Virus record (IMG/VR): IMGVR_UViG_3300003322_000571
Span: 62,001-126,000 of that record
Length of the DNA: 64,000 bases
Reading direction: 5' to 3' (one strand)
The notes under the pieces are model-generated. The model searched no databases. It was not told the DNA's origin and saw only the letters and a list, made by a program, of their open reading frames with translations. The position numbers were made by a program, and so were the translations under genes. How positions within the stretch are numbered: the first letter of the stretch is position 1; each line of letters begins with the position of its first letter. Positions 1-64,000 of the stretch are shown here, one piece after another.

Positions 1-183
1 TGTAGAGCAGATGCGAAGAACTTCACGCTTGAACAGCGATCGTCCGTATTTCCTGACGCTAGCTCTGATACGATTACCCGAACCTAAATAGTCATCTGTG
101 CTCGCATTCTCCCCTGAATGTACGCCAATGTAAAATTGGTTTGTGTCAATGTTGACGGTCTTGTAAACAATGTGCTCTCTCAT
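1..183 (-). CDS. Seg-like GIY-YIG homing endonuclease, N-terminal part (truncated by window edge; absent from the ORF track)
   Basis: Reverse strand reads GGAGG-N6-ATG then MREHIVYKTVNIDTNQFYIGVHSGENASTDDYLGSGNRIRASVRKYGRSLFKREVL, matching the Seg family pattern (VY..N....YIG.H....D.Y.GSG...KYG...FKRE.L). ATAAATA lies upstream (201-207). Confidence 0.88.
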   Translation of the reverse strand, partial: MREHIVYKTVNIDTNQFYIGVHSGENASTDDYLGSGNRIRASVRKYGRSLFKREVLRICST

Positions 184-292
184 GATACCCCTCCAACGCT
201 TATTTATGGACTTGCATTGCGATTGGTCCAGACTTCCCTGAGAAGATCGATCCGATCACTCGTCAACTCAAGTTGTACAACTAAGTACACCT

Positions 293-390
293 GCCAGCGT
301 TTCTAATATTGGCCTTAGGGGTGCCCTTATAAAGCACTAAGACCCGTCTAGATCAGGCGGTTAATGTGGGTTCGATTCCCATCGCTGGTA
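293..390 (+). tRNA. tRNA with anticodon UAU (Ile/AUA by anticodon) and a long variable arm
   Basis: Acceptor GCCAGCG/CGCTGGT with discriminator A390; D-arm TCTAA/TTAGG; anticodon arm GTGCC-CTTATAA-AGCAC; variable stem CCGTCT/AGGCGG; T-arm GTGGG-TTCGATT-CCCAT. CCA is not encoded. Confidence 0.88.
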
Positions 391-434
391 CACACAACCC
401 TAATATTTCTGTTGGGGTAACGTACTCAACCATA

Positions 435-440
435 TATACT
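435..440 (+). promoter_or_regulatory. sigma70-type -10 element (TATACT) for the small-RNA transcript starting at ~447
   Basis: TATACT ends 6 nt before the first paired base of the Y-like RNA; no clear -35. Confidence 0.5.
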
Positions 441-446
441 TTCTTC

Positions 447-515
447 AGCTGTTGCGTAGTTCAAGGGTTACTTCTTTTGGTGAAACTATCCCCTTGACGT
501 TTTAATCTCAGCTTT
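447..515 (+). ncRNA. candidate minimal Y RNA (Ro60 ligand)
   Basis: Terminal stem AGCTG(447-451)/CAGCT(509-513) with a U tail; helix GT[T]CAAGGG(459-467)/CCCTTGAC(491-498) with a single bulged pyrimidine, as in the GU[C]CGAG/CUUGAC Ro60 site of animal Y RNAs; 1.1 kb upstream of a Ro60 gene. Confidence 0.65.
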
Positions 516-526
516 AACATATGTAC

Positions 527-588
527 GCACGTGGGTGCAAGGTTAACTGTTCCCGTCTCATGACCGGACGTTAGTCTCCACGCTGCCA
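527..588 (+). ncRNA. tRNA-like remnant or mimic with a CAU-type loop, ending in CCA, with no T-arm
   Basis: GCACGTGG/CCACG[C]TGC closing stem, GGTTAA D-loop-like segment, CTCATGA (557-563), CCA at 586-588, followed by a terminator. Confidence 0.4.
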
Positions 589-599
589 ACTTTTGGTTG

Positions 600-640
600 A
601 AGCCCTGGTATGCAACACTGCTACCAGGGCTTTTCCTTTT
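600..640 (+). terminator. intrinsic terminator of the RNA cluster
   Basis: AAGCCCTGGTA...TACCAGGGCTT followed by TTCCTTTT. Confidence 0.8.
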
Positions 641-652
641 TGGAGAAAATAA

Positions 653-1057
653 ATGTCGCTAGGTACAATTAAAGATGTCGTAATTGCTACGGTGGATGTC
701 GCTAATCTCAACAATCGCGTTTACCCAAAGAACGTGATTGAAGAAGCTGTTCGTCAGCGTGTTCATCCGATTTTCGGCCGAGTCGGTATGCCGGAAGCAG
801 GATCGTCTTGTGAGGTCGACCTTCGTGATGTATCACATCAAGTTACCGATCTCCGAATCACCGAAGATGGTAACTTGACTGGCACAGTTGTCGTCCTTGA
901 CACGCCTCCCGGTAGGTTGCTGACATCATTGTTGACAGAGAACCTCGACATCACCTTCCGCATGGCAGGATATGGTGATCTAATTGATAAGGATGGATAC
1001 ACAGAAGTGACCAACTTTCGTCTATCATCGATCAATGCTGTCGCAGACGGTGCTTGA
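653..1057 (+). CDS. T4 gp21-like prohead protease paralog, catalytic residues lost
   Basis: NLNNRVYP, GRVGMP (cf. GELNHP), VSH, LDTPPG, TFRMAGYG (cf. GVSSRGLG), SINAV (cf. GVDAV). Confidence 0.8.
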   Translation: MSLGTIKDVVIATVDVANLNNRVYPKNVIEEAVRQRVHPIFGRVGMPEAGSSCEVDLRDVSHQVTDLRITEDGNLTGTVVVLDTPPGRLLTSLLTENLDITFRMAGYGDLIDKDGYTEVTNFRLSSINAVADGA

Positions 1058-1075
1058 TCTCATTAAGGGTCAACC

Positions 1076-1375
1076 ATGAAACTCCTCGAAGAACTTGAAG
1101 CACAGTTTACTGATGGTCGTCAACTGTCTTCTGAACTGTTTGGTTACATCTTGCGTTGGTATCAAACAGGTGAGATCGACAAAGTTGATGAGCTGCTGAA
1201 GTCGATCGAGTTCAAGCCCACGATGCTGCATGTTGCTGCTGGCGTGATCCGTATCACAGCAGGCTGGCGACACCTTCTTCCGTCTTGGGAAGAAGCAAAG
1301 GATCGGGCGGTGTTGGCGATCACGGAAAGTGGTCATGATCCTCACAAGCTGTTAATGGGAGTTCGTCCGTTATGA
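1076..1375 (+). CDS. hypothetical protein
   Basis: SD present; stop overlaps the next start. Confidence 0.7.
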   Translation: MKLLEELEAQFTDGRQLSSELFGYILRWYQTGEIDKVDELLKSIEFKPTMLHVAAGVIRITAGWRHLLPSWEEAKDRAVLAITESGHDPHKLLMGVRPL

Positions 1376-1560
1376 AACGTGACATCAAAGATCATCCGTT
1401 ATTGAAAACGATGACGGCTGAGCAACTGTTGCAAATGCTCGTTGATGTTCGAGAAGTTGCATGGGTCGAAGGCCAAGATGGACGAACGAAAGAAGATTTT
1501 TACAACGCTTTAACGCAAATTTGTCGCATCACACGTGATGTTGACAACTACCATTTTTAA
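1372..1560 (+). CDS. hypothetical protein
   Basis: ATGA coupling with the previous ORF. Confidence 0.65.
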   Translation: MKRDIKDHPLLKTMTAEQLLQMLVDVREVAWVEGQDGRTKEDFYNALTQICRITRDVDNYHF

Positions 1561-1573
1561 CTGGAGAAACGAT

Positions 1574-3250
1574 ATGTCAAAACTCAATCCAACTGGTCGT
1601 AACGTTACGACAAACATTGTTGCGGTTGCTGCGAACCGTGGTGAACAGCTTGCTGTTTCTGCGAATGGCAACTTGCAATTCAAGAAGGACTCCTACCAGA
1701 CGTTGTACGAAACAACTGTTTCGACGATGCTTGGCAAGGGCAACCAACTGAATTCTGCTGATGCGCTTGTGCAAAAGCTGAAGGCGTCCGTTCGTTCTGT
1801 TGTTGCTGATGGCGCCAGCTCATTCGACTTCATTGCGAACCTCGCAATCCACGCACGTACGGAGATGAACGTCCGTACGATCCCAATCGTTCTTGTGGTT
1901 GAATTTGCGAAGGCGCTCGCCGATCAGCGTCAACCGTTGGTTGCACGTGTTGATGCGATTGAACAAGAACTGACTACAGCTCGTAAGGCTAAGCGTGCGA
2001 CTTCGTCAATCGTTGAGCGCCTGACTGCAGCTCGCGAAGACGCTGAAATCTACACGTATGGCAACATGCGTCAGCTCGTCAATGACGTGATTCAGCGTGC
2101 CGACCAGATCACTGATCTGTACGCATATGCACTGCAAGTGTTCGGTGGCAAGAACAAGATCCCGATGGCGATCAAGCGTGGTGTTGCTGATGCTTTCAAC
2201 AAGTTCAGCGAATACGCGTTCGCGAAGTACAACCGTGACGGTGCTGTCAAGTTCCGTGACGTCCTTCGTATCGTTCACCCAACTGCTTCGACGATCAAGC
2301 AAGGCGAAATCTTTGACAAGATCATGAAGGATACGCTTTCCGTCCCGTACACTTGGGAAACTGAGTTGTCGGCCAACGGTCAGAAGCCAGTTGCAGAACG
2401 TCTGACGCAGAAGCAGCTGTGGACGCAGCTCGTCACGTCTGGTAAGGTCGGTTACATGGCGTTGCTCCGCAACCTGCGTAACATCATCAGTGCTGGTCTT
2501 GATGACGATGTTGTCAAGAAGCATGTTCTCGATGTGATCTCCGATCCTGCACGCGTTGCAAAGAGCAAGCAATTGCCGTATGACTTCATTGAAGCATACA
2601 ACATCGTCAAGCCACTTGACGGTCGTTTCGCAACCGCAGTGTCGAAGGCACTTGATGCTAGTGCTGCGAACTTGCCAGAACTTGGTAAGCGCGTGTGGCT
2701 GATTGTTGACTACTCCGGCTCGATGGGTCATGGTCCGACTTCTGCATTCGGCGGTGGTGTGTTCCTCGCTTCGGCATTGCTGAAGGCTGCAGGTTCGACT
2801 GCTTCTCGTCTTGCTGTGACGTTGTTCGGTTCGACTGCATTGACGTTGAAAGACGTTGATACGAACCATTCGATGCTCGGTCTCCAGCAGATCCTCGAAA
2901 GCTACCGTAAGGATGGCATCAGCGGTTCGACGAATTTCCGTGCAGCTCTTGACCAGAAGTCTCAGCTCGGTTTCGAACCTGACACGATCATTGTGATCAC
3001 TGACGGTGAAGTCAATGGCTTCCCGTACGGCGTGATCAAGAACGTTGCAGGTCGTAGCGTGATGAAGATGGCAGTCAACATGTCTGTTGCAACATCGACT
3101 CCGATGTCGCAGCATGACGGCTGGTATTCAATGGCAGGCTGGTCTCCAGCTATGTTCAAGTGGATCCCGGCAATGCGTGACGCCGGTTCTGTAATCGAAC
3201 AGCTTGCTGTTCCTTACAAGGGTGTCCCTTCAGCTAAGGTTGAAGAATAA
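1574..3250 (+). CDS. rsr: Ro60/Rsr-like TROVE + vWA RNA-binding protein
   Basis: TROVE features (IQRADQIT, KRGVADAFNKFSEYAFAKY, RDVLRIVHP, TWETELS, GYMALLRNLRN, SKQLPY) plus vWA MIDAS (DYSGSM, GSTNF, ITDGE). Start set at the ATG after GGAGA. Confidence 0.93.
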   Translation: MSKLNPTGRNVTTNIVAVAANRGEQLAVSANGNLQFKKDSYQTLYETTVSTMLGKGNQLNSADALVQKLKASVRSVVADGASSFDFIANLAIHARTEMNVRTIPIVLVVEFAKALADQRQPLVARVDAIEQELTTARKAKRATSSIVERLTAAREDAEIYTYGNMRQLVNDVIQRADQITDLYAYALQVFGGKNKIPMAIKRGVADAFNKFSEYAFAKYNRDGAVKFRDVLRIVHPTASTIKQGEIFDKIMKDTLSVPYTWETELSANGQKPVAERLTQKQLWTQLVTSGKVGYMALLRNLRNIISAGLDDDVVKKHVLDVISDPARVAKSKQLPYDFIEAYNIVKPLDGRFATAVSKALDASAANLPELGKRVWLIVDYSGSMGHGPTSAFGGGVFLASALLKAAGSTASRLAVTLFGSTALTLKDVDTNHSMLGLQQILESYRKDGISGSTNFRAALDQKSQLGFEPDTIIVITDGEVNGFPYGVIKNVAGRSVMKMAVNMSVATSTPMSQHDGWYSMAGWSPAMFKWIPAMRDAGSVIEQLAVPYKGVPSAKVEE

Positions 3251-3282
3251 CACTCGTTGAAGGTCAACGACCAACGCAAGAT

Positions 3283-3310
3283 AATAGCCCCGAAAGGGGC
3301 TATTCCTTTT
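3283..3310 (+). terminator. intrinsic terminator after Ro60
   Basis: AATAGCCCC-GAAA-GGGGCTATT-CCTTTT. Confidence 0.8.
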
Positions 3311-3322
3311 GGAGAATACAAA

Positions 3323-3748
3323 ATGGACAACAGAATTTTCAATGTCAACGGACGTGGCCTATCGATGTTGACGTCAACGCTTAAGCTAGCGTTTTGGCAA
3401 AATGCAGGATGCTATGACAAGAGTCAAGACACTGAAACAGTCAAGGGATACACCGTCGAAAAAGACAAAGGCTTGATTTTGCTCTGGGCTGTTGACGAAA
3501 AAGATCCATCACATCAAAAATTCATCGCACCGTTGACAGCTGAAGCCGTCGCACCGCTCGTTGATTTGTGGCTGAAGTCAGACGAAGCGAAACAAATCCC
3601 GTTTGAGCGATGGGAGGATGATTGCGATCATGACGGACACAACACTCTCGGTTGGCGTGTATATTGTGAAGATTGGGGCCATGTAGGAAGGGCAGGATGG
3701 CATGCAACAATTGCAATCAAGCCTGTTTATCTGTGGCACGGCAAATAA
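3323..3748 (+). CDS. hypothetical protein
   Basis: GGAGA SD before ATG 3323; Trp/Gly-rich C-terminus. Confidence 0.75.
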   Translation: MDNRIFNVNGRGLSMLTSTLKLAFWQNAGCYDKSQDTETVKGYTVEKDKGLILLWAVDEKDPSHQKFIAPLTAEAVAPLVDLWLKSDEAKQIPFERWEDDCDHDGHNTLGWRVYCEDWGHVGRAGWHATIAIKPVYLWHGK

Positions 3749-3813
3749 GGGGATAGGTAACTCCTCAACTATTACCTGTAAGTAACGATAACCATAACTA
3801 AAAAGGGTCACTT

Positions 3814-5136
3814 ATGTCAAGTCATGTATTGACGCTCTTCAACCCGATTGTTAGAGCGATTAAAAAGGGATACGTTCAGTATCAGAATCGAAAAGAAGAT
3901 AAAGCGTGGAACACTCTCCGTGCGGAAGAACTTGCAAAACTCGATAGTAAATCTCATAATTGGTACACCGTATTGGTCGATAATCAACTGAAGACAGTTC
4001 GTGGCCAAAAGGAATTGAACGCGAACCGCCAACAAAAGGTTGATGCATCGTACTTCGAATTCTTGTTCAAACTGGGATGCAAGGTTGCACGAGAGTATGC
4101 TGTACTACCAAACATCATCGGCATGCAGCCGTTGCATAGTCCTGTTGGTTTGGTGTATCACATGGAGTACACACAAAAACCAGTCACTTCAGAGCAAAAT
4201 GATGTTGGAAGTGCCGATATCGGTAAGTATCGCCTTGAAGTGATCAGTCATGCTGTCGTTGCATTGACTGAAAGGTTGAGCACCCACGTTGATCCTAACG
4301 TAGCTACTGTCCTGGGACAGAAGGATAAGACACTAGTTGACAAGTTAGTTGACGTTCTCGGGGGAGAAATCGCTCGTGAAATGCTGATTGACATTCTTAA
4401 CGATTTGAGACATCTCGGTCGTCAGAACAGAAATCACTTTGAAGTCATCACCGCATCTGACAGTCATAAAGCAGTATATCTCAACAAAATCTGCAATGAG
4501 ATTGCTGCAGAAACACGACGAGGCCCTGCGAATTGGATTATCGCATCGATTTCAACGGTTTCGAAATTGCAAAGTGCGCCGTTCTCATACTTTAGCTCTG
4601 GTAAGTCCAACCGTGATAGCAGTTTGCTGTTAATGCACGTTGGTCGGCTTAATGGAGTAATTGAAGTTTACGCTTCAACAGAGGTCAAAGACGATGAGAT
4701 TTTGATTGGCTACATGGGCGGTAACGGCGCCACAGATACAGGTTACGTATTTGCTCCATATATTCCTGTTGTTCCAGGTAATGTTGTACTTGATCCTGTA
4801 ACACTTGAGCCGATGGTTGAATTCATGACTCGCTACGGTAAAACCGCATTTAAGAATCTGTCGGACGATTTTGGCAACCTTGTAATCCCACGTCATTCTA
4901 CAGGTGAAAAATACTACCGCATTGTTGAATTCGCAGAACCTAAAGAAGGCGTATACGATCCAACCGCGCTCGTTGAAGATTTTGTGTTCCCTGCGACTAA
5001 AGAACCTCAGTTTCTTGCACCTCTAACAGAGCAATTGCTTGGTAAATCGAACCTTAATATCGAAGAAGACTCGTCTGTTGAGTTGAAAACAAACCTTCCA
5101 GATAGTACTGAGGTGAACGATAAACCGTTCGTATAA
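3814..5136 (+). CDS. divergent T4 gp23/gp24-family capsid protein paralog
   Basis: IIGMQPLHSPVGLVY, TRRGPANWIIAS, GRLNGVIEVY, LIGYMG...DTGYVFAPYIP, DPVTLEP...FMTRYG. Confidence 0.85.
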   Translation: MSSHVLTLFNPIVRAIKKGYVQYQNRKEDKAWNTLRAEELAKLDSKSHNWYTVLVDNQLKTVRGQKELNANRQQKVDASYFEFLFKLGCKVAREYAVLPNIIGMQPLHSPVGLVYHMEYTQKPVTSEQNDVGSADIGKYRLEVISHAVVALTERLSTHVDPNVATVLGQKDKTLVDKLVDVLGGEIAREMLIDILNDLRHLGRQNRNHFEVITASDSHKAVYLNKICNEIAAETRRGPANWIIASISTVSKLQSAPFSYFSSGKSNRDSSLLLMHVGRLNGVIEVYASTEVKDDEILIGYMGGNGATDTGYVFAPYIPVVPGNVVLDPVTLEPMVEFMTRYGKTAFKNLSDDFGNLVIPRHSTGEKYYRIVEFAEPKEGVYDPTALVEDFVFPATKEPQFLAPLTEQLLGKSNLNIEEDSSVELKTNLPDSTEVNDKPFV

Positions 5137-5154
5137 CAATAAGGAATAAAAACC

Positions 5155-5325
5155 ATGTCCAATCAAGTTACTTTCCCAAAGGGCAAGCAAGTCAATCGCA
5201 GTGGTGAACGCACTCGTTTGACGCGTCAAACGACCGTCACTGTTATCCGTAGCGAACCAGCTCGTGACGGCAAGACTCGCGTGTTCTGGAAGTCGCATCG
5301 CGGCGAAGCTAACGCACTCGTCTAA
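5155..5325 (+). CDS. small basic protein, 56 aa (not in track)
   Basis: AAGGA SD, MSNQVTFPKGKQVNRSG...; terminator follows. Confidence 0.7.
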   Translation: MSNQVTFPKGKQVNRSGERTRLTRQTTVTVIRSEPARDGKTRVFWKSHRGEANALV

Positions 5326-5346
5326 TCACAATAGACATTGATCATC

Positions 5347-5372
5347 AACACCGCCCTCGTGGCGGTGTTTTT
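5347..5372 (+). terminator. intrinsic terminator
   Basis: AACACCGCC-CTCGT-GGCGGTGTT-TTT. Confidence 0.8.
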
Positions 5373-5406
5373 GTTCCTGTTTGTTTTCCCCTGCAACTAT
5401 AAGATA

Positions 5407-5681
5407 GTCCGTGAAATACCGGGCGCAATTATGGCTTTGGGAGGTTAGCGTTCGTGCTAATATACCATTCGTTAGGCGGCTTGCAGCGCATAGAACGATA
5501 AACGGCGGAGGGATCCAGGCGTCAATGCCTCCCTTGACTGAAGCAAAACTGATTGACTAACCTTTGATAAAGGCGGCGGGGTACGGCTCTGCTAGTGACC
5601 GGCTGGCCTAACTTCGTGTTGCATAACTACGCTGGGAATCCCGGCTATACCTCCATCGTTTGCATGAGATAACCGGTGGAC
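5407..5681 (+). ncRNA. candidate ~275-nt structured RNA of unknown family
   Basis: No credible ORF in the gap; nested helices 5407-5422/5673-5681, 5423-5433/5622-5632, 5471-5477/5606-5612; possible pseudoknots 5521-5526/5552-5557 and 5440-5449/5644-5654; -10-like TATAAGAT at 5398-5405. Confidence 0.5.
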
Positions 5682-5696
5682 ATTTAAGGAGAGATT

Positions 5697-6257
5697 ATGA
5701 AAGAGATTGAGCGAAAATTCTTGGTTAACTCTGCTCAGTTCAACAGAGACATCAGTGTGCTCGAGAACTACGGAGTGGACATTGTCAAGTATTCGATCAT
5801 GCAAGGTTACTTGTCGACGGGTATTGATATGCCGATTCGCATCCGGCATCGATCGCATTTTGATCCAGTTGCCGTTGCAACGGTCGATGCTTACACGATG
5901 ACTGTTAAGGCTAATCGTACTGGTATCACGTGCGATGAGATCGAGTTCGATATCCCTGGTGATAAGTTTAATCAGCTGTTTAGGCTTTGTGGTGATAACG
6001 TTCTGGTAAAGTCGCGTTATGTCGTACCTTATCGAGGCAGTATTTGGGAAGTTGACATGTTTCATGGGGACTTACAAGGCCTTGTTGTTGCGGAGATTGA
6101 ATTGCAACATGAGGATGATCTTTTCGTACATCCTGTGTGGGTTGATACTCAAGTAACTGCCGACTCGCGGTATGCTAATGCGAACCTCGTGAAGCAGACG
6201 TTTGACATCCTAAGTAACGAATTGGTATGGAAGAATGTTGAACGATTTAGGGTTTAA
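5697..6257 (+). CDS. CYTH-domain (triphosphate tunnel) protein
   Basis: EIERKFLV, IMQGYL, RIR, KSRY, WEVDMFHG..GLVVAEIEL. Confidence 0.9.
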   Translation: MKEIERKFLVNSAQFNRDISVLENYGVDIVKYSIMQGYLSTGIDMPIRIRHRSHFDPVAVATVDAYTMTVKANRTGITCDEIEFDIPGDKFNQLFRLCGDNVLVKSRYVVPYRGSIWEVDMFHGDLQGLVVAEIELQHEDDLFVHPVWVDTQVTADSRYANANLVKQTFDILSNELVWKNVERFRV

Positions 6258-6274
6258 AGGTTAAAGTCACCAAC

Positions 6275-6472
6275 ATGAGCAAACCACACTATCACAAAGA
6301 CGAACGCGGCATTCTGCAAAAGTGCTATCACGGTGCACAGAATTTGCTGACCGATTACAAGTTTTGGATCGGCGTCACATTGAGTTTCCCTCTCGAACAT
6401 TTCATCTGGGAGAAGCTGTGGCCTTTCTATCTGATCTCCGAATGGCTCGGTCTAATTGACCATCTCCACTGA
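6275..6472 (+). CDS. small membrane protein
   Basis: Hydrophobic FWIGVTLSFPLEHFIWEKLWPF segment. Confidence 0.65.
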   Translation: MSKPHYHKDERGILQKCYHGAQNLLTDYKFWIGVTLSFPLEHFIWEKLWPFYLISEWLGLIDHLH

Positions 6473-6645
6473 TGGACGAGTTTAATCCGTACGATCCTGA
6501 GCTTGCGCAACAGATCACAGAACATGCACAGAGATTACTAGATGGTCTTTTGAAGAGTTCCCATCTGCAAAGTAACTCTCCTGTCCAACAGTGGTTCGAA
6601 GCCAATCCACAACTACCTTTCAATGATTTCTGGAATCCAAAATGA
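6472..6645 (+). CDS. hypothetical 57-aa protein (not in track)
   Basis: MDEFNPYDPELAQQI...; translationally coupled at both ends. Confidence 0.55.
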   Translation: MDEFNPYDPELAQQITEHAQRLLDGLLKSSHLQSNSPVQQWFEANPQLPFNDFWNPK

Positions 6646-7790
6646 GCAAATTTGCTGTTGAAGTCGTCCGTATCCGCGCAATCGAACCGATCACCGGAGC
6701 TGACGCAATTGAACTCGCTGTTGTTGGTGGCTACCGTTCTGTCGTTAAGAAGGGTGACTACAAAGTCGGCGATCTCGCCGTGTACATTCCTGAACAAGCA
6801 ATCGTCCCTGATTGGTTGCTCGAAAGGATGAATCTCACTGGTCGTCTTGCTGGGACGAATAAGAACCGCGTAAAAGCAATCAAGCTTCGCGGTTGTCTGT
6901 CACAAGGTTTGCTGATTCCCGTCAAGCATGTTGCAGCTTCCGGTGCGAACTACATTCAGAATGATGTAAGTCTGATTCCTGTTAAGGAAGGCGATGACGT
7001 TGCTGATTTCCTTGGTATCGTTAAGCATGAAGTGCCGATCCCCGCACACCTTGCTGGTGAAGTGTACAACGCAGGTAGCCACTTGACTGTTCCGTACGAT
7101 ATCGAGAACTACAAGAAGTTCGTCGATGTGTTTGAAGATGGTGAAGAAGTCGTGTTCACCGAAAAACTGCATGGCACATTCACCGGTATCGGTATTCTGC
7201 CGCGTGGTGATTGGGAGGAAAAGCACTTCCTCAGCCGTTTCGTTATCTTCAGCAAGGGACTTGGTGCACGAGGTCTGTGCTTCAAGGATTGCGATAACAA
7301 CGCAGACAATCTGTACGTTCGCACGCTGATGGAGTCCGACATCTTCTCTCGTCTGTCTGACCTGATGGAGGAGATGGAAGAAGAGCACGGCTTTGATCGT
7401 CCTTTGTTCCTGCTCGGAGAAACGTTCGGTGCAGGTGTACAAGACTTGCAGTACGGTAACCTGCCGGCTTCGTTCCGCCTGTTTGACGTATGCGTTGGCT
7501 ACCGCGGTGATCAGTTCTTCTTCGACTACGAAGGTCGTGTCCGCCTCGCGAACCATCTTGAAATTCCGATGGTTCCGATTCTGTACAAGGGTCCGTTCAG
7601 CCAAGCGGTGCTCGATCAGTACACGAATGGCAAGGAAACGGTTTCTGGTAAGGAATCACACATCCGCGAAGGTGTTGTGATCACTCCTGTCGTTGAACGT
7701 GAACATCCTGAACTCGGCCGTGTGATCTTGAAGTCTGTCTCTGCAGACTACCTGCTTCGCAAGAATGAAAACGCAACGGAGTACAACTGA
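6642..7790 (+). CDS. RNA ligase, DRB0094/Rnl5 family
   Basis: N-terminal IEPITGADAIE module; motif I TEKLHGT, GETFG, FDV, EGVV, LKSVSADYL. Confidence 0.92.
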   Translation: MSKFAVEVVRIRAIEPITGADAIELAVVGGYRSVVKKGDYKVGDLAVYIPEQAIVPDWLLERMNLTGRLAGTNKNRVKAIKLRGCLSQGLLIPVKHVAASGANYIQNDVSLIPVKEGDDVADFLGIVKHEVPIPAHLAGEVYNAGSHLTVPYDIENYKKFVDVFEDGEEVVFTEKLHGTFTGIGILPRGDWEEKHFLSRFVIFSKGLGARGLCFKDCDNNADNLYVRTLMESDIFSRLSDLMEEMEEEHGFDRPLFLLGETFGAGVQDLQYGNLPASFRLFDVCVGYRGDQFFFDYEGRVRLANHLEIPMVPILYKGPFSQAVLDQYTNGKETVSGKESHIREGVVITPVVEREHPELGRVILKSVSADYLLRKNENATEYN

Positions 7791-7969
7791 TGAATAACGT
7801 CTTAGTAGGGTACGAGGGAAGTGCTGAAGTTGACATCAGCTACTTCTATTGCCCGTACATCCCAGGACAACCTATTCCTGTTGATGTGTGGGATCACCGT
7901 GCTGTTAAGAGGCCAACTGATATCCAGCGCCGGATCATGGAAGCGGTTCAACGTCCTCAACTGTATTGA
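7790..7969 (+). CDS. 59-aa protein carrying a gp23 major-capsid motif (not in track)
   Basis: MNNVLVGYEGSAEVDISYFYCPYIP...; start overlaps the ligase stop (TGATG). Confidence 0.7.
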   Translation: MNNVLVGYEGSAEVDISYFYCPYIPGQPIPVDVWDHRAVKRPTDIQRRIMEAVQRPQLY

Positions 7970-8035
7970 ACCCTAAAGTTGAATAAAACTTTCAGGTCAA
8001 ATACAGTTCACCAACTTTCAACATAGAGGTCATTT

Positions 8036-9133
8036 ATGAACCGTCTTCCTTTTGGTCAGCAACAGACCACAACGGCACAACCAGTTGACATGAGTGCGTT
8101 CATTCAAGTGAACCCGACTCCTGCTCAGCCGGTCGTCGTTCATCAACCGCAGACGCGTGCACTGACTGTGATCAGTGATAAAGACATCCAGAACTTCGGG
8201 ACGGCGTCGACGAATCGGATCTCTGCAACGTCGCAGAAGATTCTCGCTGGTACGAAGGCCTCTGCAGTCGATGACTTTGGCGACAAGCTGAATGAGCTCG
8301 TTGCTACGACAAAGAAGCTCGATCCTGCGGATATCGGCAAGCCTAGTCTGATCAAGAAGCTGTTCGGGATCGGCTCCAGCGTCAAGGATCAATTCCAAGC
8401 GCAGTATCAAACCGTTGAACAGCGGATGAATACGCTGATCGCGGAGATTGATTCGATGGCGAAGCTGATGGAGCAACGAATCGATGATCTCGAGACGATG
8501 TACAAGGAAAATGAGGATGCGTACAAGCAACTCAGCCAAGACATCGCTCAGATCAACAGTATCGTCGCGACGATGAAGGCTGATCTTGCAGCACAACCAA
8601 CGCCGACTGATCCGATCGAAGCGCAGCGTCTCAATGACTATCAGGAACTGATCGACCGGCTCGAAAAGCGTGCTGATGATCTCGAACGTGGAAAGCAGCT
8701 CGTCATCCTGTCGCTGCCGGAAATTCGGATTGAGCAGACGAACAAGCGCAATCTCGTTGCAAGTATCGCAACGCTGAAGAGCACGACGATTCCGGCTTAC
8801 CAAGGTCTGTTCTCGCGTTACATCCTGGCGATGGAAACGAAGAAGGGCAACCAGGTCGTCGCTGCTTTGCAGGATGCAACTGATGAAGCGTTCCGCAAGC
8901 AAGCTGACCTCGTTCGTCAGAATGCGGTTGACTCTGCGAAGGCTCAACAACGGTCTGTCGTGACGACGGAGACGCTGATTCACTGCCGTGATCAGATGCT
9001 TGCAACTCTCGACGACGTCAAGAAGATCAATGACGCTGGCCGTAAGGCACGTCAAGACGCTCGTCCGCAACTCGAACAACTGGAACAGTCGCTGATCGCA
9101 CGCGCTGCTCCGCAACAACTTTCTCACAACTGA
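8036..9133 (+). CDS. telA: toxic anion resistance protein (TelA/KlaB family)
   Basis: Coiled-coil protein with IQNFG, LIKKLFG, QYQTV, RLEKRADDL, LPEIRIEQ..N..L...I, TIP. Confidence 0.85.
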   Translation: MNRLPFGQQQTTTAQPVDMSAFIQVNPTPAQPVVVHQPQTRALTVISDKDIQNFGTASTNRISATSQKILAGTKASAVDDFGDKLNELVATTKKLDPADIGKPSLIKKLFGIGSSVKDQFQAQYQTVEQRMNTLIAEIDSMAKLMEQRIDDLETMYKENEDAYKQLSQDIAQINSIVATMKADLAAQPTPTDPIEAQRLNDYQELIDRLEKRADDLERGKQLVILSLPEIRIEQTNKRNLVASIATLKSTTIPAYQGLFSRYILAMETKKGNQVVAALQDATDEAFRKQADLVRQNAVDSAKAQQRSVVTTETLIHCRDQMLATLDDVKKINDAGRKARQDARPQLEQLEQSLIARAAPQQLSHN

Positions 9134-9149
9134 ACGTAGGAGTTCAAAA

Positions 9150-9887
9150 ATGGCTGGTATCAATCTGCAAAAACGCGCCGAAGCTGTCGGCATCGTCCTG
9201 GCAAAGCGTGGCATCACGAAGGTGCCCCCGGTTCGTGTCGGCATGGCACTGGACGTTTCTGGCTCTGCACAAACGTTCTATACGAGCGGCGTGATGCAAG
9301 AAACGATCGACCGTCTGCTCGGCGTTGCGCTGAAGTTCGACGACAACGGTGAACTCGACTCGTGGCTGTTCCACAACGACGTTCTCCCTCAACTGCCGAC
9401 GCTGACGGAAAGCGATGAAGGTACGTACGTCAAGAACGTCGTCCTCAAGCAACGCGGTCTGTGGGGTGGTACGTCGTACGCTCCTCCGCTGAAGGCTGCG
9501 ATGAGCTACTACTTCCAAGGTCCTGCTCCCGCCCCTGCTGCGAAGTCGGGTGGTCTGTTCGGCCTGTTCAAGAAGGAAGCTGCGCCCGCACCGGCTCCCG
9601 CTACCAAGCAAGACCCGGCAATGCTGCTGTTCGTCACCGACGGTGCGAACGGTGACCGCGCTGAAGCTGCTCAAGTGCTCCGCGAAGCTGCGAAGAGCTC
9701 GCCGGTGTACTTCCAAATGGTCGGTATCGGCCGTGCATCCGAGTTCGACTTCATCCGTCAAATGGCTGACGAGCTGCCGAACGTCGGGTTCGTCAACCTC
9801 AGCACGCTCAGCATGACCGATGAACAGCTGTACGAACAGCTGATCAATCCGGAATTCTGTGAGTGGATCAAGACGCTCAAGGCGTAA
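9150..9887 (+). CDS. vWA domain protein, TerF-C-terminus type
   Basis: ALDVSGS, FDDNGELDSWLF, GGTSYAP, FVTDG, YFQMVGIG. Confidence 0.88.
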   Translation: MAGINLQKRAEAVGIVLAKRGITKVPPVRVGMALDVSGSAQTFYTSGVMQETIDRLLGVALKFDDNGELDSWLFHNDVLPQLPTLTESDEGTYVKNVVLKQRGLWGGTSYAPPLKAAMSYYFQGPAPAPAAKSGGLFGLFKKEAAPAPAPATKQDPAMLLFVTDGANGDRAEAAQVLREAAKSSPVYFQMVGIGRASEFDFIRQMADELPNVGFVNLSTLSMTDEQLYEQLINPEFCEWIKTLKA

Positions 9888-9901
9888 TTCAACGACCGAC
9901 A

Positions 9902-9931
9902 AAAAGGGAGGCTCGACCTCCCTTTTCTTTT
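9902..9931 (+). terminator. intrinsic terminator
   Basis: AAAAGGGAGG-CTCGA-CCTCCCTTTT-CTTTT. Confidence 0.8.
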
Positions 9932-9944
9932 CTTAAGGACACAG

Positions 9945-11222
9945 ATGGACACTCAACTATTCATTCCAGAAAAGCTGAAAGTTGGCTACCAAAAGCGTGA
10001 AGGTACGTATACGAGTAAACTAGCGTACGTGATCTACTACGACGCTAAGGGAAAGCTACGTAAGGAAACGTCGTGGCAGGGTTGGAGAAGCAAGGACATC
10101 GAACCTGATGACTTCGAAAACATCCCAACGACAGGGTTCATGATCAACAAGGGAATCACTCGCGGTGGTTATGATTGGTACTCTGATACCGTGACGAAAG
10201 TCCGTATCTGGGATCCGCGCGACTTTGAGATTGAGATCACGCTCGCCAACCTGATCGCGATCCTGATGCATAGTGATGTCTCTAAGCGAGATATCAACGT
10301 TCCTTGTGTGTATGCGTGGCACGGTTCTGACCTCGTTCTTCTTCCGACGAATACAGAAGAATACGAACTGTCGGCGAAGCATACTGCAAAGCAATCGCTC
10401 AAGTTTAGTTCGAAGGAACTAAAGATTGGCGCTACGTACAACATCAAGAAGGACAGCTCACAAGTTGTTTACCTCGGCTACTACGACCATTATGTTCCCG
10501 TTGATAAGTCAGGGGTTAAGGTCAAGCGCTGGTACAGCGTAGATGGATTGATCAAGCAAGGGATCAGCGGCAAGAAGCATGTATTCTACAATCTCACTGA
10601 CGATACGTTCAATTATTCAGCGCCATCTGCATTGATTGCAACGGTTGCGGATCTTGAGATTCATCCTCAGTATGCTGAACTACTAGACAAGTACTATGCA
10701 CAGTTTGAATCGCAGTTGATTGGCGGCTTGTATCTAAAGCCAAAGAATCCTCCTCCTTCTAGTCTACCGAATTACTATTACTACAGGTTCCCCACTTGGG
10801 TAAAGGTGTCTGATACGGTGTATGTCGACATTCAACTGAATGTTAACGTCGAACGTCCATATCATTATCACTGGAATGATCCAGTCAAACGGAACAAGGA
10901 TATGAGGATCGTCATTGATACAAAAATCAAGAACATTTGTGTCTATGACGAGGATACCAACTCTGTTAAGCTCAAGCCGGAATACTGGTCAGCATTCCCA
11001 ATCAGTTTCAACGATCCACAAATCACCGCTGTTGTGCAGCCGATCTTTGACATGTGGAGGCAGTTAGTCCAAGCGGAGTTCGAACAAACCCACGACATCT
11101 CTTATAACCACGAGGAACATTACAAGAAGATTGAGGCACAATTCCAACACGTGTTGGGGGAACGTCCCGCTTTTGTGATGATCGACGGTAAGAAATGTGC
11201 TAATGGTCCCACCATCTACTAA
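9945..11222 (+). CDS. hypothetical protein, paralog 1
   Basis: N-terminal ~200 aa similar to the next gene (IPE..VG.Q.R.GTYT.KLAYVIY.D..GK.RKETSWQ.WR; RIWDPRDFE.EIT). Confidence 0.85.
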   Translation: MDTQLFIPEKLKVGYQKREGTYTSKLAYVIYYDAKGKLRKETSWQGWRSKDIEPDDFENIPTTGFMINKGITRGGYDWYSDTVTKVRIWDPRDFEIEITLANLIAILMHSDVSKRDINVPCVYAWHGSDLVLLPTNTEEYELSAKHTAKQSLKFSSKELKIGATYNIKKDSSQVVYLGYYDHYVPVDKSGVKVKRWYSVDGLIKQGISGKKHVFYNLTDDTFNYSAPSALIATVADLEIHPQYAELLDKYYAQFESQLIGGLYLKPKNPPPSSLPNYYYYRFPTWVKVSDTVYVDIQLNVNVERPYHYHWNDPVKRNKDMRIVIDTKIKNICVYDEDTNSVKLKPEYWSAFPISFNDPQITAVVQPIFDMWRQLVQAEFEQTHDISYNHEEHYKKIEAQFQHVLGERPAFVMIDGKKCANGPTIY

Positions 11223-11224
11223 TC

Positions 11225-12517
11225 ATGAGCTCTAAACTATACATCCCGGAAACGATCCTTGTTGGTTTTCAGAACCGCGCTGGAACGTACACAGGCAAAC
11301 TCGCCTACGTGATCTACAAGGATCATACTGGCAAGATCCGCAAGGAAACGTCCTGGCAGAACTGGCGTGACCATGACATCGACACCCTCGAGCTCAAGAA
11401 TACTCCACAGAGCGGCTTTACGTTCAACAAGGGTGTTCAGCGAGATAACCGGTGGGCTGGTTCCGGTCGTTCGATGTTCCGTATCTGGGATCCGCGCGAC
11501 TTCGAGTTCGAGATTACCGTTGACAACACGATTGCTATTCTAACGCATAGTGACGTGTCTAAGCGTGACATCACAGAACCATGTGTGTTCGCTTGGGACG
11601 GTACTGAACTGATCCTGCTGCCGATCAATTCTGAAGAATACCAGTCGTCACTTGTCCATACAGCACGTCAAGCAAAGAACGTTGAGACTAAAGACCTTGT
11701 TGTCGGTCATTCGTACATGGCGAAGAAAGAAGGCGTAGCCGTCGTCTACATGGGCCGTCATGACGTGTACGAATGGAAGCAATCGTACAGCGGACATAAT
11801 GCTGGATACAATTACGGCCATACGTCAACTGGCATGGTTAAGAAGAAGGCGAAAGCTCATACGTTCTACGTTCCTCCGTACGAAGAAACGACAAAATCGG
11901 GTTATGTGATCAAGCACGCTGCAGAGTTTGTAACGAAAGCAGACCCGAAGGCATATCTGTCTGAGTGCGTTCAAGCAGAAGTGCATGAAGACTATCCGAC
12001 GCTGATTGAACAGTTTTACGGACAAGGAACTCATCAAAAGATGAGCGGGTTGACGATTGAACCGTACGAAGACCGGATCTTTAAGAACAGCACAATCGGC
12101 GGTTGGCTGATGCTGTCTGATACAGAAGCAATTCGTATTCAGACGGATGCCAATGGCAATGTCAGGTGGCAAAAGTCAGCTGCATTCGACGGTAATGTCG
12201 TTCAACTGTCGCATGGTGAGGAAGTTGACAGGTATGCAAGTACGTACTACCATTACGGGAACAACCAGCGCGTTTACCCTCGTCGTGACCTTCCGGGATT
12301 GAGTGCTCAAGATGAACGTGTTGCAAGTATCATTGAGCAAATGATGCGCGACTTGCTTGACGGTGGGTTTGCTTTGTCAACCGACAATGTTGAAGAAAAT
12401 GTCAAGATTCGTCTTGCGAATGGTGAATTGCTCCGTCAAATGTGTCATAAATACAAGGTCGGGTACTTGAGGTCAGTAATGGCCGATGGTACTGTGGCAA
12501 CTAGCAAATCTTTCTAA
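11225..12517 (+). CDS. hypothetical protein, paralog 2
   Basis: Tandem paralog of 9945..11222. Confidence 0.85.
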   Translation: MSSKLYIPETILVGFQNRAGTYTGKLAYVIYKDHTGKIRKETSWQNWRDHDIDTLELKNTPQSGFTFNKGVQRDNRWAGSGRSMFRIWDPRDFEFEITVDNTIAILTHSDVSKRDITEPCVFAWDGTELILLPINSEEYQSSLVHTARQAKNVETKDLVVGHSYMAKKEGVAVVYMGRHDVYEWKQSYSGHNAGYNYGHTSTGMVKKKAKAHTFYVPPYEETTKSGYVIKHAAEFVTKADPKAYLSECVQAEVHEDYPTLIEQFYGQGTHQKMSGLTIEPYEDRIFKNSTIGGWLMLSDTEAIRIQTDANGNVRWQKSAAFDGNVVQLSHGEEVDRYASTYYHYGNNQRVYPRRDLPGLSAQDERVASIIEQMMRDLLDGGFALSTDNVEENVKIRLANGELLRQMCHKYKVGYLRSVMADGTVATSKSF

Positions 12518-12547
12518 CATTTCTTAGACTTACACAAGGACTTTATT

Positions 12548-12979
12548 ATGACAACTCTAGACGAACAAATCCGCGGCATGTTTGCCAAGCTGAATGACCG
12601 CAAGGCAAAGCTCGAAACACTGAAGCAGCAGTCTGCTCCGAAATGGAAGACGACTGGTACGTTCCGCCAGATTGGTGCAACGTCGGTGACGAGCATGCAG
12701 ACTGCATCGAAGGAAACGATCATCGAGATCGCTACTCAGGTCGAACTGCTCGCAGGAGCACAAGAATCGGTTGCAAAGAAGCTCGGTACAGATGCTACCG
12801 CACTGATCCAAGGCTACAAGCTGGAAGATTGGTATCATGACTTCCAGAAGCGCCTGGCGACAATCAATCAACGCGATGAAGAGGCAGCGATTGCTGATCT
12901 CGAAAAGCGTCTGAACAGCGTTCTCTCGCCTGAAGAACGTCGCCGTATCGAAGTTGAACTCCTGCTCAAGGAAGTTTGA
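12548..12979 (+). CDS. coiled-coil hypothetical protein
   Basis: AAGGA SD; terminator follows at 13002-13030. Confidence 0.8.
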   Translation: MTTLDEQIRGMFAKLNDRKAKLETLKQQSAPKWKTTGTFRQIGATSVTSMQTASKETIIEIATQVELLAGAQESVAKKLGTDATALIQGYKLEDWYHDFQKRLATINQRDEEAAIADLEKRLNSVLSPEERRRIEVELLLKEV

Positions 12980-13041
12980 TAGACAATTAGTAGTACAAAC
13001 CAAAACGACCTTCGGGTCGTTTTCCTTTTTGGAGATTTGTT

Positions 13042-13374
13042 ATGGGGTATACGTTATATCTGTTCTTGCAAGACTTGTTCCTGCACTTGTTCGCAATTGC
13101 CGTGGTTGTCGTCGGCACTGCATTTATGAGTTTACTCACCGGAGGGATCGCAGTGTGTTCCCTAGTTGTTGTTAAATTGCTTATCAACGGCTTTTGTGTG
13201 TTTATTCATCATCCATTTCGTTTCCCTCTAACGGATAATTGGACGGTCGGCGAGAAACGCGTGGCTACGATTGTTGGTGCTGTCTGCTTTGTGTATAGCT
13301 GCTTGTTTGTCGTTTACTCACCTGGGATGGAGCGGACTCGCTATATTTTGACAGGTCAACACTACCATGGATGA
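13042..13374 (+). CDS. membrane protein (~3 TM)
   Basis: GGAGA SD; hydrophobic segments. Confidence 0.65.
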   Translation: MGYTLYLFLQDLFLHLFAIAVVVVGTAFMSLLTGGIAVCSLVVVKLLINGFCVFIHHPFRFPLTDNWTVGEKRVATIVGAVCFVYSCLFVVYSPGMERTRYILTGQHYHG

Positions 13375-13597
13375 CTACTTGATCATGCTCGCTGAGCAGT
13401 ACCATCTTGATTGTGATAGGTACGATGCAACAGTGTGTTCAGGAATGTCAGAAGACGGTACACCAATGCCAATTGGTCCTTATGAACTTGGTCTCGTAAA
13501 TCAAAATGCAAGGCGTGTTATTCGACGTCTACAACATTTGACATTTGACCATGAAGGACTAATGAAAGCAATTAGTATCGTCGGTGCGAGACAGTAA
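13367..13597 (+). CDS. hypothetical protein
   Basis: Overlapping-start ORF. Confidence 0.6.
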   Translation: MDDYLIMLAEQYHLDCDRYDATVCSGMSEDGTPMPIGPYELGLVNQNARRVIRRLQHLTFDHEGLMKAISIVGARQ

Positions 13598-13637
13598 ACC
13601 ACCTGTTTTTTGAGATGAAGATTTCATGAAGAACCTG

Positions 13638-13666
13638 TTGATTTATATTGATGGGTTAATTAAGGT
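13638..13666 (+). promoter_or_regulatory. sigma70-like promoter
   Basis: TTGATT-N17-TAAGGT upstream of the DUF475 gene. Confidence 0.55.
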
Positions 13667-13704
13667 GACGTGTCTTTCAACAACCAACTCTACGGAGTAA
13701 TTCA

Positions 13705-14727
13705 ATGTTCAAATATTACGGTAGTTCGTACATCTTCACCGCGATCGCGCTGGTGCTGTCCTACTTCCTGCTGGGAGGATGGGGTGCCGTCGTGATCGTC
13801 GGTGTTCTCGCAGTGATGGAGACGTCCTTGTCGTTTGACAATGCAGTCGTCAACGCGAGTGTGCTGAAGAACTGGGACGAGAAGTGGCGTCAGCGGTTCC
13901 TCGTGTGGGGTCTGCCGATCGCTGTGTTCGGCATGCGTCTCGTGTTCCCGCTGCTGATCGTCGCGATCACCGCAAGCCTCGGTCCGGTCGAAGCACTGAT
14001 GCTCGCGATCAATGAGCCGAAGCGTTACGAAGAAATCATGATGGCTGTCCATCACGAAGTCGCAGCGTTTGGTGGCATGTTCCTGCTGATGGTGTTCATC
14101 GACTTCTTCCTGCAAGAAGAGAAGGAACATCACTGGATTCCGTTCATCGAAGGCCCGCTGACCAAGCTCGGCCGTCTCGGCGTGGAAGTTGCACTCGCCC
14201 TTGGTGTTCTGCTGCTGACGACTCACTTCATCGGTGCGGAAGAACAGCTGGCTTTCCTGACTGCTGGTATCTACGGTCTGATCACGTACCTCATCGCACA
14301 AGCCGTTGGTACTCTGGCGGGCGGTGAAGAAGGTGCTGACGAAATGGCAGGCAACATCATCAAGCAAGGTGTTGGTGGCTTCATCTACCTGGAACTGCTT
14401 GACGCTTCGTTCAGCTTCGATGGTGTGATCGCTGCGTTCGCTCTGACCAACAACATCTTCGTGATGATGCTCGGCCTGGCCGTCGGTGCGATGTTCGTTC
14501 GTTCGATGACTTTGCACCTTGTTGATAAAAACGTGCCGTCCAAGTACCGCTTCCTCGAGCATGGTGCATTCTGGGCCATCGGTCTGCTCGCTGCTTTCAT
14601 GTTCGTTGGTGCAACCGGTCACGAACTGCCGGAATGGATCGTTGGTCTGACTGGTGCTGCTGTGATCGTGATCGCCCTGATCAGCTCGATCCGTGCGAAC
14701 AAGAAGGACGCTGAAGTGACCAAGTAA
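13705..14727 (+). CDS. DUF475 / TerC-like integral membrane protein
   Basis: ETSLSFDNAVVNA, FGMRLVFP, YLELLDASFSFDGVI.AFA, LEHGAFWAIG. Confidence 0.9.
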   Translation: MFKYYGSSYIFTAIALVLSYFLLGGWGAVVIVGVLAVMETSLSFDNAVVNASVLKNWDEKWRQRFLVWGLPIAVFGMRLVFPLLIVAITASLGPVEALMLAINEPKRYEEIMMAVHHEVAAFGGMFLLMVFIDFFLQEEKEHHWIPFIEGPLTKLGRLGVEVALALGVLLLTTHFIGAEEQLAFLTAGIYGLITYLIAQAVGTLAGGEEGADEMAGNIIKQGVGGFIYLELLDASFSFDGVIAAFALTNNIFVMMLGLAVGAMFVRSMTLHLVDKNVPSKYRFLEHGAFWAIGLLAAFMFVGATGHELPEWIVGLTGAAVIVIALISSIRANKKDAEVTK

Positions 14728-14808
14728 GTTACCTGAAAAGGTAGTTGACTTACCACATAGGGTAGAAGATGATTCTTCTACCCTATTTTTCATTTGCAGA
14801 GAACAAAC

Positions 14809-15240
14809 ATGAGCGAAGCCAGTGTTACTCCGTGGGTGCCGAACATGGATGATTACGTCGACCGTTGGCTGGTGCAAAACGCCAGCAACGTGATCTACCT
14901 CATTGAGGCAACCTCGTTCGAAATCAGCACTCTGTACACCCGCTACAAGGACACGTGGAAGGATGTGACACACGGTGGCCCGATGGTGACGGTAGGTCAC
15001 ATCAATGGCCGTCCGATCGTCGTCATGATGACGATCCACAACATCGAAGGCAGCGACTTCCTGTTCTACGAAGCAACCAGTCAACTTGTCGACTTCGTGA
15101 TGGTTGAAGATTGGTTCAAGACCAAATTCCCTCACCTGTTTGCACCGGACGACGTGCACCAACGGTGTGACGCCAACAACTTCCACAACGCAGCTCACAA
15201 GGCAATTCGCATTCGCGAGAAGGCAGGAGAGACGAAATGA
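14809..15240 (+). CDS. hypothetical protein
   Basis: ATG after GAGA; coupled to the HAD gene. Confidence 0.7.
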   Translation: MSEASVTPWVPNMDDYVDRWLVQNASNVIYLIEATSFEISTLYTRYKDTWKDVTHGGPMVTVGHINGRPIVVMMTIHNIEGSDFLFYEATSQLVDFVMVEDWFKTKFPHLFAPDDVHQRCDANNFHNAAHKAIRIREKAGETK

Positions 15241-15950
15241 TCAAGCATGTGTCATTCGATGTGTGGAACACGCTGATTGTTCCGAATCCGTACTACGCTC
15301 AAGCTCGCACACAACTGCTCGCTGAGCAGTTCAACTTGGAGCCGGAACGTGTCAAGCGCGTGTACACGTTCGTCAAACAGACGATTGATCGCAACGCTGA
15401 AGTTGCTGGTGCTGGTCCGACGACATACGAAGTGTTCGAAGCACTGATTCGTCGTCTTAACACCGAACGCAACGTTCAATGGGAACTGTATCACATTCAG
15501 GATTACAGCGTCCCCCTCCGCAATACGATGGAACGTCTGTTCATGATGTACCCTCCGCATGTGACCGAATCCGCTCGGATGGTGTTCGAGTTACTCCGTG
15601 ACATGGACATCTCGATCAGCATCGGCAGCAACTCGAACTTCATTTCCGGCCACGTCATGCATCCGTATCTCCAGAACGTTCTGGGACGGATTCGCGAGAT
15701 CAGCTACGGCGTGTACTCCGATCTCGAAGGAGCATCGAAACCGTCGTACGGTTTCTTCGAAACGATCCACCTGAAAGGCAACGGCCACGGTAAGGTCCAT
15801 GCAATCGGCAAGGATCAATATCTGCACGTTGGGGACAGTCAAGTATGTGATGTCGTCGGTGCGAAGATGTACGGATTCAACGCTGTACGTGTTACTGACC
15901 CCCACCTCCTGTATTCGACTGTCGCTCAGACCATCCACTCGCTCAAGTAA
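15237..15950 (+). CDS. HAD-superfamily phosphatase (Ter-associated)
   Basis: FDVWNTL, SNS, SKP, HVGDS..CDVVGA. Confidence 0.88.
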   Translation: MIKHVSFDVWNTLIVPNPYYAQARTQLLAEQFNLEPERVKRVYTFVKQTIDRNAEVAGAGPTTYEVFEALIRRLNTERNVQWELYHIQDYSVPLRNTMERLFMMYPPHVTESARMVFELLRDMDISISIGSNSNFISGHVMHPYLQNVLGRIREISYGVYSDLEGASKPSYGFFETIHLKGNGHGKVHAIGKDQYLHVGDSQVCDVVGAKMYGFNAVRVTDPHLLYSTVAQTIHSLK

Positions 15951-15956
15951 ACAATC

Positions 15957-16781
15957 ATGCAAAAGCACCAACGCTATTCCGTCCACCAGTTCCACGATCT
16001 CGAGACTGCAGGTTTCTGCCCGCAAGAATACTCGAAGCTGAAATTCGGAAGTGATTCCGCGGCTCGCAAGCTCGGTCATGAGCTCGCCGCTGGTTTCTTC
16101 GCTGCACACAGCGCTGATATCCTGGCAAACCGGATCGTCGTCATTCCGTCGCCGTACAACCACGTGCCGAATGCCGCAACGGTGATGACCGGCCATTTCG
16201 TCAACAAGCTGAACGAACTGAGTGTTCTCGCCCGTGGTGAACATGTCGAGTACTCGATCATCCACCGCAAGGTCAGTTACACGAACGACTACGGCTTCCT
16301 GTCAAAGGAAAACCGGCGTGCACTGATCGACAACGACTCGTTCTACATGAACAGCAAGTTCTTGAAAGGGAAGACACTTGTGTTTGTCGACGACGTTCGG
16401 ATCACCGGCACGCACGAAGACAAGCTGGTCGAGATCCTCAAGCGTGACCGTGTCAAGAACGATGCGTTCTTCCTGTACTATGGCGAGTACTACGGCAACC
16501 AACCAGACATCGAAGGTCAACTGAACTTCAGCTTCGTTAAGTCTCTCGATGACTACCTCGGTCTGTCGCATGAACACGGCCATCACGTGATCGTTCGTCC
16601 GCTCAAGTACCTGCTCAAGCAGGATCAACAGACGCTGCGTCGCGTGTGCCAAGACTTCCCGTTCCACACACTCGAGAAGGTCTATCACGGCTGTCTCGCG
16701 GAAGGCTACTACCGGATTCCCGACTTTCAGAAGAATTTTGGGGTAATCGTTGAAGTGTACAACGATCGGACCGGAAAGTAA
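15957..16781 (+). CDS. Ter-associated phosphoribosyltransferase-like protein
   Basis: PRPP loop VFVDDVRITGTHE; YSKLKFG; located between HAD and TerD. Confidence 0.82.
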   Translation: MQKHQRYSVHQFHDLETAGFCPQEYSKLKFGSDSAARKLGHELAAGFFAAHSADILANRIVVIPSPYNHVPNAATVMTGHFVNKLNELSVLARGEHVEYSIIHRKVSYTNDYGFLSKENRRALIDNDSFYMNSKFLKGKTLVFVDDVRITGTHEDKLVEILKRDRVKNDAFFLYYGEYYGNQPDIEGQLNFSFVKSLDDYLGLSHEHGHHVIVRPLKYLLKQDQQTLRRVCQDFPFHTLEKVYHGCLAEGYYRIPDFQKNFGVIVEVYNDRTGK

Positions 16782-16819
16782 CAACTCTTCATTCACTTTT
16801 TCTCTGTAGGAGCATATAA

Positions 16820-17470
16820 ATGGCTGGTATCAATCTGTCCAAAGGTGGCAAGATCAATCTGTCGAAAGAAGCACCAGGCCTGACCAATGTGCTGGTCGGT
16901 CTGAGCTGGGGCGAGAACAAGTTCGCCACTGGTACGGACTACGACCTCGACTGTTCGGTGTTCTGCCTGAAGGCTGATCCGACTGCCCCCGCTGGTGCAC
17001 GACTGCTCGCCAACGAGTACTTCGTGTTCTACGGCTCGGCTGGCCTGTCGGAACCGGAAGGTGCCGTCAAGCACAGCGGTGACAATCGCACTGGCAATGC
17101 ACCGGGCATTGACGAATCGATCACTGTTCACCTCGACAAGCTGAACCCGCAAGTCGATGAACTGTCGTTCATCGTGACGATTCACGAAGCTGATCTGCGC
17201 AAGCAGAACTTCGGCCAGATTCCTGGCAGCTCGATCGCCCTGTACAACGCTGACAAGCTGTCGAACGGTGCGAAGTCGACTCCGGAAGAACTCGCTGCTG
17301 CACAAATCGCAATCTACTCGCTGGAAGACGACGCATCTGGTTCGACCGCAATGCAGTTCGGTTCGCTGAAGAAGCGTGCTGACGGCGCATGGCAGTTCGG
17401 TGCGGCTGGTAACGGCTACACGCAAGGTCTTGGCGACTTCGTTCTGCTGTACGGCGGCACGCTCGCCTGA
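16820..17470 (+). CDS. terD: TerD-family stress protein
   Basis: INLSKG..INLSK, VGLSW, DLDCS, HSGDNRTG, DESI, FIVTIH, NFGQ. Confidence 0.93.
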   Translation: MAGINLSKGGKINLSKEAPGLTNVLVGLSWGENKFATGTDYDLDCSVFCLKADPTAPAGARLLANEYFVFYGSAGLSEPEGAVKHSGDNRTGNAPGIDESITVHLDKLNPQVDELSFIVTIHEADLRKQNFGQIPGSSIALYNADKLSNGAKSTPEELAAAQIAIYSLEDDASGSTAMQFGSLKKRADGAWQFGAAGNGYTQGLGDFVLLYGGTLA

Positions 17471-17485
17471 AGAAAGGAACCGGCA

Positions 17486-18424
17486 ATGGCAAAGTTGCCG
17501 TTCCACACGCTCAACAAGCCCCAGCCTGAACAAAAACAGCCTGGGGCTGTTAAGCCTCTGGACTTTGGATCTGTTAAGAAGGTGGCTCCGCCTCCTGAGA
17601 AACAGATTGTTCAAACAGGTTTCGATCCGTTCAACTTTGCACCAAAGCCTGCTCCGCCACCTGAGCCTCCAAAGCCACCAGCTCCTCCGCAGAAGCTCGA
17701 CTTCAGTAATGTGAAGCCGCCAGCTACTCCGACGCCTGTTGTGCCTGCCGGTCCCGTCACTGTTCGCGCAGCGTTTCATGATCCTACTGACACGCAAGTG
17801 CCAGATGTGATTAAGATTGCTGAACAGTCGTTCCCGACTGTTGCTAAAACGTTTGCTGACAAACTGTTGATCCAAGTCAAGCAATTGATGCCATTTAAGA
17901 TGGAACATGCGATGACATGGGGAGATAAGAACCTGCAGAAGATGGCACAGGAGGCAACAACGTGTGCCAATTTGATTCGTGAGGTTGGTTCAGCTAAGGG
18001 TAGTGAACTGCTGGAAGCCGCACTTGAGTCGGTATCAAAGGCTCCCGGATTGCTTGCACGTTTGACTGGCAAAGGTGATTTGCTGGGTTACAAGCCTCGA
18101 ATTATTGTCCTTCAGCAACGAATCACTCAATGGTTGATTGACGTCGGACCGTTGGTTGAGGAAGTGAAGACGACCAACCAGAAGCTGGAAGTGCGGATGT
18201 GTTCGTACAGCAGCGTTATCAAGTACCTTGGTGACATGCCGGACGATGCGCTCGAACTTGCTGCGTCACAACGTCGAAACATGCTCGCGCAGGCTGTAAC
18301 GCAGTCACAGTTGCAGGTTGCTCAGATGGAACAGCTGCAAAAGCAGTTGATCCAAATGAAGCAGTCCGCGGATCAATTGCTCAATGTGACGATCCCAGCG
18401 TTCGAAACGGCAAATGCTCGTTGA
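17486..18424 (+). CDS. Pro-rich N-terminus plus TelA/KlaA-like coiled-coil protein
   Basis: PAPPPEPPKPPAPP linker; TWG..., GLLARLTG and C-terminal VTIPA resemble TelA. Confidence 0.55.
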   Translation: MAKLPFHTLNKPQPEQKQPGAVKPLDFGSVKKVAPPPEKQIVQTGFDPFNFAPKPAPPPEPPKPPAPPQKLDFSNVKPPATPTPVVPAGPVTVRAAFHDPTDTQVPDVIKIAEQSFPTVAKTFADKLLIQVKQLMPFKMEHAMTWGDKNLQKMAQEATTCANLIREVGSAKGSELLEAALESVSKAPGLLARLTGKGDLLGYKPRIIVLQQRITQWLIDVGPLVEEVKTTNQKLEVRMCSYSSVIKYLGDMPDDALELAASQRRNMLAQAVTQSQLQVAQMEQLQKQLIQMKQSADQLLNVTIPAFETANAR

Positions 18425-18479
18425 CTTATATGAAAGGATCGGTTACGATCCTTTCATTGTTTAATTCCGGGAGGAAGGA

Positions 18480-18713
18480 ATGAACCTCGCCAAATCAGTG
18501 GCACTACAACGAGCAACCGCACAGATCCAGGTTGTCGACTTCGACATCAACAACCAAGAACATCTCGATGCGTTCGCTCAGCTTGCACGGAACAACCGTC
18601 AACATCCGACGATTCGGTTCCGTCTCAAGTCGCCTTACCATGATGTCCGCTCGATGATCGCTCAAGAGCTGATGCATGCGTACCTGGACAAGGTCGTTCC
18701 GAAGAATCAATGA
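18480..18713 (+). CDS. hypothetical protein
   Basis: GGAGG SD; promoter-like TTGACT-N17-TACGAT at 18421. Confidence 0.75.
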   Translation: MNLAKSVALQRATAQIQVVDFDINNQEHLDAFAQLARNNRQHPTIRFRLKSPYHDVRSMIAQELMHAYLDKVVPKNQ

Positions 18714-19006
18714 CTGACGACACTTGCGGACTATGCAAACGGCCCTTAGGGGCCGTTCGTATTGAGCTCCATCACTTGATCCCGAAGACTTTCAAAGGGA
18801 AGGTCGTTGTACCTATCCACAAGATTTGTCATCAGAAGATCCACGCTACGTTCTCTGAACGAGAATTGCTCAATTATTACCATACATTCGAACGTCTGCT
18901 TGAACATGAGCAGATTGACAAGTTCGTTAAATGGGTGGCGAAGAAAGAGCCAGCGTTCTATGACAAGAACGATGATACGAAGGATCGGAACCGTAAGCGC
19001 CGTTAA
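18710..19006 (+). CDS. small HNH-type nuclease
   Basis: CGLC, HHLIP, ICHQKIH. Confidence 0.8.
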   Translation: MTDDTCGLCKRPLGAVRIELHHLIPKTFKGKVVVPIHKICHQKIHATFSERELLNYYHTFERLLEHEQIDKFVKWVAKKEPAFYDKNDDTKDRNRKRR

Positions 19007-19014
19007 ATGCGTCC

Positions 19015-19021
19015 ATAAATA
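19015..19021 (+). promoter_or_regulatory. T4-type late promoter core ATAAATA (also at 20505, 23674, 32902, 33309, 34866 on +; 201-207, 27213-27220, 63542-63548 on -)
   Basis: Recurs at gene boundaries directly upstream of lysis, virion-type and HEG genes; resembles the T4 late consensus TATAAATA. Confidence 0.75.
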
Positions 19022-19026
19022 CAAAC

Positions 19027-19212
19027 ATGGATGCACAACAAAAACAAATCAAGCAGCTTGAAGCGCAAGTAGCGAAGCTAGAGAAGGCAGTCAACCTGCT
19101 ACTCAATCGCACACATCAACTCGATGTAGAAGTCCGTCGTTTGAAAGGTAACCACCTTCAAACTAAGCACCAGATTGCTGCTGTTGAACGGAATTTGCAC
19201 CGAGGAGAATAA
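19027..19212 (+). CDS. late coiled-coil protein
   Basis: Heptad pattern; first gene of the spanin operon. Confidence 0.7.
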   Translation: MDAQQKQIKQLEAQVAKLEKAVNLLLNRTHQLDVEVRRLKGNHLQTKHQIAAVERNLHRGE

Positions 19213-19213
19213 A

Positions 19214-19600
19214 ATGTGGCTCAAGTATAAACTGCAGATCATTTTGGCACTGGTCGTACTAGCGATCGGTGCTGGCGCTGCTTGGTATGTGGGAAATCTT
19301 CGCACGACGATTGCAGATCAAAAGAGCTCGATTGTCAAGTTGGAACTGGAAAACCAGATCATCAAAGACAATAACGCGAAGTTAGAAGCATCAATCCATG
19401 CGAACAACGAAGCTATCACTAAACTGGCTGCAGGATCAGACGCTACTGTTAAGGCGTTCAACAGTCTCAACGTTAACGTCAAAGGACAATTGACAGGTCT
19501 TGATTCTCGTCTACAGGGAATCTTGAAAGAGAAGAAGCCGCAGTCTTGCCAAGAGACAATTCAATACTTGCTTGATGCTGTACCGGAGTATAACAAATGA
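19214..19600 (+). CDS. inner-membrane spanin (Rz-like)
   Basis: N-terminal TM followed by coiled coil and a C-terminal Cys; adjacent lipoprotein. Confidence 0.75.
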   Translation: MWLKYKLQIILALVVLAIGAGAAWYVGNLRTTIADQKSSIVKLELENQIIKDNNAKLEASIHANNEAITKLAAGSDATVKAFNSLNVNVKGQLTGLDSRLQGILKEKKPQSCQETIQYLLDAVPEYNK

Positions 19601-19968
19601 AATTCGTAGTAGCAATTGTCGCTGCGCTAATTCTAGCTGGATGCTCCACACAAACGATCATTCAAAAAGAGATTGTCACTGTCGACAAACCGATTCCGTT
19701 TATTCCAAAGCCTCCTGAAGTACCCAAGTTTGTCTCCCAAGTAGACAAACTTACTGCTGCAGATGCATCAGATCCTGGGAAAGTGGGGCAAGCGTACAAG
19801 TACGATACGCTGATGCTCCGCAAGTTGATCGCTATATATGAGCAGATTCTTGCGCAGTATAGCGCGAGTTCGACAGATTTCGACAAGATCAAAGGCGAGA
19901 TTGACAAAATCTATGCTGATATTAATGCAGCAGAGACAAAAGCCGTTGATAATGCAGCGAAAAAGTGA
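19597..19968 (+). CDS. outer-membrane spanin lipoprotein (Rz1-like)
   Basis: Lipobox LAGC followed by a Pro-rich segment. Confidence 0.75.
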   Translation: MKFVVAIVAALILAGCSTQTIIQKEIVTVDKPIPFIPKPPEVPKFVSQVDKLTAADASDPGKVGQAYKYDTLMLRKLIAIYEQILAQYSASSTDFDKIKGEIDKIYADINAAETKAVDNAAKK

Positions 19969-20032
19969 TCCGTTGATTCTTATCTAAAAATGGGGTAAAG
20001 TAGGGCATCCGTTGTACCTGTAAGGAGGCCCT

Positions 20033-20494
20033 ATGTTTGGATGGTTGCGTCGTAGTACGGCGCCGAATCTACTCAATTTCGACCGTGCTGACGTCGAATT
20101 GTACGGGCAAGCTCCGAAACCGACCGGTGACATCAGTCCGTTCATCCGCGACACCGATGCTCTATGCGCAAAGTATGCGCAAGAGGCAAAACAGCACTTT
20201 GAAAACTTGCGTAATCAGGCTGAGGAGACTGTACTCCCAGGTCAGACTGTCGATCAACGGTTCAAAAACCTGATTGAGGATGATCAGATCGTCCGTGATC
20301 TCGTCGCAAGCATGGGCGAGATTGAACGTCGGCATGCGCTCGAGCACGAAGAGGTGATCGAAGCACTGAAGCAGATCTCCACTGAAGTTCGTCGTGGCGC
20401 AACTGCTGCCAATCTGATCGACTTCGCTCGTCAGCATCCGTTCCTCAGCGGAATGATCGGGACCCACATCCTGCACAAGATCGCTTCGAAGTAA
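20033..20494 (+). CDS. hypothetical protein
   Basis: AGGAGG SD. Confidence 0.75.
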   Translation: MFGWLRRSTAPNLLNFDRADVELYGQAPKPTGDISPFIRDTDALCAKYAQEAKQHFENLRNQAEETVLPGQTVDQRFKNLIEDDQIVRDLVASMGEIERRHALEHEEVIEALKQISTEVRRGATAANLIDFARQHPFLSGMIGTHILHKIASK

Positions 20495-20535
20495 TCTAGC
20501 GCTCATAAATACGCCATCTAAAAGGATGGCGGTTT

Positions 20536-20808
20536 ATGAGACTGGAACAATTGTTTGAGAGCGACATCACTGTTCTCAAGAAATACAAACAGCAACTATC
20601 TGATCAAGAGCGTCAGCAATGTCTCGACGCTGACGCTGTTTGGCACCATGGCCCAGGCGGGAAGCCTTCGCCAGCTGTGTGGAAGTCTGTAAATCCAAAA
20701 ACGAAGAAGGTAACGTACGTGACTAACACTCACCGTGCGTACAACACTGCTTCTACGTTGGCTGGTGCGATTGACCGCTATCACAAATTCATTAAGGATA
20801 CGGCATGA
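20536..20808 (+). CDS. late protein with a capsid-targeting-like N-terminus
   Basis: MRLEQLFES behind ATAAATA. Confidence 0.7.
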
Positions 20809-21578
20809 GCGGACCAGGACCAATCAATCAATTCGCTAAGTCTGCTGGGGAGATGAACATTCCTAGCCAGTACGATAACAAAGACTTCGGTAAGAAGGTT
20901 AAAGCCGTTGCCAAGAAAGTGACGATTAAGTCATCCGGTGACGGTAAAGTATATGGCGCACGCGCTATCATGACAAAAGAGACACAATCGTTCCTTCAGT
21001 TCCTCGAACAGAAGATCCTCGCTGAGAAGGAGGAGACAAGTGATCAAATCGTTACCGAAGGTGATGATATCACATTGTTGCCTGATTCTGTTTTGGGTGA
21101 GATCAAATCGAATATCCGTGCTGGCGCAAGGGATCTAGAACAGAAGTGGAAGAACGCATTGGAACTCGTTCACAAGGCTTACCAAGTTGCCAACATTCGT
21201 CGTCCAACTCCGGATCAAAAAGGTGCTTGGAAACAGTACGAAGATATGATCAAGTTTGGCGTCGCACAGTTGCGTGCTACACGTGGCATTGACGGTGATT
21301 GGCGTATGACGCAAATTTCGATTCGTGAAGCGTACGAACAAGAGCCAGACAAGACGCAAAAGCTCGGTAAGCGTAGGTTCTTTGTTGAAGTGCCCGGCGA
21401 AGCTGCTGTTGAAGCTGACGGCAAGGACGTTGGTGAAATTATCGAGCAACTGACAAACAAATTCCGCCGACACGGTACAACAGTTCGCGTTGACCGTAGG
21501 GATGACCTCGGTGCTGTTCTATCAATTTGGAAGCACGGCATTCAGATTGACAAAATGGTTATCAAAGAGTTGTCGTAA
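20805..21578 (+). CDS. late hypothetical protein, probable head component
   Basis: Internal FLE/LAE/VTE sites; terminator at 21596-21631. Confidence 0.7.
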
Positions 21579-21673
21579 CCGTTTTACACCTCACCAAAAA
21601 GCCTGCAACAGTTGAATGTTGCAGGCTTTTTGTTTAATATGTACATAACACTATAACTAGAAGGGTATACCCA

Positions 21674-22531
21674 ATGTCAAATTCCAAGTACGTGAAGCAT
21701 CCGTCGTTTTGCTACATTGCACCGACTTCACACTTGCAAGATGTCCTCGCATCCAAGACTCATCTCGTCCTTGCTCACCTCGTAGACGAGGATGAAACGT
21801 ACGCTGATTTCTACCATGATCTAGGCACAGCAAGCGGTGACTTCATCATGATGGACAACTCAGCTTACGAATTGAAGGTTCCGTACGCACCAACGAAGCT
21901 GATCGAACTTGCGTCGAAGTGTGCTGCAGATGTTGTCGTTCTCCCTGACTATCCATTCCAACCAGCCTCTGTTACAATCGAAGCTGCAAAAGAGTTCATT
22001 CCTCAGTTTAAGGAAGTCGGTCTCGGAACATTCTTCGTCCCTCAATCGAAGAAAGGTGATCTAGAAGACTGGATTCAAGCGTATATCTGGGCTGCAGAGA
22101 ATCCTGATATCGATGTGATCGGTATGTCAATTCTTGGTATTCCAAATGCCCTGTCAAACATCGATCCAGCTTATGCACGTGTCGTGATGACACAGTTGCT
22201 GATTGATCGTGGCGTGTTTAATTTTGATAAGCACCACCACTATCTTGGCTTGAACGCTGGCCCTGCTCTTGAGATTCCTTCGCTGCTGCGAATGAATGCT
22301 CTTGACACAATTGATAGCTCTGGTCCAATCTGGTCTGCTATTCTCGGTCATGAGTACACTATCAACGCCGACAGCTATCTTGCAACGAGTAAGCCAAAGA
22401 TGCCTGTCAATTTCCATATCAAGGAATCACGTGATGCTGCGACGATTACTCGTATTAACCACAACATCACTTTGACGCAAAGTTTGTTTGCAGGCGCTAA
22501 CGACGTCAAAACATGGTACGCACAGGAGTAA
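21674..22531 (+). CDS. TGT-fold protein, putative DNA/tRNA guanine transglycosylase (DpdA-like)
   Basis: MMDNSAYE, VLPD, HYLG, DTIDSS in TGT motif order; queE and queD in the same window. Confidence 0.6.
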   Translation: MSNSKYVKHPSFCYIAPTSHLQDVLASKTHLVLAHLVDEDETYADFYHDLGTASGDFIMMDNSAYELKVPYAPTKLIELASKCAADVVVLPDYPFQPASVTIEAAKEFIPQFKEVGLGTFFVPQSKKGDLEDWIQAYIWAAENPDIDVIGMSILGIPNALSNIDPAYARVVMTQLLIDRGVFNFDKHHHYLGLNAGPALEIPSLLRMNALDTIDSSGPIWSAILGHEYTINADSYLATSKPKMPVNFHIKESRDAATITRINHNITLTQSLFAGANDVKTWYAQE

Positions 22532-22535
22532 TACG

Positions 22536-23192
22536 ATGGGCACAATGACACAAGAAAACCGTGAAGTTGTTGCCCGTGCTCTTCGTGTCAATTACGGACT
22601 CGTCGTTCATTGTTACAAGTTTAACAAGGAAACGATGGACACGATCCGTGAGATGGTTTCTGTTGGACAAAAGCCATACGATCCGAAGAACGCTGACTTT
22701 GTTGGTGACACACTAGATCGACATCCTTGGAGCTGTTATGGCAATAACCAAGAGATCGTTGCTGCGATGACTTTAGTTCATCATGAGAGTGTGTGGCCAG
22801 AACATGTCAATTTCGCTCGTTCGAAGTTCGATCAGAATACGAAGAAAGTTGACCTCAATATCAACGGACGATCGTTTCAAGTAAAGACCGCCAAACGTGG
22901 TGCTCAGCATTGGTTCGTTCCAGAGAACGATCTGATCGGTGAAGCAGATATGATGCTTGTCGTAGATGCTGCACGTGGACTGATGTATGAATTTGATCGT
23001 GCTCCTTTCAGACGCAACATGAAAGAGCAAATGGATATTGGTGGTCCGTATGATCAATGGCGAGGTGAGCAAGGTTGGTTCGTCGATACCAGCGAAATTG
23101 ATTTTGTCACCACCTATACGATTCCTGCAGGTGTTGCGATGACTTACCTTGAAGGTGACATAATGGTTTATAATGACGGGCTGAAACTATGA
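22536..23192 (+). CDS. putative PD-(D/E)XK nuclease
   Basis: KKVDLNINGRSFQVKT motif. Confidence 0.45.
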   Translation: MGTMTQENREVVARALRVNYGLVVHCYKFNKETMDTIREMVSVGQKPYDPKNADFVGDTLDRHPWSCYGNNQEIVAAMTLVHHESVWPEHVNFARSKFDQNTKKVDLNINGRSFQVKTAKRGAQHWFVPENDLIGEADMMLVVDAARGLMYEFDRAPFRRNMKEQMDIGGPYDQWRGEQGWFVDTSEIDFVTTYTIPAGVAMTYLEGDIMVYNDGLKL

Positions 23193-23677
23193 AGAACAAA
23201 TCAACACGAATCATGAGGCAAATGGTAGTCGATCAGATTACTAAGGGCCGTGCAGAGTATCAAGCAGGTGGAGATCCACATATCGAAGTGTTTGGACCGG
23301 ACGGCAAGTCTGGTTATATCAACTTGCTTAACGAACAACAATCGCTCCCTCAACTTGACAACCAGTTCAATACTCTACCAACGAGCTGCTACGGTAGTGT
23401 GTTGTCGTTTGAAGAAGTTGTTGACATTGTCAAAGCGGAACGTCAATACCAAGCATCGAAGTATAATGAACAACCGCAATCACTTCCCGGCTTTTTGCTG
23501 ATTCTCCAAAAGGAGATTGAAGAAGCAATTGACGGATGGATGAAGGGAGTTAATACTGGCAGGGATTCACCGTTGAATGAAGTGGTTCAGATTGCTGCAA
23601 CCGCTGTTGCATGTATTGAACGTTACGGTGCAACAGGTATCACAACGAACACGAACGACGAGCCGCAGTATCGATAA
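23189..23677 (+). CDS. MazG-like helical NTP pyrophosphatase domain (C-terminal)
   Basis: AERQYQ..KY.EQ, ILQKEIEEA, EVVQIAATAVACIE. Confidence 0.55.
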   Translation: MKNKSTRIMRQMVVDQITKGRAEYQAGGDPHIEVFGPDGKSGYINLLNEQQSLPQLDNQFNTLPTSCYGSVLSFEEVVDIVKAERQYQASKYNEQPQSLPGFLLILQKEIEEAIDGWMKGVNTGRDSPLNEVVQIAATAVACIERYGATGITTNTNDEPQYR

Positions 23678-23703
23678 ATACCGGACTTTCCGGATTTATC
23701 AAC

Positions 23704-24351
23704 ATGAAACTGCACGAAATCGTTACTGAACAAGAACTCATCTCTGAAGTCAACTGGCGTTCAGCACTAGCTGCTGGTACAATCGCAGCTAGTGCTATGG
23801 CACCTAGTCATTTGACTGCAAATAAAGCACCTGACCATTCGCCAGCACAAGTTGCTGCGATGCAGAAGCTATACCATAACCAGGGTATTGATCAACTGTC
23901 TCGTATTATTCAAAAGAAGTACAAGGGAGTTGATGATCAAACTGCTCGTCAGATTGCTGATCTAGCACAGAAACATGCTAAGCCAGGTTTCCCACGAGCA
24001 GTTGATATCTTGTCGGTTATTGGTATTGAGAGTTCGTTTAGGCCAACAGCGGTTTCACAATTGAAGAATGATCCTGCGCGTGGACTTATGCAAATGCGTC
24101 CAGGCGTTTGGGGTTTAAAGAAGTCTGACCTTGCTACAATCGAAAAGCAGATTGAGCGAGGTGCAGACGTTCTGCATCAGTACTACGAAAAGCTTGGTAG
24201 TGCTAAAGATGCTCTCCATGCGTACAACATCGGTATCACAAACCTTCGTAAGAACAAGGGACTGAATCCAAAGTACGTAGATAAGTTCCGTAAAGAACGA
24301 GAACAGTACGACACATTTTCCCCGTCATACGCATCAGTTGACCCCGTATAA
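23704..24351 (+). CDS. lytic transglycosylase (SLT), late, probably virion-packaged
   Basis: IESSF, ARGLMQ, ALHAYNIG; N-terminus MKLHEIVTE. Confidence 0.88.
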   Translation: MKLHEIVTEQELISEVNWRSALAAGTIAASAMAPSHLTANKAPDHSPAQVAAMQKLYHNQGIDQLSRIIQKKYKGVDDQTARQIADLAQKHAKPGFPRAVDILSVIGIESSFRPTAVSQLKNDPARGLMQMRPGVWGLKKSDLATIEKQIERGADVLHQYYEKLGSAKDALHAYNIGITNLRKNKGLNPKYVDKFRKEREQYDTFSPSYASVDPV

Positions 24352-24401
24352 CACAACGCGTATACTGACGGCATAACTATAACAATAAGGAGAACACGTA
24401 G

Positions 24402-24974
24402 ATGTTCATCAATCCTAGAACAGCAATTGCTGAAGGCTGGGTTACTTTTCCTGCATGGATGACGGAAGAGCAGAAAGAAAAGTGCATTCAGCCGAACGCA
24501 CTTGATTTTACGTTGGACCACGTTAACGCTATTAGGACAGACGTTCCGTTTATCCTGTATGAAGACAAGTCAAAAGTCCAGCACCGTAGGTTGATCGAAG
24601 TCGCACCTTCGAACGGCGTATTCCATCTTGTCAATCAGTTTGAATCGCCTCTGTGGGGTGGCTACTTCAACACGACAAAGTACGATTTTCAGTCTGACTT
24701 CTATGTCAACTTGCCGGAGGGCGTTGCTGCACTTGTTATTGTTCGCTCAACGTTGAACCGTAACGGCCTGTTTATTACAACGGGTCTTTGGGATTCTGGT
24801 TTCAAAGGTCATATCGCCGGTGTTCTTCACAATACCGATGGTGAAGCTCATATCGAAGAGCACGTCCGTATTGGACAAATCATGTTCATCAAGTCAGAAT
24901 TCAGTGGAGCTCTGTACGCTGGTGGATACAACACTGAAGCAGGCCAACATTGGACCACAAGGAGTACACAATGA
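24402..24974 (+). CDS. trimeric dUTPase / dCTP deaminase family protein
   Basis: QPNALD, RSTLNRNG, WDSGFKG, RIGQIMF. Confidence 0.85.
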   Translation: MFINPRTAIAEGWVTFPAWMTEEQKEKCIQPNALDFTLDHVNAIRTDVPFILYEDKSKVQHRRLIEVAPSNGVFHLVNQFESPLWGGYFNTTKYDFQSDFYVNLPEGVAALVIVRSTLNRNGLFITTGLWDSGFKGHIAGVLHNTDGEAHIEEHVRIGQIMFIKSEFSGALYAGGYNTEAGQHWTTRSTQ

Positions 24975-25195
24975 GTGACGAACTAAAACGAATCGAACAA
25001 CTAGAACAAGCTGTTGTTCAGCTGACGAAGCAAGTAAACTACATGGCACTTCAACTTGGATTCATTCAAGTTGCACCCGCTGCCACGGCCGCTGGTGAAG
25101 GTGTTGCTGGCCAACGTCAAATCGCTGGTAATCCGAACCGTACTGAAACAGGAATGGGCCCTCTACTCAATCCAACCGGATCGCAGTACCTGTAA
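24971..25195 (+). CDS. hypothetical protein
   Basis: AAGGAG SD; ATGA overlap. Confidence 0.7.
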   Translation: MSDELKRIEQLEQAVVQLTKQVNYMALQLGFIQVAPAATAAGEGVAGQRQIAGNPNRTETGMGPLLNPTGSQYL

Positions 25196-25387
25196 TCTCT
25201 AGTTGATCAACTAAGCTAAAGGGGTGATAGTGAAAACGTCACCTCTTTTTCTTTTGTTGGTTATCTTTGGAGAACCAGGTATGATGATAACACTTCAATA
25301 CTTCCTTGAAAACGCCGTCGCGAAGATGTTCTACGACGACACGGTCGAAACAAGGATGTCCTATAACAAGAAAAACAAGGATACCAA

Positions 25388-26005
25388 ATGTCAAAACCAC
25401 GGGGCTACATTGAACGCGTTCTGTTCATTGACGCTGAAACATCTGGGATTGCGCTCGGCAGTGCAGACCCCTCCTACGATGAAGCGTCCGGTAAGGAATA
25501 TCAAGCTGTCTCATGGGGGTTGGTTGTAGCCGACGCTCAGACGTTGAAGCCACTCGACAAACTGTATGTCGAGATCAAATACAACGGAACAGCAGAATGG
25601 TCAAAGGAAGCTCAAAAAGTCCACGGCCTTTCGCTAGCATACCTTGAAGAAAATGGCGTTGATGAAGAAGACGCCGTTGTTCAAATCGCCGAACTAATCC
25701 TCAAGCACTGGGGCCACGACGGTGTCGTTTGTGTTGGTGGTCATAACGTTGCGACGTTTGATCTGCCATTCTTCCGTCGACTGCTTAACAAATTTGACAT
25801 CAATGTCAAGTTCGGCAGCAAGACGATTGACACGAACGCAATTGGTTTCGCAACTTTCGGCACTCACAATAGTGACGACTTGTTCGAAATGGTAGGATTG
25901 CCACCTCGCGATCCTGCAGGACATAATGCACTAGACGATGCTGATCGTGCTCGTCAAGCAGTAATGTATGTCCGTAAGCTGTTCAAACACTGCGTGGACG
26001 GCTAA
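25388..26005 (+). CDS. DEDDh 3'-5' exonuclease (DnaQ/RNase T-like)
   Basis: IDAETSG, GHNVATFD, IDT, HNALDDA. Confidence 0.9.
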   Translation: MSKPRGYIERVLFIDAETSGIALGSADPSYDEASGKEYQAVSWGLVVADAQTLKPLDKLYVEIKYNGTAEWSKEAQKVHGLSLAYLEENGVDEEDAVVQIAELILKHWGHDGVVCVGGHNVATFDLPFFRRLLNKFDINVKFGSKTIDTNAIGFATFGTHNSDDLFEMVGLPPRDPAGHNALDDADRARQAVMYVRKLFKHCVDG

Positions 26006-26006
26006 T

Positions 26007-26462
26007 ATGGCACAACCGAAATTCATTACCAATCCGTCGTATGACGCACTGCATAATGCAGCTGTCACAATGGTTCGTGAAGCTCGGACACTCGCATGGA
26101 TCGACGCCATTGTCGCTCCCGTGCGAGGTGGACTGATGTTCGGTGTCATCGCGTCACACAAGTTGAACGTTCCTGTCATCCCAATTCACTACTCTTCCAA
26201 GGGCGGTAATGGCGACGACAAGAATCACACAAACACAATCGTAGCACTCGCTAACGGCGTTAAGACGATCTTGCTCGTTGACGACATCATCGACAGCGGT
26301 AACACGCTGAAAGAAATTCATGATGCGTACACAGCTGCAGGGATCAAGGTGATCTCCGCTGCATTCCACTACAAAGAGAATGCAGTGTTTCATCCTGATC
26401 TGTACTTCTGGCGCATCCCAGCTGATAGTCCGTTCATTACGTATCCGTATGAGAATGCGTAA
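26007..26462 (+). CDS. purine phosphoribosyltransferase (Gpt/Hpt-like)
   Basis: PVRGG, LLVDDIIDSGNT, ITYPYE. Confidence 0.88.
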   Translation: MAQPKFITNPSYDALHNAAVTMVREARTLAWIDAIVAPVRGGLMFGVIASHKLNVPVIPIHYSSKGGNGDDKNHTNTIVALANGVKTILLVDDIIDSGNTLKEIHDAYTAAGIKVISAAFHYKENAVFHPDLYFWRIPADSPFITYPYENA

Positions 26463-27195
26463 TTTTTGACCAACGATATCCAAAAGCGATGTCGTTATTC
26501 ACTGCAGCTCGTGAGATATAGGATACACCCGTATTCATTTCACGAGCTGCAGCAGAAATGCTGTCGAACACCTTGATGATATTTCCATTGAGATCAGATT
26601 GAATAACTTGATGTTTTAGAAGTTTGGATCTGGGTACTCTATTGTCGGGAGCAGCAAACTTCCACACGTAGCCTTTAGTGGAAGCGTACAGTCCCTGGCA
26701 ACAGTACAGAATATAAGATCCATTAATCCCTGTAGCTTTCGCTGCAACTCTGGATGATGGATAACGTGCTAGTTCCTGTCCTTCCAGGTTATACTGGATC
26801 ACTTCTGTACCTCCATGGGAAGCATTACTTCGTCGTGTGCCTTGTAAGGAAGCACTGATACGAGATCGAGTATTTTGTGATAAAACTCGACCGGAACCAG
26901 CACCTTCACCACCGTTTTGTAGGTTGGTGAGTATTCCTGTTCCATTATCTCGTCGTCCATACTGTTCAATCAGTTGACGTTCAAGGATATATGCAGACTC
27001 TTCATCGGCGCATTGAACGTGTTCAATAATGATGTCTTGACCAGCGGATCTAATTTGATTGATGACAGCATCTTTATATGGATTCTGTCCATTCGTGCTT
27101 GGATTGAAATGAACCCTCGAACGTCTGCCCTTGCCTTTTCCAATGTAAAAAGGTAAATTGGTGGACGGATCGATTAATTTATACACATAGAACAT
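26437..27195 (-). mobile_element. free-standing GIY-YIG homing endonuclease with NUMOD repeats
   Basis: FYVYKLIDP...FYIGKG...R, GILTN, NUMOD3/NUMOD1-like segments; inverted orientation; own TATAAATA promoter; flanked by a recoded duplicate of the PRTase 3' end. Confidence 0.88.
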
Positions 27196-27246
27196 GGTTA
27201 GTACCTCTCTATTATTTATAGAAAGCTACTATCCGTACGAAAACAC

Positions 27247-27477
27247 ATGACGTACACACTTTGGCACCTAGCTAAAGACGTTGTCACCGGCAAAGTCAAA
27301 CTAGCATCACGCGAAGTGACGAAAAGCCGGTTGGCAACATGCAGCGGATGCGAAGCAAAGAACAACAAACTGAACACCTGTACGGCGTGCGGGTGTTATC
27401 TTCCTGCTAAAGCTCGTTTAGCTGATGCAGATTGCCCTATGGAGCTTTGGAATGACAGAAAACAAGTTGCAGAGTGA
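27247..27477 (+). CDS. small Cys-rich zinc-binding protein
   Basis: CSGC...CTACGC....K....CP...W. Confidence 0.75.
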   Translation: MTYTLWHLAKDVVTGKVKLASREVTKSRLATCSGCEAKNNKLNTCTACGCYLPAKARLADADCPMELWNDRKQVAE

Positions 27478-29174
27478 ATTATCGCCTGCGATGAACCCAC
27501 CAAACAAAGATTACATGGTTGAATTACAATTGCGTATTGCACAGCAAAACATGAACGATGCGTTTGCTAAACGTGTCTTGGAAATGGCATGTGAGTATGG
27601 TTGGTCAGGCGATCTTGTTGAGATCGAATGGTTCGTCAAGTGGATCCACGATAAGTTGGATGTCCCATACGATCCTACGCCCATTCAAAACGTTGAGTGT
27701 TAATCTCTAATCAGTTGATTTAATCTATCGGGTCAAATATAGTGAAGGTGAAATAACTTTTCAGTGTGTTTAATGGTAGAAGATAACCACCTGATCGACA
27801 TGGACGACTTTGAAGTACAGCAAGTTGCTTACTTCAATGGTCTCCTTGCTGCTGAGCAGTACATGAACGAGGTCAACAATGGCTATATCCAAACTTTGGA
27901 TTTGACAGAAGCTATTGCTGATCTCGTTCATCGGGAAGACATTTTCTTTGCTCCTCTGGTCAGTCTTTCGAACCGTACTGACCACTGAAAATGGATTGAC
28001 CCGTAAAAAGGGTTAATTGAAGATATATTGAACCGTTGGGTTAAAGTTTGAGGAGTACTTTATGAGTAAGGTTGTGATGTCGTGGGGTGATCGGTTTGCT
28101 GTTATCGATCACTATCGCCCGACCGATGAAAAGATTTGCCAGGTGTTCGGCCTTGACGCCGGAGAGCTGGAGATGGCACGGATGATGTTGAAGACCGGCA
28201 CGTTCAAGGTCAACAAGTCACTCGATGTGTCGAAATACAGTTCACTGTTCAGCGACAACAGCGAAGTGCAAGTGATCACCGCTGTCACGCCAGGTGCAAT
28301 TTCGAAAAAGGGCAGTGCAACGACGCACACAATGCCTGAATCCGCATCGAAGCGCGTTCGTCCTCCGCAGAAGCGCGGCCGTAAGGGTGACAAGATCAGT
28401 CGTGCACTGCAATCAGTGACGACGACGAAGGTTCCAGTCGAGGAGTTCTGCAAGCAACACGATGTTTCGCTCGCCGTTCTGCGTCAGTCGAAGCGGTTCA
28501 TCGAGAAGCTGCCTCCTGATGTGCAAGCAACGATCGGTAAGATCAATGTTCGCCAAGACGGTTCGAAGGTTCTGATGATCTGGAAGGACTGACATGGGAA
28601 TGTCAACTCGTGTTCACGGACTCGTGCCACCTGATGCAAAGTACTTAGCAAAGCTTGATGCTTACCTTGCGTGCGAGCGAGCAGGTGTTAGCATTCCTGT
28701 TGAACTGATGGATTTCTTCGAGGGACGTCCTAACGCTGACGGGATGGCAATCAGCATCAAAGATGCTGTGTCTGAGTTTTCTGACAGTAATACAGCTACG
28801 GATGGGTGGATCGTTGATCTGTCGAAGCTTGATCCAAAGGTCAAAAAGATTCGTTTCGTCAACAGCTACTGATTATGAGCGGATTCAAGATTGTTGACAT
28901 TCACATCGTTGGTGAAGGTGCTGATGTGATCTTCCAAGATGACAATGCTACGGAACTCTTCACAGGGAAGTCGTTCCGGCGTATGCCAAACGGAAAGTTA
29001 GCGTTAGCACATCAACCATACGGTCTCGGTTCAGCGGCCGAGCGAGCTTTCGGTGCAGATTACAAGAATGCACGACACGTGGTCGATGATCCACGTGATT
29101 TCCGGAAGGAGGCGTTCATGCCATCCAAGGCAAGAATCGTTTGGACCAAGAAAGTAAAAGCTCTCGCCCCTTGA
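27452..29174 (+). CDS. five hypothetical ORFs (27452-27703, 27764-27988, 28062-28592 basic/DNA-binding-like, 28594-28872, 28875-29174)
   Basis: Tightly packed + strand ORFs with SDs; terminator at 29192-29227. Confidence 0.65.
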
Positions 29175-29289
29175 AGGGTTGGTGCATAAGTAAAAAGGCG
29201 TTCCCAAAAGGAGCGCCTTTTCTTTTTGCACAATTGAAAGTATACTCTGTTAAGACCGTTAGTTTGGTCTTTCAGTGTAAACGGCTTTT

Positions 29290-29898
29290 ATGGCGACCGA
29301 ACAACAACTAAAAACGCTAGACAAGTACGTTGACGCTATCCACGAACTGCTGATTGACCAGATCGAAGGGATCAAAACTAATCCCAAGCGTCAACTGCTA
29401 CAGAACAGGTTAATCTTCACACGGATGCTCGGGCAGATGTTATACGATGCGCCGAAGCTACACACCGGCATGGTTAGCGTCCGCATGGTTGAACAGAAGT
29501 TGAAGAACTTCAGTGCGAAGGCGTGTCAAGAACATCACCACACAAGACAAAAGGGCGGATCAGCGTTAATAGCGCTGGTCGACCGCGCTATTGCCAGTGG
29601 TGTTTATCCGTCTAAAGACCAGGTGCGACAACTTGCCTTGAAGTATTGCCAAGTTCACTACACAACTGTTGCTGAGAACAACAAGCTTCGAAAGCATCAA
29701 AAGCATTGTTCCAGTGAAGCAGCGTATAGACGAGCTAATATCCAATTGGTACACGCCCCAGATCTGTTTACCAAACGAGGTAAGCATGCAGAGGTTTGGA
29801 AACAAGAAATGCGTGACAAATATCAGCCAGTGGTTGACTCGTACCACAAGCCACAACCAATACAACAGAACTTTGAATGGCCAGATATCATTCACTAA
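29290..29898 (+). CDS. hypothetical protein, possible His-Me nuclease-like
   Basis: EHH...T..EN..L pattern; weak. Confidence 0.4.
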   Translation: MATEQQLKTLDKYVDAIHELLIDQIEGIKTNPKRQLLQNRLIFTRMLGQMLYDAPKLHTGMVSVRMVEQKLKNFSAKACQEHHHTRQKGGSALIALVDRAIASGVYPSKDQVRQLALKYCQVHYTTVAENNKLRKHQKHCSSEAAYRRANIQLVHAPDLFTKRGKHAEVWKQEMRDKYQPVVDSYHKPQPIQQNFEWPDIIH

Positions 29899-30614
29899 TG
29901 ACTTATATTGTATACCAGTTAACCTCTCCCTCAGGTAAAAAGTATTTCGGACTATCTAGTAAGACATTATCTGTCCGCGTTTCAACTCACATGAAAGATC
30001 GTCAGCGATTAATCAATAGAGGAAAGCATCTACCCAGGCTATATGCTGCCTTCGGTAAGTATCCTATTGATCTCTGGAAGCAAACTGTTCTGTTTGAGGG
30101 GTTGACGAGATCCGAGGCTGAAGTTAAGGAACGGGAATTAATAGCAATCCACAATACACAAAACCCTTCGTGTGGATACAATATGGCTGAAGGTGGGATA
30201 GGAGGGGATACTGGCCGCAATGGAGAACTTGACAAAAGGCAAAAGCATTCTGAGCGAATGAAAGCTCTCAACGCAGATCCTCTATTCGTCAAGAATCGCA
30301 TTGAAAAGGGACAAACCTCTATACGCAACAATCCCGAACAGTTCCGGGTCAATGCAATTAAGAGGAAAATGAGGCTTCGAAGATCCTCAAATCATCAAAA
30401 TCACACAGGCATGTGGGTGGTTCGAGGAGTACCGTACGGTAGTCTACGTGAAGCAGTGGCATCTACGGGCGTAAGTGAAAGCACGATTGTAAAGTTTTGC
30501 AATAAACCCGATGTTGTAGCAGGATGTACAAACAAGTATATCAAGATCGGAACAACGCCTAGAGAAAATGGCTACTACAAAACAATAAAGGAAAAAGATA
30601 ATGGCAAAGTATGA
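29898..30614 (+). mobile_element. GIY-YIG (Seg-like) homing endonuclease
   Basis: YIVYQLTSPSGKKYFGLS, R...H, KYP, E...I, GYNMAEGG; C-terminal NUMOD/HTH-like segment; overlaps the queE start. Confidence 0.82.
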
Positions 30615-31497
30615 ATGGTCTGAAGTATTCTACTCAATTGAAGGTGAAGCGAAGTATTCCGGACATCCGACTGTATATGCACGTTTCGCATTGTGCAATT
30701 TTCAGTGCAAGGGGTTTGGTAATCCTGAAAAATTAGACACCACAAAAATTGATGTTCTTGGTTTCAATCCAGCAGATTACAAAGACATCTATTCAATTCC
30801 ATTGATTACCCGCGGTTGTGATTCAATCTATTCGTGGGACAAAAAGTTCGCTCACATGTGGAAGAAGACAGATGAGCACGAATTGGCAAATGAACTACTA
30901 AAGCTTTTGCCGAACCAGTCGTTTACAACTCCGTCCGGACGTTCGGTTATTTTGTCGTTGACCGGTGGAGAACCAACACTTCGTGCAAAATTCATCCCCA
31001 CGTTGATGAATACGCCGGAGTTGAAAGACGTCAAGCACATCTTGATCGAAACAAATTGTGCAGTTCCCCTGAAGCATGATTTCATTATGGAAATCAATGC
31101 GTGGCTCGCAGCTGACCCATCTCGTAAATGGACGTGGAGCAACTCGCCCAAGTTGTCGGCGTCGGGAGAAAAGTGGGAAGAGGCAATTCGTCCTGAGATC
31201 GCTGTAATGCAAACTCTCGTCAAGAGTCGTGAATTCATTACGAATCAAGTCGATCAATACTTCAAATTTGTGTGCGATGAAACTGATGAAATGTTCGACG
31301 AAGTAGCGAAGGCTATGGAAGAATACTACACAGCAGGTATCCCGCGTGATGTTGAAGTATATGTAATGCCTGTTGCTTGCCAAGAATCGGATCAAACGCG
31401 AATCTCTTCAAAGGTGGCAAAGCAGTGCATGGATCGCGGATATATCTACTGCCATCGTGTACACTTGGATGTGTTTGGTAACACTCCCGGAACTTAA
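30601..31497 (+). CDS. queE: 7-carboxy-7-deazaguanine synthase (radical SAM)
   Basis: EVFYSIEGE, RFALCNFQC...GCDS, TGGEP, IETN, SPKL, RVH..VFG. Confidence 0.88.
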   Translation: MAKYEWSEVFYSIEGEAKYSGHPTVYARFALCNFQCKGFGNPEKLDTTKIDVLGFNPADYKDIYSIPLITRGCDSIYSWDKKFAHMWKKTDEHELANELLKLLPNQSFTTPSGRSVILSLTGGEPTLRAKFIPTLMNTPELKDVKHILIETNCAVPLKHDFIMEINAWLAADPSRKWTWSNSPKLSASGEKWEEAIRPEIAVMQTLVKSREFITNQVDQYFKFVCDETDEMFDEVAKAMEEYYTAGIPRDVEVYVMPVACQESDQTRISSKVAKQCMDRGYIYCHRVHLDVFGNTPGT

Positions 31498-31538
31498 TAC
31501 ATTGGCGGCTTGTCCGCCTATTTTCATAGGGAAAAGAA

Positions 31539-32393
31539 ATGACACTTTATCGTTTAACGCCAGAAAATGGTTTACCGGTTTCTATCGTGCTCGAACATGT
31601 TGTTGCTGTGACTGATATCAAAACTTCACGTTACAACGCCAGTTTCACAGTTCATATGTCAAACGGAATTCAATACGTCATCAATGAGCCAGTTGGTAGT
31701 ATTACATATCTGCCGGGATTCACGGTTGACTACTTTGAGACTCAGGAATATAAAGATGCTGAAAACCAAGTAACTGAAACTGCAAAGAATCGTCTCATGC
31801 CGCGTCGCAGTGATTTGATTAATGCCCTCTCACCTCGGAGTTATTAAGTCCTATGAATACTTACAGTGTTGCCCTTATTAGCGATCAAGTCTCTTTCAAG
31901 ACGGAAATCCAAGCCGAAACATACGGCGATGTCTCGTTGTCTAATGGTGGAAAAAGGTACCTGTTCATCAGTAACGGTACTACCGTCGCAGTTATCGAAA
32001 AGCCGCCGGGACATTCAATTATCATTAACAAGCTGTGAGAAGTAAATGCGGCCATATCATATTAACGCGGAAGGCGTAGCGAACGGAAAGGCGTGGATCG
32101 ACCTCGACCACATCCAGATGATCTCAGATGTGGTCGTTGACAACAGAACAGAATTCGGAACAGCAACAGCTTCGTTTTATGTCGTACTGGCGTTCCGTGA
32201 GAACGGGATCAGTTTTTCTGTATATGGTGAGCGACGGTACAACAGCGACAAGTCGAACGCATTCGCAAATGTGTTCGATAACCATCCTCTTACAGAAACC
32301 GACATTGCTAAAATCAATCAAGTCCACGATCAACTTGTCGCTGCGTGGCAGAACAAGCCGAAGGCAGGAACAAACAGCACCGGACCTTGTTGA
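31539..32393 (+). CDS. three small hypothetical ORFs (31539-31847, 31853-32038, 32046-32393); first and third look paralogous
   Basis: Shared I.L.H...(V/I).D.....ASF.V pattern. Confidence 0.65.
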
Positions 32394-32460
32394 AGCGAAG
32401 TCCCACGTCGTTGAGGTCTTCTGAAACCACATATATACTCTTACAAGATTGGGAGTTTAT

Positions 32461-32895
32461 ATGCTGCACGACAAGAAATTGATCTACAGGGCGGGCGTCG
32501 TCCCGTACATTGTCGAGGACGGCCAAATTCGTATGAAGTTCATGCGCCCATCAGACCCAGAGTTTGGTGGTGACACATTCCAGCTTGCTAAAGGCAAGAT
32601 TGAAGAAGGTGAGTCGGCTGAACAAGCAGGCTTGCGTGAAGCAAAGGAAGAACTTGGTTTGTTCATTGGAAACGTCGCACTGGTAGAAGAACTGGGGACG
32701 TTCATGGGTCGTACAACGGTGTTCGTTGCAAAGGTAAAGGAACGTGATATGTTCGGAGAGCCTGGATTCGAGACATCAGAAGTTGCTTGGATGACGGTGG
32801 AAGAGTTTAATGCTCAAGGGCGTGATCTCCATAAGCCTGTCGTTAAGGCTGCTCACCGCAAAATCTGCAAGCTAGAAGGGTTGTCGGTTAACTGA
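32461..32895 (+). CDS. Nudix hydrolase
   Basis: Nudix box GKIEEGESAEQAGLREAKEELG. Confidence 0.92.
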   Translation: MLHDKKLIYRAGVVPYIVEDGQIRMKFMRPSDPEFGGDTFQLAKGKIEEGESAEQAGLREAKEELGLFIGNVALVEELGTFMGRTTVFVAKVKERDMFGEPGFETSEVAWMTVEEFNAQGRDLHKPVVKAAHRKICKLEGLSVN

Positions 32896-32934
32896 TAACC
32901 GATAAATACCTGACAACTCTTTACGAGGCACAAC

Positions 32935-33309
32935 ATGAAAGTTAGAGATCTATTTGAACGCCGTGGCCCAAGCCACGGTAACGTTCCAGTTAAATTCATC
33001 TGGACGTTGGAATGGCAAGACGATGCAGGTGAATGGCAATCGGATGACGTTACTGTAACAGGGACTGTATCTTACGACGATGATCCGTACGGAGTAGGCG
33101 AGCGCCTGGGCTCTCGTGATTTTGAATTTTTCCCTAAAGCTGTTATCTCAGGTAACACAAAACAACCGATCGATATTAACTCGATTTCTGAAGAAGAATG
33201 GGCTAAGATCGAAGAATATGCGCTTGAAAAAGCGCATGACGAACTGGAATCACAGCAAGCAGAGTATGATGACTGGGCACGAGAAGAGCAGCGACTCGAG
33301 CGGTTCTAA
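32935..33309 (+). CDS. late acidic protein with a capsid-targeting-like N-terminus
   Basis: MKVRDLFER behind ATAAATA. Confidence 0.7.
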   Translation: MKVRDLFERRGPSHGNVPVKFIWTLEWQDDAGEWQSDDVTVTGTVSYDDDPYGVGERLGSRDFEFFPKAVISGNTKQPIDINSISEEEWAKIEEYALEKAHDELESQQAEYDDWAREEQRLERF

Positions 33310-33344
33310 TAAATAAGATCATTACTCTTACAGGGAGAAACAGA

Positions 33345-34145
33345 ATGAGTGATTGGAATCTAGACCGCCTGCGTAAGATCGCTGGTCTGAACGAGTCTGT
33401 AGTTTCGAAGAAAAAGCAACTCAACGAAGGTTGGGCTGACGATGATGATGGCTATGATGACGAAGATCCAGACGTGAAGATCGCTAGCGAAGACAAGGGT
33501 CAGCGTAAGTTCGAAAGGAAGAACAAGAAAGAGTTGTCGACTGCGGACAAGGAAGCAGCTGCTAAGGCCGCTGAAGCTAAGAAGAAGCAAGCTGAAAAGA
33601 AGGCTGCAGCTCCGAAGGCAGAAGAGAAGAAGCCAGAACCTAAGAAGGAAGAACCTGCTAAGGCTGAAGAGAAGAAAGAAGCTCCAGTCGAGAAGAAAGA
33701 AGAGCCAGCAAAGGACGAAGTGAAGGCTGAAGCTGAAAAGAAGCGCCGCGGTAAGGCTCCTAACCCAGAGAGCAAGGCACAACGTGCTCTCGCTGTGTTG
33801 AAGAACATGACACGTGGTGAATTCATCAAGTGGGCTGAAGCTAACACGGGTATGGGTAAGAATTACGCTAGCGCGTACTACGCAAAGCACAATCCAAAGA
33901 GCTCTCGTCAAGTTAAGGAAGCAGCAACACTGTTCGGTATTGCTCACCCGTTCTTGAAGGGATTTGTACTTGCAGAGAACCGTGAACTGAACCAGATGCA
34001 ATGGATCGATGCAGACAGCAAGTTGGAACCGATGTTGTTCACAGAACAAGCAGAAGCTGACAAGATTGCTAAGTACATGGCAGAATGGAAGTCTCAGACA
34101 GCTGTAGTTGAAACATTCGACATGGCAGAATTTGACAAAGAGTAA
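33345..34145 (+). CDS. late K/E/A-rich protein, probable head/scaffold component
   Basis: LRKIAGLNES and QLNEG sites; ATAAATA promoter; terminator at 34165-34195. Confidence 0.7.
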   Translation: MSDWNLDRLRKIAGLNESVVSKKKQLNEGWADDDDGYDDEDPDVKIASEDKGQRKFERKNKKELSTADKEAAAKAAEAKKKQAEKKAAAPKAEEKKPEPKKEEPAKAEEKKEAPVEKKEEPAKDEVKAEAEKKRRGKAPNPESKAQRALAVLKNMTRGEFIKWAEANTGMGKNYASAYYAKHNPKSSRQVKEAATLFGIAHPFLKGFVLAENRELNQMQWIDADSKLEPMLFTEQAEADKIAKYMAEWKSQTAVVETFDMAEFDKE

Positions 34146-34275
34146 TAGTCGTTATTACACAAACAAAAGGGAGACTTTGTCTCCCTTTTTCTTTTGCTAT
34201 ATACTGTATGCATGTGGTCTCTGCAGCTCACCCCACACGAATCCTCTGCGCTGCTAATAACAACAAGGAGGCCAC

Positions 34276-34854
34276 ATGGCTGTAATCAAATCACAAAAAT
34301 CATTCCACAAACTTCCGTGCGCTCATGCTCAATTCCAGGACTTCGATGGTCCTTGCAAGACATTCCACGGATATGACCGTAGTGTCTCATTCGAATTCTC
34401 GGGAGAGATTGACGAATATGGTTGGCTAGTTGGGTTCGGACATCTGAAACCAGTTCGCGCATTCCTCGAATACTACTTCGACCACACTGCTGTCGCACCC
34501 GCAAACGATCCTCGCCTTGCGGAGATCATCAAGGCAGAAGAAGCTGGACTATTCACTCTTCGTGTATTGCCTTACGGTGTTTCTATGGAGATGTCGGCAT
34601 TGTTCATCTGGGAACAAGTCAACCCGTTCATCCACAAGATTACAGACGGTCGGGCTTGGATTTCTCGTATCGAATGTCGAGAGCAAGATTCCAACGCAGC
34701 TTCTATTGAAGTGCCAACACGTTCATACCGTATGAAGCATGAAATGGAAGTGAAAGCTAAGCAGGGAGAATATCTGACGCTCAACCCACGTTGGGATTAC
34801 AAGAAGCCGCAAGACGTGTTGTATAGAATTGGTGTGCTGAACAGCGCTAACTAA
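34276..34854 (+). CDS. queD: 6-carboxytetrahydropterin synthase
   Basis: CAHAQ...CKTFHGY, GWLVGFG.LK, FDHT, SME, RE.DSN.A. Confidence 0.85.
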   Translation: MAVIKSQKSFHKLPCAHAQFQDFDGPCKTFHGYDRSVSFEFSGEIDEYGWLVGFGHLKPVRAFLEYYFDHTAVAPANDPRLAEIIKAEEAGLFTLRVLPYGVSMEMSALFIWEQVNPFIHKITDGRAWISRIECREQDSNAASIEVPTRSYRMKHEMEVKAKQGEYLTLNPRWDYKKPQDVLYRIGVLNSAN

Positions 34855-34900
34855 TTAATCGAGACATAAATACCGCACAATTCCAGATTGGAGCGAATTT

Positions 34901-36160
34901 ATGTCATTCAACATGATTAAGGAAGCCCAAGCGCGCCTTGCGCTTGGGAATAAACTGTCAGTCGCAGAACACGTTCAGAAGGTTCTCGGCGACGTGACAT
35001 TGTCAGAAGTAAAGAGCATCGTTGAATCGTTTAACAAGGCCGACTTCCAAATTACACCAGAAGACTATAGTCGTTGGTTGGAAGTCGTTGTTGAGCTGAT
35101 GCAACAACACGGCGGGAGCCGTAAGCGTGACTTCATGGACATTGCACTAGACGTTGTTCTCGACAACGATCCAAAGTTTGATCTACTTGGTGGCGATCAA
35201 GAAGCATTGAAAGCACAAGTTGCAAACACTTTGTGGCAGACATACAAGGCTTCGAAGGCACACTCCGAAGTCGCCGGTAATGTCAATTCAACAATTCAAC
35301 AAGCGCGCGAAGAAGAGGAAGCAATTGCTGACTTGATGTCAGTATGCGACGACAACGAGCGTGAAGAGGAAGAGTCTGGCGGTGGGTTTGAGCAAGCCCT
35401 TAAGACTACGATGAATATCGATTCTGCTCAAGAAGAAGAGCACGATGGCAATCCTTATCCTGTAGGAACAATGCGTCATGCACTGTGGAAGGATGTCAAC
35501 AAGAGCAAGATGTTTAAGTCCGGCCACAACATTGTCAAGAAAGCAAAGGAAGAAGAGGAATTCGACGATATCGAACTCGATGACGATATCGATATCGATA
35601 CTACTCAGATGTCTGCCGAAGACTTGGCCTCTCGTATTGTTGGTAAGGCAGGTATCGACGATTACGAGACATCTGATACTGGTGATCAGACAGATGTCGA
35701 AGCTCGTATCGAAGACCTTGAAGCACGTATTAAGGAACTCGAATGTGACGCTGATGCGGACACAGAAGAAATCGACAGCGATACGCTAGACATCGATTAC
35801 GATAGTCTCGGCAATGATCGTCCAGGTGCTGCACAAGTGATCGGTGTTTCTATTCCAGCTTCTGGTAAGGAAGACGAACGTTTCCGCGATAAGCCAGACT
35901 TCGACGACGAAGAGTCAACAAAGAAGTTCTTCCGTACTGCTTTGACATCTCCTAAGGAAATGATGTCTCAAGCAATCAAGGACATTGAAGCAGAAGGGGC
36001 AGAAGCTTGGAAGAAGTTGCAGTTCCCAAAGAATCCACATCCTAAGAAGTCACAGGCTTTCAGGGCGTGGGAAAAGGGAATGAAGAACGCCGCAAAGGAT
36101 CACCTTGGATTCAAGGACAAGCCGGTGCAAATTACTAGTAAACCTGCCCGTAAAAAGTAA
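34901..36160 (+). CDS. late, highly acidic protein (repeated EEE), probable head/scaffold component
   Basis: ATAAATA promoter; repeated xxEEE(E) segments. Confidence 0.7.
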   Translation: MSFNMIKEAQARLALGNKLSVAEHVQKVLGDVTLSEVKSIVESFNKADFQITPEDYSRWLEVVVELMQQHGGSRKRDFMDIALDVVLDNDPKFDLLGGDQEALKAQVANTLWQTYKASKAHSEVAGNVNSTIQQAREEEEAIADLMSVCDDNEREEEESGGGFEQALKTTMNIDSAQEEEHDGNPYPVGTMRHALWKDVNKSKMFKSGHNIVKKAKEEEEFDDIELDDDIDIDTTQMSAEDLASRIVGKAGIDDYETSDTGDQTDVEARIEDLEARIKELECDADADTEEIDSDTLDIDYDSLGNDRPGAAQVIGVSIPASGKEDERFRDKPDFDDEESTKKFFRTALTSPKEMMSQAIKDIEAEGAEAWKKLQFPKNPHPKKSQAFRAWEKGMKNAAKDHLGFKDKPVQITSKPARKK

Positions 36161-36185
36161 TACGAGAAAGTAGTGGTGAGAAGTT

Positions 36186-36781
36186 ATGAACCCCGCTTGG
36201 AACTGCGTCGTTGACGATATCCAGGATGTTATGGCGAGGGGCGTGGCGCTCCTCCCTACGGTTTACTTTGAATTTCTTGAACAGCTATCGGAGAGGGAGC
36301 GGACGCAAAATCTGTGTTTGTTGCCCTCTCCCCGTTTTGAGCTGTATCATTACAGACTAGAAAGCAAGGTACGACAACGTATCAAAGCCTTGCAAACAGC
36401 CGCATGATCAATCAACCCTACACACAGCTGACAGAAATGACAGATGTCGTTGAGCGAGCATCCACACTCGCTTCCGACGCAAATACGTTGTACGACAATC
36501 TGGTCGCAGGTACTCTTGAAGAATATTACGATCAGGTAATCGTTGCAATTGCAACCGACTTGATGGCCGTTCCTGTAGACAGGACATTCAACGGATTGCC
36601 TGAGATCGAGGATCCTGCTGAAGTGGTAGCAGCGATCGATTCGATCAGCTCTATTCTTTCGCGCACTTTTGCGAAAAGTCAACAATCAATCACAAAGGAC
36701 CTAAGTGTCCTTGTTGAACAACTGCCTATTGACGACTTGCGGGAAGCAAGGTTTCGACGGAACGCAGGTCTTTTGAATTAA
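36186..36781 (+). CDS. two hypothetical ORFs (36186-36407, 36404-36781)
   Basis: ATGA-coupled. Confidence 0.6.
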
Positions 36782-36854
36782 ATAGTTGACTTGTTACCCT
36801 TGGTCATATTAAGATGCATCTCATTGTTCAAAATTGAGATAGCAGGTCAATCTG

Positions 36855-37838
36855 ATGTCTCTCAAGAAAATGAAGCCCGTTGAGCGTACCGAAGAGCAGT
36901 TGGAACTGTTTGTTGCTGCTGATTTCATTCAATACGACCCTGCTCTCACTCTCACTGAAACGCAACAACAGTTGCTGATTCAGCATGTTCAGTCAAACAC
37001 CAAGCGGTATGAACGGTACGAAGTTCGTGCCCTGTCGACAGTGTTCAACGACTTCGAACAGAACAAGTTGACGATGAAGAACAATCAGCGTCGCCAACGG
37101 ATGCTGACGTTCCAAGCAAATTGCAAATGCATCAAGTGCGGTATCGAAGCTGACATTTGTATCGTCGAGCGTGTCAGAACCGAACTTGAAGGCGCTCGTC
37201 ATCACAACCTGTATGCAATCACTGCAAACGGTCTTGTCCTGATGACGGTTGATCACTACGTTCCAGATAGCTGTGGTGGCCGTTACCACTTCGACAACTT
37301 CCAGACGATGTGCACCGATTGCAACAACGGCAAGAGCAACTACATGTCTCTGGAAGAGATTGCAGAAGCTCGTGCGAACAAAGCAAAATACAAGAAGGAA
37401 TGGTGGAACGACGAGTTGTTTGATCTCGTCTTGTACATCCAAGAACAAGCTGCGACAGCTCAACGAGCTGATCAACGTAAGCAATGGTACAAACTGCTGG
37501 CTACGTTCAAGCAGTACACCGGCAAATTCCAGATGGAAAAGCCGCAAAACGTTCCCGAACTGATTGACACGATCAAGACGAAAATCTACGTGCTCCATCG
37601 TTCGCATGGAGTGAAAAAATGTCATATCAGTGTCGTTCCTGCAAAGGAACAGGTTTATACGTGGGCTTTCTGGAGCGCCAAGGCGAAGCAGTTGTATGCA
37701 CAGATTGTGAAGGAACTGGGCATTCTGAAGACGGTGAAGTTCCGTTCACCCATCGTGTTCGCGTCGAAGGGATCACCAAAATCCGCACGATGTGCATCAA
37801 CGAAACCTTCTCGCCAGAAGATCGCTACCGTTGGATGA
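36855..37838 (+). CDS. HNH endonuclease domain protein
   Basis: CIKCG, MTVDHYVP...GG....NFQTMCTDCNNGK. Confidence 0.85.
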   Translation: MSLKKMKPVERTEEQLELFVAADFIQYDPALTLTETQQQLLIQHVQSNTKRYERYEVRALSTVFNDFEQNKLTMKNNQRRQRMLTFQANCKCIKCGIEADICIVERVRTELEGARHHNLYAITANGLVLMTVDHYVPDSCGGRYHFDNFQTMCTDCNNGKSNYMSLEEIAEARANKAKYKKEWWNDELFDLVLYIQEQAATAQRADQRKQWYKLLATFKQYTGKFQMEKPQNVPELIDTIKTKIYVLHRSHGVKKCHISVVPAKEQVYTWAFWSAKAKQLYAQIVKELGILKTVKFRSPIVFASKGSPKSARCASTKPSRQKIATVG

Positions 37839-37876
37839 CGGTAGAGCAGTTCGAAGCGAAAGTACCCTGCTGTTGA
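37619..37876 (+). CDS. DnaJ-type zinc-finger mini-protein
   Basis: CRSCKGTG...CTDCEGTG; own GGAG SD. Confidence 0.75.
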   Translation: MSYQCRSCKGTGLYVGFLERQGEAVVCTDCEGTGHSEDGEVPFTHRVRVEGITKIRTMCINETFSPEDRYRWMTVEQFEAKVPCC

Positions 37877-37890
37877 TTTGGTTTAATGGG

Positions 37891-37922
37891 AACTCCTATA
37901 GTGAACGTTCACTATAGGAGTT
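37891..37922. repeat. perfect 32-bp palindrome (terminator overlapping a promoter -10)
   Basis: AACTCCTATAGTGAAC/GTTCACTATAGGAGTT followed by a T-run; TTGATT-N18-TATAGT. Confidence 0.8.
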
Positions 37923-37927
37923 TTTTC

Positions 37928-38194
37928 ATGTCTGAACCAAATCTCAACCGCGAACACGGCGCAAGCCGCGTGTTGATCATTGGCGATATGCATGACACGT
38001 CATGGGCGAAGAAGTTCCTCGATGACATCGAGTCGCTTGAAATCGTCTATGTCGCTGAGGAAACGTTCGAAGACGGTTATCGTACAACGAACGTGTGCTA
38101 CCGGGTTGCTCCTCCGGTAGACAAAATGGCTGTACAAACAAAAAAGCCGGTCAAACAACCGCAGCCGACCACACTGATCCGGCGGATTACATAA
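37928..38194 (+). CDS. hypothetical protein
   Basis: AGGAG SD lies within the palindrome. Confidence 0.6.
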   Translation: MSEPNLNREHGASRVLIIGDMHDTSWAKKFLDDIESLEIVYVAEETFEDGYRTTNVCYRVAPPVDKMAVQTKKPVKQPQPTTLIRRIT

Positions 38195-38201
38195 CAATAA
38201 C

Positions 38202-40580
38202 ATGAAGATCCAGCACGTCCCCGCCACTATTGAACGTGGCGAGGGAATCGTTGAGTCCAATTTCTCAATGGACCCAACCGCAGAAGCATTTGAAATTCTG
38301 TCCAGTGGTTTGTATTCCAATAAGCCACTAGCGATCGTTCGAGAGTTGTCGTGCAATGCGTATGACTCACACGTCGCAGCTGGTAAAGCTGACGTGCCGA
38401 TCGAAATCTACCTCCCTACGTCGATGGACCTTAACTTCTACGTTAAGGACTACGGCACTGGCTTGAACGACTACGAAGTTCGAGGTGGATGGCTGCATCA
38501 AGTGACAGGCGAGAAAGTATCGGTTCTTGATCAGACAATCTCTGATGAAGACATGCTCAACGCTGGTTACATCCGTAGCACGGGTATCTACAACACGTAC
38601 TTCCGTTCCACCAAGACGTCTAGTGATGAATTCATTGGACAGCTAGGACTTGGTAGTAAGTCGCCATTCAGCTACGCTGGTACGTTCAACGTCACGACTG
38701 TTAAGGACGGCGTGAAGTACTCATACGTGTGCTTCAAGAACGAAGAACGAAAGCCAGTGATCTCACTGATCAACCATTCTCCTACGGAAGAACCGAACGG
38801 CGTGATGGTATCGATTGCTATTCGCCGCGATGACGTCGATAAGTTCGTCCAGGCTGCCAAGAGCGCCTTGATGTACTTCGATCCAATGCCGGTAATTAAA
38901 GGTCGAAGTGATTTCGCTCCGTACGAAATGGTTCACACCGTAAAAGGTGACACGTGGCGTATCCGCGAAGCAGACTACTACGCACACATGAACGGTCCGT
39001 ACGTTGTTCAAGGGTTTGTTGCATATCCGATCGACCTTGAACTGCTGAAAGAAAACGGCTTGTCCGGTGCTGCAGAACTAATTGCTTCGACGAACATTGA
39101 TATGTATGTGCCTATTGGTGCTGTGTCAATCGCTGCTTCTCGTGAAGCACTGCAGTACGATCGCCGGACGATTCAGAATCTGATCAGTGCTTTTAGGCAT
39201 GTTGCTGGGTCAACACGTGTTAAGTTTGAAGAAGGCTTCCTTGAGTGCAATACAGAACTCGAAGCTGGGATGCTGCACGACAAGTACATGAACACGCGTG
39301 ATGCATCGTTCGGTAGGTTCTATGCTGCTCTGCACAAGGACAAACCGTTCACGTGGAACGATCAACCAATTAAGACGACGATTGACATTAGCCTTGCAGG
39401 ACTGACGAACGTCCGTTTTAGCCGGGCACGTGCTGCAACATCACAACGAGCACTTGCTACGTTTGGATATTGGAATCCAACGACGCCACTCCGTGCAAAT
39501 GAAGAAGCCAAGACAGTGTACCAGCTAGAGATTCTAGCGAATACACACTTCGTCTACTGCAACACAGACGTTGGTACGATGGCTCGTCTTCGGTACTGGC
39601 TGGATACGATCAGTCGCGAAGGAAATCGTGATCCACACTTGTTCATCGTATACGCATTGGAAAAGAACGATCCAAAGGCAAAACAGCAGTGCGCTTTGAT
39701 CGAAAAGCAACTTGGCGTTACGTTTACGTTGTTCACAGACCTCGCTGTACCACCTGCACGTCCACGTTCTACATCTAGCTCCAGTCCGAGGATCAAGTTG
39801 ACAAAGGAACGTCGTCTCGTGTGGAAAGGCTTCCCTCGTCGTAAGGGTCGTTGGAGCTATCGCAGGAAGATCACCGAATACTCCAAGCGGTGCTGGGATA
39901 TTCAAGATATTGATCTGTCAACTGGTGGATTGTACATTCCAATCAATGGTCATAGTCCTGTTCCGTATACGAACGACCTGGAAGAGTACCTAGACCTTGC
40001 TATGGCTCTTGGATTGATTACGACGACGTCGCTTCCTGGTATGACGACGGAGGAACACAAACATGCGACGGAAGACGGAACTGTGTGGACTGATGTGTTC
40101 GAACACATTAAGACAACATTCCAAGCGAAATTTGGTCAGAAGCACTATGATGTCCACATTCGTAACTTCCTTGCTTCAAGGTTGTACCATCTCCCTATTG
40201 ACTGGGCGAAGGAAGGTGTTGTGTTCAATATCAAACAAGGTCCACTGCACGAACTGCATACGTTGCTAAGGGAGTTGCATCAGGTCAGCGTCAACGTTGA
40301 TATGGTCAAGATCCAAGCACTAGAGAGGTTTATGGGCATTTCGTTTGACGCTGCAACAGCAGACACGACTGTTAAAGCACAACGGTTGTGGAAGGAAGCA
40401 ACAACCAAGTATCCCATGCTGATGTTGCTTGAGTCCGGCAGTGCTCGTTTGCAAGGAATTGGAGCTAAGGTCACGTCAATGCTTGTTTCGGAGTACGTTA
40501 ACTCTATTGAGCGGTTGGCAACGACTGTTGAGGTCAAGGCCCAAAACGAAGAAGCTGTAGTGGAAGCTCTGGCTGAATAA
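38202..40580 (+). CDS. rIIA: rIIA-like protein (GHKL ATPase N-terminus)
   Basis: AFEILSSGLYSNK..AIVRELSCNAYDSH, DYGTG, GLGSKSPFSY, SREALQY. Confidence 0.92.
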   Translation: MKIQHVPATIERGEGIVESNFSMDPTAEAFEILSSGLYSNKPLAIVRELSCNAYDSHVAAGKADVPIEIYLPTSMDLNFYVKDYGTGLNDYEVRGGWLHQVTGEKVSVLDQTISDEDMLNAGYIRSTGIYNTYFRSTKTSSDEFIGQLGLGSKSPFSYAGTFNVTTVKDGVKYSYVCFKNEERKPVISLINHSPTEEPNGVMVSIAIRRDDVDKFVQAAKSALMYFDPMPVIKGRSDFAPYEMVHTVKGDTWRIREADYYAHMNGPYVVQGFVAYPIDLELLKENGLSGAAELIASTNIDMYVPIGAVSIAASREALQYDRRTIQNLISAFRHVAGSTRVKFEEGFLECNTELEAGMLHDKYMNTRDASFGRFYAALHKDKPFTWNDQPIKTTIDISLAGLTNVRFSRARAATSQRALATFGYWNPTTPLRANEEAKTVYQLEILANTHFVYCNTDVGTMARLRYWLDTISREGNRDPHLFIVYALEKNDPKAKQQCALIEKQLGVTFTLFTDLAVPPARPRSTSSSSPRIKLTKERRLVWKGFPRRKGRWSYRRKITEYSKRCWDIQDIDLSTGGLYIPINGHSPVPYTNDLEEYLDLAMALGLITTTSLPGMTTEEHKHATEDGTVWTDVFEHIKTTFQAKFGQKHYDVHIRNFLASRLYHLPIDWAKEGVVFNIKQGPLHELHTLLRELHQVSVNVDMVKIQALERFMGISFDAATADTTVKAQRLWKEATTKYPMLMLLESGSARLQGIGAKVTSMLVSEYVNSIERLATTVEVKAQNEEAVVEALAE

Positions 40581-40591
40581 GGAGAACAATA

Positions 40592-41551
40592 ATGAATACT
40601 TACGTTGTAAACGGAGGAGGGATGTCCCTCTTCGTTGACGGACAGCTGTACACTGTCGAATCATCGCACATTCGATTTGACCAAATCCGTGATGCTGCAC
40701 GTGCAGGCGAGTGGCAAGAGGCAATCGATCAGATTCCTCTGATCGGTGCAATCACAAAGTACGTAACGACAGAAATCGGCGTCGGCAAGATCACTGTTGA
40801 TGCAGAATCTCACAAGGTGTTGTTCGACGGTCATCCGCTGCACAACTACCTTGTCGATAAGCTGTTCAAGATGATGGAACAGAACCATGACGTTCTTCCG
40901 CTCGTCAAGTTCCTCAACAACTTGATGCGCAATCCGTCGAACAAAGCTGTACAAGAACTATATCGCTGGATTGAGTCGAACGGGATGACTATCAGTGAAG
41001 ACGGTTATCTGTACGCTTATAAGCGTGTCCAGGATGATTACACGTCATTCTACGACGGCAAGACGAAGAACCCTGTTGGTGGATACGTTGAAATGCCTCG
41101 CTGGCAAGTTGATGATCGTTCGCACAACACGTGTTCTGCTGGTCTACATTTCTGTAGTCAAGCATATCTGCCACACTATGCAGGCGGTCAAGGTCGTGTT
41201 CTGTTGCTGAAGATCGATCCGGCTGATGTTGTGTCAATTCCGACCGATTACAAAAACGCTAAGGGTCGCGCATGCCGCTACTTCATTGAAAGTGAATTGA
41301 AGGGCGAATCTCGCGACCGCGTTGAGACGGAAGATGTGATCACAGCTCGTGTAGTGACGGTCGACGTTGAAGACATCAACACATCTACAAACTTCCAGCG
41401 TGGTTATAAAGTTGGATACAAGGCAGGACGTGGTAAGCAGAAGAACGAGTACCGCGATCACACGCCAGTTGACAAAGATGACAAGCTGTTCACGGACGGC
41501 TACCTTGCTGGTTACAAAGACGGACGAGACCGTAGCCCTGCAAAGCACTAA
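40592..41551 (+). CDS. rIIB: rIIB-like protein
   Basis: NPS, DG...AYK.V, MPR..VDD, TCSAGLH, DVVSIP.DY, KGRACRY. Confidence 0.92.
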   Translation: MNTYVVNGGGMSLFVDGQLYTVESSHIRFDQIRDAARAGEWQEAIDQIPLIGAITKYVTTEIGVGKITVDAESHKVLFDGHPLHNYLVDKLFKMMEQNHDVLPLVKFLNNLMRNPSNKAVQELYRWIESNGMTISEDGYLYAYKRVQDDYTSFYDGKTKNPVGGYVEMPRWQVDDRSHNTCSAGLHFCSQAYLPHYAGGQGRVLLLKIDPADVVSIPTDYKNAKGRACRYFIESELKGESRDRVETEDVITARVVTVDVEDINTSTNFQRGYKVGYKAGRGKQKNEYRDHTPVDKDDKLFTDGYLAGYKDGRDRSPAKH

Positions 41552-41649
41552 AAAAGAGGACCAAAAGGTCCTCTTTTTATTTGAGGGTAACCGTTGCTAA
41601 TTAACCCTTCTTCACAGAAGATTACGTTACCTTATAACTGGAGCAGGTC

Positions 41650-41826
41650 ATGGAAGACGACAACGTGCTGTCGGTCCGAATCAATGAAGATGGTCTTCGT
41701 CAAGCGATGCGCGAAGCAACCGACGTGTGCATCAACTGCGAACTGCCGTACTACAACAACGGTGGTGGAATGATCTGCCCGGAGTGCGGCGATATGCCGG
41801 ACGAAGACCAACTGCTCAATCCGTAA
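41650..41826 (+). CDS. 58-aa zinc-ribbon protein (not in track)
   Basis: CINC...CPECG; GGAG SD. Confidence 0.65.
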   Translation: MEDDNVLSVRINEDGLRQAMREATDVCINCELPYYNNGGGMICPECGDMPDEDQLLNP

Positions 41827-41841
41827 CTACCTGAAAACCAA

Positions 41842-42444
41842 ATGAAACGTTATATCGCTCTCGTTCTCGTCGCAGCTGCCTTGGCACTGATTGCTGTGTT
41901 CCCAACACCAGCGCATGCAATCGACGCGAACACCGTCAATAGCGCTGGCTTCGACAAACTGACAGAGGCCCAGAAGGCAGAAATGCTGAAACAGATCGCC
42001 GACAAAGTCGAAGCGAACAAATCTGCACCACCTGATACGAAGGTTGTCGAGAAGACGGCACAATGGGTCGATCTCGGTGAGCGAATCGGCAAGATGCTCG
42101 GAGGTGCTGCACGCGAAGTTGGCATTGCTGTCAACGAGTTTGTCAAGACGCCTGTCGGTATGCTGACCGCAGCACTGATCGTGTGGCATTTCATGGGTGG
42201 TGTGATCGTTCACGTTGTCGGTGGTATTGCGATCATGGTCGTCGGCATGTCGATCCTGTGGTATATCCTCCGTCGTTCGCGTCACATTGAGACCAAGTAC
42301 GATCCGGAAAAGAAGGACATCTTTGGTCGTTCGGTCAAACTGACTGAGATTCGTCACAGTCTGTCCGACGATGACAAGGCCATGGCACTGTTGTGGACCG
42401 CAGCTGTGGCGATCGTAAGCTTGGTCACGACGTTCACGTACTGA
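41842..42444 (+). CDS. membrane protein with signal peptide
   Basis: Signal peptide ending AHA, followed by TM segments; terminator at 42462-42490. Confidence 0.8.
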   Translation: MKRYIALVLVAAALALIAVFPTPAHAIDANTVNSAGFDKLTEAQKAEMLKQIADKVEANKSAPPDTKVVEKTAQWVDLGERIGKMLGGAAREVGIAVNEFVKTPVGMLTAALIVWHFMGGVIVHVVGGIAIMVVGMSILWYILRRSRHIETKYDPEKKDIFGRSVKLTEIRHSLSDDDKAMALLWTAAVAIVSLVTTFTY

Positions 42445-42662
42445 TCGCGGATCGCTCTGGCAAAAACCACGCAATACTGCGTGGTTTTCTTCGTTTGCTC
42501 TATTGTCTTTTTCGCGTAATACGGTGAATATCTTGACCGTTAAAGTGTTTGATGTCGTTCGACAAGCAAACGATCGAAGAAGATCAAATGCTCCGTTGAT
42601 TTTTCACCCTATAACTACGATACTGTAATCATCGTAAGACAAAACGAGCAGGCAGGTACAAC

Positions 42663-43865
42663 ATGAGTGACGAACTGTTTAACACAACCGAATTGCAAGA
42701 TGCGATTGACGATCTTTCTCAAGATCAGGACGAGCATCAGTTCGGTCAAAGCGAAGACGATGAAGTCCTTGAGCTGTACGGCGACAAAGAAGTTCGCTGG
42801 TATCAGATCGCTGCACGAAACGGCGTCGAGCAAGCGTGGACCGAAAATCCGCGTGCTCGTGTTCTGATTGTCCTGCCGACGGGAGCTGGTAAGACAATCA
42901 CGTCTGGTCTCGTGTTCAGTTCTGATGTGATCCGTCAACTCGTCGGTGTCAAGCCGGGCGAGAAGCTGCGGATTCTGTTCATCGCGCACAAGCATCGTCT
43001 GTTGACGCAAGCAGAACAAGCGTATGCGGACGCACACAACGTCGAGTTCATCCCTCAGTCTGCGTTCTCGGCGATCCCCGACGAAGTGCTCGAAAGGGGA
43101 TGGCACATCGCGTGTATCGACGAAGCGCATCACGAAGCGATGGCAACGATCCAGTACCATCTGGAAAAGCTCGGTGACAAGCCGATTCTCGGTCTGACTG
43201 CAACTCCGGACCGTGCCGACGGTTGCCTGATCAAGTTTGACGTGATCATCAATCCGATCACTCGTGAGCAGGCTGTTGCTGAAGGATTCCTGGCGCCGAC
43301 ACACATTCATTCGTTTGTCGACGTGCCGTCCGCTGACAAAATCAAGATCCTGACTGCGATTTTCGAGGACTATGCTCACCAGATGGGCCAGACGATGGTG
43401 TTCGTTCGCACGAAAAAAGAAGTTCGTGCGCTGACGACGATCCTGATCAATATGGGCTATGATGCTGTCGGTGTGCTGACGCAAACGGAAAAGGAGCTCG
43501 ACCGTTTGCTGAACGACTTCTCGAACAAGAAGATCCAGTTCATCATCAACTGCAACAAGATCAACGAGGGCGTCGACGTTAAGGGATGCACTGACGTGAT
43601 CCTTGGCCGTCAGTTCGGTTCGTACATGCAACTGAACCAAGTGATCGGTCGCGCTGCTCGTCCTGACTCGGACTGCAACGTGTGGGAACTGATCAATCCG
43701 CTGTCGTCCCGCAACCTCGATACGACTGTCGTTGTCGGTACTCCGGAATCGCATCGTCTCGTTGCGATGGAGGGTGGTGTGTGGGTCGAGCGTAACTTTG
43801 ACTACGTCACTCATCGCACGAATAAGCAGCTGGGCATCACCAGTGGTATCCGTATCCGTCATTGA
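42663..43865 (+). CDS. SF2 DEAH helicase (ResIII/UvsW-like)
   Basis: PTGAGKT, DEAHH, TATPDR, EGVD, QVIGRAAR. Confidence 0.92.
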   Translation: MSDELFNTTELQDAIDDLSQDQDEHQFGQSEDDEVLELYGDKEVRWYQIAARNGVEQAWTENPRARVLIVLPTGAGKTITSGLVFSSDVIRQLVGVKPGEKLRILFIAHKHRLLTQAEQAYADAHNVEFIPQSAFSAIPDEVLERGWHIACIDEAHHEAMATIQYHLEKLGDKPILGLTATPDRADGCLIKFDVIINPITREQAVAEGFLAPTHIHSFVDVPSADKIKILTAIFEDYAHQMGQTMVFVRTKKEVRALTTILINMGYDAVGVLTQTEKELDRLLNDFSNKKIQFIINCNKINEGVDVKGCTDVILGRQFGSYMQLNQVIGRAARPDSDCNVWELINPLSSRNLDTTVVVGTPESHRLVAMEGGVWVERNFDYVTHRTNKQLGITSGIRIRH

Positions 43866-43872
43866 GGACAAC

Positions 43873-46800
43873 ATGGCAACGAACGACGCTCTCGGAAATC
43901 CAGTTGTTGAAGGCAACTGGTACGGGTACTCCAAGGAAAGCAACGGAATTACTCGTGTGATTCGTGCCCGTGTCAAGTACCTGAAGAACGACAAAGCACG
44001 ATTGACGGATTGTCGTGAGTACCTTTCACTTGGTATCACCAACAGTGCAGAGATCGTCCCAACCCAAGTCGAGGACCGGACGATGACGTGCCATACGTTG
44101 TTTCCGATTCCCCCTCAGGAGTAACTATGACCAAAGCGGTATTCTTCTCTTTGACAGTCGTCACATTGACAATCGTGATCGGACTGTTGATGCTTGATTT
44201 TCGAATCGGGCAAGCTCTAGGTGGCGCACTGACGTTCATCAGCGCATGCGGTGCCCTGTCTGAACTGGTTCGCGGCTGCGAAGACAAGCAAGGTCAAGCT
44301 GGAATGTTCACATTCTTCTTGATTGTCGGACTCGTTATCTTCTTCACAACATAAGGAAAATCATGCCTCAAGAATGGTTGACATTGTGCTCGTTGTCAAC
44401 CACAAGTAATAGGTATACGATCCTCTTTACGTTCAACTCTTCGAGATTACCATGGCAGACTTTGAAGTTTACGGATGGATCATCGTCGTCGGTGCTCTGA
44501 TCGCATTGCTCACGTCGTCCGTGCGTGCCATTCTGCGTGCAGAACGCGTTTGGTCGTTGGGAACGTTCGTGTACACGGCAAGTCGTGTGTCGATGATCCT
44601 GTACATTATCATCGCATCCGTGATCGGCACGGCGGCGTGGTGGGGTGTCGGATACATCATCGAACACAAGATCAAGATCGAAGTCACTCTCCGCTGAAGG
44701 ACTATCATGTTTCGCAACGCAATCGCGTACCATGTGACGCGTGGCAATGGTGAAAAGGAAACGATCTGGGCAATGCCCGGATCGCAACTGCACAAGTTGC
44801 TGTCGGAAGGTAAGAAGGATGCTGCACACGAGTGCCATCGCGAAAGCGTTGCGCGTGAAAAAGAGCTAATGGCTCGAATTGATGCTCAAATGGCGAAGGT
44901 GCAACGATGAGTGACATCTACTACAAGATTCGTAGCAAGACAACCGGTCTGTTCTCGACTGGTGGAAGTGACGTCACGTGGAACAAAGTCGGTAAGGTGT
45001 GGAGGCGGAAGGGAGACCTTTCATCGCACTTTACTGGCTTGACATCACATGGCCGCAAGCAGTATCGCGACAACGACGCTGAGGTTGTTGAGCTCGAAAC
45101 GGTTGTTCACAATCTAATCCCCGTCGAACAATACCTCGAGCAAGCGGACGAACGTCGCGTTGAGAAAACGAACGAAGCACACCGACGTCGAGCTGACAAG
45201 ACACGCAAGGACGAACTTGCGGTTTTGAAGCATCTGCAAAAGAAGTACCCAGGAGGTGTGTGATGAAAGAGCCGAAGCTGGACTTTGTCCGTCTGATTGA
45301 CATCAACACGGTGACACGTGATGAAATCGTGTCGATCATTCGCAAGTGGGGTCGCGACAACGGTGGACGGTACATCGCCAGTCTGCTGTTGCAGATTGCT
45401 GAGTTGAAGGGATTCCCACCGATCACTCCGGTTGACTTGGAGCCGAACCGGTCGTTCGGCTTCGAGATCAAGTTGTTCGAGGTCAATACCGATGCATTGG
45501 AAGACGTCACCGAGTCCGCTGTAGGCCTTCGTCAAACGAAGTACCTTGGCTTCACCACGACACACAAGGGAAACAGGTTTGCGGTCCTCCACTATTACGG
45601 CAAGGAGCCGGCGTGGGACGACGTCAAAAAGAAACTCAAACAGTACGGAGGCTTGTTCGCGTAATGGGCAAGAAGTACATCACCGATGTCAATGACATCC
45701 CAAAACATCCTCACTACGCAGTCGTCCAGAGCAAAAGCGTATACATCCCTGCGGATGCAACGGCTTATCATCCGGAACCAGCCTACTACGACCATTCTTT
45801 GTCGTACATCGTGTTCGACACCCCGGAAGAGTGGGAACAGTACGTTCGCGAAGCGACACTCAAAGCCGGTTCGAACAAGGTTGACTTCATTGCAATTGAA
45901 GCAACACCAGCCCAAGTGACAATGACAGTCAATGTCAAGCTCACATTGCCGAAGGGTAAGTGATGAAACGACTGCTCAACTTCCTCCGTCCATTCCGTAC
46001 GCACAAACTCGGTCGTCGTCGTATAACCACGATCAAGATCATCTACAAGAGCGGTGCGACACATGAATTTGATGTGTACACGTTCGAAATCACAAGGTCG
46101 TACGGCGGTGATACGTCGATGAAGTGGGAAGCTGTTAGTGACGATAACAAACCGTTGCTGATTGGCGTGGACGAAATCGCTGCGGTGTACCAAGGCAAAG
46201 AGCGCTACAAATACGGATTGATTGAAAAATGAGTTCGAAGATCCCAAAGCAGTGGAAGCACTGGTTGTATCGTCTCCGCCTTCGCCAAGAATGGCACGGA
46301 GATGCCTATTCTTACAAAGGCCGTGGTCATCATTGGCGAATCGGCTACCGATATTACGGGAAGAACAGCGGTCAGTTGTTCTTCCAGCGGGGCGACAAGT
46401 ACGAAGACATGGACCGGTGGGCGCTTACCGACACTGTGTCGCATGAAGGAATCCCTCAGACGTTTGCAGAGCTGAAGGAATTCGTCGAAAACGCTCTCAA
46501 TCCTGAATTCTGTGCGAGATACAAAGCAGATCTCGACCGTAAAATTGCTGAATGGCTGAAGGAATACAAGGAACAATCAGGGAAGGTGACGGTGAGCGAA
46601 GATGCGTGAAATTCAACGTCGCCGCGGTCCAACTTACGAAGTGGACGGGAACGAGTACCTCGACCGTCTCGAACGGAAGGATGCCTTGTGGCACGACATC
46701 ATCGGCGAAGAATTCGGTGTGCATGATGATTACTGCGACGGAGATTTCAAGCTTGTTGTTTGGCAATGGTGCAATGATGGATATAAGGCTGACCGATATA

Positions 46801-47072
46801 AGTTCTTTACGGAACTGACGGACAGCCAACTTGAAATCCTCGCAACTGATGGTGACATCGACTGTCCGGATGACGACCCTCAGTTGGTCGAATATGACAA
46901 ACTGACCGAGGCCGTCAAGCAACTCGGAGATCAATTCAACGACCATATGTTTTGGTTATCGGCCGACTCGTACGCAATGATGGAACAGATTCGTCGTGCA
47001 ATCATTAAGGACTACCCTGAAGCAGAAAACATGATGAAGAAAGGCCAGCTGGCACTCGCATTTTATCAGTGA
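43873..47072 (+). CDS. cluster of ~10 small hypothetical ORFs (43873-44124, ~44127-44354 TM, 44452-44697 TM, 44707-44910, 44907-45263, 45260-45664, ~45664-45963, 45960-46232, 46229-46609, 46602-47072)
   Basis: Co-oriented, translationally coupled ORFs with SDs. Confidence 0.65.
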
Positions 47073-47220
47073 CCAGTTGACCTAAACTGTTGGTTGTATA
47101 TAATAGCGAGCGTGGTTTCGACCACAGCTCGCTATCAGCGCTGCAAAACTGACCCATTGATCTTTTACCCGATATCGCTGATAGTAGTCGTAACAGTTAA
47201 CAAAACGCACGGACACGCAA

Positions 47221-48444
47221 ATGATTCGCTTCGACCCTTCCAAACTCGTCGTTGAGATCGTCTGGTTGAAGACGGTGACGACTGCTGTCGGTGGCAGCAT
47301 CTCCGTACTCGATGAGACCAAGTCGACCGACAAGAAGGAAGTGCTCCGTCGGATTGTCGTGCCGATGGCTGTCGCTCGACAGTTCTTGCTGAAGACTAAG
47401 AAAATCACGAAGTACCTCAAGCCTGTCCTTACTGCGATCACTCGATATGACGGTCTTGTCGTGTCGATGGAACGTCATCCGCTTGCTGGCCTTGGCAAAC
47501 TGGAAGAGGAAGGTGCTTTCGGCGATACGCGTCGTTGGGAACCGTACAGCCAGCAGAACTTCAACGCGTATGTGCACGGGATGATCAAGTCGTCGAGCCG
47601 TCAGTGGTATTTCGACGGTCGCTACGTGTATGCGTTTGACAATGACGACACGAACGTCAACATTCGTGATGGACAGTACCTCTCCCGTGATGGTCGTTTC
47701 CGTAAGCTCAATGTGACGACCGTCGACCTCCAGTCGCTGCCGTATGCAGACAGCCTGCAACCGGAAGGTCGCACGTGCTTGGCTTTCGTTGCAGCAAATG
47801 GCAAATTCGCCATCACTCCTCCGATCTGGAAAGATGTTGCAAATGTCGGTTCGACGCGAATCACGATCGACGATGACGATGATGATTCCGGTGAAGAGAC
47901 CGTTGCGAACGGTGAGAACAACAACTCGTACAACTTCGATGCGATCGACGAACAACTGTCGGTCAACGTCAACTTCGCACTGAAGGCTGGCCAAGAGATT
48001 GGCAAGACGTTCGGCTACGAGTACATCGAGCCTCTCCAACTGCCCCGTCTGATGATCGAGCTGCACACCGTCAACCTGCCTGGCATTCCGAAGGAAGTCA
48101 AGCAAACGTACAACTGTGGCCTGAAGTTCACGCACGCTCTTGCATGGCTTCTTGGCATGTCTCGCCAAGCGAACACGATGCCCACGATGCTGATGATGCG
48201 CTCGCTGATGAAGTATCTGACGAAGCGTGGGATGTTCTCGAGCAAAACGTTCGATGCGTCGAATGTGTTCCAAGACGGCAAGACGGTCGCTGACGTCAAG
48301 GTTCGTAGCCTCAAGGAAATCCGTGAGACACAGGATGTAGCCAAACTGATGATCTCGTCGATGCTCGCAGAAACGACTCGTGCGCAAAAAGCGCGCAAAA
48401 AGGCCGATGCTTCGCAAGTTGGCGGTCTGCTCAACGAAGATTGA
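47221..48444 (+). CDS. hypothetical protein (407 aa, host-like codon use)
   Basis: Long ORF; TTGACC-N16-TATAAT at 47077-47104. Confidence 0.85.
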   Translation: MIRFDPSKLVVEIVWLKTVTTAVGGSISVLDETKSTDKKEVLRRIVVPMAVARQFLLKTKKITKYLKPVLTAITRYDGLVVSMERHPLAGLGKLEEEGAFGDTRRWEPYSQQNFNAYVHGMIKSSSRQWYFDGRYVYAFDNDDTNVNIRDGQYLSRDGRFRKLNVTTVDLQSLPYADSLQPEGRTCLAFVAANGKFAITPPIWKDVANVGSTRITIDDDDDDSGEETVANGENNNSYNFDAIDEQLSVNVNFALKAGQEIGKTFGYEYIEPLQLPRLMIELHTVNLPGIPKEVKQTYNCGLKFTHALAWLLGMSRQANTMPTMLMMRSLMKYLTKRGMFSSKTFDASNVFQDGKTVADVKVRSLKEIRETQDVAKLMISSMLAETTRAQKARKKADASQVGGLLNED

Positions 48445-48512
48445 CCCGTTGAACAACGGTAAATATAGGGGTAAGATTCGTCTTATCACTTTCCTTCCCT
48501 CAGGAGTACTCA

Positions 48513-49016
48513 ATGAAACGCATCATGCTCGCGAGTGCAATCCTCGCATTGTCCGCGTGTTCGTCGCCTCCGGCGCAACTGAGCACGCCCGCACAAGCCG
48601 TCACGACGGAACAGGTTGAATCGCTTGTCGCGGCTCAATATGGTTCTGTCCAAGTCGTGTCGGACAAGAAAGGCCAGTGGGTCGAGATTTCGTCGACGGG
48701 GTCTGCTGCCGTCACGCAGAACACTGCTGCAGCACAAGATGCTGCTCTCAAGCTGGCACTGACGGTTGCTCGTCGCAACATCTCCGAATTCATGGGGACG
48801 AACGTTGCGACGAACACGATCACAACAACGACGAACGACGGTGACAAGTCGTCTGTCAGCTCGAAGGAAACCGTTTCCGAACGGAGTGCCGCGCTGCTGA
48901 AAGGTATGACGATCGACCAGCAACTGATCAACGGTGATCGCGCTGTCGTCAAGGTCGTCATCCGTCGCCAGAACGTCAACGCAGCTCGCAACGCCCGCAT
49001 CGACATGCTGAAGTAA
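48513..49016 (+). CDS. lipoprotein, LPP20-like
   Basis: Lipobox LSAC; STGSA...A...A...ARRNISEF pattern. Confidence 0.7.
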   Translation: MKRIMLASAILALSACSSPPAQLSTPAQAVTTEQVESLVAAQYGSVQVVSDKKGQWVEISSTGSAAVTQNTAAAQDAALKLALTVARRNISEFMGTNVATNTITTTTNDGDKSSVSSKETVSERSAALLKGMTIDQQLINGDRAVVKVVIRRQNVNAARNARIDMLK

Positions 49017-49025
49017 GGTGCCGCG

Positions 49026-50027
49026 ATGGGTGCTGTTTCGTCTGTCGTTACTGTGTTATCGATGCTGTCTTCTCCGGCAGCACCGGTGACAAATGCGATC
49101 ATTGGAAAGGTTGTTTCTACTTTCCAACAGCCGAAATCTGACGTCAAGTTGACAACAGTCGAAGCAACCGGTCGTGGTTCAACGTACGAACTTGCTTTGG
49201 CAAACGCAAAAACGAACGCCCTCGGTACTGTTACCGGGGTTTTCGTCGTTTCTTCAACGAAGACGGTCGACGACAACCAAACAACGAACACTGCCGAGTA
49301 CGCAGGCGGTGTGATCAAATCGCATGATGTCGTGTCATTTGATCACACGGATGATATCTACACTGTGATCATCACTGCCGTCGTTCAGACTGGCAAGAAT
49401 AACGTCGTCACGGGACGCACTGTTGATCCTGTATGGCGTGCAAATGTCAAAGCGTTGCTGGACGACCAGAAGCAACAGCAAGCATTCACTCCGTCGTTTG
49501 CTGATCAGCCAAAGTACAATACAGAGATCAAGAACGTACAAGCAGTTGCTCGCGCCAACTTCGCTGAAGTGAAGATCACATACAGCGTGACGTGGTCTCC
49601 AAAGTTCCTCGATGATGTCCGTCGTTTTGTTGAGACTGGTGGTCGCAAGATCAATGCTGGTGATCCTCGTACGATGTACGCTGTGTGTTTTGGTACAACT
49701 ACCGTCTGGGCTCCGGACGAAACGTGTACGGATGTTTCCACCAACATCGCAACCATCGAAAAAGACGTTTACTTGAACGTGAAGGTCACTTATGATAACG
49801 GTAAATCAAAAGTGCACCCCGTTCAACTGATACGTGAACAAAACGCGATGCGCGTTGTGACGTATGCTGGATCTAAGATGTATCACAGCTCCAGTGGTCG
49901 ACAAGTCTCCTACGGTAAGGGCGTGGTGCTTTTTGAAAAGGGAAGCATTAACAGCGTTATCGCGCTGCGTATGCCTTTGCAAGAAGCCGCTCGTATCTCT
50001 TCAATCGAAGCGGAAACCGTAGAATGA
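49026..50027 (+). CDS. exported protein with an LPP20/FlgT-N-like domain
   Basis: VEATGRG.T...ALANA..NAL..V.G..V.S; G.IKS..V; YTV.ITA.V. Confidence 0.6.
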   Translation: MGAVSSVVTVLSMLSSPAAPVTNAIIGKVVSTFQQPKSDVKLTTVEATGRGSTYELALANAKTNALGTVTGVFVVSSTKTVDDNQTTNTAEYAGGVIKSHDVVSFDHTDDIYTVIITAVVQTGKNNVVTGRTVDPVWRANVKALLDDQKQQQAFTPSFADQPKYNTEIKNVQAVARANFAEVKITYSVTWSPKFLDDVRRFVETGGRKINAGDPRTMYAVCFGTTTVWAPDETCTDVSTNIATIEKDVYLNVKVTYDNGKSKVHPVQLIREQNAMRVVTYAGSKMYHSSSGRQVSYGKGVVLFEKGSINSVIALRMPLQEAARISSIEAETVE

Positions 50028-50033
50028 GGACAT

Positions 50034-50480
50034 ATGGACGACATTTCTTGGGCTATGATGGTTGGAGTTGTCTGCCTGATCATTATGAGTGGTGTTCTTC
50101 ATCGGGCAATTCGCAACAAGGAAGTTAAAGTGCACGACATGGCTGCTGCGCAGTTTGTGATCGGCACCAGTAGCATCAGCGCAATTGCTTTGACGTTCAT
50201 TCTCGTTTTCCGGATCGTGGGGTGAATTATGGGTGGTATTTCCAGAACTGTCGTGCAGCAACAACTCCCGGATGTACTCAAGCAACTCAACGTTGTCGTT
50301 CAGGCTGATGCGAAAGTGATCGCCACGCTGGTCGAACTTGCAAAAGGACTGACCGATCCACATGCATCGCTCAGTATGCGCCATGAGATCGCTGTGTCGA
50401 TCCAAGAAAGTCTCGGACGGATGCACAAGAACGCTGTCGGTACCAGCAATCACATCAAAGAGATCCTCAAGTACGTCTGA
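50034..50480 (+). CDS. two small ORFs (50034-50225 2-TM; 50229-50480)
   Basis: SDs; tight spacing. Confidence 0.6.
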
Positions 50481-50621
50481 TCCTCGTACTCGCTAAATAA
50501 CTGTTGACATTATCTCATGGGATATGAGATAGTGATCGCACTGAATAACGCAGGTTCGCGAAATTCAGTGGTAGTTTTCAATGTTTAAACCTTAAATGTC
50601 TGCGGACAGATAGGAGTCTCT

Positions 50622-51698
50622 ATGCATACCGACAACTTTGAGCTGATTCGCAATGCGAAGGTCGATGTCGAACACATCGTCGACAGCAAGAAGAACAACG
50701 TTGCCGTGATCACGGTCAACGACAAGTACCAACACCGCTTCTCCCCGAAGTCGCGTATTTCCAAGCACCTCGAAATGATGGACAAGGCGGATCTGCAAGA
50801 ACGCCTGAACGGTGGTGCGTATATGTTCATCGACGATCGCCTGGTCGACTTCCGTGATGGAATGTACCACGGCTTCATCCACGACGACAACGCTCTCGCC
50901 AAGTTCATGGAGCTGATCGGCTACCAAGTCCGTGAAAAGATGCCTCTGCACCGCCGTCGTCGCAACGACGATGACGAACGTGGTGATAGCGCGATCGTTC
51001 TTCGCAAGGTGTGGGATTCGAGTGAAATCATCGTCCCTGGTTACAGGGAAGGTGGTGAGTTCAACAGCGAACTGTCGTTCGTCTGGAATCCGTTCAGCAA
51101 GACGATCAACCAAGCGTTCGACCTCGTCCGCCTCATCTGCACGAACGGGATGGTCGGCCTCACTTCGTTCCTCAACACGAAGGTGCCGGTGATGAACCGT
51201 TGGGAAGAGCACATGGACATCGCGTCTCGCCAGACGCAGAACAAGGTGACGGCGACGGTGATCGCACGGATCCAAGCGATGCAACATGAACGTGCTTCGG
51301 TCGCCGACTGCATGCTGATGTCGAACCACGCGAACGATCGTCTGCATTCGCCTGGCGAGAAGCTGGAAGGCGAACGTCAGCGTCTGCTCGAGATGTACGC
51401 TGCTGTCAACCCGATGGAACATCTGAAGGATCTGTACCAGCCTTCTGTGTTTTACAACTCTGCTCTGGGAAGCCAGTTGCCGAGCCATCTGACGACGCTC
51501 GACCTGTTCAACTTCGCGACCGAACTGCGCACGCACACTTCGGAATGCAAGAAGTCGTCGCAGACTGCACTGGACAAGTTCGCTAACGGTGTTCTGTTCG
51601 AAGACCAGAACAATGTGATCGCGTCCGCTTCGGCGATGGTGCCTGCAAAGGCTGCGTTCTCGTCACCGGAACGTGCTTTCTTCGGCCAGATGCACTAA
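50622..51698 (+). CDS. DUF932-like protein
   Basis: RLICTNGM signature; terminator at 51701-51725. Confidence 0.65.
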   Translation: MHTDNFELIRNAKVDVEHIVDSKKNNVAVITVNDKYQHRFSPKSRISKHLEMMDKADLQERLNGGAYMFIDDRLVDFRDGMYHGFIHDDNALAKFMELIGYQVREKMPLHRRRRNDDDERGDSAIVLRKVWDSSEIIVPGYREGGEFNSELSFVWNPFSKTINQAFDLVRLICTNGMVGLTSFLNTKVPVMNRWEEHMDIASRQTQNKVTATVIARIQAMQHERASVADCMLMSNHANDRLHSPGEKLEGERQRLLEMYAAVNPMEHLKDLYQPSVFYNSALGSQLPSHLTTLDLFNFATELRTHTSECKKSSQTALDKFANGVLFEDQNNVIASASAMVPAKAAFSSPERAFFGQMH

Positions 51699-51735
51699 TC
51701 AAGGGGCTTCGGCCCCTTTTCTTTTGGAGAACCAT

Positions 51736-52257
51736 ATGACCAAGCTGTTTTCGCCCGTCGTTTCGAAGTCGCCTCGTCGCTTCCAGATGGAAGATCGTTC
51801 TGGCGGCAAAGTCAACCGGACCGACTCGAACATGACGCTGCAGGATGCACTGCGGATGACGGACTTCACGGATGATGAAGTCAACGCAATCGTCGAGCTG
51901 AAGCCTGGTGAAGAAATGCTGTTCGGGTCCGACCAAGACCTCAGCATCAAGCGGACCGACGGAATCCGTCCGAAGCCGACGTTCTTGTACGGTTCGGAAC
52001 TCAAGTACCTGATCGAATGCGTCAGCCGCGATCATCGCGACCTGGAATCGGTCGTTGCCGTCAAGCAGAAGCTCAAGCAAATGCTGATCGAAGAAGAGCC
52101 GTTTTCGCGGACGCCTCTGTATCCCCACGTGTGGGTGGACAATGCAACTGGCATGTTCGTGTGGGAAGACGAAACGAACGTCTTCAGCGACGGACGGTAT
52201 CCGACAGCACACCTGGCAGAACACGCACGCCTGGAGTACTGCAACGCTTGCCTGTGA
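51736..52257 (+). CDS. hypothetical protein
   Basis: GGAGA SD; terminator at 52275-52302. Confidence 0.7.
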   Translation: MTKLFSPVVSKSPRRFQMEDRSGGKVNRTDSNMTLQDALRMTDFTDDEVNAIVELKPGEEMLFGSDQDLSIKRTDGIRPKPTFLYGSELKYLIECVSRDHRDLESVVAVKQKLKQMLIEEEPFSRTPLYPHVWVDNATGMFVWEDETNVFSDGRYPTAHLAEHARLEYCNACL

Positions 52258-52364
52258 AGCGTAACAGCTTCCCTAAAAAAGCCCACTTCGGTGGGCTTTT
52301 TTATTGCTTGTTTTATGGTAAACGGGTACAAATTACAATGTAGCCACATTTGAAAGGATACAAC

Positions 52365-53583
52365 ATGGCTACAACCAAAATCGTGACGCGTACTCGCAAA
52401 GAAGCACTTGAACTGTGGGCTGACACGCTCGAAAGCGGTAAGTACCGTCAAGCACAAGGCCAGCTGCGCGAGACTACTGTCGACAAAAGCGGCCATACTC
52501 GCCGTTCGTTCTGCTGCCTTGGCGTTTTGTGCGACCTTGCTCGTAAGGACGGAGGTCCGCAGTGGGATCAATACGACCAGTACGGTATGGAAAGTGGATT
52601 CCTTCCTAAGGATATCGCCAAGTACACTGGTGTGAATCGTACGATTCAGAACAAGCTGATCAAGTTGAACGACGACACTGGTGCTTCTTTCAAGAAGATC
52701 GCCAAGTACATCCGCGCGGAAGTGATTCCTAAGGTCACCGAGTAAGGGATGACAATGACTAAGATTGTAACCCGTACACGCAAGCAGGCATTCCTCAACT
52801 GGATTGATGCATTGGAAAGCGGTAAGTATCGTCAAACGCAAGGTCAATTGCGTGATTCGCATTATGACCGTGGTGGTCACGTCCGCCATTCATTCTGTTG
52901 CCTCGGTGTTCTGTGTGACCTTGCTCGTAAAGATGGTGGACCGAAGTGGGACTCACACACGACTGAATGGTATGATGAACTGGAAAATCAAGTGTTCTCA
53001 CCTGTTGATGGCGAATTGCCGTTGGACATGCGACAGTTCATGGGAATGTCAGCTGCACACGAAACCAGACTGATCAGCATGAACGACGACGGCAAAGCTT
53101 CGTTCAAGGAAATTGCCAAGTACATCCGTACAGTCGTAATGCCTGAAGCACTGAAAAACTGACATGACCAAGATCGTAACTCGCACACGCGAGCAGGCAT
53201 TCCTCCACTGGATTGCCGCTTTGGAAAGCGGCAATTATCGCCGAACGACTGGTCGGCTTCGCAGGGTCAAGAGGGATGGTGATCGTATTGACGGTCGCCT
53301 TCGGCATTCATTCTGCTGCCTTGGCGTCCTGTGTGATCTTGCACGCAAAGACGGTGGTTCTAAGTGGCGGGATGATCGTGGCATGAATGACGCTGAGGCG
53401 GACGCACAGCTATTTGCATCCCATTATGCCTTACTTCCGGATCCCATCCGTGATTTCATGGGAATCACTCGTGAGCAACAACAATCGTTGATTGACATGA
53501 ATGACAAAAAACGAGCTTCGTTCAAAGAAATCGCCGAGTACATCCGTAATACGATCATGCCGAAAGCTTTGGAGCGACCATGA
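52365..53583 (+). CDS. three tandem paralogs (52365-52745, 52749-53162, 53164-53583)
   Basis: TKIVTRTR..A...W...LESG.YR...G.LR...SFCCLGVLCDLARKDGG..W...ND...ASFK.IA.YIR in all three. Confidence 0.88.
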
Positions 53584-54368
53584 TTGAAGAACCTCAATTG
53601 ACCACTGAACAATGGCTGCATGAAATCTGCTGCTACGCTGGTTGGGGCAATCGCGGCGAATGCGTTCGAACGGACGATGGATGGGTCGGTACGGCCGAAC
53701 TGATGACGATTCGTGACGCAATCATTTCGATCCTGATCGGTCGTCGTTGTGGTGACACTATTCATCTTCCAGACGAACACGTTCCAGCGTACCTACGGAT
53801 TCCGTATTCCGACGTTGAGATTCAAGAGTTGCGAGCTAAAGCTCAACGCCTAATTGATCCTACGAACATGTCCCCTGAATACATGGCTGGATTCGAGGAC
53901 AGTGCAACTCTGAACGCCCGTAAACAACTAGCAAAACTGAGAATATAACATGCCACAATTCACAATCCAACTATCTGATGAACAAATCGCACAACTGAAG
54001 AAGGAAGCTCGTCGTGATGTCAGCGATGAAATTGACGAAGATAGCGGTGAATTCTTCAATCCGTACGATATGTACGGTGGTAACTTCGACGACGCATACC
54101 AAGGTGGTCGTGATGACTCCGACACAGATAATGCGCGTTTCCTCCTCACGTTGATCGGTGAAACGTGGTAAAGCGTAAACAACCGTTGCTCCACTGGAAA
54201 GTGATTGCGTTCATCGTTGTCCTGTTCCTTGCTTGCTTCGGTAGTCTGATTGTGTCAAGTAAGGCGTACTTGTACTGCCGAGAAACTGAAAAACCTCTGG
54301 TCTGTTCGACGGAGACGAAGAAGTGGATCGGCAAGTATGCCCTCCACGTTGTAAAGAAACTATTTTAA
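53580..54368 (+). CDS. three small hypothetical ORFs (53580-53948, 53950-54171, 54165-54368 TM)
   Basis: Coupled ORFs. Confidence 0.6.
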
Positions 54369-54374
54369 GGGTAT

Positions 54375-55274
54375 ATGTCATCTTCAGTCAAGGCTGCGTT
54401 AGCGGCCAATGGTGCTGTTGCCATCGCCAAAAGCGTTGGTGCGTTCTTCACTGGCTCTGCAGCGTTGTTTGCTGAAGCGGTTCATAGCTTCGCAGACTGC
54501 GGTAACCAACTGCTTCTCCTGTTCGGAATGCGTTCCTCTCAGAGGGATCCGAACACGGAACATCCGCTCGGATATGGCAAGGAGGTTTACTTCTGGTCGT
54601 TCGTCGTTGCACTTGTGCTGTTCACGCTTGGTGGTGTGTACTCAGTGTACGAAGGATACCACAAGTTGGTTGATCCAGTGCCTCTTAACCATGTTGGCTG
54701 GGCTGTTGGCATTCTCGTGTTCGCTGTGTGGGCTGAATCGAAGTCGCTCTGCGTGTGCCTTCGAGAGATCCGAGCGAAGTACCCTGGCAAATCACTGAAG
54801 TGGTTCTTCAAAGAGACACGCGATCCTGAATTGCTTGTCATCTTTGGTGAAGACGCCGCAGCACTTGCAGGTCTTGTGATTGCTTTGTTCACTGTTCTCC
54901 TCAGCTGGATTACCGGCAATCCCGTATGGGATGCGATTGGTTCGATCATTATCGGTATTCTGTTGATGGTAGTTGCTGTTGGACTATTCCTTGAAACCAA
55001 GGCGTTGTTGATTGGTCAAAGCGCTGACCCAACAACACGTAAGGCTCTTCGTCAACACTTGATGGATCTCGATGAGATTGAACACGTGTATGACTGTGTA
55101 ACGCTGCAGCTGGGTAAGGAAGTTCTCCTGTTGCTTCGTGTGCGCATTATCAACATGGAAAGCCACGAACAGCTGATCGACTACTTGCGTACCGTTAAAG
55201 CTGGTATCTACGAAAAGTTCCCCCAATTTACCGTGGTCTACATTGAACCGGATGATCAGTTCAAGGATCATTGA
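54375..55274 (+). CDS. cation diffusion facilitator (CDF) metal transporter
   Basis: AEAVHSFAD..NQ, HPLGYGKE.YFW, EDAAA, WDAIGS, IEPD. Confidence 0.92.
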   Translation: MSSSVKAALAANGAVAIAKSVGAFFTGSAALFAEAVHSFADCGNQLLLLFGMRSSQRDPNTEHPLGYGKEVYFWSFVVALVLFTLGGVYSVYEGYHKLVDPVPLNHVGWAVGILVFAVWAESKSLCVCLREIRAKYPGKSLKWFFKETRDPELLVIFGEDAAALAGLVIALFTVLLSWITGNPVWDAIGSIIIGILLMVVAVGLFLETKALLIGQSADPTTRKALRQHLMDLDEIEHVYDCVTLQLGKEVLLLLRVRIINMESHEQLIDYLRTVKAGIYEKFPQFTVVYIEPDDQFKDH

Positions 55275-55300
55275 TCTATTCTAATTTACAGGACCAAATC

Positions 55301-56174
55301 ATGAGCTTTGAGACCAACCGTTGGTGGATTCTTCACACTGCAATCGCAATGACTGCCGACGAGCGAATCAACCTTGCTTCGTTCCGTAGTCCTTCTCTGT
55401 TCCATATTAACAACGGCATCAGTAATTTGGACGTCGATGTACACTTTGTTGAAGGTACCGACACCGCATGTATGGGAGGAATCGCAGCGACGATTCCTAT
55501 GTTCAACGCAGAAGGTCTGACTTACAATACCGCCACCAAATGCGTTGTATTTGAAGACGAAGAACATTATCTGATGAACTTCGACGCTTTGGCAAAGTTC
55601 TTCAACATCGATGTTGAAGCGGCGAAAGACCTGTTTTGTCCTGGTCCAGCATCGCGCGTCGACGAAACGGTCGAGTACGCCATGCAAGGTGAGAAGGACA
55701 AGTGGTCTGACAAGCGGATCGCTCTGCGTCGCATTCGCCGTCTGATGCTGAAGACCGGAGTGATCTCTGAGTTGGAGAGCAAGCGGATGAAGAAGTTTGA
55801 AATCAATGTGAGCAAGTAACATGACGAAGTTCACCAAGATCGACGGCAGTGAACCAACCAACTACGATGTGCTTGAGGACAAAGCTCAAAAGATCCTCGC
55901 TCGTCTTCAGGTTGGTAGCACGATCACGCGAAACTTCGCTGAGTACGCTCTGCATATCGCTCAGCGCCGTCGTACCAACGCAGGTTTCAGTGGAGCATAC
56001 GATGACGGTGGTGCAAGCGCAATTGAAGCTGCTGTTGATGCGTGGATTAGCGGTCTGAACCAAACGATTCCGTCTGCTAACAGCGTGCTCGGTCCGGTGT
56101 ATCGTTCATTCAATCGCGACACTGATCCGAGGTACGAACAGTACCTCAGACTGAAGGCTGAATTCGAACAATAA
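55301..56174 (+). CDS. two hypothetical ORFs (55301-55819, 55821-56174)
   Basis: SDs; tight spacing. Confidence 0.65.
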
Positions 56175-56183
56175 GGAACCACG

Positions 56184-57131
56184 ATGACTGAATTCACTGT
56201 TAAGCGCGTCGACTCGTCTGACGAGAACGTCAGCAAGTATGTGTACGATTTCGGTAACGCTGTCGCTGAAGCTGTTCTGTACAAATACCCGACGTACGAG
56301 GAACGAACTGTGATTTGTTGCAGCACACAATCTGGTTGCCCTGTTGGCTGCCGGTTCTGCGGTGCTGGTGACAATTTCGTTCGTAGTCTGACTGGTCAAG
56401 AGATCCTCGATCAAGTCCAGTACTTGTTCAGCGATCGCAATATCGATCCAGCTCAGGTGAAGAAGGGACAGATCATGTTCATGAGCATGGGCGAACCTTT
56501 GCTGAACAAGCAAGGTCTGACCGATGCGATTCGTAAGCTGCACGTCCTGTATCCGAATTTCGCTCTGTTGATCAGCACAAGTGCACCCGACGTCGACTAT
56601 CAGTGGGTTCGCGACCTGTCGGTTGAAGTGCCAACCGTTGGCCTTCAGTTCTCTGTTCATGAGAGCACTGATGAAGCGCGGGACAAGCTGATTCCGTTCA
56701 AGAAGAAGCTGACAATCGAGCAAATCGCTCGTGAAGGCGAGCTGTGGTACCTTGCCACTGGCCGCTCTCCGTTCTTCAATTACTGCGCACACGACAAGAA
56801 CACGTCGCAAGACGATGCTGACCGTATCTACGGTCTGTTCAATCCGAATGTGTGGCAGGCAACGATCAGTGTGATCTGTGAGCGTGATGAATCGATTGCT
56901 GCTGCGAACCAACGTCAGCGTCAACTCGCCACGGATTTCATGGACAAGCTGAGCGACTTCGGATTCAGCACACGTTGTTTTGATCCTGCTGGTCAAGACG
57001 ATATCGGCGGGGGTTGTGGGCAGTTGTGGTTCGTCCAAGATTGGATGAAGCAACATCCGGATCTTGCTCGTCCTTCGATTGGCCGTCTCAGTGGTATTCC
57101 TGTTGTTCATACTCCTCGGGCGTGCGCATGA
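56184..57131 (+). CDS. RlmN/Cfr-family radical SAM RNA methyltransferase (lacks the N-terminal domain)
   Basis: EAV, CCSTQSGCPVGCRFC, MSMGEP, FSVH, DIGGGCGQL. Confidence 0.88.
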   Translation: MTEFTVKRVDSSDENVSKYVYDFGNAVAEAVLYKYPTYEERTVICCSTQSGCPVGCRFCGAGDNFVRSLTGQEILDQVQYLFSDRNIDPAQVKKGQIMFMSMGEPLLNKQGLTDAIRKLHVLYPNFALLISTSAPDVDYQWVRDLSVEVPTVGLQFSVHESTDEARDKLIPFKKKLTIEQIAREGELWYLATGRSPFFNYCAHDKNTSQDDADRIYGLFNPNVWQATISVICERDESIAAANQRQRQLATDFMDKLSDFGFSTRCFDPAGQDDIGGGCGQLWFVQDWMKQHPDLARPSIGRLSGIPVVHTPRACA

Positions 57132-59333
57132 CTCTGCAGTATAAGAAAATGTCAGAGGATTTTGCGATCCTCAATGGCCGTTACCAAGACCTAGCGTACG
57201 AATTCAGTATCATCGACTCAAAACACAACAAGTTGTGCAGTGAACTTGGTAGAGTCATTCGCCCTTTGCTGAGCATTTTGTTCCCTGATGACGACAGTAA
57301 AATTCTGACGTACGGTAACTTCAAGTGCCTCAGGCAAGAGGCGGATGCTGACGTAGTGTACTTCTTCCTTGGCGACACTCACCGTTCGTATACAATCTCG
57401 CATGAGATCCTGTTTGCGGATGACCCTGTCGCGCAAGCAACAGCGTATATGGAACAGAGAGAAAGAGACAAGATCGATACCGAGATTGAATATCTCGAAC
57501 AGACGATCAAGTACCATCAACGTGAGCTGGAAGACCTAAAGCGAGTGAGAGAAACCAACAATGGAAGCTAAGGAAAGCCACATTAATCCCTCAACGGGAC
57601 TAAAGCGTCATGCTCAGATGTTAGCGGATGCTTACAAACTTGACGGAGCTATCATTATTTCGTGTTCCGATGAACAAATGAGAATTGGGACACATGGTCT
57701 CGATCCTCAGATGATTCGCGACGCCCTTTGCTACGCCATCGCTCAGACTTACGAGCATGAGAACGCAACAGGCATTGATTACTACTAGCAAGATGTTGAT
57801 TGTCTGAAAGACAATCAACAGTGAGAAGAAAATGAATCCAGTTGAACTTAAGGACCTAGAGGTCGGCGACATCGTCTATGAGCGTGAGTATGGCTTTATG
57901 GATCAGTACCGAGTAGTCAGCGCTCCTCGACGTATTGTCGACAGTGAAGACTACGCTGACGGTTGGCTGGTTGAAGTTCAACCGCTTGACGACTCCAGCG
58001 GTCCGATCGAATTCTTCGTCTCTGATGAGTATGCACACCTCGGACCTGAACTGTACATTTGAAAGGCAATTATGTCGGAAACACTCGATCGATATCTGGA
58101 ACTGAAGCACCAGATTCAAACGGAAGAAATTCCCAAGTTGACGGACGAAACAATCCCTCTCGAGAAACGGTGGGAACTGTACGAGAAGCTGGCAACTGCT
58201 GGCGTTCTCGGTAAGAACAGTTGCGGTGATGGCTATCTTGATGTTCTCGATCCGACCGATAGCTTGTCGTTGTATGACGACTTCAATGTTGATCGTCACC
58301 AGACGGTTACGTATCTCAAGTTGTACAAAAAGATTCTAGCAGCGAATGCTTCTGCCGCGAAGTACGAAGAGCCGCTTCCTTACACACAGGAAGCGATCGA
58401 CGACTGGCGTGAAGAAGTACTTTTTGGCGGCGACAGCGAAATGGTGTACGACTGGTGAGAATTACTTTTGTCAATCAGATGATCCAATACGCTGAAGCTC
58501 ACATTAAGTGGCTTGCAACGGTTGATCAGAAATATGTCGATCCATACGACGTGTATCCCGAGGACTTCCTCGATATCTACCGCACTGCGGAGAACCTGAT
58601 CGAGCTCGGGAACAACTATCTGCTTGCACTTGAAGCATTGCAGACAGGTGATCAAGAAAAGGCACAGCAAGCCCTCAGCAACGCTGGTCTAATTTGAACC
58701 TGTTGATTTAACTCAATTAAGGGTAGATGATTGATTTCATCTACCCTTTTTATTTGAACCAAAGATGAACAAACTACTCGCAGTCGCTTTGTTGGTCGTG
58801 ATGACCAACACGTTCGGTAAAGGGATACCTGTTCAAGTCGAACAAACGCCAATTATCACACCGGCAATTGCAACGGGTGTGATGCAAATTGATACGTATC
58901 GAACGTATCCTCATAAGAATGGGCTGCTGTTTTGTGGCTGGGCATTCAACTACGACCGCGATACAGCGCGGTGCTCCGATGCCCAAGGCTACAATGCATG
59001 GCAGTATCTGCCTCAAATCATTCCGCGTGGGAGTTCCTATGTCGGATTCAGCATCATTACACCGGGGACGATCGCCGTCTACTACAAATGAAAACCAAAC
59101 AAAATCAACGCTGGATCGCAATCAATGGCTCCGTGTTCGTTGAACAGGAAGTCGAAGTGAAGGCTGATCTCGGCAAGAAGTACAAGAAGCGTGAAGCGGT
59201 CGCGTTCAACGTTGGCCAAGACGTTGCTGAGCACATCGTCAAGCTTCACAACGCCGGACTGAGCGACAATTGGAAGTCCGAATTCAAGGATATCGACTTC
59301 AAGAAGAACGAACACGGCGTGTGGGAAGTGTAA
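57128..59333 (+). CDS. cluster of small hypothetical ORFs (57128-57571, 57561-57788, 57832-58062, 58072-58458, 58455-58697, 58765-59091 secreted, 59088-59333)
   Basis: Co-oriented, coupled ORFs. Confidence 0.62.
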
Positions 59334-59334
59334 C

Positions 59335-59625
59335 ATGAACGTCCTTCAATACCTGATCGGACTTCGTCCTGCTATTCCAACGTCTGCAGAACGTCCTCCT
59401 GAAGCAACCTCGAACAGTGAGCTTCGCCGGATGTTGCAGAACAAAGCGATCCAGATCAACGGTGAGACTGACTGGAAGTTCGACGAAGAGATCCCCTGCT
59501 TCGTGTGGGAAGTGATCTTCTTCCCTAAGTCAACGACATGGAAGAAGGGGAAGGAAGGTGAGCGTGATAAGCCTCCTCGCCGTACGACTCTCGTTCAATT
59601 CAATTTCAAGGAAATGAAACCATGA
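59335..59625 (+). CDS. S4-like RNA-binding domain protein
   Basis: SNSELRRMLQNKAIQING resembles the S4/TyrRS C-terminal motif S.SEARR.I..GAV.ING. Confidence 0.55.
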   Translation: MNVLQYLIGLRPAIPTSAERPPEATSNSELRRMLQNKAIQINGETDWKFDEEIPCFVWEVIFFPKSTTWKKGKEGERDKPPRRTTLVQFNFKEMKP

Positions 59626-60259
59626 CCTTTGCTGTCTCTGCATCGCAACTGAACGACGCTTTCGCTGCTGGTCAAAAGGTTCTACTTGACGGAACCGTTG
59701 ACAACATTCGCAACATTGTCAACGCTGCCTTGAAAAAGGCTGTTGCTGATTTGCCCGACGGTAATCGCTCGAACACGATGGGATATATCAGAATTCCTGT
59801 CGTCGCTGTCAAGTTCAAGGGAACTTACGCGGGAGACATGATCGATCGAGCACTGGCGATTGTGATCAATCAACTGAACGACAGCGGTTTTCGCGCTACG
59901 TTCGAAAGCGATCCGGATGAATGGGGCCGGTGGGACATTATGATTCATATGGGGTAATCATGAGCCGCATCAAACCTCTGTTCAAAGTGTATTGCGCAAC
60001 GGAAGAACTGGCAGAACAGTTCCAACGTGTTGCGTTCAACCACAATATCCGGTGGTTGTGCCAATCACATAACCAGCCTGCTGAGCCATGGTCGACGTTT
60101 CGTCTGTATCTAATCGTGACACGTGGATATGACGGACGTTTGTGGATCAGTTGGATGTCACCGGATCACTTCTTCAAGACAGAGACAGATATGTTGTATG
60201 TCACTGCTGAAGAGTTTATTCGTGACGCAGATGTGATGATGGAATTGTTCAACAAATAA
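59622..60259 (+). CDS. two hypothetical ORFs (59622-59957, 59960-60259)
   Basis: Coupled ORFs; terminator at 60258-60285. Confidence 0.62.
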
Positions 60260-60377
60260 AGGCTCCCTAGGGAGCCTTTTCTTTTGCATTTAACGCGTTT
60301 ACCTGCAAGCTAACACTGATATAGAACTTGCCTGATTGCTTCAATGATTGCTGAACGTTACTCAGCAATGGAAACAA

Positions 60378-62042
60378 TTAACTTAGGTCACGGAGCTTGG
60401 TTTCCAGCTCCTCAACTCGTTGACTGAGTTCTTGAACTGCTTTGATCAAGATAGGAACAAATACACTATATTTAACCGACTTAATTTCTTGTTCGCTGCC
60501 GGGATGAATAGCCGTTTCAATCATTCCAGGGAAGATTTGTTCGAGCTCCTGAGCAATCACGCCAAGTTGTTTCGTTTTCGTTTCGTCGTTCTTCAGTGTG
60601 TAGTTAACAACACGGACTTTGTTAACGTCTTCCAGTTTAGGCGTAGCGTCAACAATGTTCTCTTTCAGATTGACGTCAGAAATTGCACCGTACGAGTTAT
60701 TTACGTTGGTAATGTTACCGTTCGCTGCGATGAACACTGCATTCGTGGTAATCGAAGTGCCGTTCCCGTATTGGCCGATAAAGTGATACCAACCACCTGC
60801 AGTAGAAACTGATTGTGACACATATGCGGCTTGACTTGTCGCTGCTCCGCTTGGAAGAACTGCTTGAACACCAGAATCAAGGTTTGTCGTTCCAAGGGCA
60901 ACAACACCCACTGCTGCATTGCCGCTGAACGGTGGAACAGTTGCGTTGATCAGCAAATTTCCGCTCGTCAGGAGTCGTGCACGCTCTGCGTTATTAATGT
61001 ACCACGTCAGTGGAACATTTCCACGAGAACCAATTGCTGTTGAGGCAGATCCTTCACCAGGATTGACAAAAAAGTCAAACGAACCACCGACAACTGCAAA
61101 CTTACCAAACGAACTAGGTGTTGTTGTACCGATTCCTACATTTCCGCTGACATCAATACGCATCGATTCCGCGGGCGTAAATGTTGTTCCAATTGTACCG
61201 GCAACAGCATTCGACCAAAGATGAGAGCCACCTGATTGAGTGTAAATCGATGAACCGTTGTTGCCTGAACGAACCCAGTTTGTGCCGTTATAAAACGCAC
61301 CTTGTGTAATACGCGAACCACCGTTATCACCTTGGAATGATGCAGATCCACCGGACGTAGACGTACCAATTGTAATAGCTTGTCCAAGACCCCATGCTGG
61401 CGCTGAAGCACCAATTCCGATATTACCACTGGTATCAGCAAGAATACGAGCGACACCACTTGTTGCTAGAATCAACGGATGCGCCGTCTGCGTTCCCACC
61501 CACATTGAATTTGGGCGCGAAGGGTGATTAGCACCGTATGCTGTAGTGCGACCAAGTACTGTCGGAGAAACGACTTGCTGATCAGCATAATCGTTCGTTC
61601 CTGTACCACTAGTTTCGAGAATACTAACGGCAGTTGTCGTTGACAGCGTATGCAGTTTACTTGACGGAGTCGTTGTACCGATCCCTACATTCCCTGCTGA
61701 GTCGATAGTCATCTGCGCTGTCCACGCAGACACCGTCGCATTTGCTCCGCTCGTGTTGTTAGCGGCTGTCAGGAACTGATGCGCTCCACCTCCTTGGAAG
61801 TATCGAGTAGCATTACCATTACCGCGATACTTCCAAATTGATCCGTCCCAGTAAGCATTACGGATCAATTCCGTGCCAATTTGACTGGAAATACCTGAGG
61901 AAGAGATCAACGACGATAGGTTACCAACACCAACGATAGCTTGGTCGCTACCTGCAGTCAGATTCCAAACGGCAGTAATTCGGTTAAGGCCAATATCAAA
62001 CGTGTTGTTCGCTGTGCCATGCTGTTTTGGATAGAATGCCAT
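60378..62042 (-). CDS. tail fibre with C-terminal S74 intramolecular chaperone
   Basis: GNVGIGT repeats; SDVNLKENI, GVIAQE, C-terminal coiled coil. Confidence 0.88.
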   Translation of the reverse strand: MAFYPKQHGTANNTFDIGLNRITAVWNLTAGSDQAIVGVGNLSSLISSSGISSQIGTELIRNAYWDGSIWKYRGNGNATRYFQGGGAHQFLTAANNTSGANATVSAWTAQMTIDSAGNVGIGTTTPSSKLHTLSTTTAVSILETSGTGTNDYADQQVVSPTVLGRTTAYGANHPSRPNSMWVGTQTAHPLILATSGVARILADTSGNIGIGASAPAWGLGQAITIGTSTSGGSASFQGDNGGSRITQGAFYNGTNWVRSGNNGSSIYTQSGGSHLWSNAVAGTIGTTFTPAESMRIDVSGNVGIGTTTPSSFGKFAVVGGSFDFFVNPGEGSASTAIGSRGNVPLTWYINNAERARLLTSGNLLINATVPPFSGNAAVGVVALGTTNLDSGVQAVLPSGAATSQAAYVSQSVSTAGGWYHFIGQYGNGTSITTNAVFIAANGNITNVNNSYGAISDVNLKENIVDATPKLEDVNKVRVVNYTLKNDETKTKQLGVIAQELEQIFPGMIETAIHPGSEQEIKSVKYSVFVPILIKAVQELSQRVEELETKLRDLS

Positions 62043-63481
62043 TATACACCTTTAGATTCTAGTTGTGCAACTCGTGCACGTAGGTCTTGCACTTCCTTAA
62101 CGAGAAGTGGTACGAGTTTGCTGAAATCGACACTCCACGGGTGTGTCTTCTCGTTGTCGCCACCAACCGTGACAGCTGCAGGAACCACGTCATACAGTTC
62201 TTGTGCAATAAATCCGGTTACCACGCGACCGATGTCTTCCTTGAATTCGAAGTCGCGAACGCGCATGTTATCGAACTTGTCACCTTGACTAGGTGTATCG
62301 ACAATGTTTGTCTTCAAACGTTCATCAGACGACGTATTGAATGCTACCGTTGTAGTAGAGTTCTGGTAGATGCCTCCGTTTTGTGTGCCGGAAGTGTTAT
62401 AGCAAGCGAAGTGCCATCCTGTGCCTCCTACAGCTGAAGGATTTAGCTGGGACTGTACACCGTAGCCGAGGCCATCACCAAAGTTATCAATAAACAACGC
62501 ACAATCAGCAGCCCCTGTCGAAGCAGACACGCTGAGTTTTGCATTTCCTGTACCGATGCTGGACGAACCCAATCGATTGACGATGAGATTGCCGGTATTG
62601 GTCAATCGCATCCAGGCTGTTGCGGTCGAACCGGTATTGTTTGAACCACCTGCTCCATACCAGGCATGCGAACCATCACTAAAGACGTCATAGCTACCTG
62701 TATTGGTCAGTGTAGATGATGGCACACGAACTGAAGTAGCATCCAACGTACCAGTAAAGTAATGGCCGATAAGGTTCCTCTGTGTCCATGTAGGTGCTCC
62801 ATTGGTGGAGTCAATCGTGATCGCTAGGTTGGTCCGATCTCCTTGACGGAAAGAACGAATCGACCCGTTAACGACAAGTGCAGCACCAGAAGCAGCAGCA
62901 GAGCCGATCACGACTTCGCCAACTGGCGTAACACGCATACGTTCCGTATTAGCCGTCGCAACCACCAAAGCTTGCGTGGAACCGTTCGCGTTAATCCAGC
63001 AAGTATTACTGCGGCTAAGGTGTGTAGAACCATACGAAGAGAGACGAAGCAGATTATCATTACCTGTAATTCGTGCTTCACAAAAGTCAACGTTGCTTGT
63101 CGACGTTGATGTGAAATTGACCGTTGTCGTGACAGCCGAAGAAACATCTAGTTTTCCGCTTGGTGAAGCTGTACCAATACCAACATTACCGCCGGACAAC
63201 ACAAATTGATTAGTACCAGCGACAAGTCCGTTCGTAGGCAAAATCAATGTACCTGTCATCGTGTCGCCGGCCTTCAGCACATAGTTTGAACCGACGGGAA
63301 CATCAACCCACGTCAAGTTACCTGCACCGTCTGTAACAAGTGCTTGGCCTGATGAACCGTTACTATTGGGGAATTTAAGCGTACGTGTCGTCGTTAGATT
63401 GCTAGAATCAAGACGCAGTTTGTTGAGACCGACATCAAACGTGTTGTTTGCTGTGCCGGCTTGTTTTGGATAGAAAGCCAT
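62042..63481 (-). CDS. tail fibre with C-terminal S74 intramolecular chaperone
   Basis: L.TDG.GNL.W, GDTMTG, GNVGIGT; SDERLKTNI, GFIAQE. Confidence 0.88.
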   Translation of the reverse strand: MAFYPKQAGTANNTFDVGLNKLRLDSSNLTTTRTLKFPNSNGSSGQALVTDGAGNLTWVDVPVGSNYVLKAGDTMTGTLILPTNGLVAGTNQFVLSGGNVGIGTASPSGKLDVSSAVTTTVNFTSTSTSNVDFCEARITGNDNLLRLSSYGSTHLSRSNTCWINANGSTQALVVATANTERMRVTPVGEVVIGSAAASGAALVVNGSIRSFRQGDRTNLAITIDSTNGAPTWTQRNLIGHYFTGTLDATSVRVPSSTLTNTGSYDVFSDGSHAWYGAGGSNNTGSTATAWMRLTNTGNLIVNRLGSSSIGTGNAKLSVSASTGAADCALFIDNFGDGLGYGVQSQLNPSAVGGTGWHFACYNTSGTQNGGIYQNSTTTVAFNTSSDERLKTNIVDTPSQGDKFDNMRVRDFEFKEDIGRVVTGFIAQELYDVVPAAVTVGGDNEKTHPWSVDFSKLVPLLVKEVQDLRARVAQLESKGV

Positions 63482-63614
63482 AAGTGCATCCTTTGAAGGA
63501 AAACTCTCTTCCTTGGCTGGTGAGAGAGCAGCGTGATCATTTATTTATCACCCTGGAGTTGCCAAAGTTGTGCACTTGTTCTACGATCTAACAAACTCTT
63601 CTAAGAAGAACAAA

Positions 63615-64000
63615 ATGAGCAAAACGAAAAACATTCCAAACCTCGTCCACTACGACGAGAACACCAAAGGACGAGACTTTGTGGTCGGTGATCTACACGG
63701 ATGTGTTGAAGACCTACTGAAGGTTTTGTTGCTACTGAACTTCGATAGTTCGGTCGATCGCGTATTTTCTGTCGGTGACCTCGTTGACCGAGGCCCCAAC
63801 AGCATGAAGACAGCTGATCTTGTCTACGAAGATTGGTTCTTCGCCGTCAAAGGTAACCACGAAGAGCTGATGTACGAATCGATCCTTCGTGACAGTTATC
63901 AACACGTTGGCACGTGGGCGGCGAACGGTGGATTGTGGTCATACAACGAAGACAAGGCAGCACTCAAATCGATCTCGAAGAAGCTCGAGCAACTGCCGTA
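63615..64000 (+). CDS. calcineurin-like Ser/Thr protein phosphatase (NinI/PphA-like), truncated by window edge
   Basis: Manual translation gives GDLHG, GDLVDRG, GNHE. Confidence 0.9.
   Translation, partial: MSKTKNIPNLVHYDENTKGRDFVVGDLHGCVEDLLKVLLLLNFDSSVDRVFSVGDLVDRGPNSMKTADLVYEDWFFAVKGNHEELMYESILRDSYQHVGTWAANGGLWSYNEDKAALKSISKKLEQLP

What the first reader, a model, noticed from the sequence alone, without database searches (positions are those of the whole stretch)
293..390. tRNA with an Ile-type UAU anticodon on a type II (long variable arm) body
Seen: a 98-nt cloverleaf with anticodon TAT, a 6-bp variable stem, A discriminator, C-A mismatch closing the anticodon stem and no encoded CCA. 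Established: bacteria normally read AUA with lysidine-modified tRNA(CAU); long variable arms are typical of Leu/Ser/Tyr/Sec tRNAs; bacterial LeuRS relies on A73 and tertiary shape rather than the anticodon. Inference: this is a TilS-independent AUA decoder that survives attack on host tRNA-Ile2, a Leu-charged AUA reader, or a nuclease decoy.
Basis: partly seen in the sequence, partly recalled or inferred. Interest (0 to 1): 0.6.

Follow-up and report, generated by a model that had tools for sequence, protein, structure and literature searches.

The report
Two-headed phage isoleucine tRNA gene
This is a real tRNA gene of a widespread phage- and plasmid-borne family in which the supposed long variable arm is a second, GAU-type isoleucine anticodon arm, so one RNA can fold into two alternative tRNA cloverleaves; I found no published description of this design.

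Summary
Window 293-390 (+) is a 98-nt tRNA: Rfam tRNA gives 32.4 bits against a cut-off of 29. It has a CUUAUAA loop, a C31.A39 mismatch, A73 and no encoded CCA. ARAGORN misses it.

It is not a Leu/Ser/Tyr-type class II tRNA. I collected 91 distinct homologues from lytic phages of Escherichia, Klebsiella, Pectobacterium, Vibrio and Xanthomonas, from IMG/VR contigs, from Xanthomonas plasmids and from genomic islands. In them the extra arm is a 5-bp stem with a 7-nt loop, YAGAUAA. That matches an ordinary tRNA-Ile(GAU) anticodon loop except for A at position 33.

This arm is preceded by a second copy of the D-stem 3' strand (NAGC-A) and followed by a class-I-length 5-nt variable loop. Two mutually exclusive cloverleaves therefore share one acceptor stem, one T arm and one D-stem 5' strand:
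- Fold A has anticodon UAU.
- Fold B has anticodon GAU.

Both are conserved and roughly isoenergetic.

Best reading: an isoleucine tRNA that decodes AUA with the UAU head, with the GAU head supplying the IleRS identity that U34 lacks. The structure is shown. The function is inferred. The window copy is the most divergent member. Interest is high.

The parts
293..390 (+). Whole tRNA gene (98 nt), a member of the UAU/GAU two-arm family
   Evidence: Rfam tRNA 32.4 bits. Family model R1 96.7 bits.
293..299 (+). Acceptor stem 5' strand. It pairs with 383-389 (G1.U72 wobble). A390 is the discriminator.
   Evidence: All 7 pairs show double changes across 91 homologues and 99.7% of cells pair. A73 is present in 85/86.
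302..305 (+). D-stem 5' strand (UCUA), shared by both folds
306..315 (+). D loop AUAUUGGCCU with G18 G19 (311-312). A308 forms the Levitt-type tertiary pair with U365.
   Evidence: The 15:48 pair covaries in 91/91 (A:U 48, G:C 43).
316..320 (+). D-stem 3' strand, copy 1 (UAGG), plus G26. Used in fold A.
   Evidence: In fold A across the family, 10:25 is paired in only 20/91, 12:23 in 84/91 and 13:22 in 40/91. The window has U10.G25.
321..337 (+). Hairpin 1: stem GUGCC/AGCAC with the C325.A333 mismatch, and loop CUUAUAA with anticodon UAU at 328-330 and U33
   Evidence: The loop core YUUAUA is invariant, even in the scan that left it free. The 31:39 pair is mismatched in 64/91.
338..343 (+). 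Linker UAAGAC. Bases 339-342 (AAGA) are D-stem 3' strand copy 2 and C343 is the second 'position 26'. Used in fold B.
   Evidence: In fold B, 10:25, 11:24 and 12:23 are paired in 91/91. The window's U302:A342 replaces the family's G:C, a double compensatory change.
344..360 (+). Hairpin 2: stem CCGUC/GGCGG and loop UAGAUCA (GAU at 351-353). The family consensus loop is YAGAUAA.
   Evidence: The stem is fully paired in 83/86 and covaries. Loop 2 was AGAUAA in 25 of 26 sequences found without constraining it. The window is the exception, with C at the position-37 equivalent.
361..365 (+). 5-nt spacer UUAAU, a class-I-length variable loop in fold B. U365 is position 48.
   Evidence: The spacer is 5 nt in 68/86.
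366..382 (+). T arm: GUGGG, loop UUCGAUU, CCCAU (G49.U65 wobble in this copy)
391..652 (+). Structured non-coding spacer downstream, ending in a GC hairpin plus U tract. It may be co-transcribed. It is not shown to belong to the tRNA.
   Evidence: MFE -82.5 against -60.4 kcal/mol for shuffles, z -5.07. No Rfam family matches.

Best explanation
Window 293-390 encodes a functional or recently functional tRNA of a mobile-element-borne family. In this family the module 'D-stem 3' strand + N26 + anticodon arm' of a class I isoleucine tRNA is tandemly duplicated. The RNA has one acceptor stem, one T arm, one D-stem 5' strand and one D loop, but two heads.

- Hairpin 1 carries a canonical U33 anticodon loop with UAU.
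- Hairpin 2 carries the loop of tRNA-Ile(GAU), G34 A35 U36 A37 A38, but with A33.

Depending on which copy of the D-stem 3' strand pairs with G10-C11-U12, either head takes the anticodon-arm position.
- In fold A, UAU is in place and hairpin 2 looks like a long variable arm.
- In fold B, GAU is in place with a normal 5-nt variable loop, and hairpin 1 hangs out of the D loop.

Proposed mechanism (inferred, not shown): the tRNA is charged with isoleucine and decodes the rare AUA codon through the UAU head without needing TilS. The GAU head, presented in fold B, gives proteobacterial IleRS and probably the t6A37 machinery the identity set that a U34 anticodon lacks.

The window copy is the most divergent member. 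It leans towards fold A and has lost A37 of the GAU loop, so its GAU head may work less well.
For: SHOWN
1. It is a real tRNA.
2. The family is widespread. It occurs in about 25 annotated phages from five or more virus families, about 100 IMG/VR contigs, 38 Xanthomonas plasmids and sporadic islands: 3 of 301 genomes sampled around the genome holding L053 (order-level sample), next to KfrA and OLD+UvrD genes.
3. Hairpin 2 is a 5-bp stem with loop YAGAUAA. Ordinary tRNA-Ile(GAU) genes in the same sequences have YUGAUAA.
4. The linker supplies a second D-stem strand. Pairs 10:25, 11:24 and 12:23 form in 48/48 sequences found without constraining the linker and in 91/91 overall. There is a U:A double change in the window, and 13:22 appears as C:G, U:A, G:C and A:U.
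5. The GC-rich plasmid variant shows the literal duplication, GAGC-G-arm then GAGC-A-arm.
6. In silico removal of either module gives a sequence ARAGORN calls a class I tRNA: Ile(tat) in 86/86 and Ile(gat) in 85/86. The full length is mostly missed.
7. The folds are near-isoenergetic: B minus A is +0.14 +/- 1.6 kcal/mol, and B is lower in 48/86.

SUPPORT FOR THE FUNCTION
- A73 is present in 85/86 and CCA is encoded in 83/86.
- E. coli IleRS charges UAU tRNA poorly, while M. mobile IleRS has about 100-fold greater relative preference for it (PMC3575796).
- The anticodon, A73 and t6A37 are strong Ile determinants and U12:A23 is a minor one (PMC9976931).
- t6A needs 36-UAA-38 (PMC13276492). Hairpin 2 keeps this in 85/86, whereas hairpin 1 has C or U at position 38 in 45/86.
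- The commonest neighbours are the rare-codon tRNAs Arg(tct) and Leu(taa). Eight loci also carry a separate class I tRNA-Ile(gat), which would make a GAU decoding role redundant.
- T5 uses the CAU route for AUA, not plain UAU.
- This phage has no IleRS, no TilS and no TilS-type CAU tRNA.
Against: - There is no expression, processing, charging or modification data. No RNA run holds this phage.
- Plain class I tRNA(UAU) genes are common in IMG/VR: at least 90 unique in a truncated scan. UAU therefore does not in general need a helper arm, and their hosts are unknown.
- The nearest-neighbour energies ignore tertiary structure.
- Fold B's three core pairs hardly vary, so true covariation rests on few events: one U:A at 10:25, and G:C and A:U at 13:22.
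- The conserved AGC could serve another purpose.
- A33 in the GAU loop is unexplained.
- In the window copy the GAU loop reads UAGAUCA, which lacks the UAA motif, and fold A is favoured by 3.4 kcal/mol.
- AUA is only 4% of Ile codons (2.4 per 1000) in this phage and 12.5% in PhiM1, so demand is modest.
- Whether a ribosome tolerates either extra arm is unknown.
Confidence: 0.45

Rival explanations
1. Plain fold-A tRNA-Ile(UAU). IleRS charges it directly and it decodes AUA. The extra arm is a tolerated relic of a duplication, or a structural or protective appendage, for example an antideterminant against a host nuclease or a U34-modifying enzyme. It has no role in aminoacylation, and fold B is never populated.
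For: Rfam and the GenBank annotators fold it this way. Hairpin 1 has the canonical U33 loop. Class I tRNA(UAU) genes without any helper arm are common in viral contigs. The window copy favours fold A by 3.4 kcal/mol.
Against: A relic would not keep loop 2 invariant (25 of 26 sequences found without constraining it), a covarying 5-bp stem, an invariant AGC complementary to G10-C11-U12, and a 5-nt spacer across phages of many families, plasmids and islands. The fold-A D stem is poor: G.G at 10:25 in most, and only two Watson-Crick pairs in nearly half. E. coli-type IleRS handles UAU badly (PMC3575796).
Confidence: 0.22
2. Fold B is the working tRNA: a tRNA-Ile(GAU) with A33 that reads AUC/AUU. 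The UAU hairpin is an insertion in the D loop with some other role, such as a decoy or a protein handle.
For: Fold B has the better-conserved D stem, a fully paired anticodon stem (83/86), A26, a canonical 5-nt variable loop and the full Ile identity loop. ARAGORN itself reads the GC-rich copies through this arm.
Against: A33 replaces the near-universal U33 in every copy. Loop 1 (YUUAUA) is also invariant and looks like a true anticodon loop. Eight loci carry a separate class I tRNA-Ile(gat) next to it, and the commonest neighbours are rare-codon tRNAs. A phage with one or two tRNAs gains little from an AUY reader.
Confidence: 0.1
3. A mischarging adaptor like nematode nev-tRNA-Ile(UAU) or bacterial allo-tRNA(UAU). 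LeuRS or SerRS charges it through the long arm and A73, so AUA is read partly as Leu or Ser.
For: It combines an extra arm, A73 and a UAU anticodon. nev-tRNA-Ile(UAU) is leucylated in vitro (PMC3333845). UAU is the commonest allo-tRNA anticodon (PMC5389517).
Against: - The acceptor/T geometry is 7/5, not 8/4 or 9/3.
- The arm's linkers are unlike the Leu, Ser or Tyr arms.
- The arm carries an Ile anticodon loop.
- Half the family has G15:C48 rather than A15:U48. By my recollection, not checked here, E. coli tRNA-Leu uses A15:U48.
[quoted passage not shown] The family's A73 therefore does not fit a Ser-type discriminator.
- Lytic phages with a single tRNA would pay a proteome-wide cost.
Confidence: 0.07
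4. It is not an adaptor. It could be a decoy or sponge for a host anticodon nuclease or for IleRS, or a ligand of the neighbouring Ro60/Rsr-like protein, by analogy with Y RNAs that carry tRNA-like domains.
For: It displays two Ile-type anticodon loops. A TROVE+VWA gene lies 1.1 kb downstream in the window. In KP13-26 a Ro60-vWA-like gene and YrlA-like hits lie 2-4 kb away.
Against: Acceptor-stem covariation, A73 and encoded CCA in 83/86 point to aminoacylation. Most carriers are 43-50-kb phages or plasmids, and in the flanks I examined (about 2.5 kb each side; the whole genome for PhiM1) no gene is annotated as Ro60/TROVE. Those genes were not scanned against Pfam. No Rfam YrlA hit occurs in the window.
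Confidence: 0.06
5. The window copy specifically is a decaying or retired gene, whatever the family does.
For: It is the most divergent member. It is the only one with C at the position-37 equivalent of loop 2. Its linker is GAC instead of GCA, it has a G49.U65 wobble and no CCA, and it sits alone 15 kb from the phage's tRNA clusters. AUA is rare in the phage.
Against: All stems are still intact. The 10:25 change is compensated in fold B and improves fold A. It scores 96.7 bits on the family model. Many other tRNAs of this phage also lack CCA.
Confidence: 0.1

Closest known systems
Class I bacterial or phage tRNA-Ile(GAU)
   Same: Fold B has its features: G10:C25, C11:G24, U12:A23, A26, a 5-bp anticodon stem, loop Y-N-G-A-U-A-A, a 5-nt variable loop, R15:Y48, a T loop UUCGAUU, A73 and CCA.
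   Different: Position 33 is A, not U. A roughly 30-nt insertion (copy 1 of the D-stem 3' strand plus the UAU hairpin) sits in the D loop after G19.
Class I tRNA-Ile(UAU), e.g. Mycoplasma mobile tRNA-Ile2 (PMC3575796) and many IMG/VR phage genes
   Same: It has the UAU anticodon in a canonical CUUAUAA loop and would read AUA without TilS.
   Different: Those are ordinary 72-78-nt tRNAs. M. mobile needs a specialised IleRS (Arg865). This family adds a GAU arm, and its 31:39 pair is usually mismatched.
tRNA-Ile2(CAU to lysidine) of bacteria and of T4-like and T5 phages
   Same: It would do the same job, decoding AUA as Ile. It is also phage-borne, as in T5 tRNA-Ile2.
   Different: That route needs C34 and TilS. 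Here position 34 is U, and the phage has no TilS gene.
Class II tRNAs (Leu, Ser, Tyr, Sec)
   Same: An extra stem-loop lies between the anticodon arm and the T arm in fold A. Total length is 98-102 nt.
   Different: The extra arm has long single-stranded linkers and an invariant anticodon-like 7-nt loop, and it is preceded by a D-stem strand copy. The anticodon is not Leu, Ser or Tyr.
Nematode nev-tRNA-Ile(UAU) (PMC3333845) and bacterial allo-tRNA(UAU) (PMC5389517)
   Same: They also combine a UAU anticodon with a long extra arm.
   Different: nev-tRNAs have eukaryotic Leu-type bodies and are charged with Leu. allo-tRNAs have 8/4 or 9/3 acceptor/T geometry and Ser identity. This family is 7/5, and its arm is an Ile anticodon-arm copy.
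Anticodon-arm mimics that recruit a synthetase, e.g. the E. coli thrS operator (PMC9976931)
   Same: An anticodon-like stem-loop outside the decoding position could be read by the cognate synthetase.
   Different: Those mimics are mRNA regulatory elements. Here the mimic sits inside a tRNA and would promote its own charging. This is a hypothesis.

Membership tests
tRNA (Rfam RF00005) | Cloverleaf scoring at or above the curated gathering score | tested here: met
   32.4 bits against 29, model positions 1-71, at 293-390 (+).
tRNA (Rfam RF00005) | Helices supported by compensatory changes, plus elbow features (G18 G19, T loop UUCRA, 15:48 pair) | tested here: met
   21 of the 25 modelled pairs show double changes and 91-94% of cells pair. 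The 15:48 pair covaries in 91/91.
tRNA (Rfam RF00005) | Processed, CCA-tailed, aminoacylated and used on the ribosome | not testable with these tools
   No RNA run holds the phage. Indirect support: A73 in 85/86, CCA encoded in 83/86, and a phage CCA-adding-family gene.
UAU/GAU two-arm tRNA family (model R1, defined here) | High score on the family model, separated from ordinary tRNAs | tested here: met
   The window scores 96.7 bits. Members score 74.8 bits or more and other tRNAs 45 bits or less.
UAU/GAU two-arm tRNA family (model R1, defined here) | Loop 1 YUUAUAN, loop 2 YAGAUAA, and linker ending NAGC-N that pairs with positions 10-12 | tested here: inconclusive
   Loop 1 is met (CUUAUAA). 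The linker pairing is met through the compensated U10:A25 (AAGA-C). Loop 2 is UAGAUCA, one mismatch at the position-37 equivalent.
Class II (long-variable-arm) tRNA: Leu, Ser, Tyr, Sec | Variable stem begins 1-2 nt after the anticodon stem and ends 0-2 nt before position 48 | tested here: not met
   The 5' linker is 6-9 nt. The 3' spacer is 5-7 nt including position 48.
Class II (long-variable-arm) tRNA: Leu, Ser, Tyr, Sec | Anticodon of Leu, Ser, Tyr or Sec | tested here: not met
   UAU is invariant in loop 1 and GAU in loop 2.
Bacterial tRNA-Ile identity set (PMC9976931) | A73 and an NAU anticodon with A37 A38 | tested here: met
   A390 is the discriminator. Loop 1 is CUUAUAA. Across the family, loop 2 carries G34 A35 U36 A37 A38 in 85/86; the window's loop 2 has C37.
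Bacterial tRNA-Ile identity set (PMC9976931) | Minor determinants U12:A23, C4:G69 and C29:G41 | tested here: inconclusive
   U12:A23 is present in both folds. In the window, 4:69 is A:U and 29:41 is G:C in both hairpins. Across the family, 29:41 is C:G in 48/86 for hairpin 2 and 0/86 for hairpin 1.
Bacterial tRNA-Ile identity set (PMC9976931) | Charged by IleRS | not testable with these tools
   This needs biochemistry.
tRNA-Ile2 (lysidine type) | C34 (CAU anticodon) and TilS determinants | tested here: not met
   Position 34 is U. No TilS gene is present in the phage.
allo-tRNA (PMC5389517) | 8/4 or 9/3 acceptor/T-stem geometry | tested here: not met
   7-bp acceptor and 5-bp T stems, both covarying.
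Y RNA / YrlA (Ro60 partner) | Match to Rfam YrlA, with a Ro-binding stem formed by the 5' and 3' ends | tested here: not met
   No YrlA hit in the window at E up to 10 (bases 1-1200), E up to 1 (1000-9000), or at gathering score over the whole window.

The most novel reading that the evidence does not exclude
This is a bistable, two-headed tRNA. One 100-nt RNA switches between two cloverleaves by exchanging a 3-4-bp D-stem strand. In one fold it shows IleRS, and the t6A enzymes, a GAU-type identity head. In the other it shows the ribosome a UAU decoding head. That would uncouple synthetase identity from codon reading and give mobile elements a TilS-independent AUA decoder that works with an unmodified host IleRS.
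Probability: 0.3. Interest if true: 0.95.

Novelty: new variant of a known kind. Interest (0 to 1): 0.8.

Why it matters
In bacteria, AUA decoding normally depends on TilS, because IleRS and MetRS both read the anticodon and U34 is a poor IleRS determinant.

A mobile-element tRNA that carries its identity on a spare anticodon arm would be a third natural solution, beside lysidine/agmatidine and specialised IleRS. It would be the first natural tRNA I know of to separate the recognition anticodon from the decoding anticodon, and an example of functional conformational switching in a tRNA. It would also offer a ready-made scaffold for genetic-code engineering.

There are practical consequences even if the function differs:
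- ARAGORN misses these genes, and most GenBank phage records leave them unannotated.
- Records that do annotate them label them as ordinary tRNA-Ile.
- tRNA counts and codon-supply analyses of many phages and Xanthomonas plasmids are therefore off.

Tried and rejected
- ARAGORN at default and relaxed thresholds, with introns and in mitochondrial mode, never finds the right cloverleaf.
- The window flank gave no match against annotated phages. The TROVE protein found no close relatives in IMG/VR. No close relative of this phage is available, so local synteny could not be used.
- Y-RNA idea: the TROVE+VWA neighbour made me test whether the element is a YrlA-like Ro60 partner. There is no Rfam YrlA hit, and no Ro60/TROVE gene is annotated near the copies in the small phages I examined. 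I rejected this for the tRNA. It stays open for the structured spacer 391-652.
- Sequencing runs: only DNA contigs turned up, from a root metagenome (the likely source) and two soil runs. Contigs from the two independent soil runs (X2, X3) do not reach the tRNA, and there is no RNA.
- Leu/Ser identity was considered and rated low. See the rival explanations.
- 'UAU never occurs without the GAU arm' is rejected as a general rule. Class I tRNA(UAU) genes are common in IMG/VR. It may still hold for particular hosts: T5 uses CAU.
- Complete E. coli genomes contain no copy, so there is no PGAP isotype call to borrow.
- Extra pairing between the linker and the 3' spacer, or kissing between the two loops, was checked by eye only. 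Neither is consistent across members.
- Codon demand gives only modest support: AUA is 2.4 per 1000 codons here and 5.7 per 1000 in PhiM1.
- Literature searches found no description of this architecture. The library covers open-access papers only.
Full report
WHAT IS THERE

The window is bases 62001-126000 of a 350,089-bp, 48% GC jumbo-phage genome with direct terminal repeats, recovered from a root metagenome. ARAGORN finds 56 tRNAs and a tmRNA in two clusters elsewhere in the genome, but none in the window.

Rfam's tRNA model nevertheless matches 293-390 (+) over its full length at 32.4 bits (cut-off 29). This is the only Rfam hit in the 64 kb.
- a 7-bp acceptor stem with G1.U72;
- discriminator A390, with no CCA after it;
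- a CUUAUAA loop closed by a C.A mismatch;
- an extra stem-loop;
- a canonical T arm.

The missing CCA is not a worry. Many of this phage's tRNAs lack it, and the phage encodes a CCA-adding-enzyme-family protein.

IT IS ONE OF A LARGE FAMILY

BLAST against annotated phages, followed by IUPAC pattern scans, found homologues in these places:
- Xanthomonas phage Xoo-sp13 and Klebsiella phage KP13-26;
- T1-like coliphages (ESCO41, PCEc3, Opt-79 and others);
- Vibrio phages (WD615, Pylo, River4, 12VC501);
- Pectobacterium phages (PhiM1, Arno162, Wc4);
- about 100 IMG/VR contigs;
- bacterial assemblies, mostly Xanthomonadales;
- 38 Xanthomonas plasmids, where the sequence is identical across species.

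In bacterial chromosomes it is sporadic: 3 of 301 genomes sampled around the genome holding L053 (order-level sample). There it lies beside plasmid- or island-type genes, namely KfrA and an OLD+UvrD pair. No copy exists in 5,426 complete E. coli genomes.

Some records call it tRNA-Ile and most leave it unannotated. A covariance model built from 27 members separates the family (74.8 bits or more; window 96.7) from every other tRNA in about 1.1 Mb of fetched sequence (45 bits or less). The phage has a single copy.

THE STRUCTURE IS REAL

On 91 distinct sequences, the acceptor stem, both hairpin stems and the T stem all show compensatory double changes. 91-94% of cells pair, against 64-66% after shuffling and about 40-49% for slid controls. 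A D-loop purine covaries perfectly with the base just 5' of the T stem (A:U 48, G:C 43). This is the Levitt 15:48 tertiary pair of an L-shaped tRNA.

THE 'LONG VARIABLE ARM' IS A SECOND ANTICODON ARM

I parsed 86 unique members.

Hairpin 1:
- Its loop is Y-U-U-A-U-A-N. UAU is invariant, even in the scan that did not constrain it.
- Its closing 31:39 pair is mismatched in about 70% of members.
- Position 38 is C in 43, A in 41 and U in 2.

Hairpin 2:
- All five pairs form in 83/86.
- Its loop is Y-A-G-A-U-A-A. Among the 26 unique sequences found without constraining this loop, 25 have AGAUAA and only the window differs, with AGAUCA.
- Ordinary class I tRNA-Ile(GAU) genes in the same sequences have Y-U-G-A-U-A-A. 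Hairpin 2 is therefore that loop with A33 in place of U33.
- It is followed by exactly 5 nt in 68/86, the length of a class I variable loop, ending in the covarying Y48.

A SECOND D-STEM STRAND AND TWO ALTERNATIVE CLOVERLEAVES

The 6-9-nt linker between the hairpins ends in N-A-G-C-A. That tetramer is complementary to the D-stem 5' strand G10-C11-U12-N13.

Pairing of the D-stem 5' strand with each copy of the 3' strand, over 91 sequences:

| Pair | Copy 1 (fold A) | Linker copy (fold B) |
|---|---|---|
| 10:25 | 20/91 (mostly G.G) | 91/91 |
| 11:24 | 91/91 | 91/91 |
| 12:23 | 84/91 | 91/91 |
| 13:22 | 40/91 | 20/91 (C:G, U:A, G:C, A:U, U.G) |

- The fold B result for 10:25, 11:24 and 12:23 also holds in 48/48 sequences found without constraining the linker.
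- The one exception to G10:C25 is the window itself. Its U302:A342 is a double compensatory change.
- Fold A's numbers are, if anything, inflated, because one scan required the copy-1 strand.
- The GC-rich plasmid variant shows the origin plainly: GAGC-G-arm(UAU) followed by GAGC-A-arm(GAU). This is a tandem duplication of 'D-stem 3' strand + N26 + anticodon arm'.

Two mutually exclusive cloverleaves result:
- Fold A is the Rfam and GenBank reading, with UAU in the anticodon position and a pseudo-variable arm of 27-30 nt.
- Fold B is a class I tRNA with GAU(A33) in the anticodon position, A26 and a 5-nt variable loop. The UAU hairpin becomes a roughly 30-nt insertion in the D loop.

Two further results support this:
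- Deleting either module in silico gives a sequence that ARAGORN calls a class I tRNA: Ile(tat) in 86/86 and Ile(gat) in 85/86. It mostly misses the full gene.
- Nearest-neighbour energies of the two folds are about equal across the family. B minus A is +0.14 +/- 1.6 kcal/mol, and B is lower in 48/86. The window is the extreme fold-A case, at -26.0 against -22.6 kcal/mol.

WHAT IT MOST LIKELY DOES

This part is inference.

Acceptor covariation, A73 and encoded CCA point to an aminoacylated adaptor. Both heads are Ile-type (NAU-A37), and U12:A23 and A73 match the E. coli Ile identity set (PMC9976931).

Several observations point to AUA decoding by the UAU head:
- Hairpin 1 has the U33 loop.
- The commonest neighbours within 300 nt are the rare-codon tRNAs Arg(tct) (15 loci) and Leu(taa) (10 loci).
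- Eight loci carry a separate class I tRNA-Ile(gat).
- Several small phages carry this gene as their only tRNA or one of two.

Why keep a GAU head? Three published results bear on this:
- E. coli IleRS charges UAU-anticodon tRNA poorly. M. mobile needed a specialised IleRS, with about 100-fold greater relative preference for UAU (PMC3575796).
- t6A37 is a strong determinant for bacterial-type IleRS (PMC9976931).
- t6A37 requires 36-UAA-38 (PMC13276492).

Hairpin 2 keeps G34 A35 U36 A37 A38 almost invariably, while hairpin 1 often lacks A38. I therefore propose that fold B presents the GAU head to IleRS and the t6A enzymes, and fold A presents the UAU head to the ribosome. This would make a TilS-independent AUA decoder that works with an unaltered host IleRS.

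Two further facts are consistent with this. T5 uses a CAU (lysidine-route) tRNA-Ile2 rather than plain UAU. The window's phage has no IleRS, no TilS and no TilS-type CAU tRNA.

My confidence by level:
- real tRNA and family member: about 0.97;
- the two-fold architecture is a selected feature: about 0.75;
- Ile acceptor: about 0.7;
- AUA decoder: about 0.6;
- the identity-head switching mechanism: about 0.3.

CAVEATS

- There is no RNA evidence.
- Plain class I tRNA(UAU) genes are abundant in IMG/VR: at least 90 unique in a truncated scan, with hosts unknown. A helper arm is therefore not universally required.
- The core fold-B pairs hardly vary, so covariation proper rests on few events.
- A33 is unexplained.
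- AUA demand is modest: 4% of Ile codons here and 12.5% in PhiM1.
- The window copy has C at the position-37 equivalent of the GAU loop and leans towards fold A. It may be a weakened or retired member, or adapted to a different host.
- My search patterns fixed parts of the sequence. I report unconstrained subsets where it matters.

COMPARISON WITH KNOWN SYSTEMS

- It is a tRNA. The membership tests are met except the biochemical ones.
- It is not a class II Leu/Ser/Tyr tRNA, because the arm geometry and the anticodon fail.
- It is not a lysidine-type tRNA-Ile2, because position 34 is U.
- It is not an allo-tRNA, because its geometry is 7/5.
- It resembles nev-tRNA-Ile(UAU) only superficially.
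- Functionally it is closest to tRNA-Ile2, and mechanistically perhaps to synthetase-binding anticodon-arm mimics such as the thrS operator.

Five full-text searches of the open-access library found no description of a tRNA with a duplicated anticodon arm or of this phage family. I rate it a new variant of a known kind, with high interest.

No sequence here was taken for human.

Noticed in passing
window 391-652 (+): The 262-nt non-coding stretch just downstream of the tRNA folds far better than shuffles (-82.5 against -60.4 kcal/mol, z -5.07). It ends in a GC hairpin plus U tract at about 598-645 and matches no Rfam family. It could be a co-transcribed small RNA.
   Followed up: partly
window 1535-3250 (+): This is a TROVE + vWA (Ro60/Rsr-like) protein gene, sitting between a prohead-protease-like gene (653-1057) and the major head gene (3814-5136). 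No Y RNA/YrlA match lies nearby. The structured spacer 391-652, or the tRNA, could be its RNA partner, but this is untested.
   Followed up: partly
whole genome G000:C1, 332868-332944 and 344214-344286 (outside the window): ARAGORN calls two CUA-anticodon (amber-reading) tRNAs. TAG is the rarest stop among long ORFs (29 of 382). I make no claim of recoding.
   Followed up: no
whole genome G000:C1, 304515-304896 and about 22954-23316 (outside the window): The phage encodes a tmRNA with tag ANEGNFRLAA and a CCA-adding-enzyme-family protein. It has 56 ARAGORN tRNAs but no Trp(cca) call.
   Followed up: no
whole genome G000:C1, 34827-34901 (outside the window): One of the phage's ordinary tRNA-Ile(GAU) genes has loop UCGAUAA, with C33 instead of U33. 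Together with A33 in the two-arm family, this suggests that position 33 of Ile-type loops is under unusual pressure in phages.
   Followed up: no
L008 14087-14175: This is an 89-nt Leu-like class II tRNA with loop CCUAUGA, which ARAGORN calls Ile(tat). Its acceptor stem is poor. It lies 0.8 kb from a two-arm family member in the same IMG/VR contig and may be a Leu-bodied UAU tRNA or a pseudogene.
   Followed up: partly
L002 (Klebsiella phage KP13-26) 6035-7465 and 7759-8006: A DUF2828/DUF7788 (Ro60-vWA-like) gene is followed by two sub-threshold Rfam YrlA hits (40.1 and 32.5 bits against a cut-off of 69). They lie 2-4 kb downstream of that phage's two-arm tRNA.
   Followed up: partly
L010 12996-13090: This is a 95-nt tRNA-like gene with a CUUGGAA loop (UGG, Pro-type) and a roughly 26-nt extra region, another over-long phage tRNA. 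I did not check whether its extra arm mimics an anticodon arm.
   Followed up: no
L053 3397-7998 (Stenotrophomonas chromosome): The bacterial copy of the tRNA lies at the edge of an island that encodes a SEC-C-motif protein, a KfrA-like protein, and an OLD-family ATPase/TOPRIM protein plus a UvrD-like helicase, a Gabija-like pair.
   Followed up: partly

What the first reader, a model, noticed from the sequence alone, without database searches (positions are those of the whole stretch)
293..7969. Candidate phage RNA-protection/anti-defence locus: Ro60, Y-like RNA, tRNA and mimic, large ncRNA, CYTH and RNA ligase, interleaved with head-protein derivatives
Seen: within 7.7 kb lie a Ro60 gene, a DRB0094 RNA ligase, a CYTH protein, an atypical tRNA and three non-coding RNA candidates. 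Two of these carry the identical octamer CCCTTGAC (491-498, 5531-5538), which contains the CUUGAC strand of the Ro60-binding helix. Three derivatives of gp21/gp23 are interspersed. Established: bacterial Ro60 works with Y RNAs and co-occurs with RNA-repair ligases (usually RtcB), and hosts use tRNA nucleases against phages. Inference: this is a coordinated counter-defence island in which Ro60 RNPs protect or repair RNA while head-protein derivatives blunt sensing. I do not know a description of this combination.
Basis: partly seen in the sequence, partly recalled or inferred. Interest (0 to 1): 0.85.

Follow-up and report, generated by a model that had tools for sequence, protein, structure and literature searches.

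The report
Jumbo-phage Ro60, Y RNA repair cluster
A giant uncultured phage carries a conserved gene cluster for looking after RNA (a Ro60 protein with its small Y RNA partner, an odd-shaped tRNA, an RNA-joining enzyme and an undescribed ~260-base folded RNA), but the shared 8-letter 'signature' that drew attention is a coincidence, and a role against bacterial defences is still a guess.

Summary
The genes and most of the RNAs are real. The window comes from a 350-kb IMG/VR phage contig. It encodes Ro60 (TROVE+vWA), a DRB0094/Rnl5 RNA ligase, a CYTH/TTM protein, one gp21-like and two gp23-like derivatives, a class-II-shaped tRNA(UAU), a Y RNA and a ~260-nt structured RNA.

The Y RNA (445-515) belongs to the YrlA-type family. 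A covariance model built from it hits about 160 sites in ~135 Ro60 loci, every one on the Ro60 strand. These include the cultured phages CcrColossus and Tenjo. The window copy is a short form without the tRNA-like module.

The octamer CCCTTGAC is chance. Shuffled sequences share 1.3 such 8-mers on average, and in both RNAs the octamer sits in a covarying stem whose sequence differs in relatives.

The large RNA (5407-5665) is 79-82% identical in relatives whose neighbouring proteins are only 41-65% identical. It shows compensatory changes and tetraloop swaps and matches no Rfam family. It occurs in only part of the lineage.

The gene order PTH2 - tRNA - Y RNA - (gp21-like) - Ro60 - 141-aa protein - gp23-like - 56-aa protein - CYTH - ligase is conserved in more than ten distinct relatives.

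The RNA quality-control and repair reading is supported. The counter-defence and capsid-decoy reading is untested.

The parts
195..281 (+). Remnant copy of the 3' end of the PTH2 (peptidyl-tRNA hydrolase) gene. It was left when a GIY-YIG/NUMOD3 homing-endonuclease gene (minus strand, running off the window start) was inserted between PTH2 and the tRNA.
   Evidence: tblastn gives 72% identity to PTH2 residues 110-138. Pfam assignments for PTH2 and the endonuclease in L001.
293..390 (+). tRNA(UAU) with a class-II-like long variable arm (5-bp stem, 7-nt loop YAGAUNA). It has G1.U72, A73, a conserved C31.A39 mismatch and no encoded CCA.
   Evidence: Rfam tRNA 32.4 bits against a gathering score of 29. 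Nine orthologs: 93.5% of cells paired, and 17 of 25 pairs show compensatory changes against 5-9 in the slid controls. ARAGORN calls the orthologs in L134 and L317 tRNA-Ile(tat).
431..438 (+). Conserved CATATATA box upstream of the Y RNA, possibly the -10 element of its promoter.
   Evidence: Conserved in six of seven close relatives at the same distance from the RNA (alignment A2). That it is a promoter is inference.
445..515 (+). Y RNA, YrlA-type Ro60-binding module, short form. Features: outer stem 448-451/508-511, UUGCGUAG motif 452-459, inner stem 461-467/491-497, UUAC kink motif 468-471.
   Evidence: Model R1 scores it 74.5 bits, the only hit in the 64-kb window. Ten of 11 pairs have compensatory changes. 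About 160 hits in Ro60 loci are all on the Ro60 strand.
516..600 (+). Variable 3' stem-loop domain of the Y RNA transcript. Its sequence is not conserved, but a closing stem is kept (CGUGG/CCACG here, CGUAG/CUACG in L134).
   Evidence: Alignment A2 and fold. There is no tRNA-like match.
601..640 (+). Rho-independent terminator that ends the Y RNA transcript.
   Evidence: A 10-bp GC-rich hairpin followed by a T-run, read directly. It sits at the same place in all close relatives.
653..1057 (+). gp21 (prohead protease)-like 134-aa protein, probably not catalytic.
   Evidence: phrog_207 E 4e-17; PF03420 26.3 bits against a cutoff of 27. Orthologs lie between the Y RNA and Ro60 in L002, L132 and L319, and upstream of Ro60 in L003 and L056. 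There is no conserved His at the GELxHP-equivalent position. The window has Ala where most orthologs have Ser (weak alignment).
1076..1560 (+). Two small ORFs (1076-1375 and 1372-1560) of unknown function. The first is in the same frame as 653-1057 after a TGA stop, but it has its own ATG and no gp21 similarity.
   Evidence: ORF list and sequence. No family match. An ortholog of 1076-1375 occurs without the gp21-like gene in L133.
1574..3250 (+). Ro60 (TROVE ring plus vWA domain), 558 aa.
   Evidence: Pfam, phrog_850, phiLo Ro60 9KOP/9L5Y E 3.7e-14. 2242 homologs at E<=1e-10 among the 8000 candidates scored.
3284..3310 (+). Terminator-like hairpin followed by a T-run after Ro60.
   Evidence: Read directly from the sequence.
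3323..3748 (+). Conserved 141-aa protein that follows Ro60 in most relatives. It has a new alpha/beta fold and an invariant His/Asp/Trp-rich C-terminal motif.
   Evidence: Orthologs are 49-62% identical. AF2 pLDDT 85. No PDB fold match. Two unnamed viral matches.
3814..5136 (+). Fast-evolving gp23-like paralog with a complete HK97 fold, a ~100-aa N-terminal helical region and a disordered C-terminus.
   Evidence: PF07068 E 9e-36. Foldseek matches T4 gp23/gp24 at E 6e-13. Terminal branches are 3-10 substitutions per site, against 0.07-0.7 for bona fide MCPs.
5155..5325 (+). Conserved 56-aa protein of unknown function.
   Evidence: Orthologs are 41-65% identical at the same position. No family match.
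5347..5374 (+). Rho-independent terminator upstream of the large RNA.
   Evidence: Found by the terminator scan and visible in the sequence.
5407..5665 (+). Large structured RNA ('C'), about 260 nt, with a multi-helix junction. No terminator separates it from the CYTH start codon at 5697.
   Evidence: 79-82% nucleotide identity in L002/L132 and L005, with a partial copy in L319. 73 consensus pairs, 96% paired, 8 compensatory against 0-1 in slid controls. UUCG/GUAA/GAAA tetraloop swaps. No Rfam or BLAST match.
5697..6257 (+). CYTH/TTM-family phosphohydrolase with the N-terminal ExExK motif (EIERK).
   Evidence: PF01928, NeuTTM 2FBL/3TYP, motif read from the sequence.
6275..6645 (+). Two small ORFs (6275-6472 and 6472-6645) translationally coupled between CYTH and the ligase.
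   Evidence: Overlapping stop and start codons. The first is 57-64% identical in relatives.
6642..7790 (+). ATP-dependent RNA ligase of the Rnl5 (DRB0094/NgrRnl) type: N-terminal OB domain plus nucleotidyltransferase domain, with the motif I lysine (KLHG).
   Evidence: TIGR02306 239 bits, PF09414 plus PF21189, alignment to 5COT.
7790..7969 (+). 59-aa fragment of gp23 (the conserved 'YFYCPYIP' region), coupled to the ligase stop codon.
   Evidence: PF07068 E 6e-7, 29.6 bits against a cutoff of 24.4. 57% identical to the 111-aa ortholog in L132.

Best explanation
This is a conserved RNA quality-control, RNA-repair and translation-maintenance cassette of a lineage of uncultured jumbo phages of about 340-350 kb with T4-type capsid genes.

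Shown:
1. The phage encodes Ro60 together with a bona fide YrlA-family Y RNA. The Y RNA is transcribed from its own unit just upstream. In this lineage it has lost the internal tRNA-like module.
2. A class-II-shaped tRNA(UAU) lies between PTH2 and the Y RNA. The AUA codon it would read still behaves as isoleucine.
3. A TTM/CYTH phosphohydrolase, two small proteins, an Rnl5 nick-sealing RNA ligase and a gp23 fragment form one operon. In part of the lineage this operon is preceded by a new, highly constrained ~260-nt structured RNA.
4. Capsid-gene derivatives are interleaved and conserved in position: a probably inactive gp21-like fragment, a complete but very fast-evolving HK97-fold gp23 paralog, and a gp23 fragment.

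Inferred mechanism:
- The Y RNA docks on the Ro60 ring through its UUGCGUAG/stem module and gates or tethers it, as in Deinococcus, Salmonella and Thermus phage phiLo, so that Ro60 captures damaged or misfolded RNA ends.
- Rnl5 reseals 3'-OH/5'-phosphate nicks in structured RNA such as tRNA or rRNA.
- PTH2, the tRNA and the upstream exoribonuclease keep translation running during infection.
- The large RNA is most likely either a cis-acting leader that controls the CYTH-ligase operon or a stable RNA processed from that transcript.
- Whether the damage being repaired is inflicted by host defence nucleases is plausible but not shown.
For: Protein identities.

Y RNA:
- RNAalifold on 29 copies gives 11 pairs, 10 of them with compensatory changes.
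- Model R1 finds 117 + 46 + 6 hits, all on the Ro60 strand and mostly within 1-2 kb of Ro60, often in tandem.
- Long-form members carry a T arm, an acceptor-like hairpin and a D arm in the YrlA order. This matches the description in PMC4201824 and the conserved UA kink.
- A phage Ro60 was shown to bind two upstream Yrl RNAs in PMC12135203.

tRNA. AUA-codon columns read I > V > L, like ATT and ATC.

Large RNA.

Operon packing.

Synteny in more than ten distinct relatives.

Upstream RNA and translation genes.

Jumbo-phage precedent for TROVE alongside RNA ligases: PMC7824862.
Against: - Conserved order among related phages is expected from common descent and does not prove joint function.
- Several parts come and go independently. 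The large RNA is absent from L134, L318, L320, L321, L052, L135 and L003. The gp23-like gene is absent from L318 and L052. The tRNA lies 5-10 kb from Ro60 in L135, L052 and L005.
- No end-healing kinase/phosphatase or RtcB was found in the cluster, so breaks of the anticodon-nuclease type (2',3'-cyclic phosphate / 5'-OH) could not be sealed by Rnl5 alone.
- AUA is the phage's rarest Ile codon (25 of 741), so the need for the tRNA is unclear.
- There are no expression or binding data: the phage is uncultured.
Confidence: 0.6

Rival explanations
1. One reading: a counter-defence island. The Ro60 RNPs and the ligase repair RNA cut by host tRNases. The gp21/gp23 derivatives act as decoys that soak up or blunt capsid-sensing defences such as Lit or CapRel.
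For: - The Ro60-linked gp23-like proteins keep a complete HK97 fold. They evolve far faster than the true capsid proteins of related genomes: terminal branches of 3-10 against 0.07-0.7. The adjacent Ro60 stays 60-73% identical. This is an arms-race-like pattern.
- A Gad2 anti-Gabija gene sits next to Ro60 in L003.
- An ADP-ribosylglycohydrolase and an exoribonuclease lie upstream.
- The authors of PMC12135203 suggest that a phage Ro60 could help escape host defences.
Against: - There is no direct evidence.
- Fast evolution fits relaxed constraint equally well.
- No decoy capsid protein is known to me (own knowledge).
- The cluster lacks the end-healing enzymes needed after anticodon-nuclease cuts.
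- The gp23-like gene is dispensable in L318 and L052.
Confidence: 0.25
2. Host take-over rather than repair. The Ro60-Y RNA complex recruits and redirects or inhibits host PNPase or other exonucleases to reshape RNA decay, as proposed for Thermus phage phiLo. The neighbouring ligase and CYTH genes are functionally separate.
For: - phiLo Ro60 with its Yrl RNAs forms RYPER-like complexes with host PNPase and attenuates it (PMC12135203).
- Y RNA tethering to PNPase is the best-established bacterial role (PMC4201824).
- Ro60 and the ligase operon are separate transcription units, with terminators at 3284-3310 and 5347-5374.
Against: - The window Y RNA lacks the tRNA-like 'effector' module thought to contact partners.
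- Linkage of Ro60 with Rnl5 persists down to about 45-53% Ro60 identity (L055, L008, L016, L017).
Confidence: 0.3
3. The cluster is a collinear stretch of unrelated accessory genes and decaying duplicates of the head module (21 ... 23 ... 23-fragment), into which RNA genes and homing endonucleases have been inserted. Only the Ro60/Y RNA pair is a functional unit.
For: - Parts are gained and lost independently.
- There are homing-endonuclease insertions and a duplicated PTH2 remnant.
- The gp21-like protein seems to have lost its catalytic residues, and there is a 59-aa gp23 fragment.
- The flanking Ter cluster shows the whole region is accessory.
Against: - The gp23-like ORF stays intact (364-542 aa) in ten relatives despite extreme divergence.
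- The gp21-like gene keeps its place upstream of Ro60 even in L056, where Ro60 is only 47% identical.
- CYTH through the gp23 fragment are translationally coupled.
Confidence: 0.3
4. The large RNA is a reduced RNase P RNA or another known RNA class, not a new one.
For: The segment around 5636-5650 recalls the RNase P CR-V/P4 3' strand, and the 5' GUCCG recalls CR-I with its bulged U (my reading, from memory of the E. coli M1 RNA).
Against: - No Rfam hit at E<=10, even when the 316 nt were searched alone.
- There is no sequence for P1-P3 upstream of the supposed P4 strand.
- GUCCG pairs locally with CGGGC, and the pair covaries to GUCUG/CAGGC in L005 and L319.
- No blastn similarity to any E. 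coli RNA gene.
Confidence: 0.03

Closest known systems
YrlA/YrlB Y RNAs with Rsr (Ro60) of Salmonella, Mycobacterium and mycobacteriophages (Chen et al. 2014, PMC4201824)
   Same: - Encoded next to Ro60 on the same strand.
- A 5' motif related to GNCGAAN0-1G, followed by a stem and a conserved YUAY (UUAC) motif.
- Family members in other loci carry T arm, acceptor-like hairpin and D arm in the same permuted order.
- Often two or more copies per locus.
   Different: - The window copy has no tRNA-like module (a short form, more like YrlB).
- The motif is UUGCGUAG (CGUA instead of CGAA).
- A variable 3' stem-loop and a terminator are appended.
- A second, T-arm-bearing copy lies elsewhere in the genome, at the end of the tRNA array.
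Thermus phage phiLo Ro60 with Yrl1/Yrl2 (PMC12135203; PDB 9KOP, 9L5Y)
   Same: A phage-encoded Ro60 with Y-like RNAs encoded directly upstream. It is the closest solved structure to the window protein (E 3.7e-14).
   Different: phiLo is not a jumbo phage. No linkage to an RNA ligase, CYTH, a tRNA or capsid paralogs is reported for it. The window Ro60 has not been tested biochemically.
Bacterial rsr-yrlBA-rtcBA RNA repair operon (PMC7790460; discussed in bioRxiv 10.1101/312249)
   Same: Ro60 and Y RNAs are genetically linked to an RNA ligase, suggesting repair of broken structured RNAs.
   Different: Here the ligase is an ATP-dependent Rnl5 (3'-OH/5'-phosphate nick sealing), not the GTP-dependent RtcB (3'-phosphate/5'-OH). 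There is no RtcA cyclase and no RtcR regulator. The partner is a CYTH protein instead.
Jumbo-phage RNA repair systems surveyed by Iyer et al. 2021 (PMC7824862)
   Same: That survey notes that a small subset of jumbo phages encode a ROT/TROVE protein alongside RNA ligases and many tRNAs, read as an RNA-repair platform with a tRNA-like partner.
   Different: The passages I searched in that paper, by keyword only, do not describe this arrangement: Rnl5 with CYTH, the large RNA, the class-II-like tRNA(UAU), or the interleaved capsid paralogs.
Rnl5 ligases DraRnl (DR_B0094) and NgrRnl (PDB 5COT)
   Same: N-terminal OB domain plus nucleotidyltransferase domain. The equivalog model TIGR02306 is passed well above its cutoff. 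The motif I lysine is present.
   Different: 42 residues longer than NgrRnl (382 against 340 aa). The phmmer alignment to NgrRnl covers only residues 13-179. Activity and substrate are unknown.

Membership tests
YrlA-type bacterial/phage Y RNA | Encoded within a few kb of Ro60 on the same strand | tested here: met
   Window copy 445-515 lies 1.06 kb upstream of Ro60 on the + strand. All of the roughly 160 R1 hits in Ro60-oriented loci are on the Ro60 strand.
YrlA-type bacterial/phage Y RNA | 5' motif GNCGAAN0-1G (proposed Ro60 contact) | tested here: inconclusive
   The window has UUGCGUAG at 452-459: one A-to-U change and no N. Relatives show GCGAAG (L013) and GUCGUAG (L128, L081), so it looks like a variant of the same motif.
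YrlA-type bacterial/phage Y RNA | Conserved YUAY (UA kink) after the first stem | tested here: met
   UUAC at 468-471. The block (U/A)UACUU that contains it is invariant in 29 aligned copies. The kink is described in bioRxiv 10.1101/312249.
YrlA-type bacterial/phage Y RNA | Internal tRNA-like module (T arm, acceptor-like hairpin, D arm) | tested here: not met
   The window copy has only a 23-nt apical segment. Long forms of the same model family do have the module (L059, L060, L013, L046). The second copy in this genome has a T arm.
YrlA-type bacterial/phage Y RNA | Bound by Ro60 | not testable with these tools
   Needs EMSA or RIP.
Ro60 / TROVE | TROVE HEAT-repeat ring followed by a vWA domain | tested here: met
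   PF05731 and PF13519. Aligns to phiLo Ro60 over residues 172-534.
Rnl5 RNA ligase (DRB0094/NgrRnl) | N-terminal OB domain plus nucleotidyltransferase domain with the motif I lysine; equivalog model passed | tested here: met
   TIGR02306 239.4 bits against 151.15. PF21189 plus PF09414. KLHG aligns with KLDG of NgrRnl.
CYTH / triphosphate tunnel metalloenzyme | CYTH domain with the N-terminal ExExK motif | tested here: met
   PF01928 24.5 bits against 23.2, a marginal pass. NeuTTM 2FBL/3TYP E 3e-10. EIERK at residues 3-7.
tRNA | Cloverleaf with conserved T loop, supported by covariation; 7/5 acceptor/T stems | tested here: met
   Rfam score above gathering. 17 of 25 pairs are compensatory.
tRNA-Ile (class I shape) | Short (4-5 nt) variable region | tested here: not met
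   The variable region is about 27 nt, with a 5-bp stem and a 7-nt loop, and is conserved in orthologs. Decoding of AUA as Ile is supported only indirectly.
T4 gp23-type major capsid protein | Gp23 domain and HK97 fold | tested here: met
   PF07068 E 9e-36. Foldseek to T4 gp23/gp24 E 6e-13.
T4 gp23-type major capsid protein | Is the genome's capsid-forming protein (slow-evolving, in the head module) | tested here: not met
   It falls outside the tight MCP clade and has a 6.3 substitutions/site terminal branch. A canonical MCP (P0160) is recorded on a contig of the same length (450,775 nt) as the one that carries a Ro60-linked copy (L055). The window genome's own MCP was not located.
Peptidase S77 (T4 gp21 prohead protease) | Full protease domain with catalytic His and Ser | tested here: not met
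   Only profile positions 50-172 of 198 are matched, at 26.3 bits, below the cutoff of 27. No His at the aligned site. The window and L319 have Ala where the other orthologs have Ser. The alignment is weak, so this is tentative.
RNase P RNA or any Rfam family (for the large RNA) | Match to a curated covariance model | tested here: not met
   No hit at E<=10 on 316 nt searched alone, nor on 8.2 kb.

The most novel reading that the evidence does not exclude
The ~260-nt RNA at 5407-5665 is a new class of large structured RNA that works with the CYTH-Rnl5 operon. It could be a damage- or tRNA-sensing leader, or a scaffold, guide or ribozyme partner for RNA repair. The Ro60-linked HK97-fold paralog and the inactive gp21-like protein would be dedicated protein components of this phage RNA-maintenance system, rather than debris from the capsid genes.
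Probability: 0.25. Interest if true: 0.8.

Novelty: new variant of a known kind. Interest (0 to 1): 0.6.

Why it matters
Ro60/Y RNA systems are well known from autoimmunity research, but their function in bacteria and phages is poorly understood. This locus contributes four things:

1. A covariance model of the Ro60-binding module. It finds unannotated Y RNAs in about 135 loci, including cultured phages (Caulobacter phage CcrColossus, Xanthomonas phage Tenjo), which makes experiments possible.
2. A natural case in which the Y RNA has lost its tRNA-like module while a free-standing, oddly shaped tRNA sits beside it.
3. A conserved pairing of Ro60 with an Rnl5 ligase and a CYTH enzyme instead of RtcB/RtcA. 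This points to a different repair chemistry.
4. A highly constrained large RNA with no known relatives. Large structured RNAs without a family are rare and have often turned out to be ribozymes or RNP scaffolds.

The fast-evolving capsid-fold paralog next to Ro60 is a concrete candidate for testing the idea of decoys against capsid-sensing defences.

Tried and rejected
- Octamer as a Ro60 signature: rejected.
- Rfam identity for the Y RNA and the large RNA: none, even on short stretches.
- Large RNA as RNase P RNA: rejected.
- Large RNA as coding sequence: rejected, because of indels of 1 and 4 nt plus compensatory changes.
- Homologs of the large RNA elsewhere: the IMG/VR pattern scan found only the window's own contig. 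The GTDB genome scan found nothing. E. coli genomes and GenBank phages gave nothing meaningful.
- AUA reassigned to Leu by a Leu-like tRNA body: rejected. AUA columns behave like Ile.
- 653-1057 plus 1076-1375 as one gp21 gene read through TGA: not supported. The second ORF has its own ATG and no gp21 similarity, and it occurs alone in L133.
- A separate 'tRNA mimic' next to the Y RNA: not found.
- Function of the 141-aa protein from its fold: no PDB match.
- Megablast of the locus against GenBank phages: no match.
- Burroughs & Aravind 2016 and two Wolin reviews could not be read, as they are not held in the library.
- I did not build a covariance model of the large RNA, because about 290 positions would exceed the calibration limit.

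Full report
**Source and gene content.** The window is part of IMGVR_UViG_3300003322_000571, a 350,089-nt viral contig. It has no close relative among GenBank phages.

On the + strand the finding region encodes:
- a gp21-like 134-aa protein (653-1057);
- two small ORFs;
- Ro60 (1574-3250; TROVE + vWA);
- a 141-aa protein (3323-3748);
- a gp23-like 440-aa protein (3814-5136);
- a 56-aa protein;
- CYTH (5697-6257);
- two small coupled ORFs;
- an RNA ligase (6642-7790);
- a 59-aa gp23 fragment (7790-7969).

The ligase passes the DRB0094 equivalog model at 239 bits against a cutoff of 151. It aligns to Naegleria Rnl5 with the motif I lysine in place. The CYTH protein has the ExExK motif and resembles the Nitrosomonas triphosphatase NeuTTM. 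The closest solved Ro60 is that of Thermus phage phiLo.

**The tRNA.** Rfam a tRNA just above threshold, with a 25-nt insertion in the variable region. ARAGORN finds no tRNA in the window. Orthologs exist in eight relatives, and ARAGORN calls two of them tRNA-Ile(tat).

On nine sequences the cloverleaf plus a 5-bp variable-arm stem is 93.5% paired. Seventeen of 25 pairs show compensatory changes, against 5-9 in the slid controls. The anticodon loop CUUAUAA is invariant. G1.U72, A73 and a C31.A39 mismatch are conserved.

AUA is the rarest Ile codon in the window: 25 of 741, or 1.8 per thousand codons. In ortholog alignments, AUA columns hold I > V > L, like ATT and ATC and unlike Leu codons. 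AUA has therefore not been reassigned.

In relatives the tRNA follows PTH2 rather than Ro60. In the window a homing-endonuclease gene has been inserted between them, leaving a duplicated PTH2 3' remnant at 195-281.

**The Y RNA.** A ~70-nt core at 445-515 is conserved directly upstream of Ro60 in all close relatives. It has four features:
- an outer stem;
- the motif UUGCGUAG;
- an inner stem;
- the motif UUACUUC.

RNAalifold on 29 copies predicts 11 pairs, 10 of them with compensatory changes. A covariance model (R1) finds 117 hits in 96 sources and 46 more in 43 sources. All are on the strand of Ro60, usually within 1-2 kb and often as 2-5 tandem copies. The 64-kb window has exactly one hit, at 74.5 bits.

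Longer members of the same family carry a T arm, an acceptor-like hairpin and a D arm between UUACUUC and the return strand. This is the circularly permuted tRNA-like module that defines YrlA (PMC4201824). The UA of UUAC corresponds to the conserved kink in the YrlA crystal structure. The window copy is a short form without that module.

A second copy, with a T arm, lies at the end of a 22-tRNA array elsewhere in the same genome. The model also finds unannotated copies upstream of the TROVE genes of the cultured phages CcrColossus and Tenjo. In the window, the core is followed by a variable stem-loop and a terminator (601-640), and is preceded by a conserved CATATATA box.

**The octamer.** CCCTTGAC at 491-498 is the 3' strand of the Y RNA inner stem. 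In relatives that strand reads CTCACACA, CACACTTT, CCCTAGCC and so on, always complementary to its partner. The copy at 5531-5538 is likewise in a covarying stem of the large RNA (CAATCGAC and CCACTGGC in relatives). Shuffled versions of the two regions share 1.3 8-mers on average. The octamer is a coincidence, and so is its resemblance to the vertebrate CUUGAC strand.

**The large RNA.** Between a terminator (5347-5374) and the CYTH start lies a segment that is 82% identical over 287 nt in L005 and 79% over 294 nt in L002. In the same relatives, the flanking CYTH and 56-aa proteins are only 41-45% and 54-65% identical. Indels of 1 and 4 nt rule out coding sequence.

The consensus fold has 73 pairs in 13 helices and is 96% paired. 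Eight pairs have compensatory changes, against 0-1 in slid controls. One hairpin swaps UUCG, GUAA and GAAA tetraloops between relatives.

There is no Rfam match, even at E<=10 on the isolated 316 nt. There is no similarity in E. coli genomes or GenBank phages. Pattern scans found nothing in IMG/VR beyond the window's own contig, and nothing in GTDB genomes.

The RNA is present in the window, L002/L132, L005/L006 and L319 (a partial copy). It is absent from L134, L318, L320, L321, L052, L135 and L003, where the same intergenic gap is short or holds non-homologous sequence. No terminator separates it from CYTH. It may therefore be a leader of the CYTH-ligase operon or a stable RNA cut from that transcript. 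A resemblance to RNase P conserved regions was considered and rejected (see the rival explanations).

**Synteny.** The order PTH2 - tRNA - Y RNA - (gp21-like) - Ro60 - 141-aa - (gp23-like) - 56-aa - CYTH - small ORFs - Rnl5 - (gp23 fragment) - TelA/vWA-TerF recurs in contigs with Ro60 at 61-73% identity. PTH2, the gp23-like gene and Rnl5 stay near Ro60 down to about 52% identity. An Rv2179c-like exoribonuclease and an ADP-ribosylglycohydrolase lie upstream. Below about 45% Ro60 identity, only the Y RNA remains linked. Collinearity among relatives is weak evidence of joint function, though, and several parts are optional.

**Head-protein derivatives.**
- The gp23-like protein is predicted to have a complete HK97 fold with a long N-terminal helical region. 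It matches T4 gp23/gp24.
- In a tree with 14 bona fide capsid proteins of related jumbo contigs, the capsid proteins form a tight clade with terminal branches of 0.07-0.7. The ten Ro60-linked proteins have terminal branches of 3-10.
- At least one related genome appears to carry both kinds of protein.
- The gp21-like protein covers only part of the protease domain and seems to lack the catalytic residues.
- It nevertheless keeps its place upstream of Ro60, even in a distant relative (L056).

These are real, maintained paralogs of unknown function. Fast evolution is compatible with an arms race or with relaxed constraint.

**The 141-aa protein.** The protein that follows Ro60 in most relatives gives a confident model (pLDDT 85). 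It has no PDB match and only two unnamed viral matches.

**Comparison with what is known.** The following are already described:
- phage Ro60 genes with adjacent Y RNAs (PMC4201824; PMC12135203);
- Ro60 linked to an RNA ligase (RtcB) in bacteria (PMC7790460);
- TROVE proteins as part of jumbo-phage RNA repair (PMC7824862).

New here are:
- the short Y RNA form beside a class-II-shaped tRNA(UAU);
- the Rnl5-CYTH partnership;
- the large RNA;
- the conserved capsid paralogs.

I file the locus as a new variant of a known kind. The large RNA is the most novel element. A counter-defence role is plausible but not shown.

Noticed in passing
L005 3879-4559 (also L132, L133, L134, L135, L318, L319, L320): Relatives encode a short release-factor-like protein (PCRF + RF-1 domains). 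Gene callers split it into 35 aa plus 175-186 aa. In L005 the two pieces are in one frame, separated by a single in-frame TGA. This suggests programmed readthrough or recoding, or autoregulation of an RF-like gene. No homolog was found in the window or in the 8.4 kb upstream of it.
   Followed up: partly
L270 4686-12655 (same 350-kb contig, outside the window); window-wide stop codons: The genome has an array of at least 22 tRNAs. It includes one with anticodon CUA (amber-suppressor-like, called 'Pyl' by ARAGORN) and one called with a 4-base anticodon. TAG ends only 1 of 69 long ORFs in the window (TAA 38, TGA 30).
   Followed up: partly
L270 12657-12776: A second Y-RNA-like gene in the same genome (R1 48 bits) lies directly after the tRNA array, far from the Ro60 region covered by the window. 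It has a T arm but no clear D arm.
   Followed up: partly
window 1-281 and L001 6877-8610: Two GIY-YIG homing-endonuclease genes flank PTH2. One of them is a minus-strand seg-like gene with NUMOD3. A 29-codon duplicate of the PTH2 3' end sits at window 195-281, which looks like a footprint of endonuclease-gene insertion.
   Followed up: partly
L003 8958-9920: A Gad2 (anti-Gabija, PF26128) gene lies immediately upstream of Ro60 in one relative, so a known anti-defence gene has landed in this neighbourhood.
   Followed up: no
window 8036-17470: A Ter-type stress cluster follows the finding directly: TelA, vWA-TerF, TerC/DUF475, HAD hydrolase, ComF-like PRTase and TerD. It is conserved in relatives.
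   Followed up: partly
window 9945-11222 and 11225-12517: A tandem pair of paralogs (39% identical, phrog_2475, unknown function) lies inside the Ter cluster. Relatives have a single matching gene there.
   Followed up: no
L001 6381-6809 (upstream of the window): A fourth head-protein derivative: a second gp21-like fragment (PF03420 E 1.4e-3, 27% identical to the 653-1057 protein), between the ADP-ribosylglycohydrolase and PTH2.
   Followed up: partly
L135 13197-13665 and 9364-9435: Where the window has the large RNA, L135 has an unrelated 466-nt insert. ARAGORN also calls an odd tRNA with a 2-base anticodon just upstream of the L135 Y RNA.
   Followed up: no
L322 (CcrColossus) 1566-2761; L324 (Tenjo) 2482-2924: Cultured phages have two or three unannotated Y-RNA-family hits upstream of their TROVE genes. 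In CcrColossus they sit beside an annotated tRNA-Gln.
   Followed up: partly

What the first reader, a model, noticed from the sequence alone, without database searches (positions are those of the whole stretch)
447..515. Minimal animal-type Y RNA upstream of phage Ro60
Seen: a ~70-nt hairpin starting 7 nt after TATACT, with an AGCUG/CAGCU terminal stem plus U tail and a GU[U]CAAGGG/CCCUUGAC helix. Established: animal Y RNAs bind Ro60 through GU[C]CGAG/CUUGAC with one bulged base, whereas bacterial YrlA RNAs are longer tRNA mimics. Inference: a stripped-down Y RNA consisting of little more than the Ro60 site, with a bulged U instead of C, which tRNA-like YrlA models would probably miss.
Basis: partly seen in the sequence, partly recalled or inferred. 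Interest (0 to 1): 0.78.

Follow-up and report, generated by a model that had tools for sequence, protein, structure and literature searches.

The report
Short phage Y-like RNA near Ro60

Summary
The hairpin at 447-513 exists as described. It lies 7 nt after a conserved sigma-70-like promoter (TTGGGG, 17 nt, TATACT).

- **Significance alone:** on its own it folds no better than chance (z -1.6).
- **Homologues:** copies lie upstream of Ro60 genes in related jumbo phages. A model built from 12 of them finds over 50 members. Nearly all are on the Ro60 strand, and 44 of 50 lie within 800 nt upstream of the gene. Cultured Arthrobacter, Rhizobium and Xanthomonas phages have copies; four large phages absent from the listed Ro60 hits have none.
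- **Structure:** both stems covary strongly (94% paired against 41-50% in slid controls).
- **Conserved parts:** the 5' internal-loop motif (U/G)GCGUAG, an invariant UACUU, and a 3' CUUU..UCUC.
the sequence GU[U]CAAGGG/CCCUUGAC and its bulge are not conserved, and Rfam's animal Y_RNA model finds nothing.
- **Link to YrlA:** long members carry a T-arm, acceptor and D-arm insert. These score 31-56 bits on Rfam YrlA, below its 69-bit cut-off. One lies elsewhere in this genome.

I read it as a short Y-like RNA, closest to YrlB, Yrn2 and phage phiLo Yrl2, and a new member of a known kind. Neither Ro60 binding nor a discrete transcript could be tested.

The parts
412..417 (+). -35-like hexamer TTGGGG of the RNA's own promoter
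   Evidence: Sequence. GTTG lies 19-21 nt before CATATATA in the window, L046, L048, L049, L050, L051 and L005. The same two-part motif occurs about 10 times in the genome, once directly before a tRNA gene.
435..440 (+). -10 hexamer TATACT, within the conserved CATATATACT at 431-440; the spacer to the -35 is 17 nt
   Evidence: CATATATAMT occurs twice in the window against 0.07 expected. It is conserved upstream of every close homologue.
447..451 (+). S1 5' strand (AGCUG); the predicted transcript start is about A447
   Evidence: It pairs with 509-513. In relatives the pairs are GCUG/CAGC, GAUG/CAUC, UUCG/CGAA, GGGG/CCCC, GAGG/CCUC and ACUG/CAGU.
452..459 (+). Conserved 5' internal-loop motif UUGCGUAG; proposed Ro60 docking motif (CGUA is nt 9-12 of the RNA)
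   Evidence: Across 51 members the column frequencies are G9 90%, C10 94%, G11 100%, U12 82%, A13 84% and G15 73%. It resembles GNCGAAN0-1G (PMC4201824). It also resembles CGAA at nt 10-13 of phiLo Yrl2 (PMC12135203). The binding role is inferred.
459..467 (+).
   Evidence: It pairs with 491-498. Of the 8 pairs in 12 homologues, 6 show changes on both sides, so the structure is kept while the sequence is free. The bulge is present in only 3 of 12.
468..474 (+). Invariant junction UUACUUC
   Evidence: U, C, U and U are at 100% and A at 98% in 51 members, short and long alike.
475..490 (+). Apical mini-hairpin: pyrimidine-rich loop UUUUGGU closed by UUC/GAA (472-474 with 482-484), then ACUAUC
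   Evidence: It is almost identical in Arthrobacter phage Atuin, which reads GUUACUUCAUUUGGCGAAACUAUC. In long members this position holds the tRNA-like insert.
491..498 (+). S2 3' strand CCCUUGAC
499..508 (+). 3' internal loop GUUUUAAUCU, matching the family consensus CG-(A)CUUU-N-UC(U/C)C
   Evidence: Column frequencies: U174 94%, C178 94%, C180 98%.
509..513 (+). S1 3' strand CAGCU
529..586 (+). Predicted stable hairpin in the spacer between the Y-like module and the terminator; role unknown
   Evidence: The fold of 446-645 has z -3.46. It is only partly alignable, mainly with L051. It is not a second family copy: R1 scores it 3.7 bits.
600..641 (+). Terminator-like hairpin (600-610 with 622-632) followed by UUUCCUUUUU, then the RBS and ATG 653
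   Evidence: GAAGCCC...GGGCUUUUUCUUU is conserved in position in five relatives.
1574..3250 (+). Ro60 orthologue (TROVE + VWA), the presumed protein partner
   Evidence: Pfam TROVE at 7e-21 and VWA_2 at 3e-6. PHROG 850, RNA-binding protein. The nearest solved structure is Thermus phage phiLo Ro60, 9KOP/9L5Y, E 3.7e-14.

Best explanation
Window 447-513 encodes a short Y-RNA-like non-coding RNA of a 350-kb T4-like jumbo phage. It is the minimal form of a modular RNA family that accompanies phage Ro60 genes.

**Shown**
- It has a conserved sigma-70-like promoter placed so that transcription should begin at the foot of stem S1.
- It folds as S1 (447-451/509-513), an asymmetric internal loop, S2 (459-467/491-498) and a tiny pyrimidine-rich apical hairpin.
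- Both stems are maintained by compensatory changes.
- The same scaffold in other family members carries a T-arm, acceptor hairpin and D-arm insert of the YrlA type at the apex.
- Family members cluster on the Ro60 strand just upstream of Ro60 genes.

**Inferred**
- The RNA docks on the outer face of the Ro60 ring (gene 1574-3250). Docking is through the conserved 5'-strand motif UUGCGUAG (452-459) in the internal loop, the counterpart of the bacterial GNCGAAN0-1G / phiLo 'CGAA' motif. S2 serves only as a spacer helix.
- The invariant UACUUC and the apical loop form the effector or gating end. They would tether Ro60 to a nuclease such as host PNPase, or control access to the Ro60 cavity. This would redirect RNA decay or repair during infection, as described for Deinococcus, Salmonella and phage phiLo.
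- The primary transcript probably runs to the conserved terminator at about 641, or reads through into the Ro60 operon, and is trimmed back to S1.
For: **Homologues and structure**
- Homologues lie upstream of Ro60 in L046-L051, L005 and L010, with the promoter, GUUGCG and GUUACUUC conserved and both helices varying.
- Covariation on 12 sequences: 90.4% of cells paired against 40-50% in slid controls, score 0.728 against 0.19 or less, 0 of 500 shuffles.
- On 51 sequences: 94.2% paired, and all 12 pairs show changes on both sides.

**Association with Ro60**
- Model R1 found 71 hits at E<=1 in 537 kb searched on both strands, 70 of them on the Ro60 strand.
- 44 of 50 hits at E<1e-3 lie within 800 nt upstream of Ro60.
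- Independent hits beside Ro60 in cultured phages: Atuin 53.4 bits, RHph_TM39 33.5 bits and Tenjo 29.9 bits. They sit side by side with sub-threshold Rfam YrlA hits.
- No hit at E<0.01 in T4, phiKZ, KVP40 or GAP32, 1.05 Mb in total.
- Ro60 phages without an adjacent copy carry copies elsewhere in the genome.

**Link to YrlA**
- Long members match Rfam YrlA RF02553 at 32-56 bits with E from 4e-10 to 3e-3.
- The own genome holds five members, including a 140-nt form with a T-arm and D-arm.

**Literature**
[quoted passage not shown] - phiLo Ro60 binds a stem-bulge-stem hairpin whose mapped stem-bulge region spans nt 4-59. Its CGAA lies at nt 10-13, and mutating CGAA lowers affinity (PMC12135203).
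- phiLo Ro60 is the nearest solved relative of this protein.
Against: - No transcript data exist: no RNA run was listed. The ends of the RNA are therefore predictions.
- The motif is CGUA, not CGAA. In the closest relatives only GUUGCG is invariant, so its equivalence with GNCGAA is a resemblance, not a demonstrated homology.
- Rfam YrlA never reaches its 69-bit cut-off on any family member. The same search gave sub-threshold matches at E<=1 in 13 of 14 control genomes.
- Four of the five copies in this genome are far from Ro60, near tRNA genes. A Ro60-independent role cannot be excluded.
- All loci were chosen because they hold Ro60. Only the positional and strand clustering and the four Ro60-less control phages address that bias.
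Confidence: 0.72

Rival explanations
1. It is an animal-type minimal Y RNA. Ro60 would recognise the bulged helix GU[U]CAAGGG/CCCUUGAC in the same way that vertebrate Ro60 recognises GGUCCGA/UUGACC.
For: The window sequence does contain CUUGAC opposite a one-base bulge. The helix is real.
Against: - The helix sequence is not conserved even among Ro60 proteins 64-73% identical to this one. L048 has UGAAUGAGUG/CACUCAUCA and L046 has UGAAGUGUG/CACACUUUG.
- The bulge is present in only 3 of 12 homologues.
- Rfam Y_RNA gives no hit at E<=10.
- Family members link to YrlA-type tRNA-like RNAs, not to metazoan Y RNAs.
Confidence: 0.05
2. It is a cis-acting 5' leader or attenuator of the Ro60 operon. 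The structured RNA, possibly bound by Ro60 itself, would control read-through of the terminator at 600-641 into ORF 653 and on to Ro60. That would make it autoregulatory rather than a trans-acting cofactor.
For: - The order is promoter, structured RNA, terminator, RBS, gene.
- In L048, L050 and L051 the terminator is followed directly by the Ro60 start, and I saw no obvious promoter between them.
Against: - Family copies occur in tandem arrays of 2-4 (L007, L010, L013, L043).
- Copies occur downstream of Ro60 (L024, L017, L031).
- Copies occur tens of kb away from Ro60, between tRNA genes.
- The hairpin-plus-UUCCUUUUGGAGAA design recurs before other genes, for example at 3286-3325. It is therefore a general intergenic feature.
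- This rival is not exclusive of the main explanation. YrlA and YrlB of M. smegmatis are processed from a precursor upstream of rsr (PMC4201824).
Confidence: 0.12
3. It is a conserved phage small RNA of the tRNA-cluster type. It would work without Ro60, for example as a tRNA-related decoy or a processing signal, and sits near Ro60 only because both travel with tRNA and RNA-repair islands.
For: - Four of the five copies in this genome lie away from Ro60, beside tRNA genes.
- A tRNA-Ile(UAU)-like gene lies 57 nt upstream at 293-390.
- Many related loci are rich in tRNA genes.
Against: - Copies are tightly placed and share the Ro60 strand in unrelated phage types: a 43-kb Xanthomonas phage, an actinophage, Rhizobium phages and T4-like jumbo phages.
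- None was found in tRNA-rich phages absent from the listed Ro60 hits, including KVP40 and T4.
- The long forms are YrlA-like.
Confidence: 0.08
4. It is a chance hairpin with no function.
For: The single-sequence fold is unremarkable: z -1.63, with 16 of 200 shuffles folding as well.
Against: Conservation, covariation and positional clustering all argue against this.
Confidence: 0.01

Closest known systems
Yrl2 (and Yrl1) of Thermus phage phiLo (PMC12135203; PDB 9L5Y)
   Same: - It is phage-encoded and lies upstream of the phage Ro60 gene.
- It is a simple stem-bulge-stem hairpin without a tRNA-like domain.
- The CG(A/U)A motif sits in the 5' strand of the bulge at almost the same distance from the 5' end (nt 10-13 there, nt 9-12 here).
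- phiLo Ro60 is the nearest solved relative of the window's Ro60.
   Different: - The motif here is CGUA, not CGAA.
- I could not obtain the phiLo RNA sequences, so no alignment or R1 test was made.
- The window RNA belongs to a family with an invariant UACUUC junction and with long tRNA-like members. Neither is reported for phiLo.
- Binding is shown for phiLo and only inferred here.
YrlB of Salmonella and M. smegmatis, and Yrn2 of D. radiodurans (PMC4201824)
   Same: - It is a second, shorter Ro60-bound RNA encoded beside Ro60.
[quoted passage not shown]
- It co-exists with a tRNA-like Y RNA in the same genome.
- It may be processed from a longer precursor.
   Different: - YrlB homologues were found only within Salmonella by sequence search. 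Here the short form is a widely conserved sequence family.
YrlA, Rfam RF02553 (bacterial and phage tRNA-like Y RNAs)
   Same: - The architecture is the same: a 5'/3' stem, an internal loop, a second stem, then the effector domain.
- Long relatives of the window RNA carry the T-arm, acceptor hairpin and D-arm core and match RF02553 at 31-56 bits.
- The placement beside Ro60 is the same.
- The 3' loop ACUU(U/G) resembles the Rfam consensus AaAcUuG.
   Different: - The window copy has no tRNA-like domain and does not match RF02553 at all.
- No family member reaches the 69-bit cut-off.
- The 5' motif is (U/G)GCGUAG rather than GNCGAAN0-1G.
Metazoan Y RNA, Rfam RF00019
   Same: - The terminal stem is formed by the 5' and 3' ends.
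- The loop is pyrimidine-rich.
- The partner protein family is Ro60.
- By chance, CUUGAC lies opposite a bulge in this one sequence.
   Different: - There is no model match.
- The 'Ro60 helix' sequence and its bulge are not conserved among homologues.
- The promoter is bacterial, with no Pol III-type U tail.

Membership tests
Metazoan Y RNA (Rfam RF00019) | Match to the family covariance model at or above 38 bits | tested here: not met
   There was no match at E<=10 in window 150-700 or in the whole 350-kb genome.
Metazoan Y RNA (Rfam RF00019) | Sequence-conserved bulged helix (GGUCCGA / UUGACC type) that Ro60 reads | tested here: not met
   The S2 sequence differs in every homologue and covaries. 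The bulge is present in 3 of 12.
Metazoan Y RNA (Rfam RF00019) | Long stem formed by the 5' and 3' ends | tested here: met
   S1 plus S2 are supported by covariation.
YrlA (Rfam RF02553) | Match to the family covariance model at or above 69 bits | tested here: not met
   There was no match at E<=10 for the window copy. The best match in the genome is 20 bits at 1225-1278. Long relatives score 31-56 bits.
YrlA (Rfam RF02553) | tRNA-like effector domain (T-arm, acceptor-like hairpin, D-arm) | tested here: not met
   The apex of the window copy is a 7-nt loop on a 3-bp stem. The domain is present in long relatives and in the genome's 1180-1319 copy.
YrlA (Rfam RF02553) | GNCGAAN0-1G motif near the 5' end | tested here: inconclusive
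   The window has UGCGUAG at 453-459, matching 4 of the 6 specified positions. The family consensus is (U/G)GCGUAG, and some members read UGCGAAG.
YrlA (Rfam RF02553) | Encoded within about 2 kb of Ro60 on the same strand | tested here: met
   It lies 1,059 nt upstream on the same strand. The family shows the same placement.
Short hairpin Y RNAs (YrlB / Yrn2 / phiLo Yrl2) | Stem-bulge-stem hairpin with no tRNA-like domain and a small pyrimidine-rich loop | tested here: met
   The loop region is CUUCUUUUGGU.
Short hairpin Y RNAs (YrlB / Yrn2 / phiLo Yrl2) | CGAA motif in the bulge, 5' strand | tested here: inconclusive
   The window has CGUA at nt 9-12 from the predicted start. L007 homologues have CGAA.
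Short hairpin Y RNAs (YrlB / Yrn2 / phiLo Yrl2) | Physically bound by the cognate Ro60 | not testable with these tools
An EMSA or a pull-down is needed.
Short hairpin Y RNAs (YrlB / Yrn2 / phiLo Yrl2) | Accumulates as a discrete small RNA | not testable with these tools
   No RNA run was listed that holds this sequence.
Phage Ro60-associated scaffold family defined here (model R1) | S1, (U/G)GCGUAG, S2, UACUUC, apex, S2', CUUU..UCUC, S1', scored by model R1 | tested here: met
   It scores 77.9 bits, E 4e-19. The window copy is one of the 12 seed sequences, so this is met by construction. Independent members are found.

The most novel reading that the evidence does not exclude
The family may be a modular adaptor set. 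A constant Ro60-docking scaffold (S1, GCGUAG loop, S2, UACUUC) would present interchangeable 'heads'. The heads seen are a mini-hairpin, anticodon-like hairpins, a lone T-arm, or a full tRNA-like domain. One phage would encode several of these: five in this genome, and arrays of 2-5 in others.

Each RNA would aim the single phage Ro60 at a different partner or target. The targets could be tRNAs damaged by host anticodon nucleases, which would fit the RNA ligase, CYTH and PTH2 genes in these loci.

In the window's short form and about a third of its short-form relatives, the loop carries UGGN. That could pair with the tRNA 3'-NCCA end, as T-box and RNase P RNAs do.
Probability: 0.15. Interest if true: 0.75.

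Novelty: new member of a known kind. Interest (0 to 1): 0.45.

Why it matters
Phage Ro60/Y-RNA systems are barely characterised. The only biochemistry I found is for Thermus phage phiLo (2025).

This locus shows that the short hairpin class of Y-like RNA is not an oddity of one species. It is a sequence-conserved family found from actinophages to 350-kb jumbo phages, and no Rfam 15 model detects it.

The family shares one scaffold with tRNA-like YrlA-type RNAs. This suggests that the tRNA-like domain is an exchangeable insert.

The comparison also moves the probable Ro60 contact from the variable helix to a conserved 5'-strand loop motif. That gives a clean mutational test. Model R1 could be used to annotate Y-like RNAs in phage genomes.

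Tried and rejected
- **Rfam 15 on the window and on 150-700 at E<=10:** only a tRNA hit at 293-390 plus two spurious weak hits.
- **ARAGORN on the window:** nothing.
- **Megablast of 1-6000 against phages:** nothing.
- **The search for related loci with the single Ro60 protein:** nothing. An alignment of homologues was needed.
- **Second degenerate family copy at 516-600:** rejected. R1 scores it 3.7 bits with filters off, although it is partly alignable with L051.
- **Canonical YrlA at Rfam's cut-off in 29 metagenomic and 7 cultured-phage loci:** none.
- **RNA-seq evidence:** no RNA run was listed. The DNA comes from a root metagenome.
- **Protein-RNA complex prediction:** not folded by the tool. 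It is not evidence either way.
- **phiLo Yrl sequences or accession:** not given in the held text, and phiLo did not appear in the listed tblastn hits. No direct comparison was possible.
- **UGGN / tRNA-NCCA pairing as a general feature:** not general. UGG is in the apical loop of about a third of short members.
- **Alignment of the Rfam YrlA stems to the family's stems:** ambiguous. cmscan forces S2 onto YrlA stem 1 with many mismatches. I do not claim stem-by-stem homology.

Full report
**Where the window lies.** The window is bases 62001-126000 of a 350,089-bp IMG/VR phage record with direct terminal repeats. The DNA is held by a root-metagenome run.

The first 8 kb encode these genes on the + strand:

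| Coordinates | Product |
|---|---|
| 653-1057 | prohead-protease-like protein |
| 1076-1375, 1372-1560 | two small ORFs |
| 1574-3250 | Ro60 orthologue (TROVE 7e-21 plus VWA) |
| 3323-3748 | 141-aa ORF |
| 3814-5136 | Gp23-type major head protein |
| 5697-6257 | CYTH protein |
| 6642-7790 | RNA ligase |

The nearest solved structure to the Ro60 is that of Thermus phage phiLo (9KOP/9L5Y, E 3.7e-14). No cultured phage has a Ro60 more than about 33% identical.

**The observation.**
- TATACT lies at 435-440.
- Stem S1 is AGCUG 447-451 with CAGCU 509-513.
- Helix S2 is G459, one bulged U (460 or 461), then C462-G467, pairing with C491-C498.
- RNAfold predicts the same helices, but the energy is ordinary: -16.2 kcal/mol, z -1.63, and 16 of 200 shuffles fold as well.

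The hairpin is therefore not significant on its own. Rfam finds no Y_RNA or YrlA match in 150-700 even at E<=10. It finds only a tRNA-like hit at 293-390.

**Homologues.** The Ro60 protein has hundreds of relatives on large metagenomic contigs. I fetched six loci whose Ro60 proteins are 65-73% identical to this one and 44 more distant IMG/VR loci.

Each of the six close loci carries a homologous element upstream of Ro60 on the same strand. In L048, L050 and L051 it lies directly before the Ro60 start. In the window, L046, L047 and L049 it is separated from Ro60 by one to three small genes.

Among the close relatives the conserved parts are:
- the promoter, GTTG followed 19-21 nt later by CATATATA(C/A/G)T;
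- GCUGUUGCG;
- GUUACUUC and the apical UUUUGGUGAAA;
- UCUCAGCUU;
- a terminator hairpin, GAAGCCC...GGGCUUUUUCUUU, about 85 nt downstream.

L048 reads UGAAUGAGUG/CACUCAUCA and L046 reads UGAAGUGUG/CACACUUUG. The extra base is present in only 3 of 12 aligned homologues.

**Structure.**
- On 12 short homologues, RNAalifold returns S1 and S2, and 10 of 12 pairs show compensatory changes.
- Pair counting gives 90.4% of cells paired against 40-50% when the partners are slid. The covariation score is 0.728 against 0.19 or less, and no shuffle of 500 reaches it.
- On the 51-member alignment, which was fitted to the model, 94.2% of cells are paired and all 12 pairs change on both sides.
- S1 appears as GCUG/CAGC, GAUG/CAUC, UUCG/CGAA, GGGG/CCCC, GAGG/CCUC and ACUG/CAGU.

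**The family.** A covariance model, R1, was built from the 12 short forms.
- It found 71 hits at E<=1 in 537 kb searched on both strands, and 70 were on the Ro60 strand.
- Of 50 hits at E<1e-3 in 27 loci, 44 lie within 800 nt upstream of the Ro60 start and 4 lie downstream of the gene.
- Copies often come in tandem arrays of 2-4 (L007, L010, L013, L043).
- The 51 aligned members (52-140 nt) form a graded series. About half are short, with a mini-hairpin at the apex. Others carry an extra hairpin or a lone T-arm. At least seven carry a T-arm, an acceptor-like hairpin and a D-arm.
- Those long forms, and YrlA-like elements beside Ro60 in cultured phages, match Rfam YrlA (RF02553) below its 69-bit cut-off:

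| Locus | Bits |
|---|---|
| Tenjo | 55.9 and 38.8 |
| L043 | 44.5 |
| CcrColossus | 42.3 and 30.5 |
| L040 | 38.9 |
| L010 | 37.2 |
| RHph_TM39 | 36-37 |

Chen et al. 2014 reported Y-like RNAs in CcrColossus (cited in PMC12135203).

The window RNA is therefore the short form of a scaffold that in other copies carries a YrlA-type tRNA-like domain.

**Independent members and controls.**
- In cultured phages, R1 hits lie beside Ro60 in Arthrobacter phage Atuin (53.4 bits), Rhizobium phage RHph_TM39 (33.5 bits) and Xanthomonas phage Tenjo (29.9 bits).
- The Atuin apex, GUUACUUCAUUUGGCGAAACUAUC, is almost the window's, although the two Ro60 proteins are about 27% identical.
- Ro60 phages without an adjacent copy carry copies elsewhere: 3, 5 and 2 copies in G002, G003 and Ralstonia phage RsoM2USA.
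- T4, phiKZ, KVP40 and GAP32 (1.05 Mb) are not among the listed Ro60 hits. They give nothing at E<0.01; the best score is 19.7 bits.
- The window's own genome holds five members:

| Genome position | Score | Form |
|---|---|---|
| 62446-62515 | 77.9 bits | the finding |
| 349904-350022 | 50.6 bits | T-arm, between tRNA genes |
| 35291-35370 | 41.8 bits | anticodon-like apical hairpin |
| 1180-1319 | 28.3 bits | 140 nt, with T-arm, acceptor hairpin and D-arm |
| 1645-1739 | 17.4 bits | T-arm |

**What is conserved, and the likely Ro60 site.** Across 51 members the constant positions are as follows:
- the closing G-C pair of S1;
- the 5' internal-loop motif (U/G)GCGUAG, with G 90%, C 94%, G 100%, U 82%, A 84% and G 73%;
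- AGAG/CUCU at the top of S2;
- UACUU at 98-100%, followed by C at 92%;
- a 3' loop, CG-(A)CUUU-N-UC(U/C)C.

The literature gives three relevant facts.
[quoted passage not shown] Its motif is GNCGAAN0-1G, near the 5' end, and it resembles the vertebrate GGUCCGA (PMC4201824; bioRxiv 10.1101/312249).
- phiLo Ro60 binds two hairpin RNAs encoded upstream of its gene. Yrl2 is a stem-bulge-stem with CGAA at nt 10-13, and mutating CGAA lowers affinity (PMC12135203).

The window RNA has CGUA at nt 9-12 counted from A447, in the same kind of bulge. Some family members read CGAA (L007).

I therefore assign the probable Ro60 contact to 452-459, and I read S2 as a spacer helix. This is an inference from resemblance and conservation, not a measurement.

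**Expression signals.**
- TTGGGG (412-417), a 17-nt spacer and TATACT (435-440) form a sigma-70-like promoter.
- The two-part motif GTTG...CATATATA(C/G)T recurs about ten times in the genome. It occurs before a tRNA gene and, inside the window, at 32430 before a protein-coding ORF.
- In relatives, S1 begins 6-9 nt after the -10 element. The RNA should therefore start at the foot of S1.
- There is no terminator at 515. The conserved one is at 600-641.
- The primary transcript is thus probably about 195 nt, or reads through into the operon, and would need trimming. YrlA and YrlB of M. smegmatis are processed in this way (PMC4201824).
- No RNA run holding this sequence was listed, and the complex predictor did not fold a protein-RNA pair.

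**Verdict.** The 'animal-type' label, the proposed binding helix, the bulge and the U tail are not supported.

The RNA is best filed as a new member of the known class of short hairpin Y-like RNAs (YrlB, Yrn2, phiLo Yrl2). It belongs to a phage-wide sequence family that shares its scaffold with YrlA-type RNAs and that Rfam 15 does not detect.

Ro60 binding and a discrete transcript remain untested.

Noticed in passing
window 293-390 (+): A 98-nt tRNA-like gene lies 57 nt upstream of the RNA. Its anticodon loop is CUUAUAA (UAU, Ile), and it has a long variable arm (5-bp stem, loop UAGAUCA).

Rfam tRNA scores it 32.4 bits, and ARAGORN does not call it in the window. ARAGORN does call the orthologues in L048 and L051 as tRNA-Ile(tat), 89-95 nt. 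The acceptor stem covaries among the three.

A long variable (class II-type) arm on an Ile(UAU) tRNA looks unusual to me.
   Followed up: partly
G000 (own genome) 1180-1319, 1645-1739, 35291-35370, 349904-350022; all outside the window: Four further members of the same RNA family lie far from Ro60, mostly among tRNA genes. One is a 140-nt form with a T-arm, an acceptor-like hairpin and a D-arm, so it is YrlA-like. Rfam YrlA scores it only 20 bits.
   Followed up: partly
window 653-5136; also L046, L047, L050, L051: The Ro60 gene sits inside head-morphogenesis genes. A prohead-protease-like ORF (134 aa, PHROG 207) lies upstream. A conserved ORF of about 141 aa of unknown function, and then a Gp23-type major head protein, lie downstream.

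The order Ro60, 141-aa ORF, Gp23 is kept in relatives. Whether Ro60 is a virion or prohead component is open.
   Followed up: no
window 5697-7790; L046-L051 upstream regions: The neighbourhood looks like an RNA-repair or RNA-turnover island. The window has a CYTH protein and an Rnl-type RNA ligase with a PHA02142 OB domain. The relatives have PTH2 peptidyl-tRNA hydrolase, ADP-ribosylglycohydrolase and an Rv2179c-like 3'-5' exoribonuclease just upstream of the RNA.
   Followed up: no
window 431-440 and 32430-32439; genome-wide: A promoter class, GTTGAC-like -35 plus CATATATA(C/G)T, occurs about ten times in 350 kb. Several sites appear to precede RNA genes or structured regions: a tRNA at about 321220 on the minus strand, and a hairpin followed by a possible tRNA 5' end at about 184119. 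They may mark strongly expressed early stable-RNA units.
   Followed up: partly
window 600-655 and 3286-3325: An intergenic design recurs: a G+C-rich hairpin, then UUCCUUUUGGAGAA, then ATG. The terminator-like hairpins sit directly against the next gene's ribosome-binding site with no promoter between them.
   Followed up: no
window 529-586 (+): A stable predicted hairpin lies between the Y-like module and the terminator. The whole stretch 446-645 folds with z -3.46. It aligns in part with L051 only, and it is not a second family copy (R1 3.7 bits).
   Followed up: partly
L010 3791-4414, L013 4005-4453, L007 3894-4458, L043 1357-1764: Tandem arrays of 3-4 family members lie immediately upstream of Ro60. 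They mix short and tRNA-like forms. This suggests repeated duplication, with gain or loss of the apical domain.
   Followed up: partly
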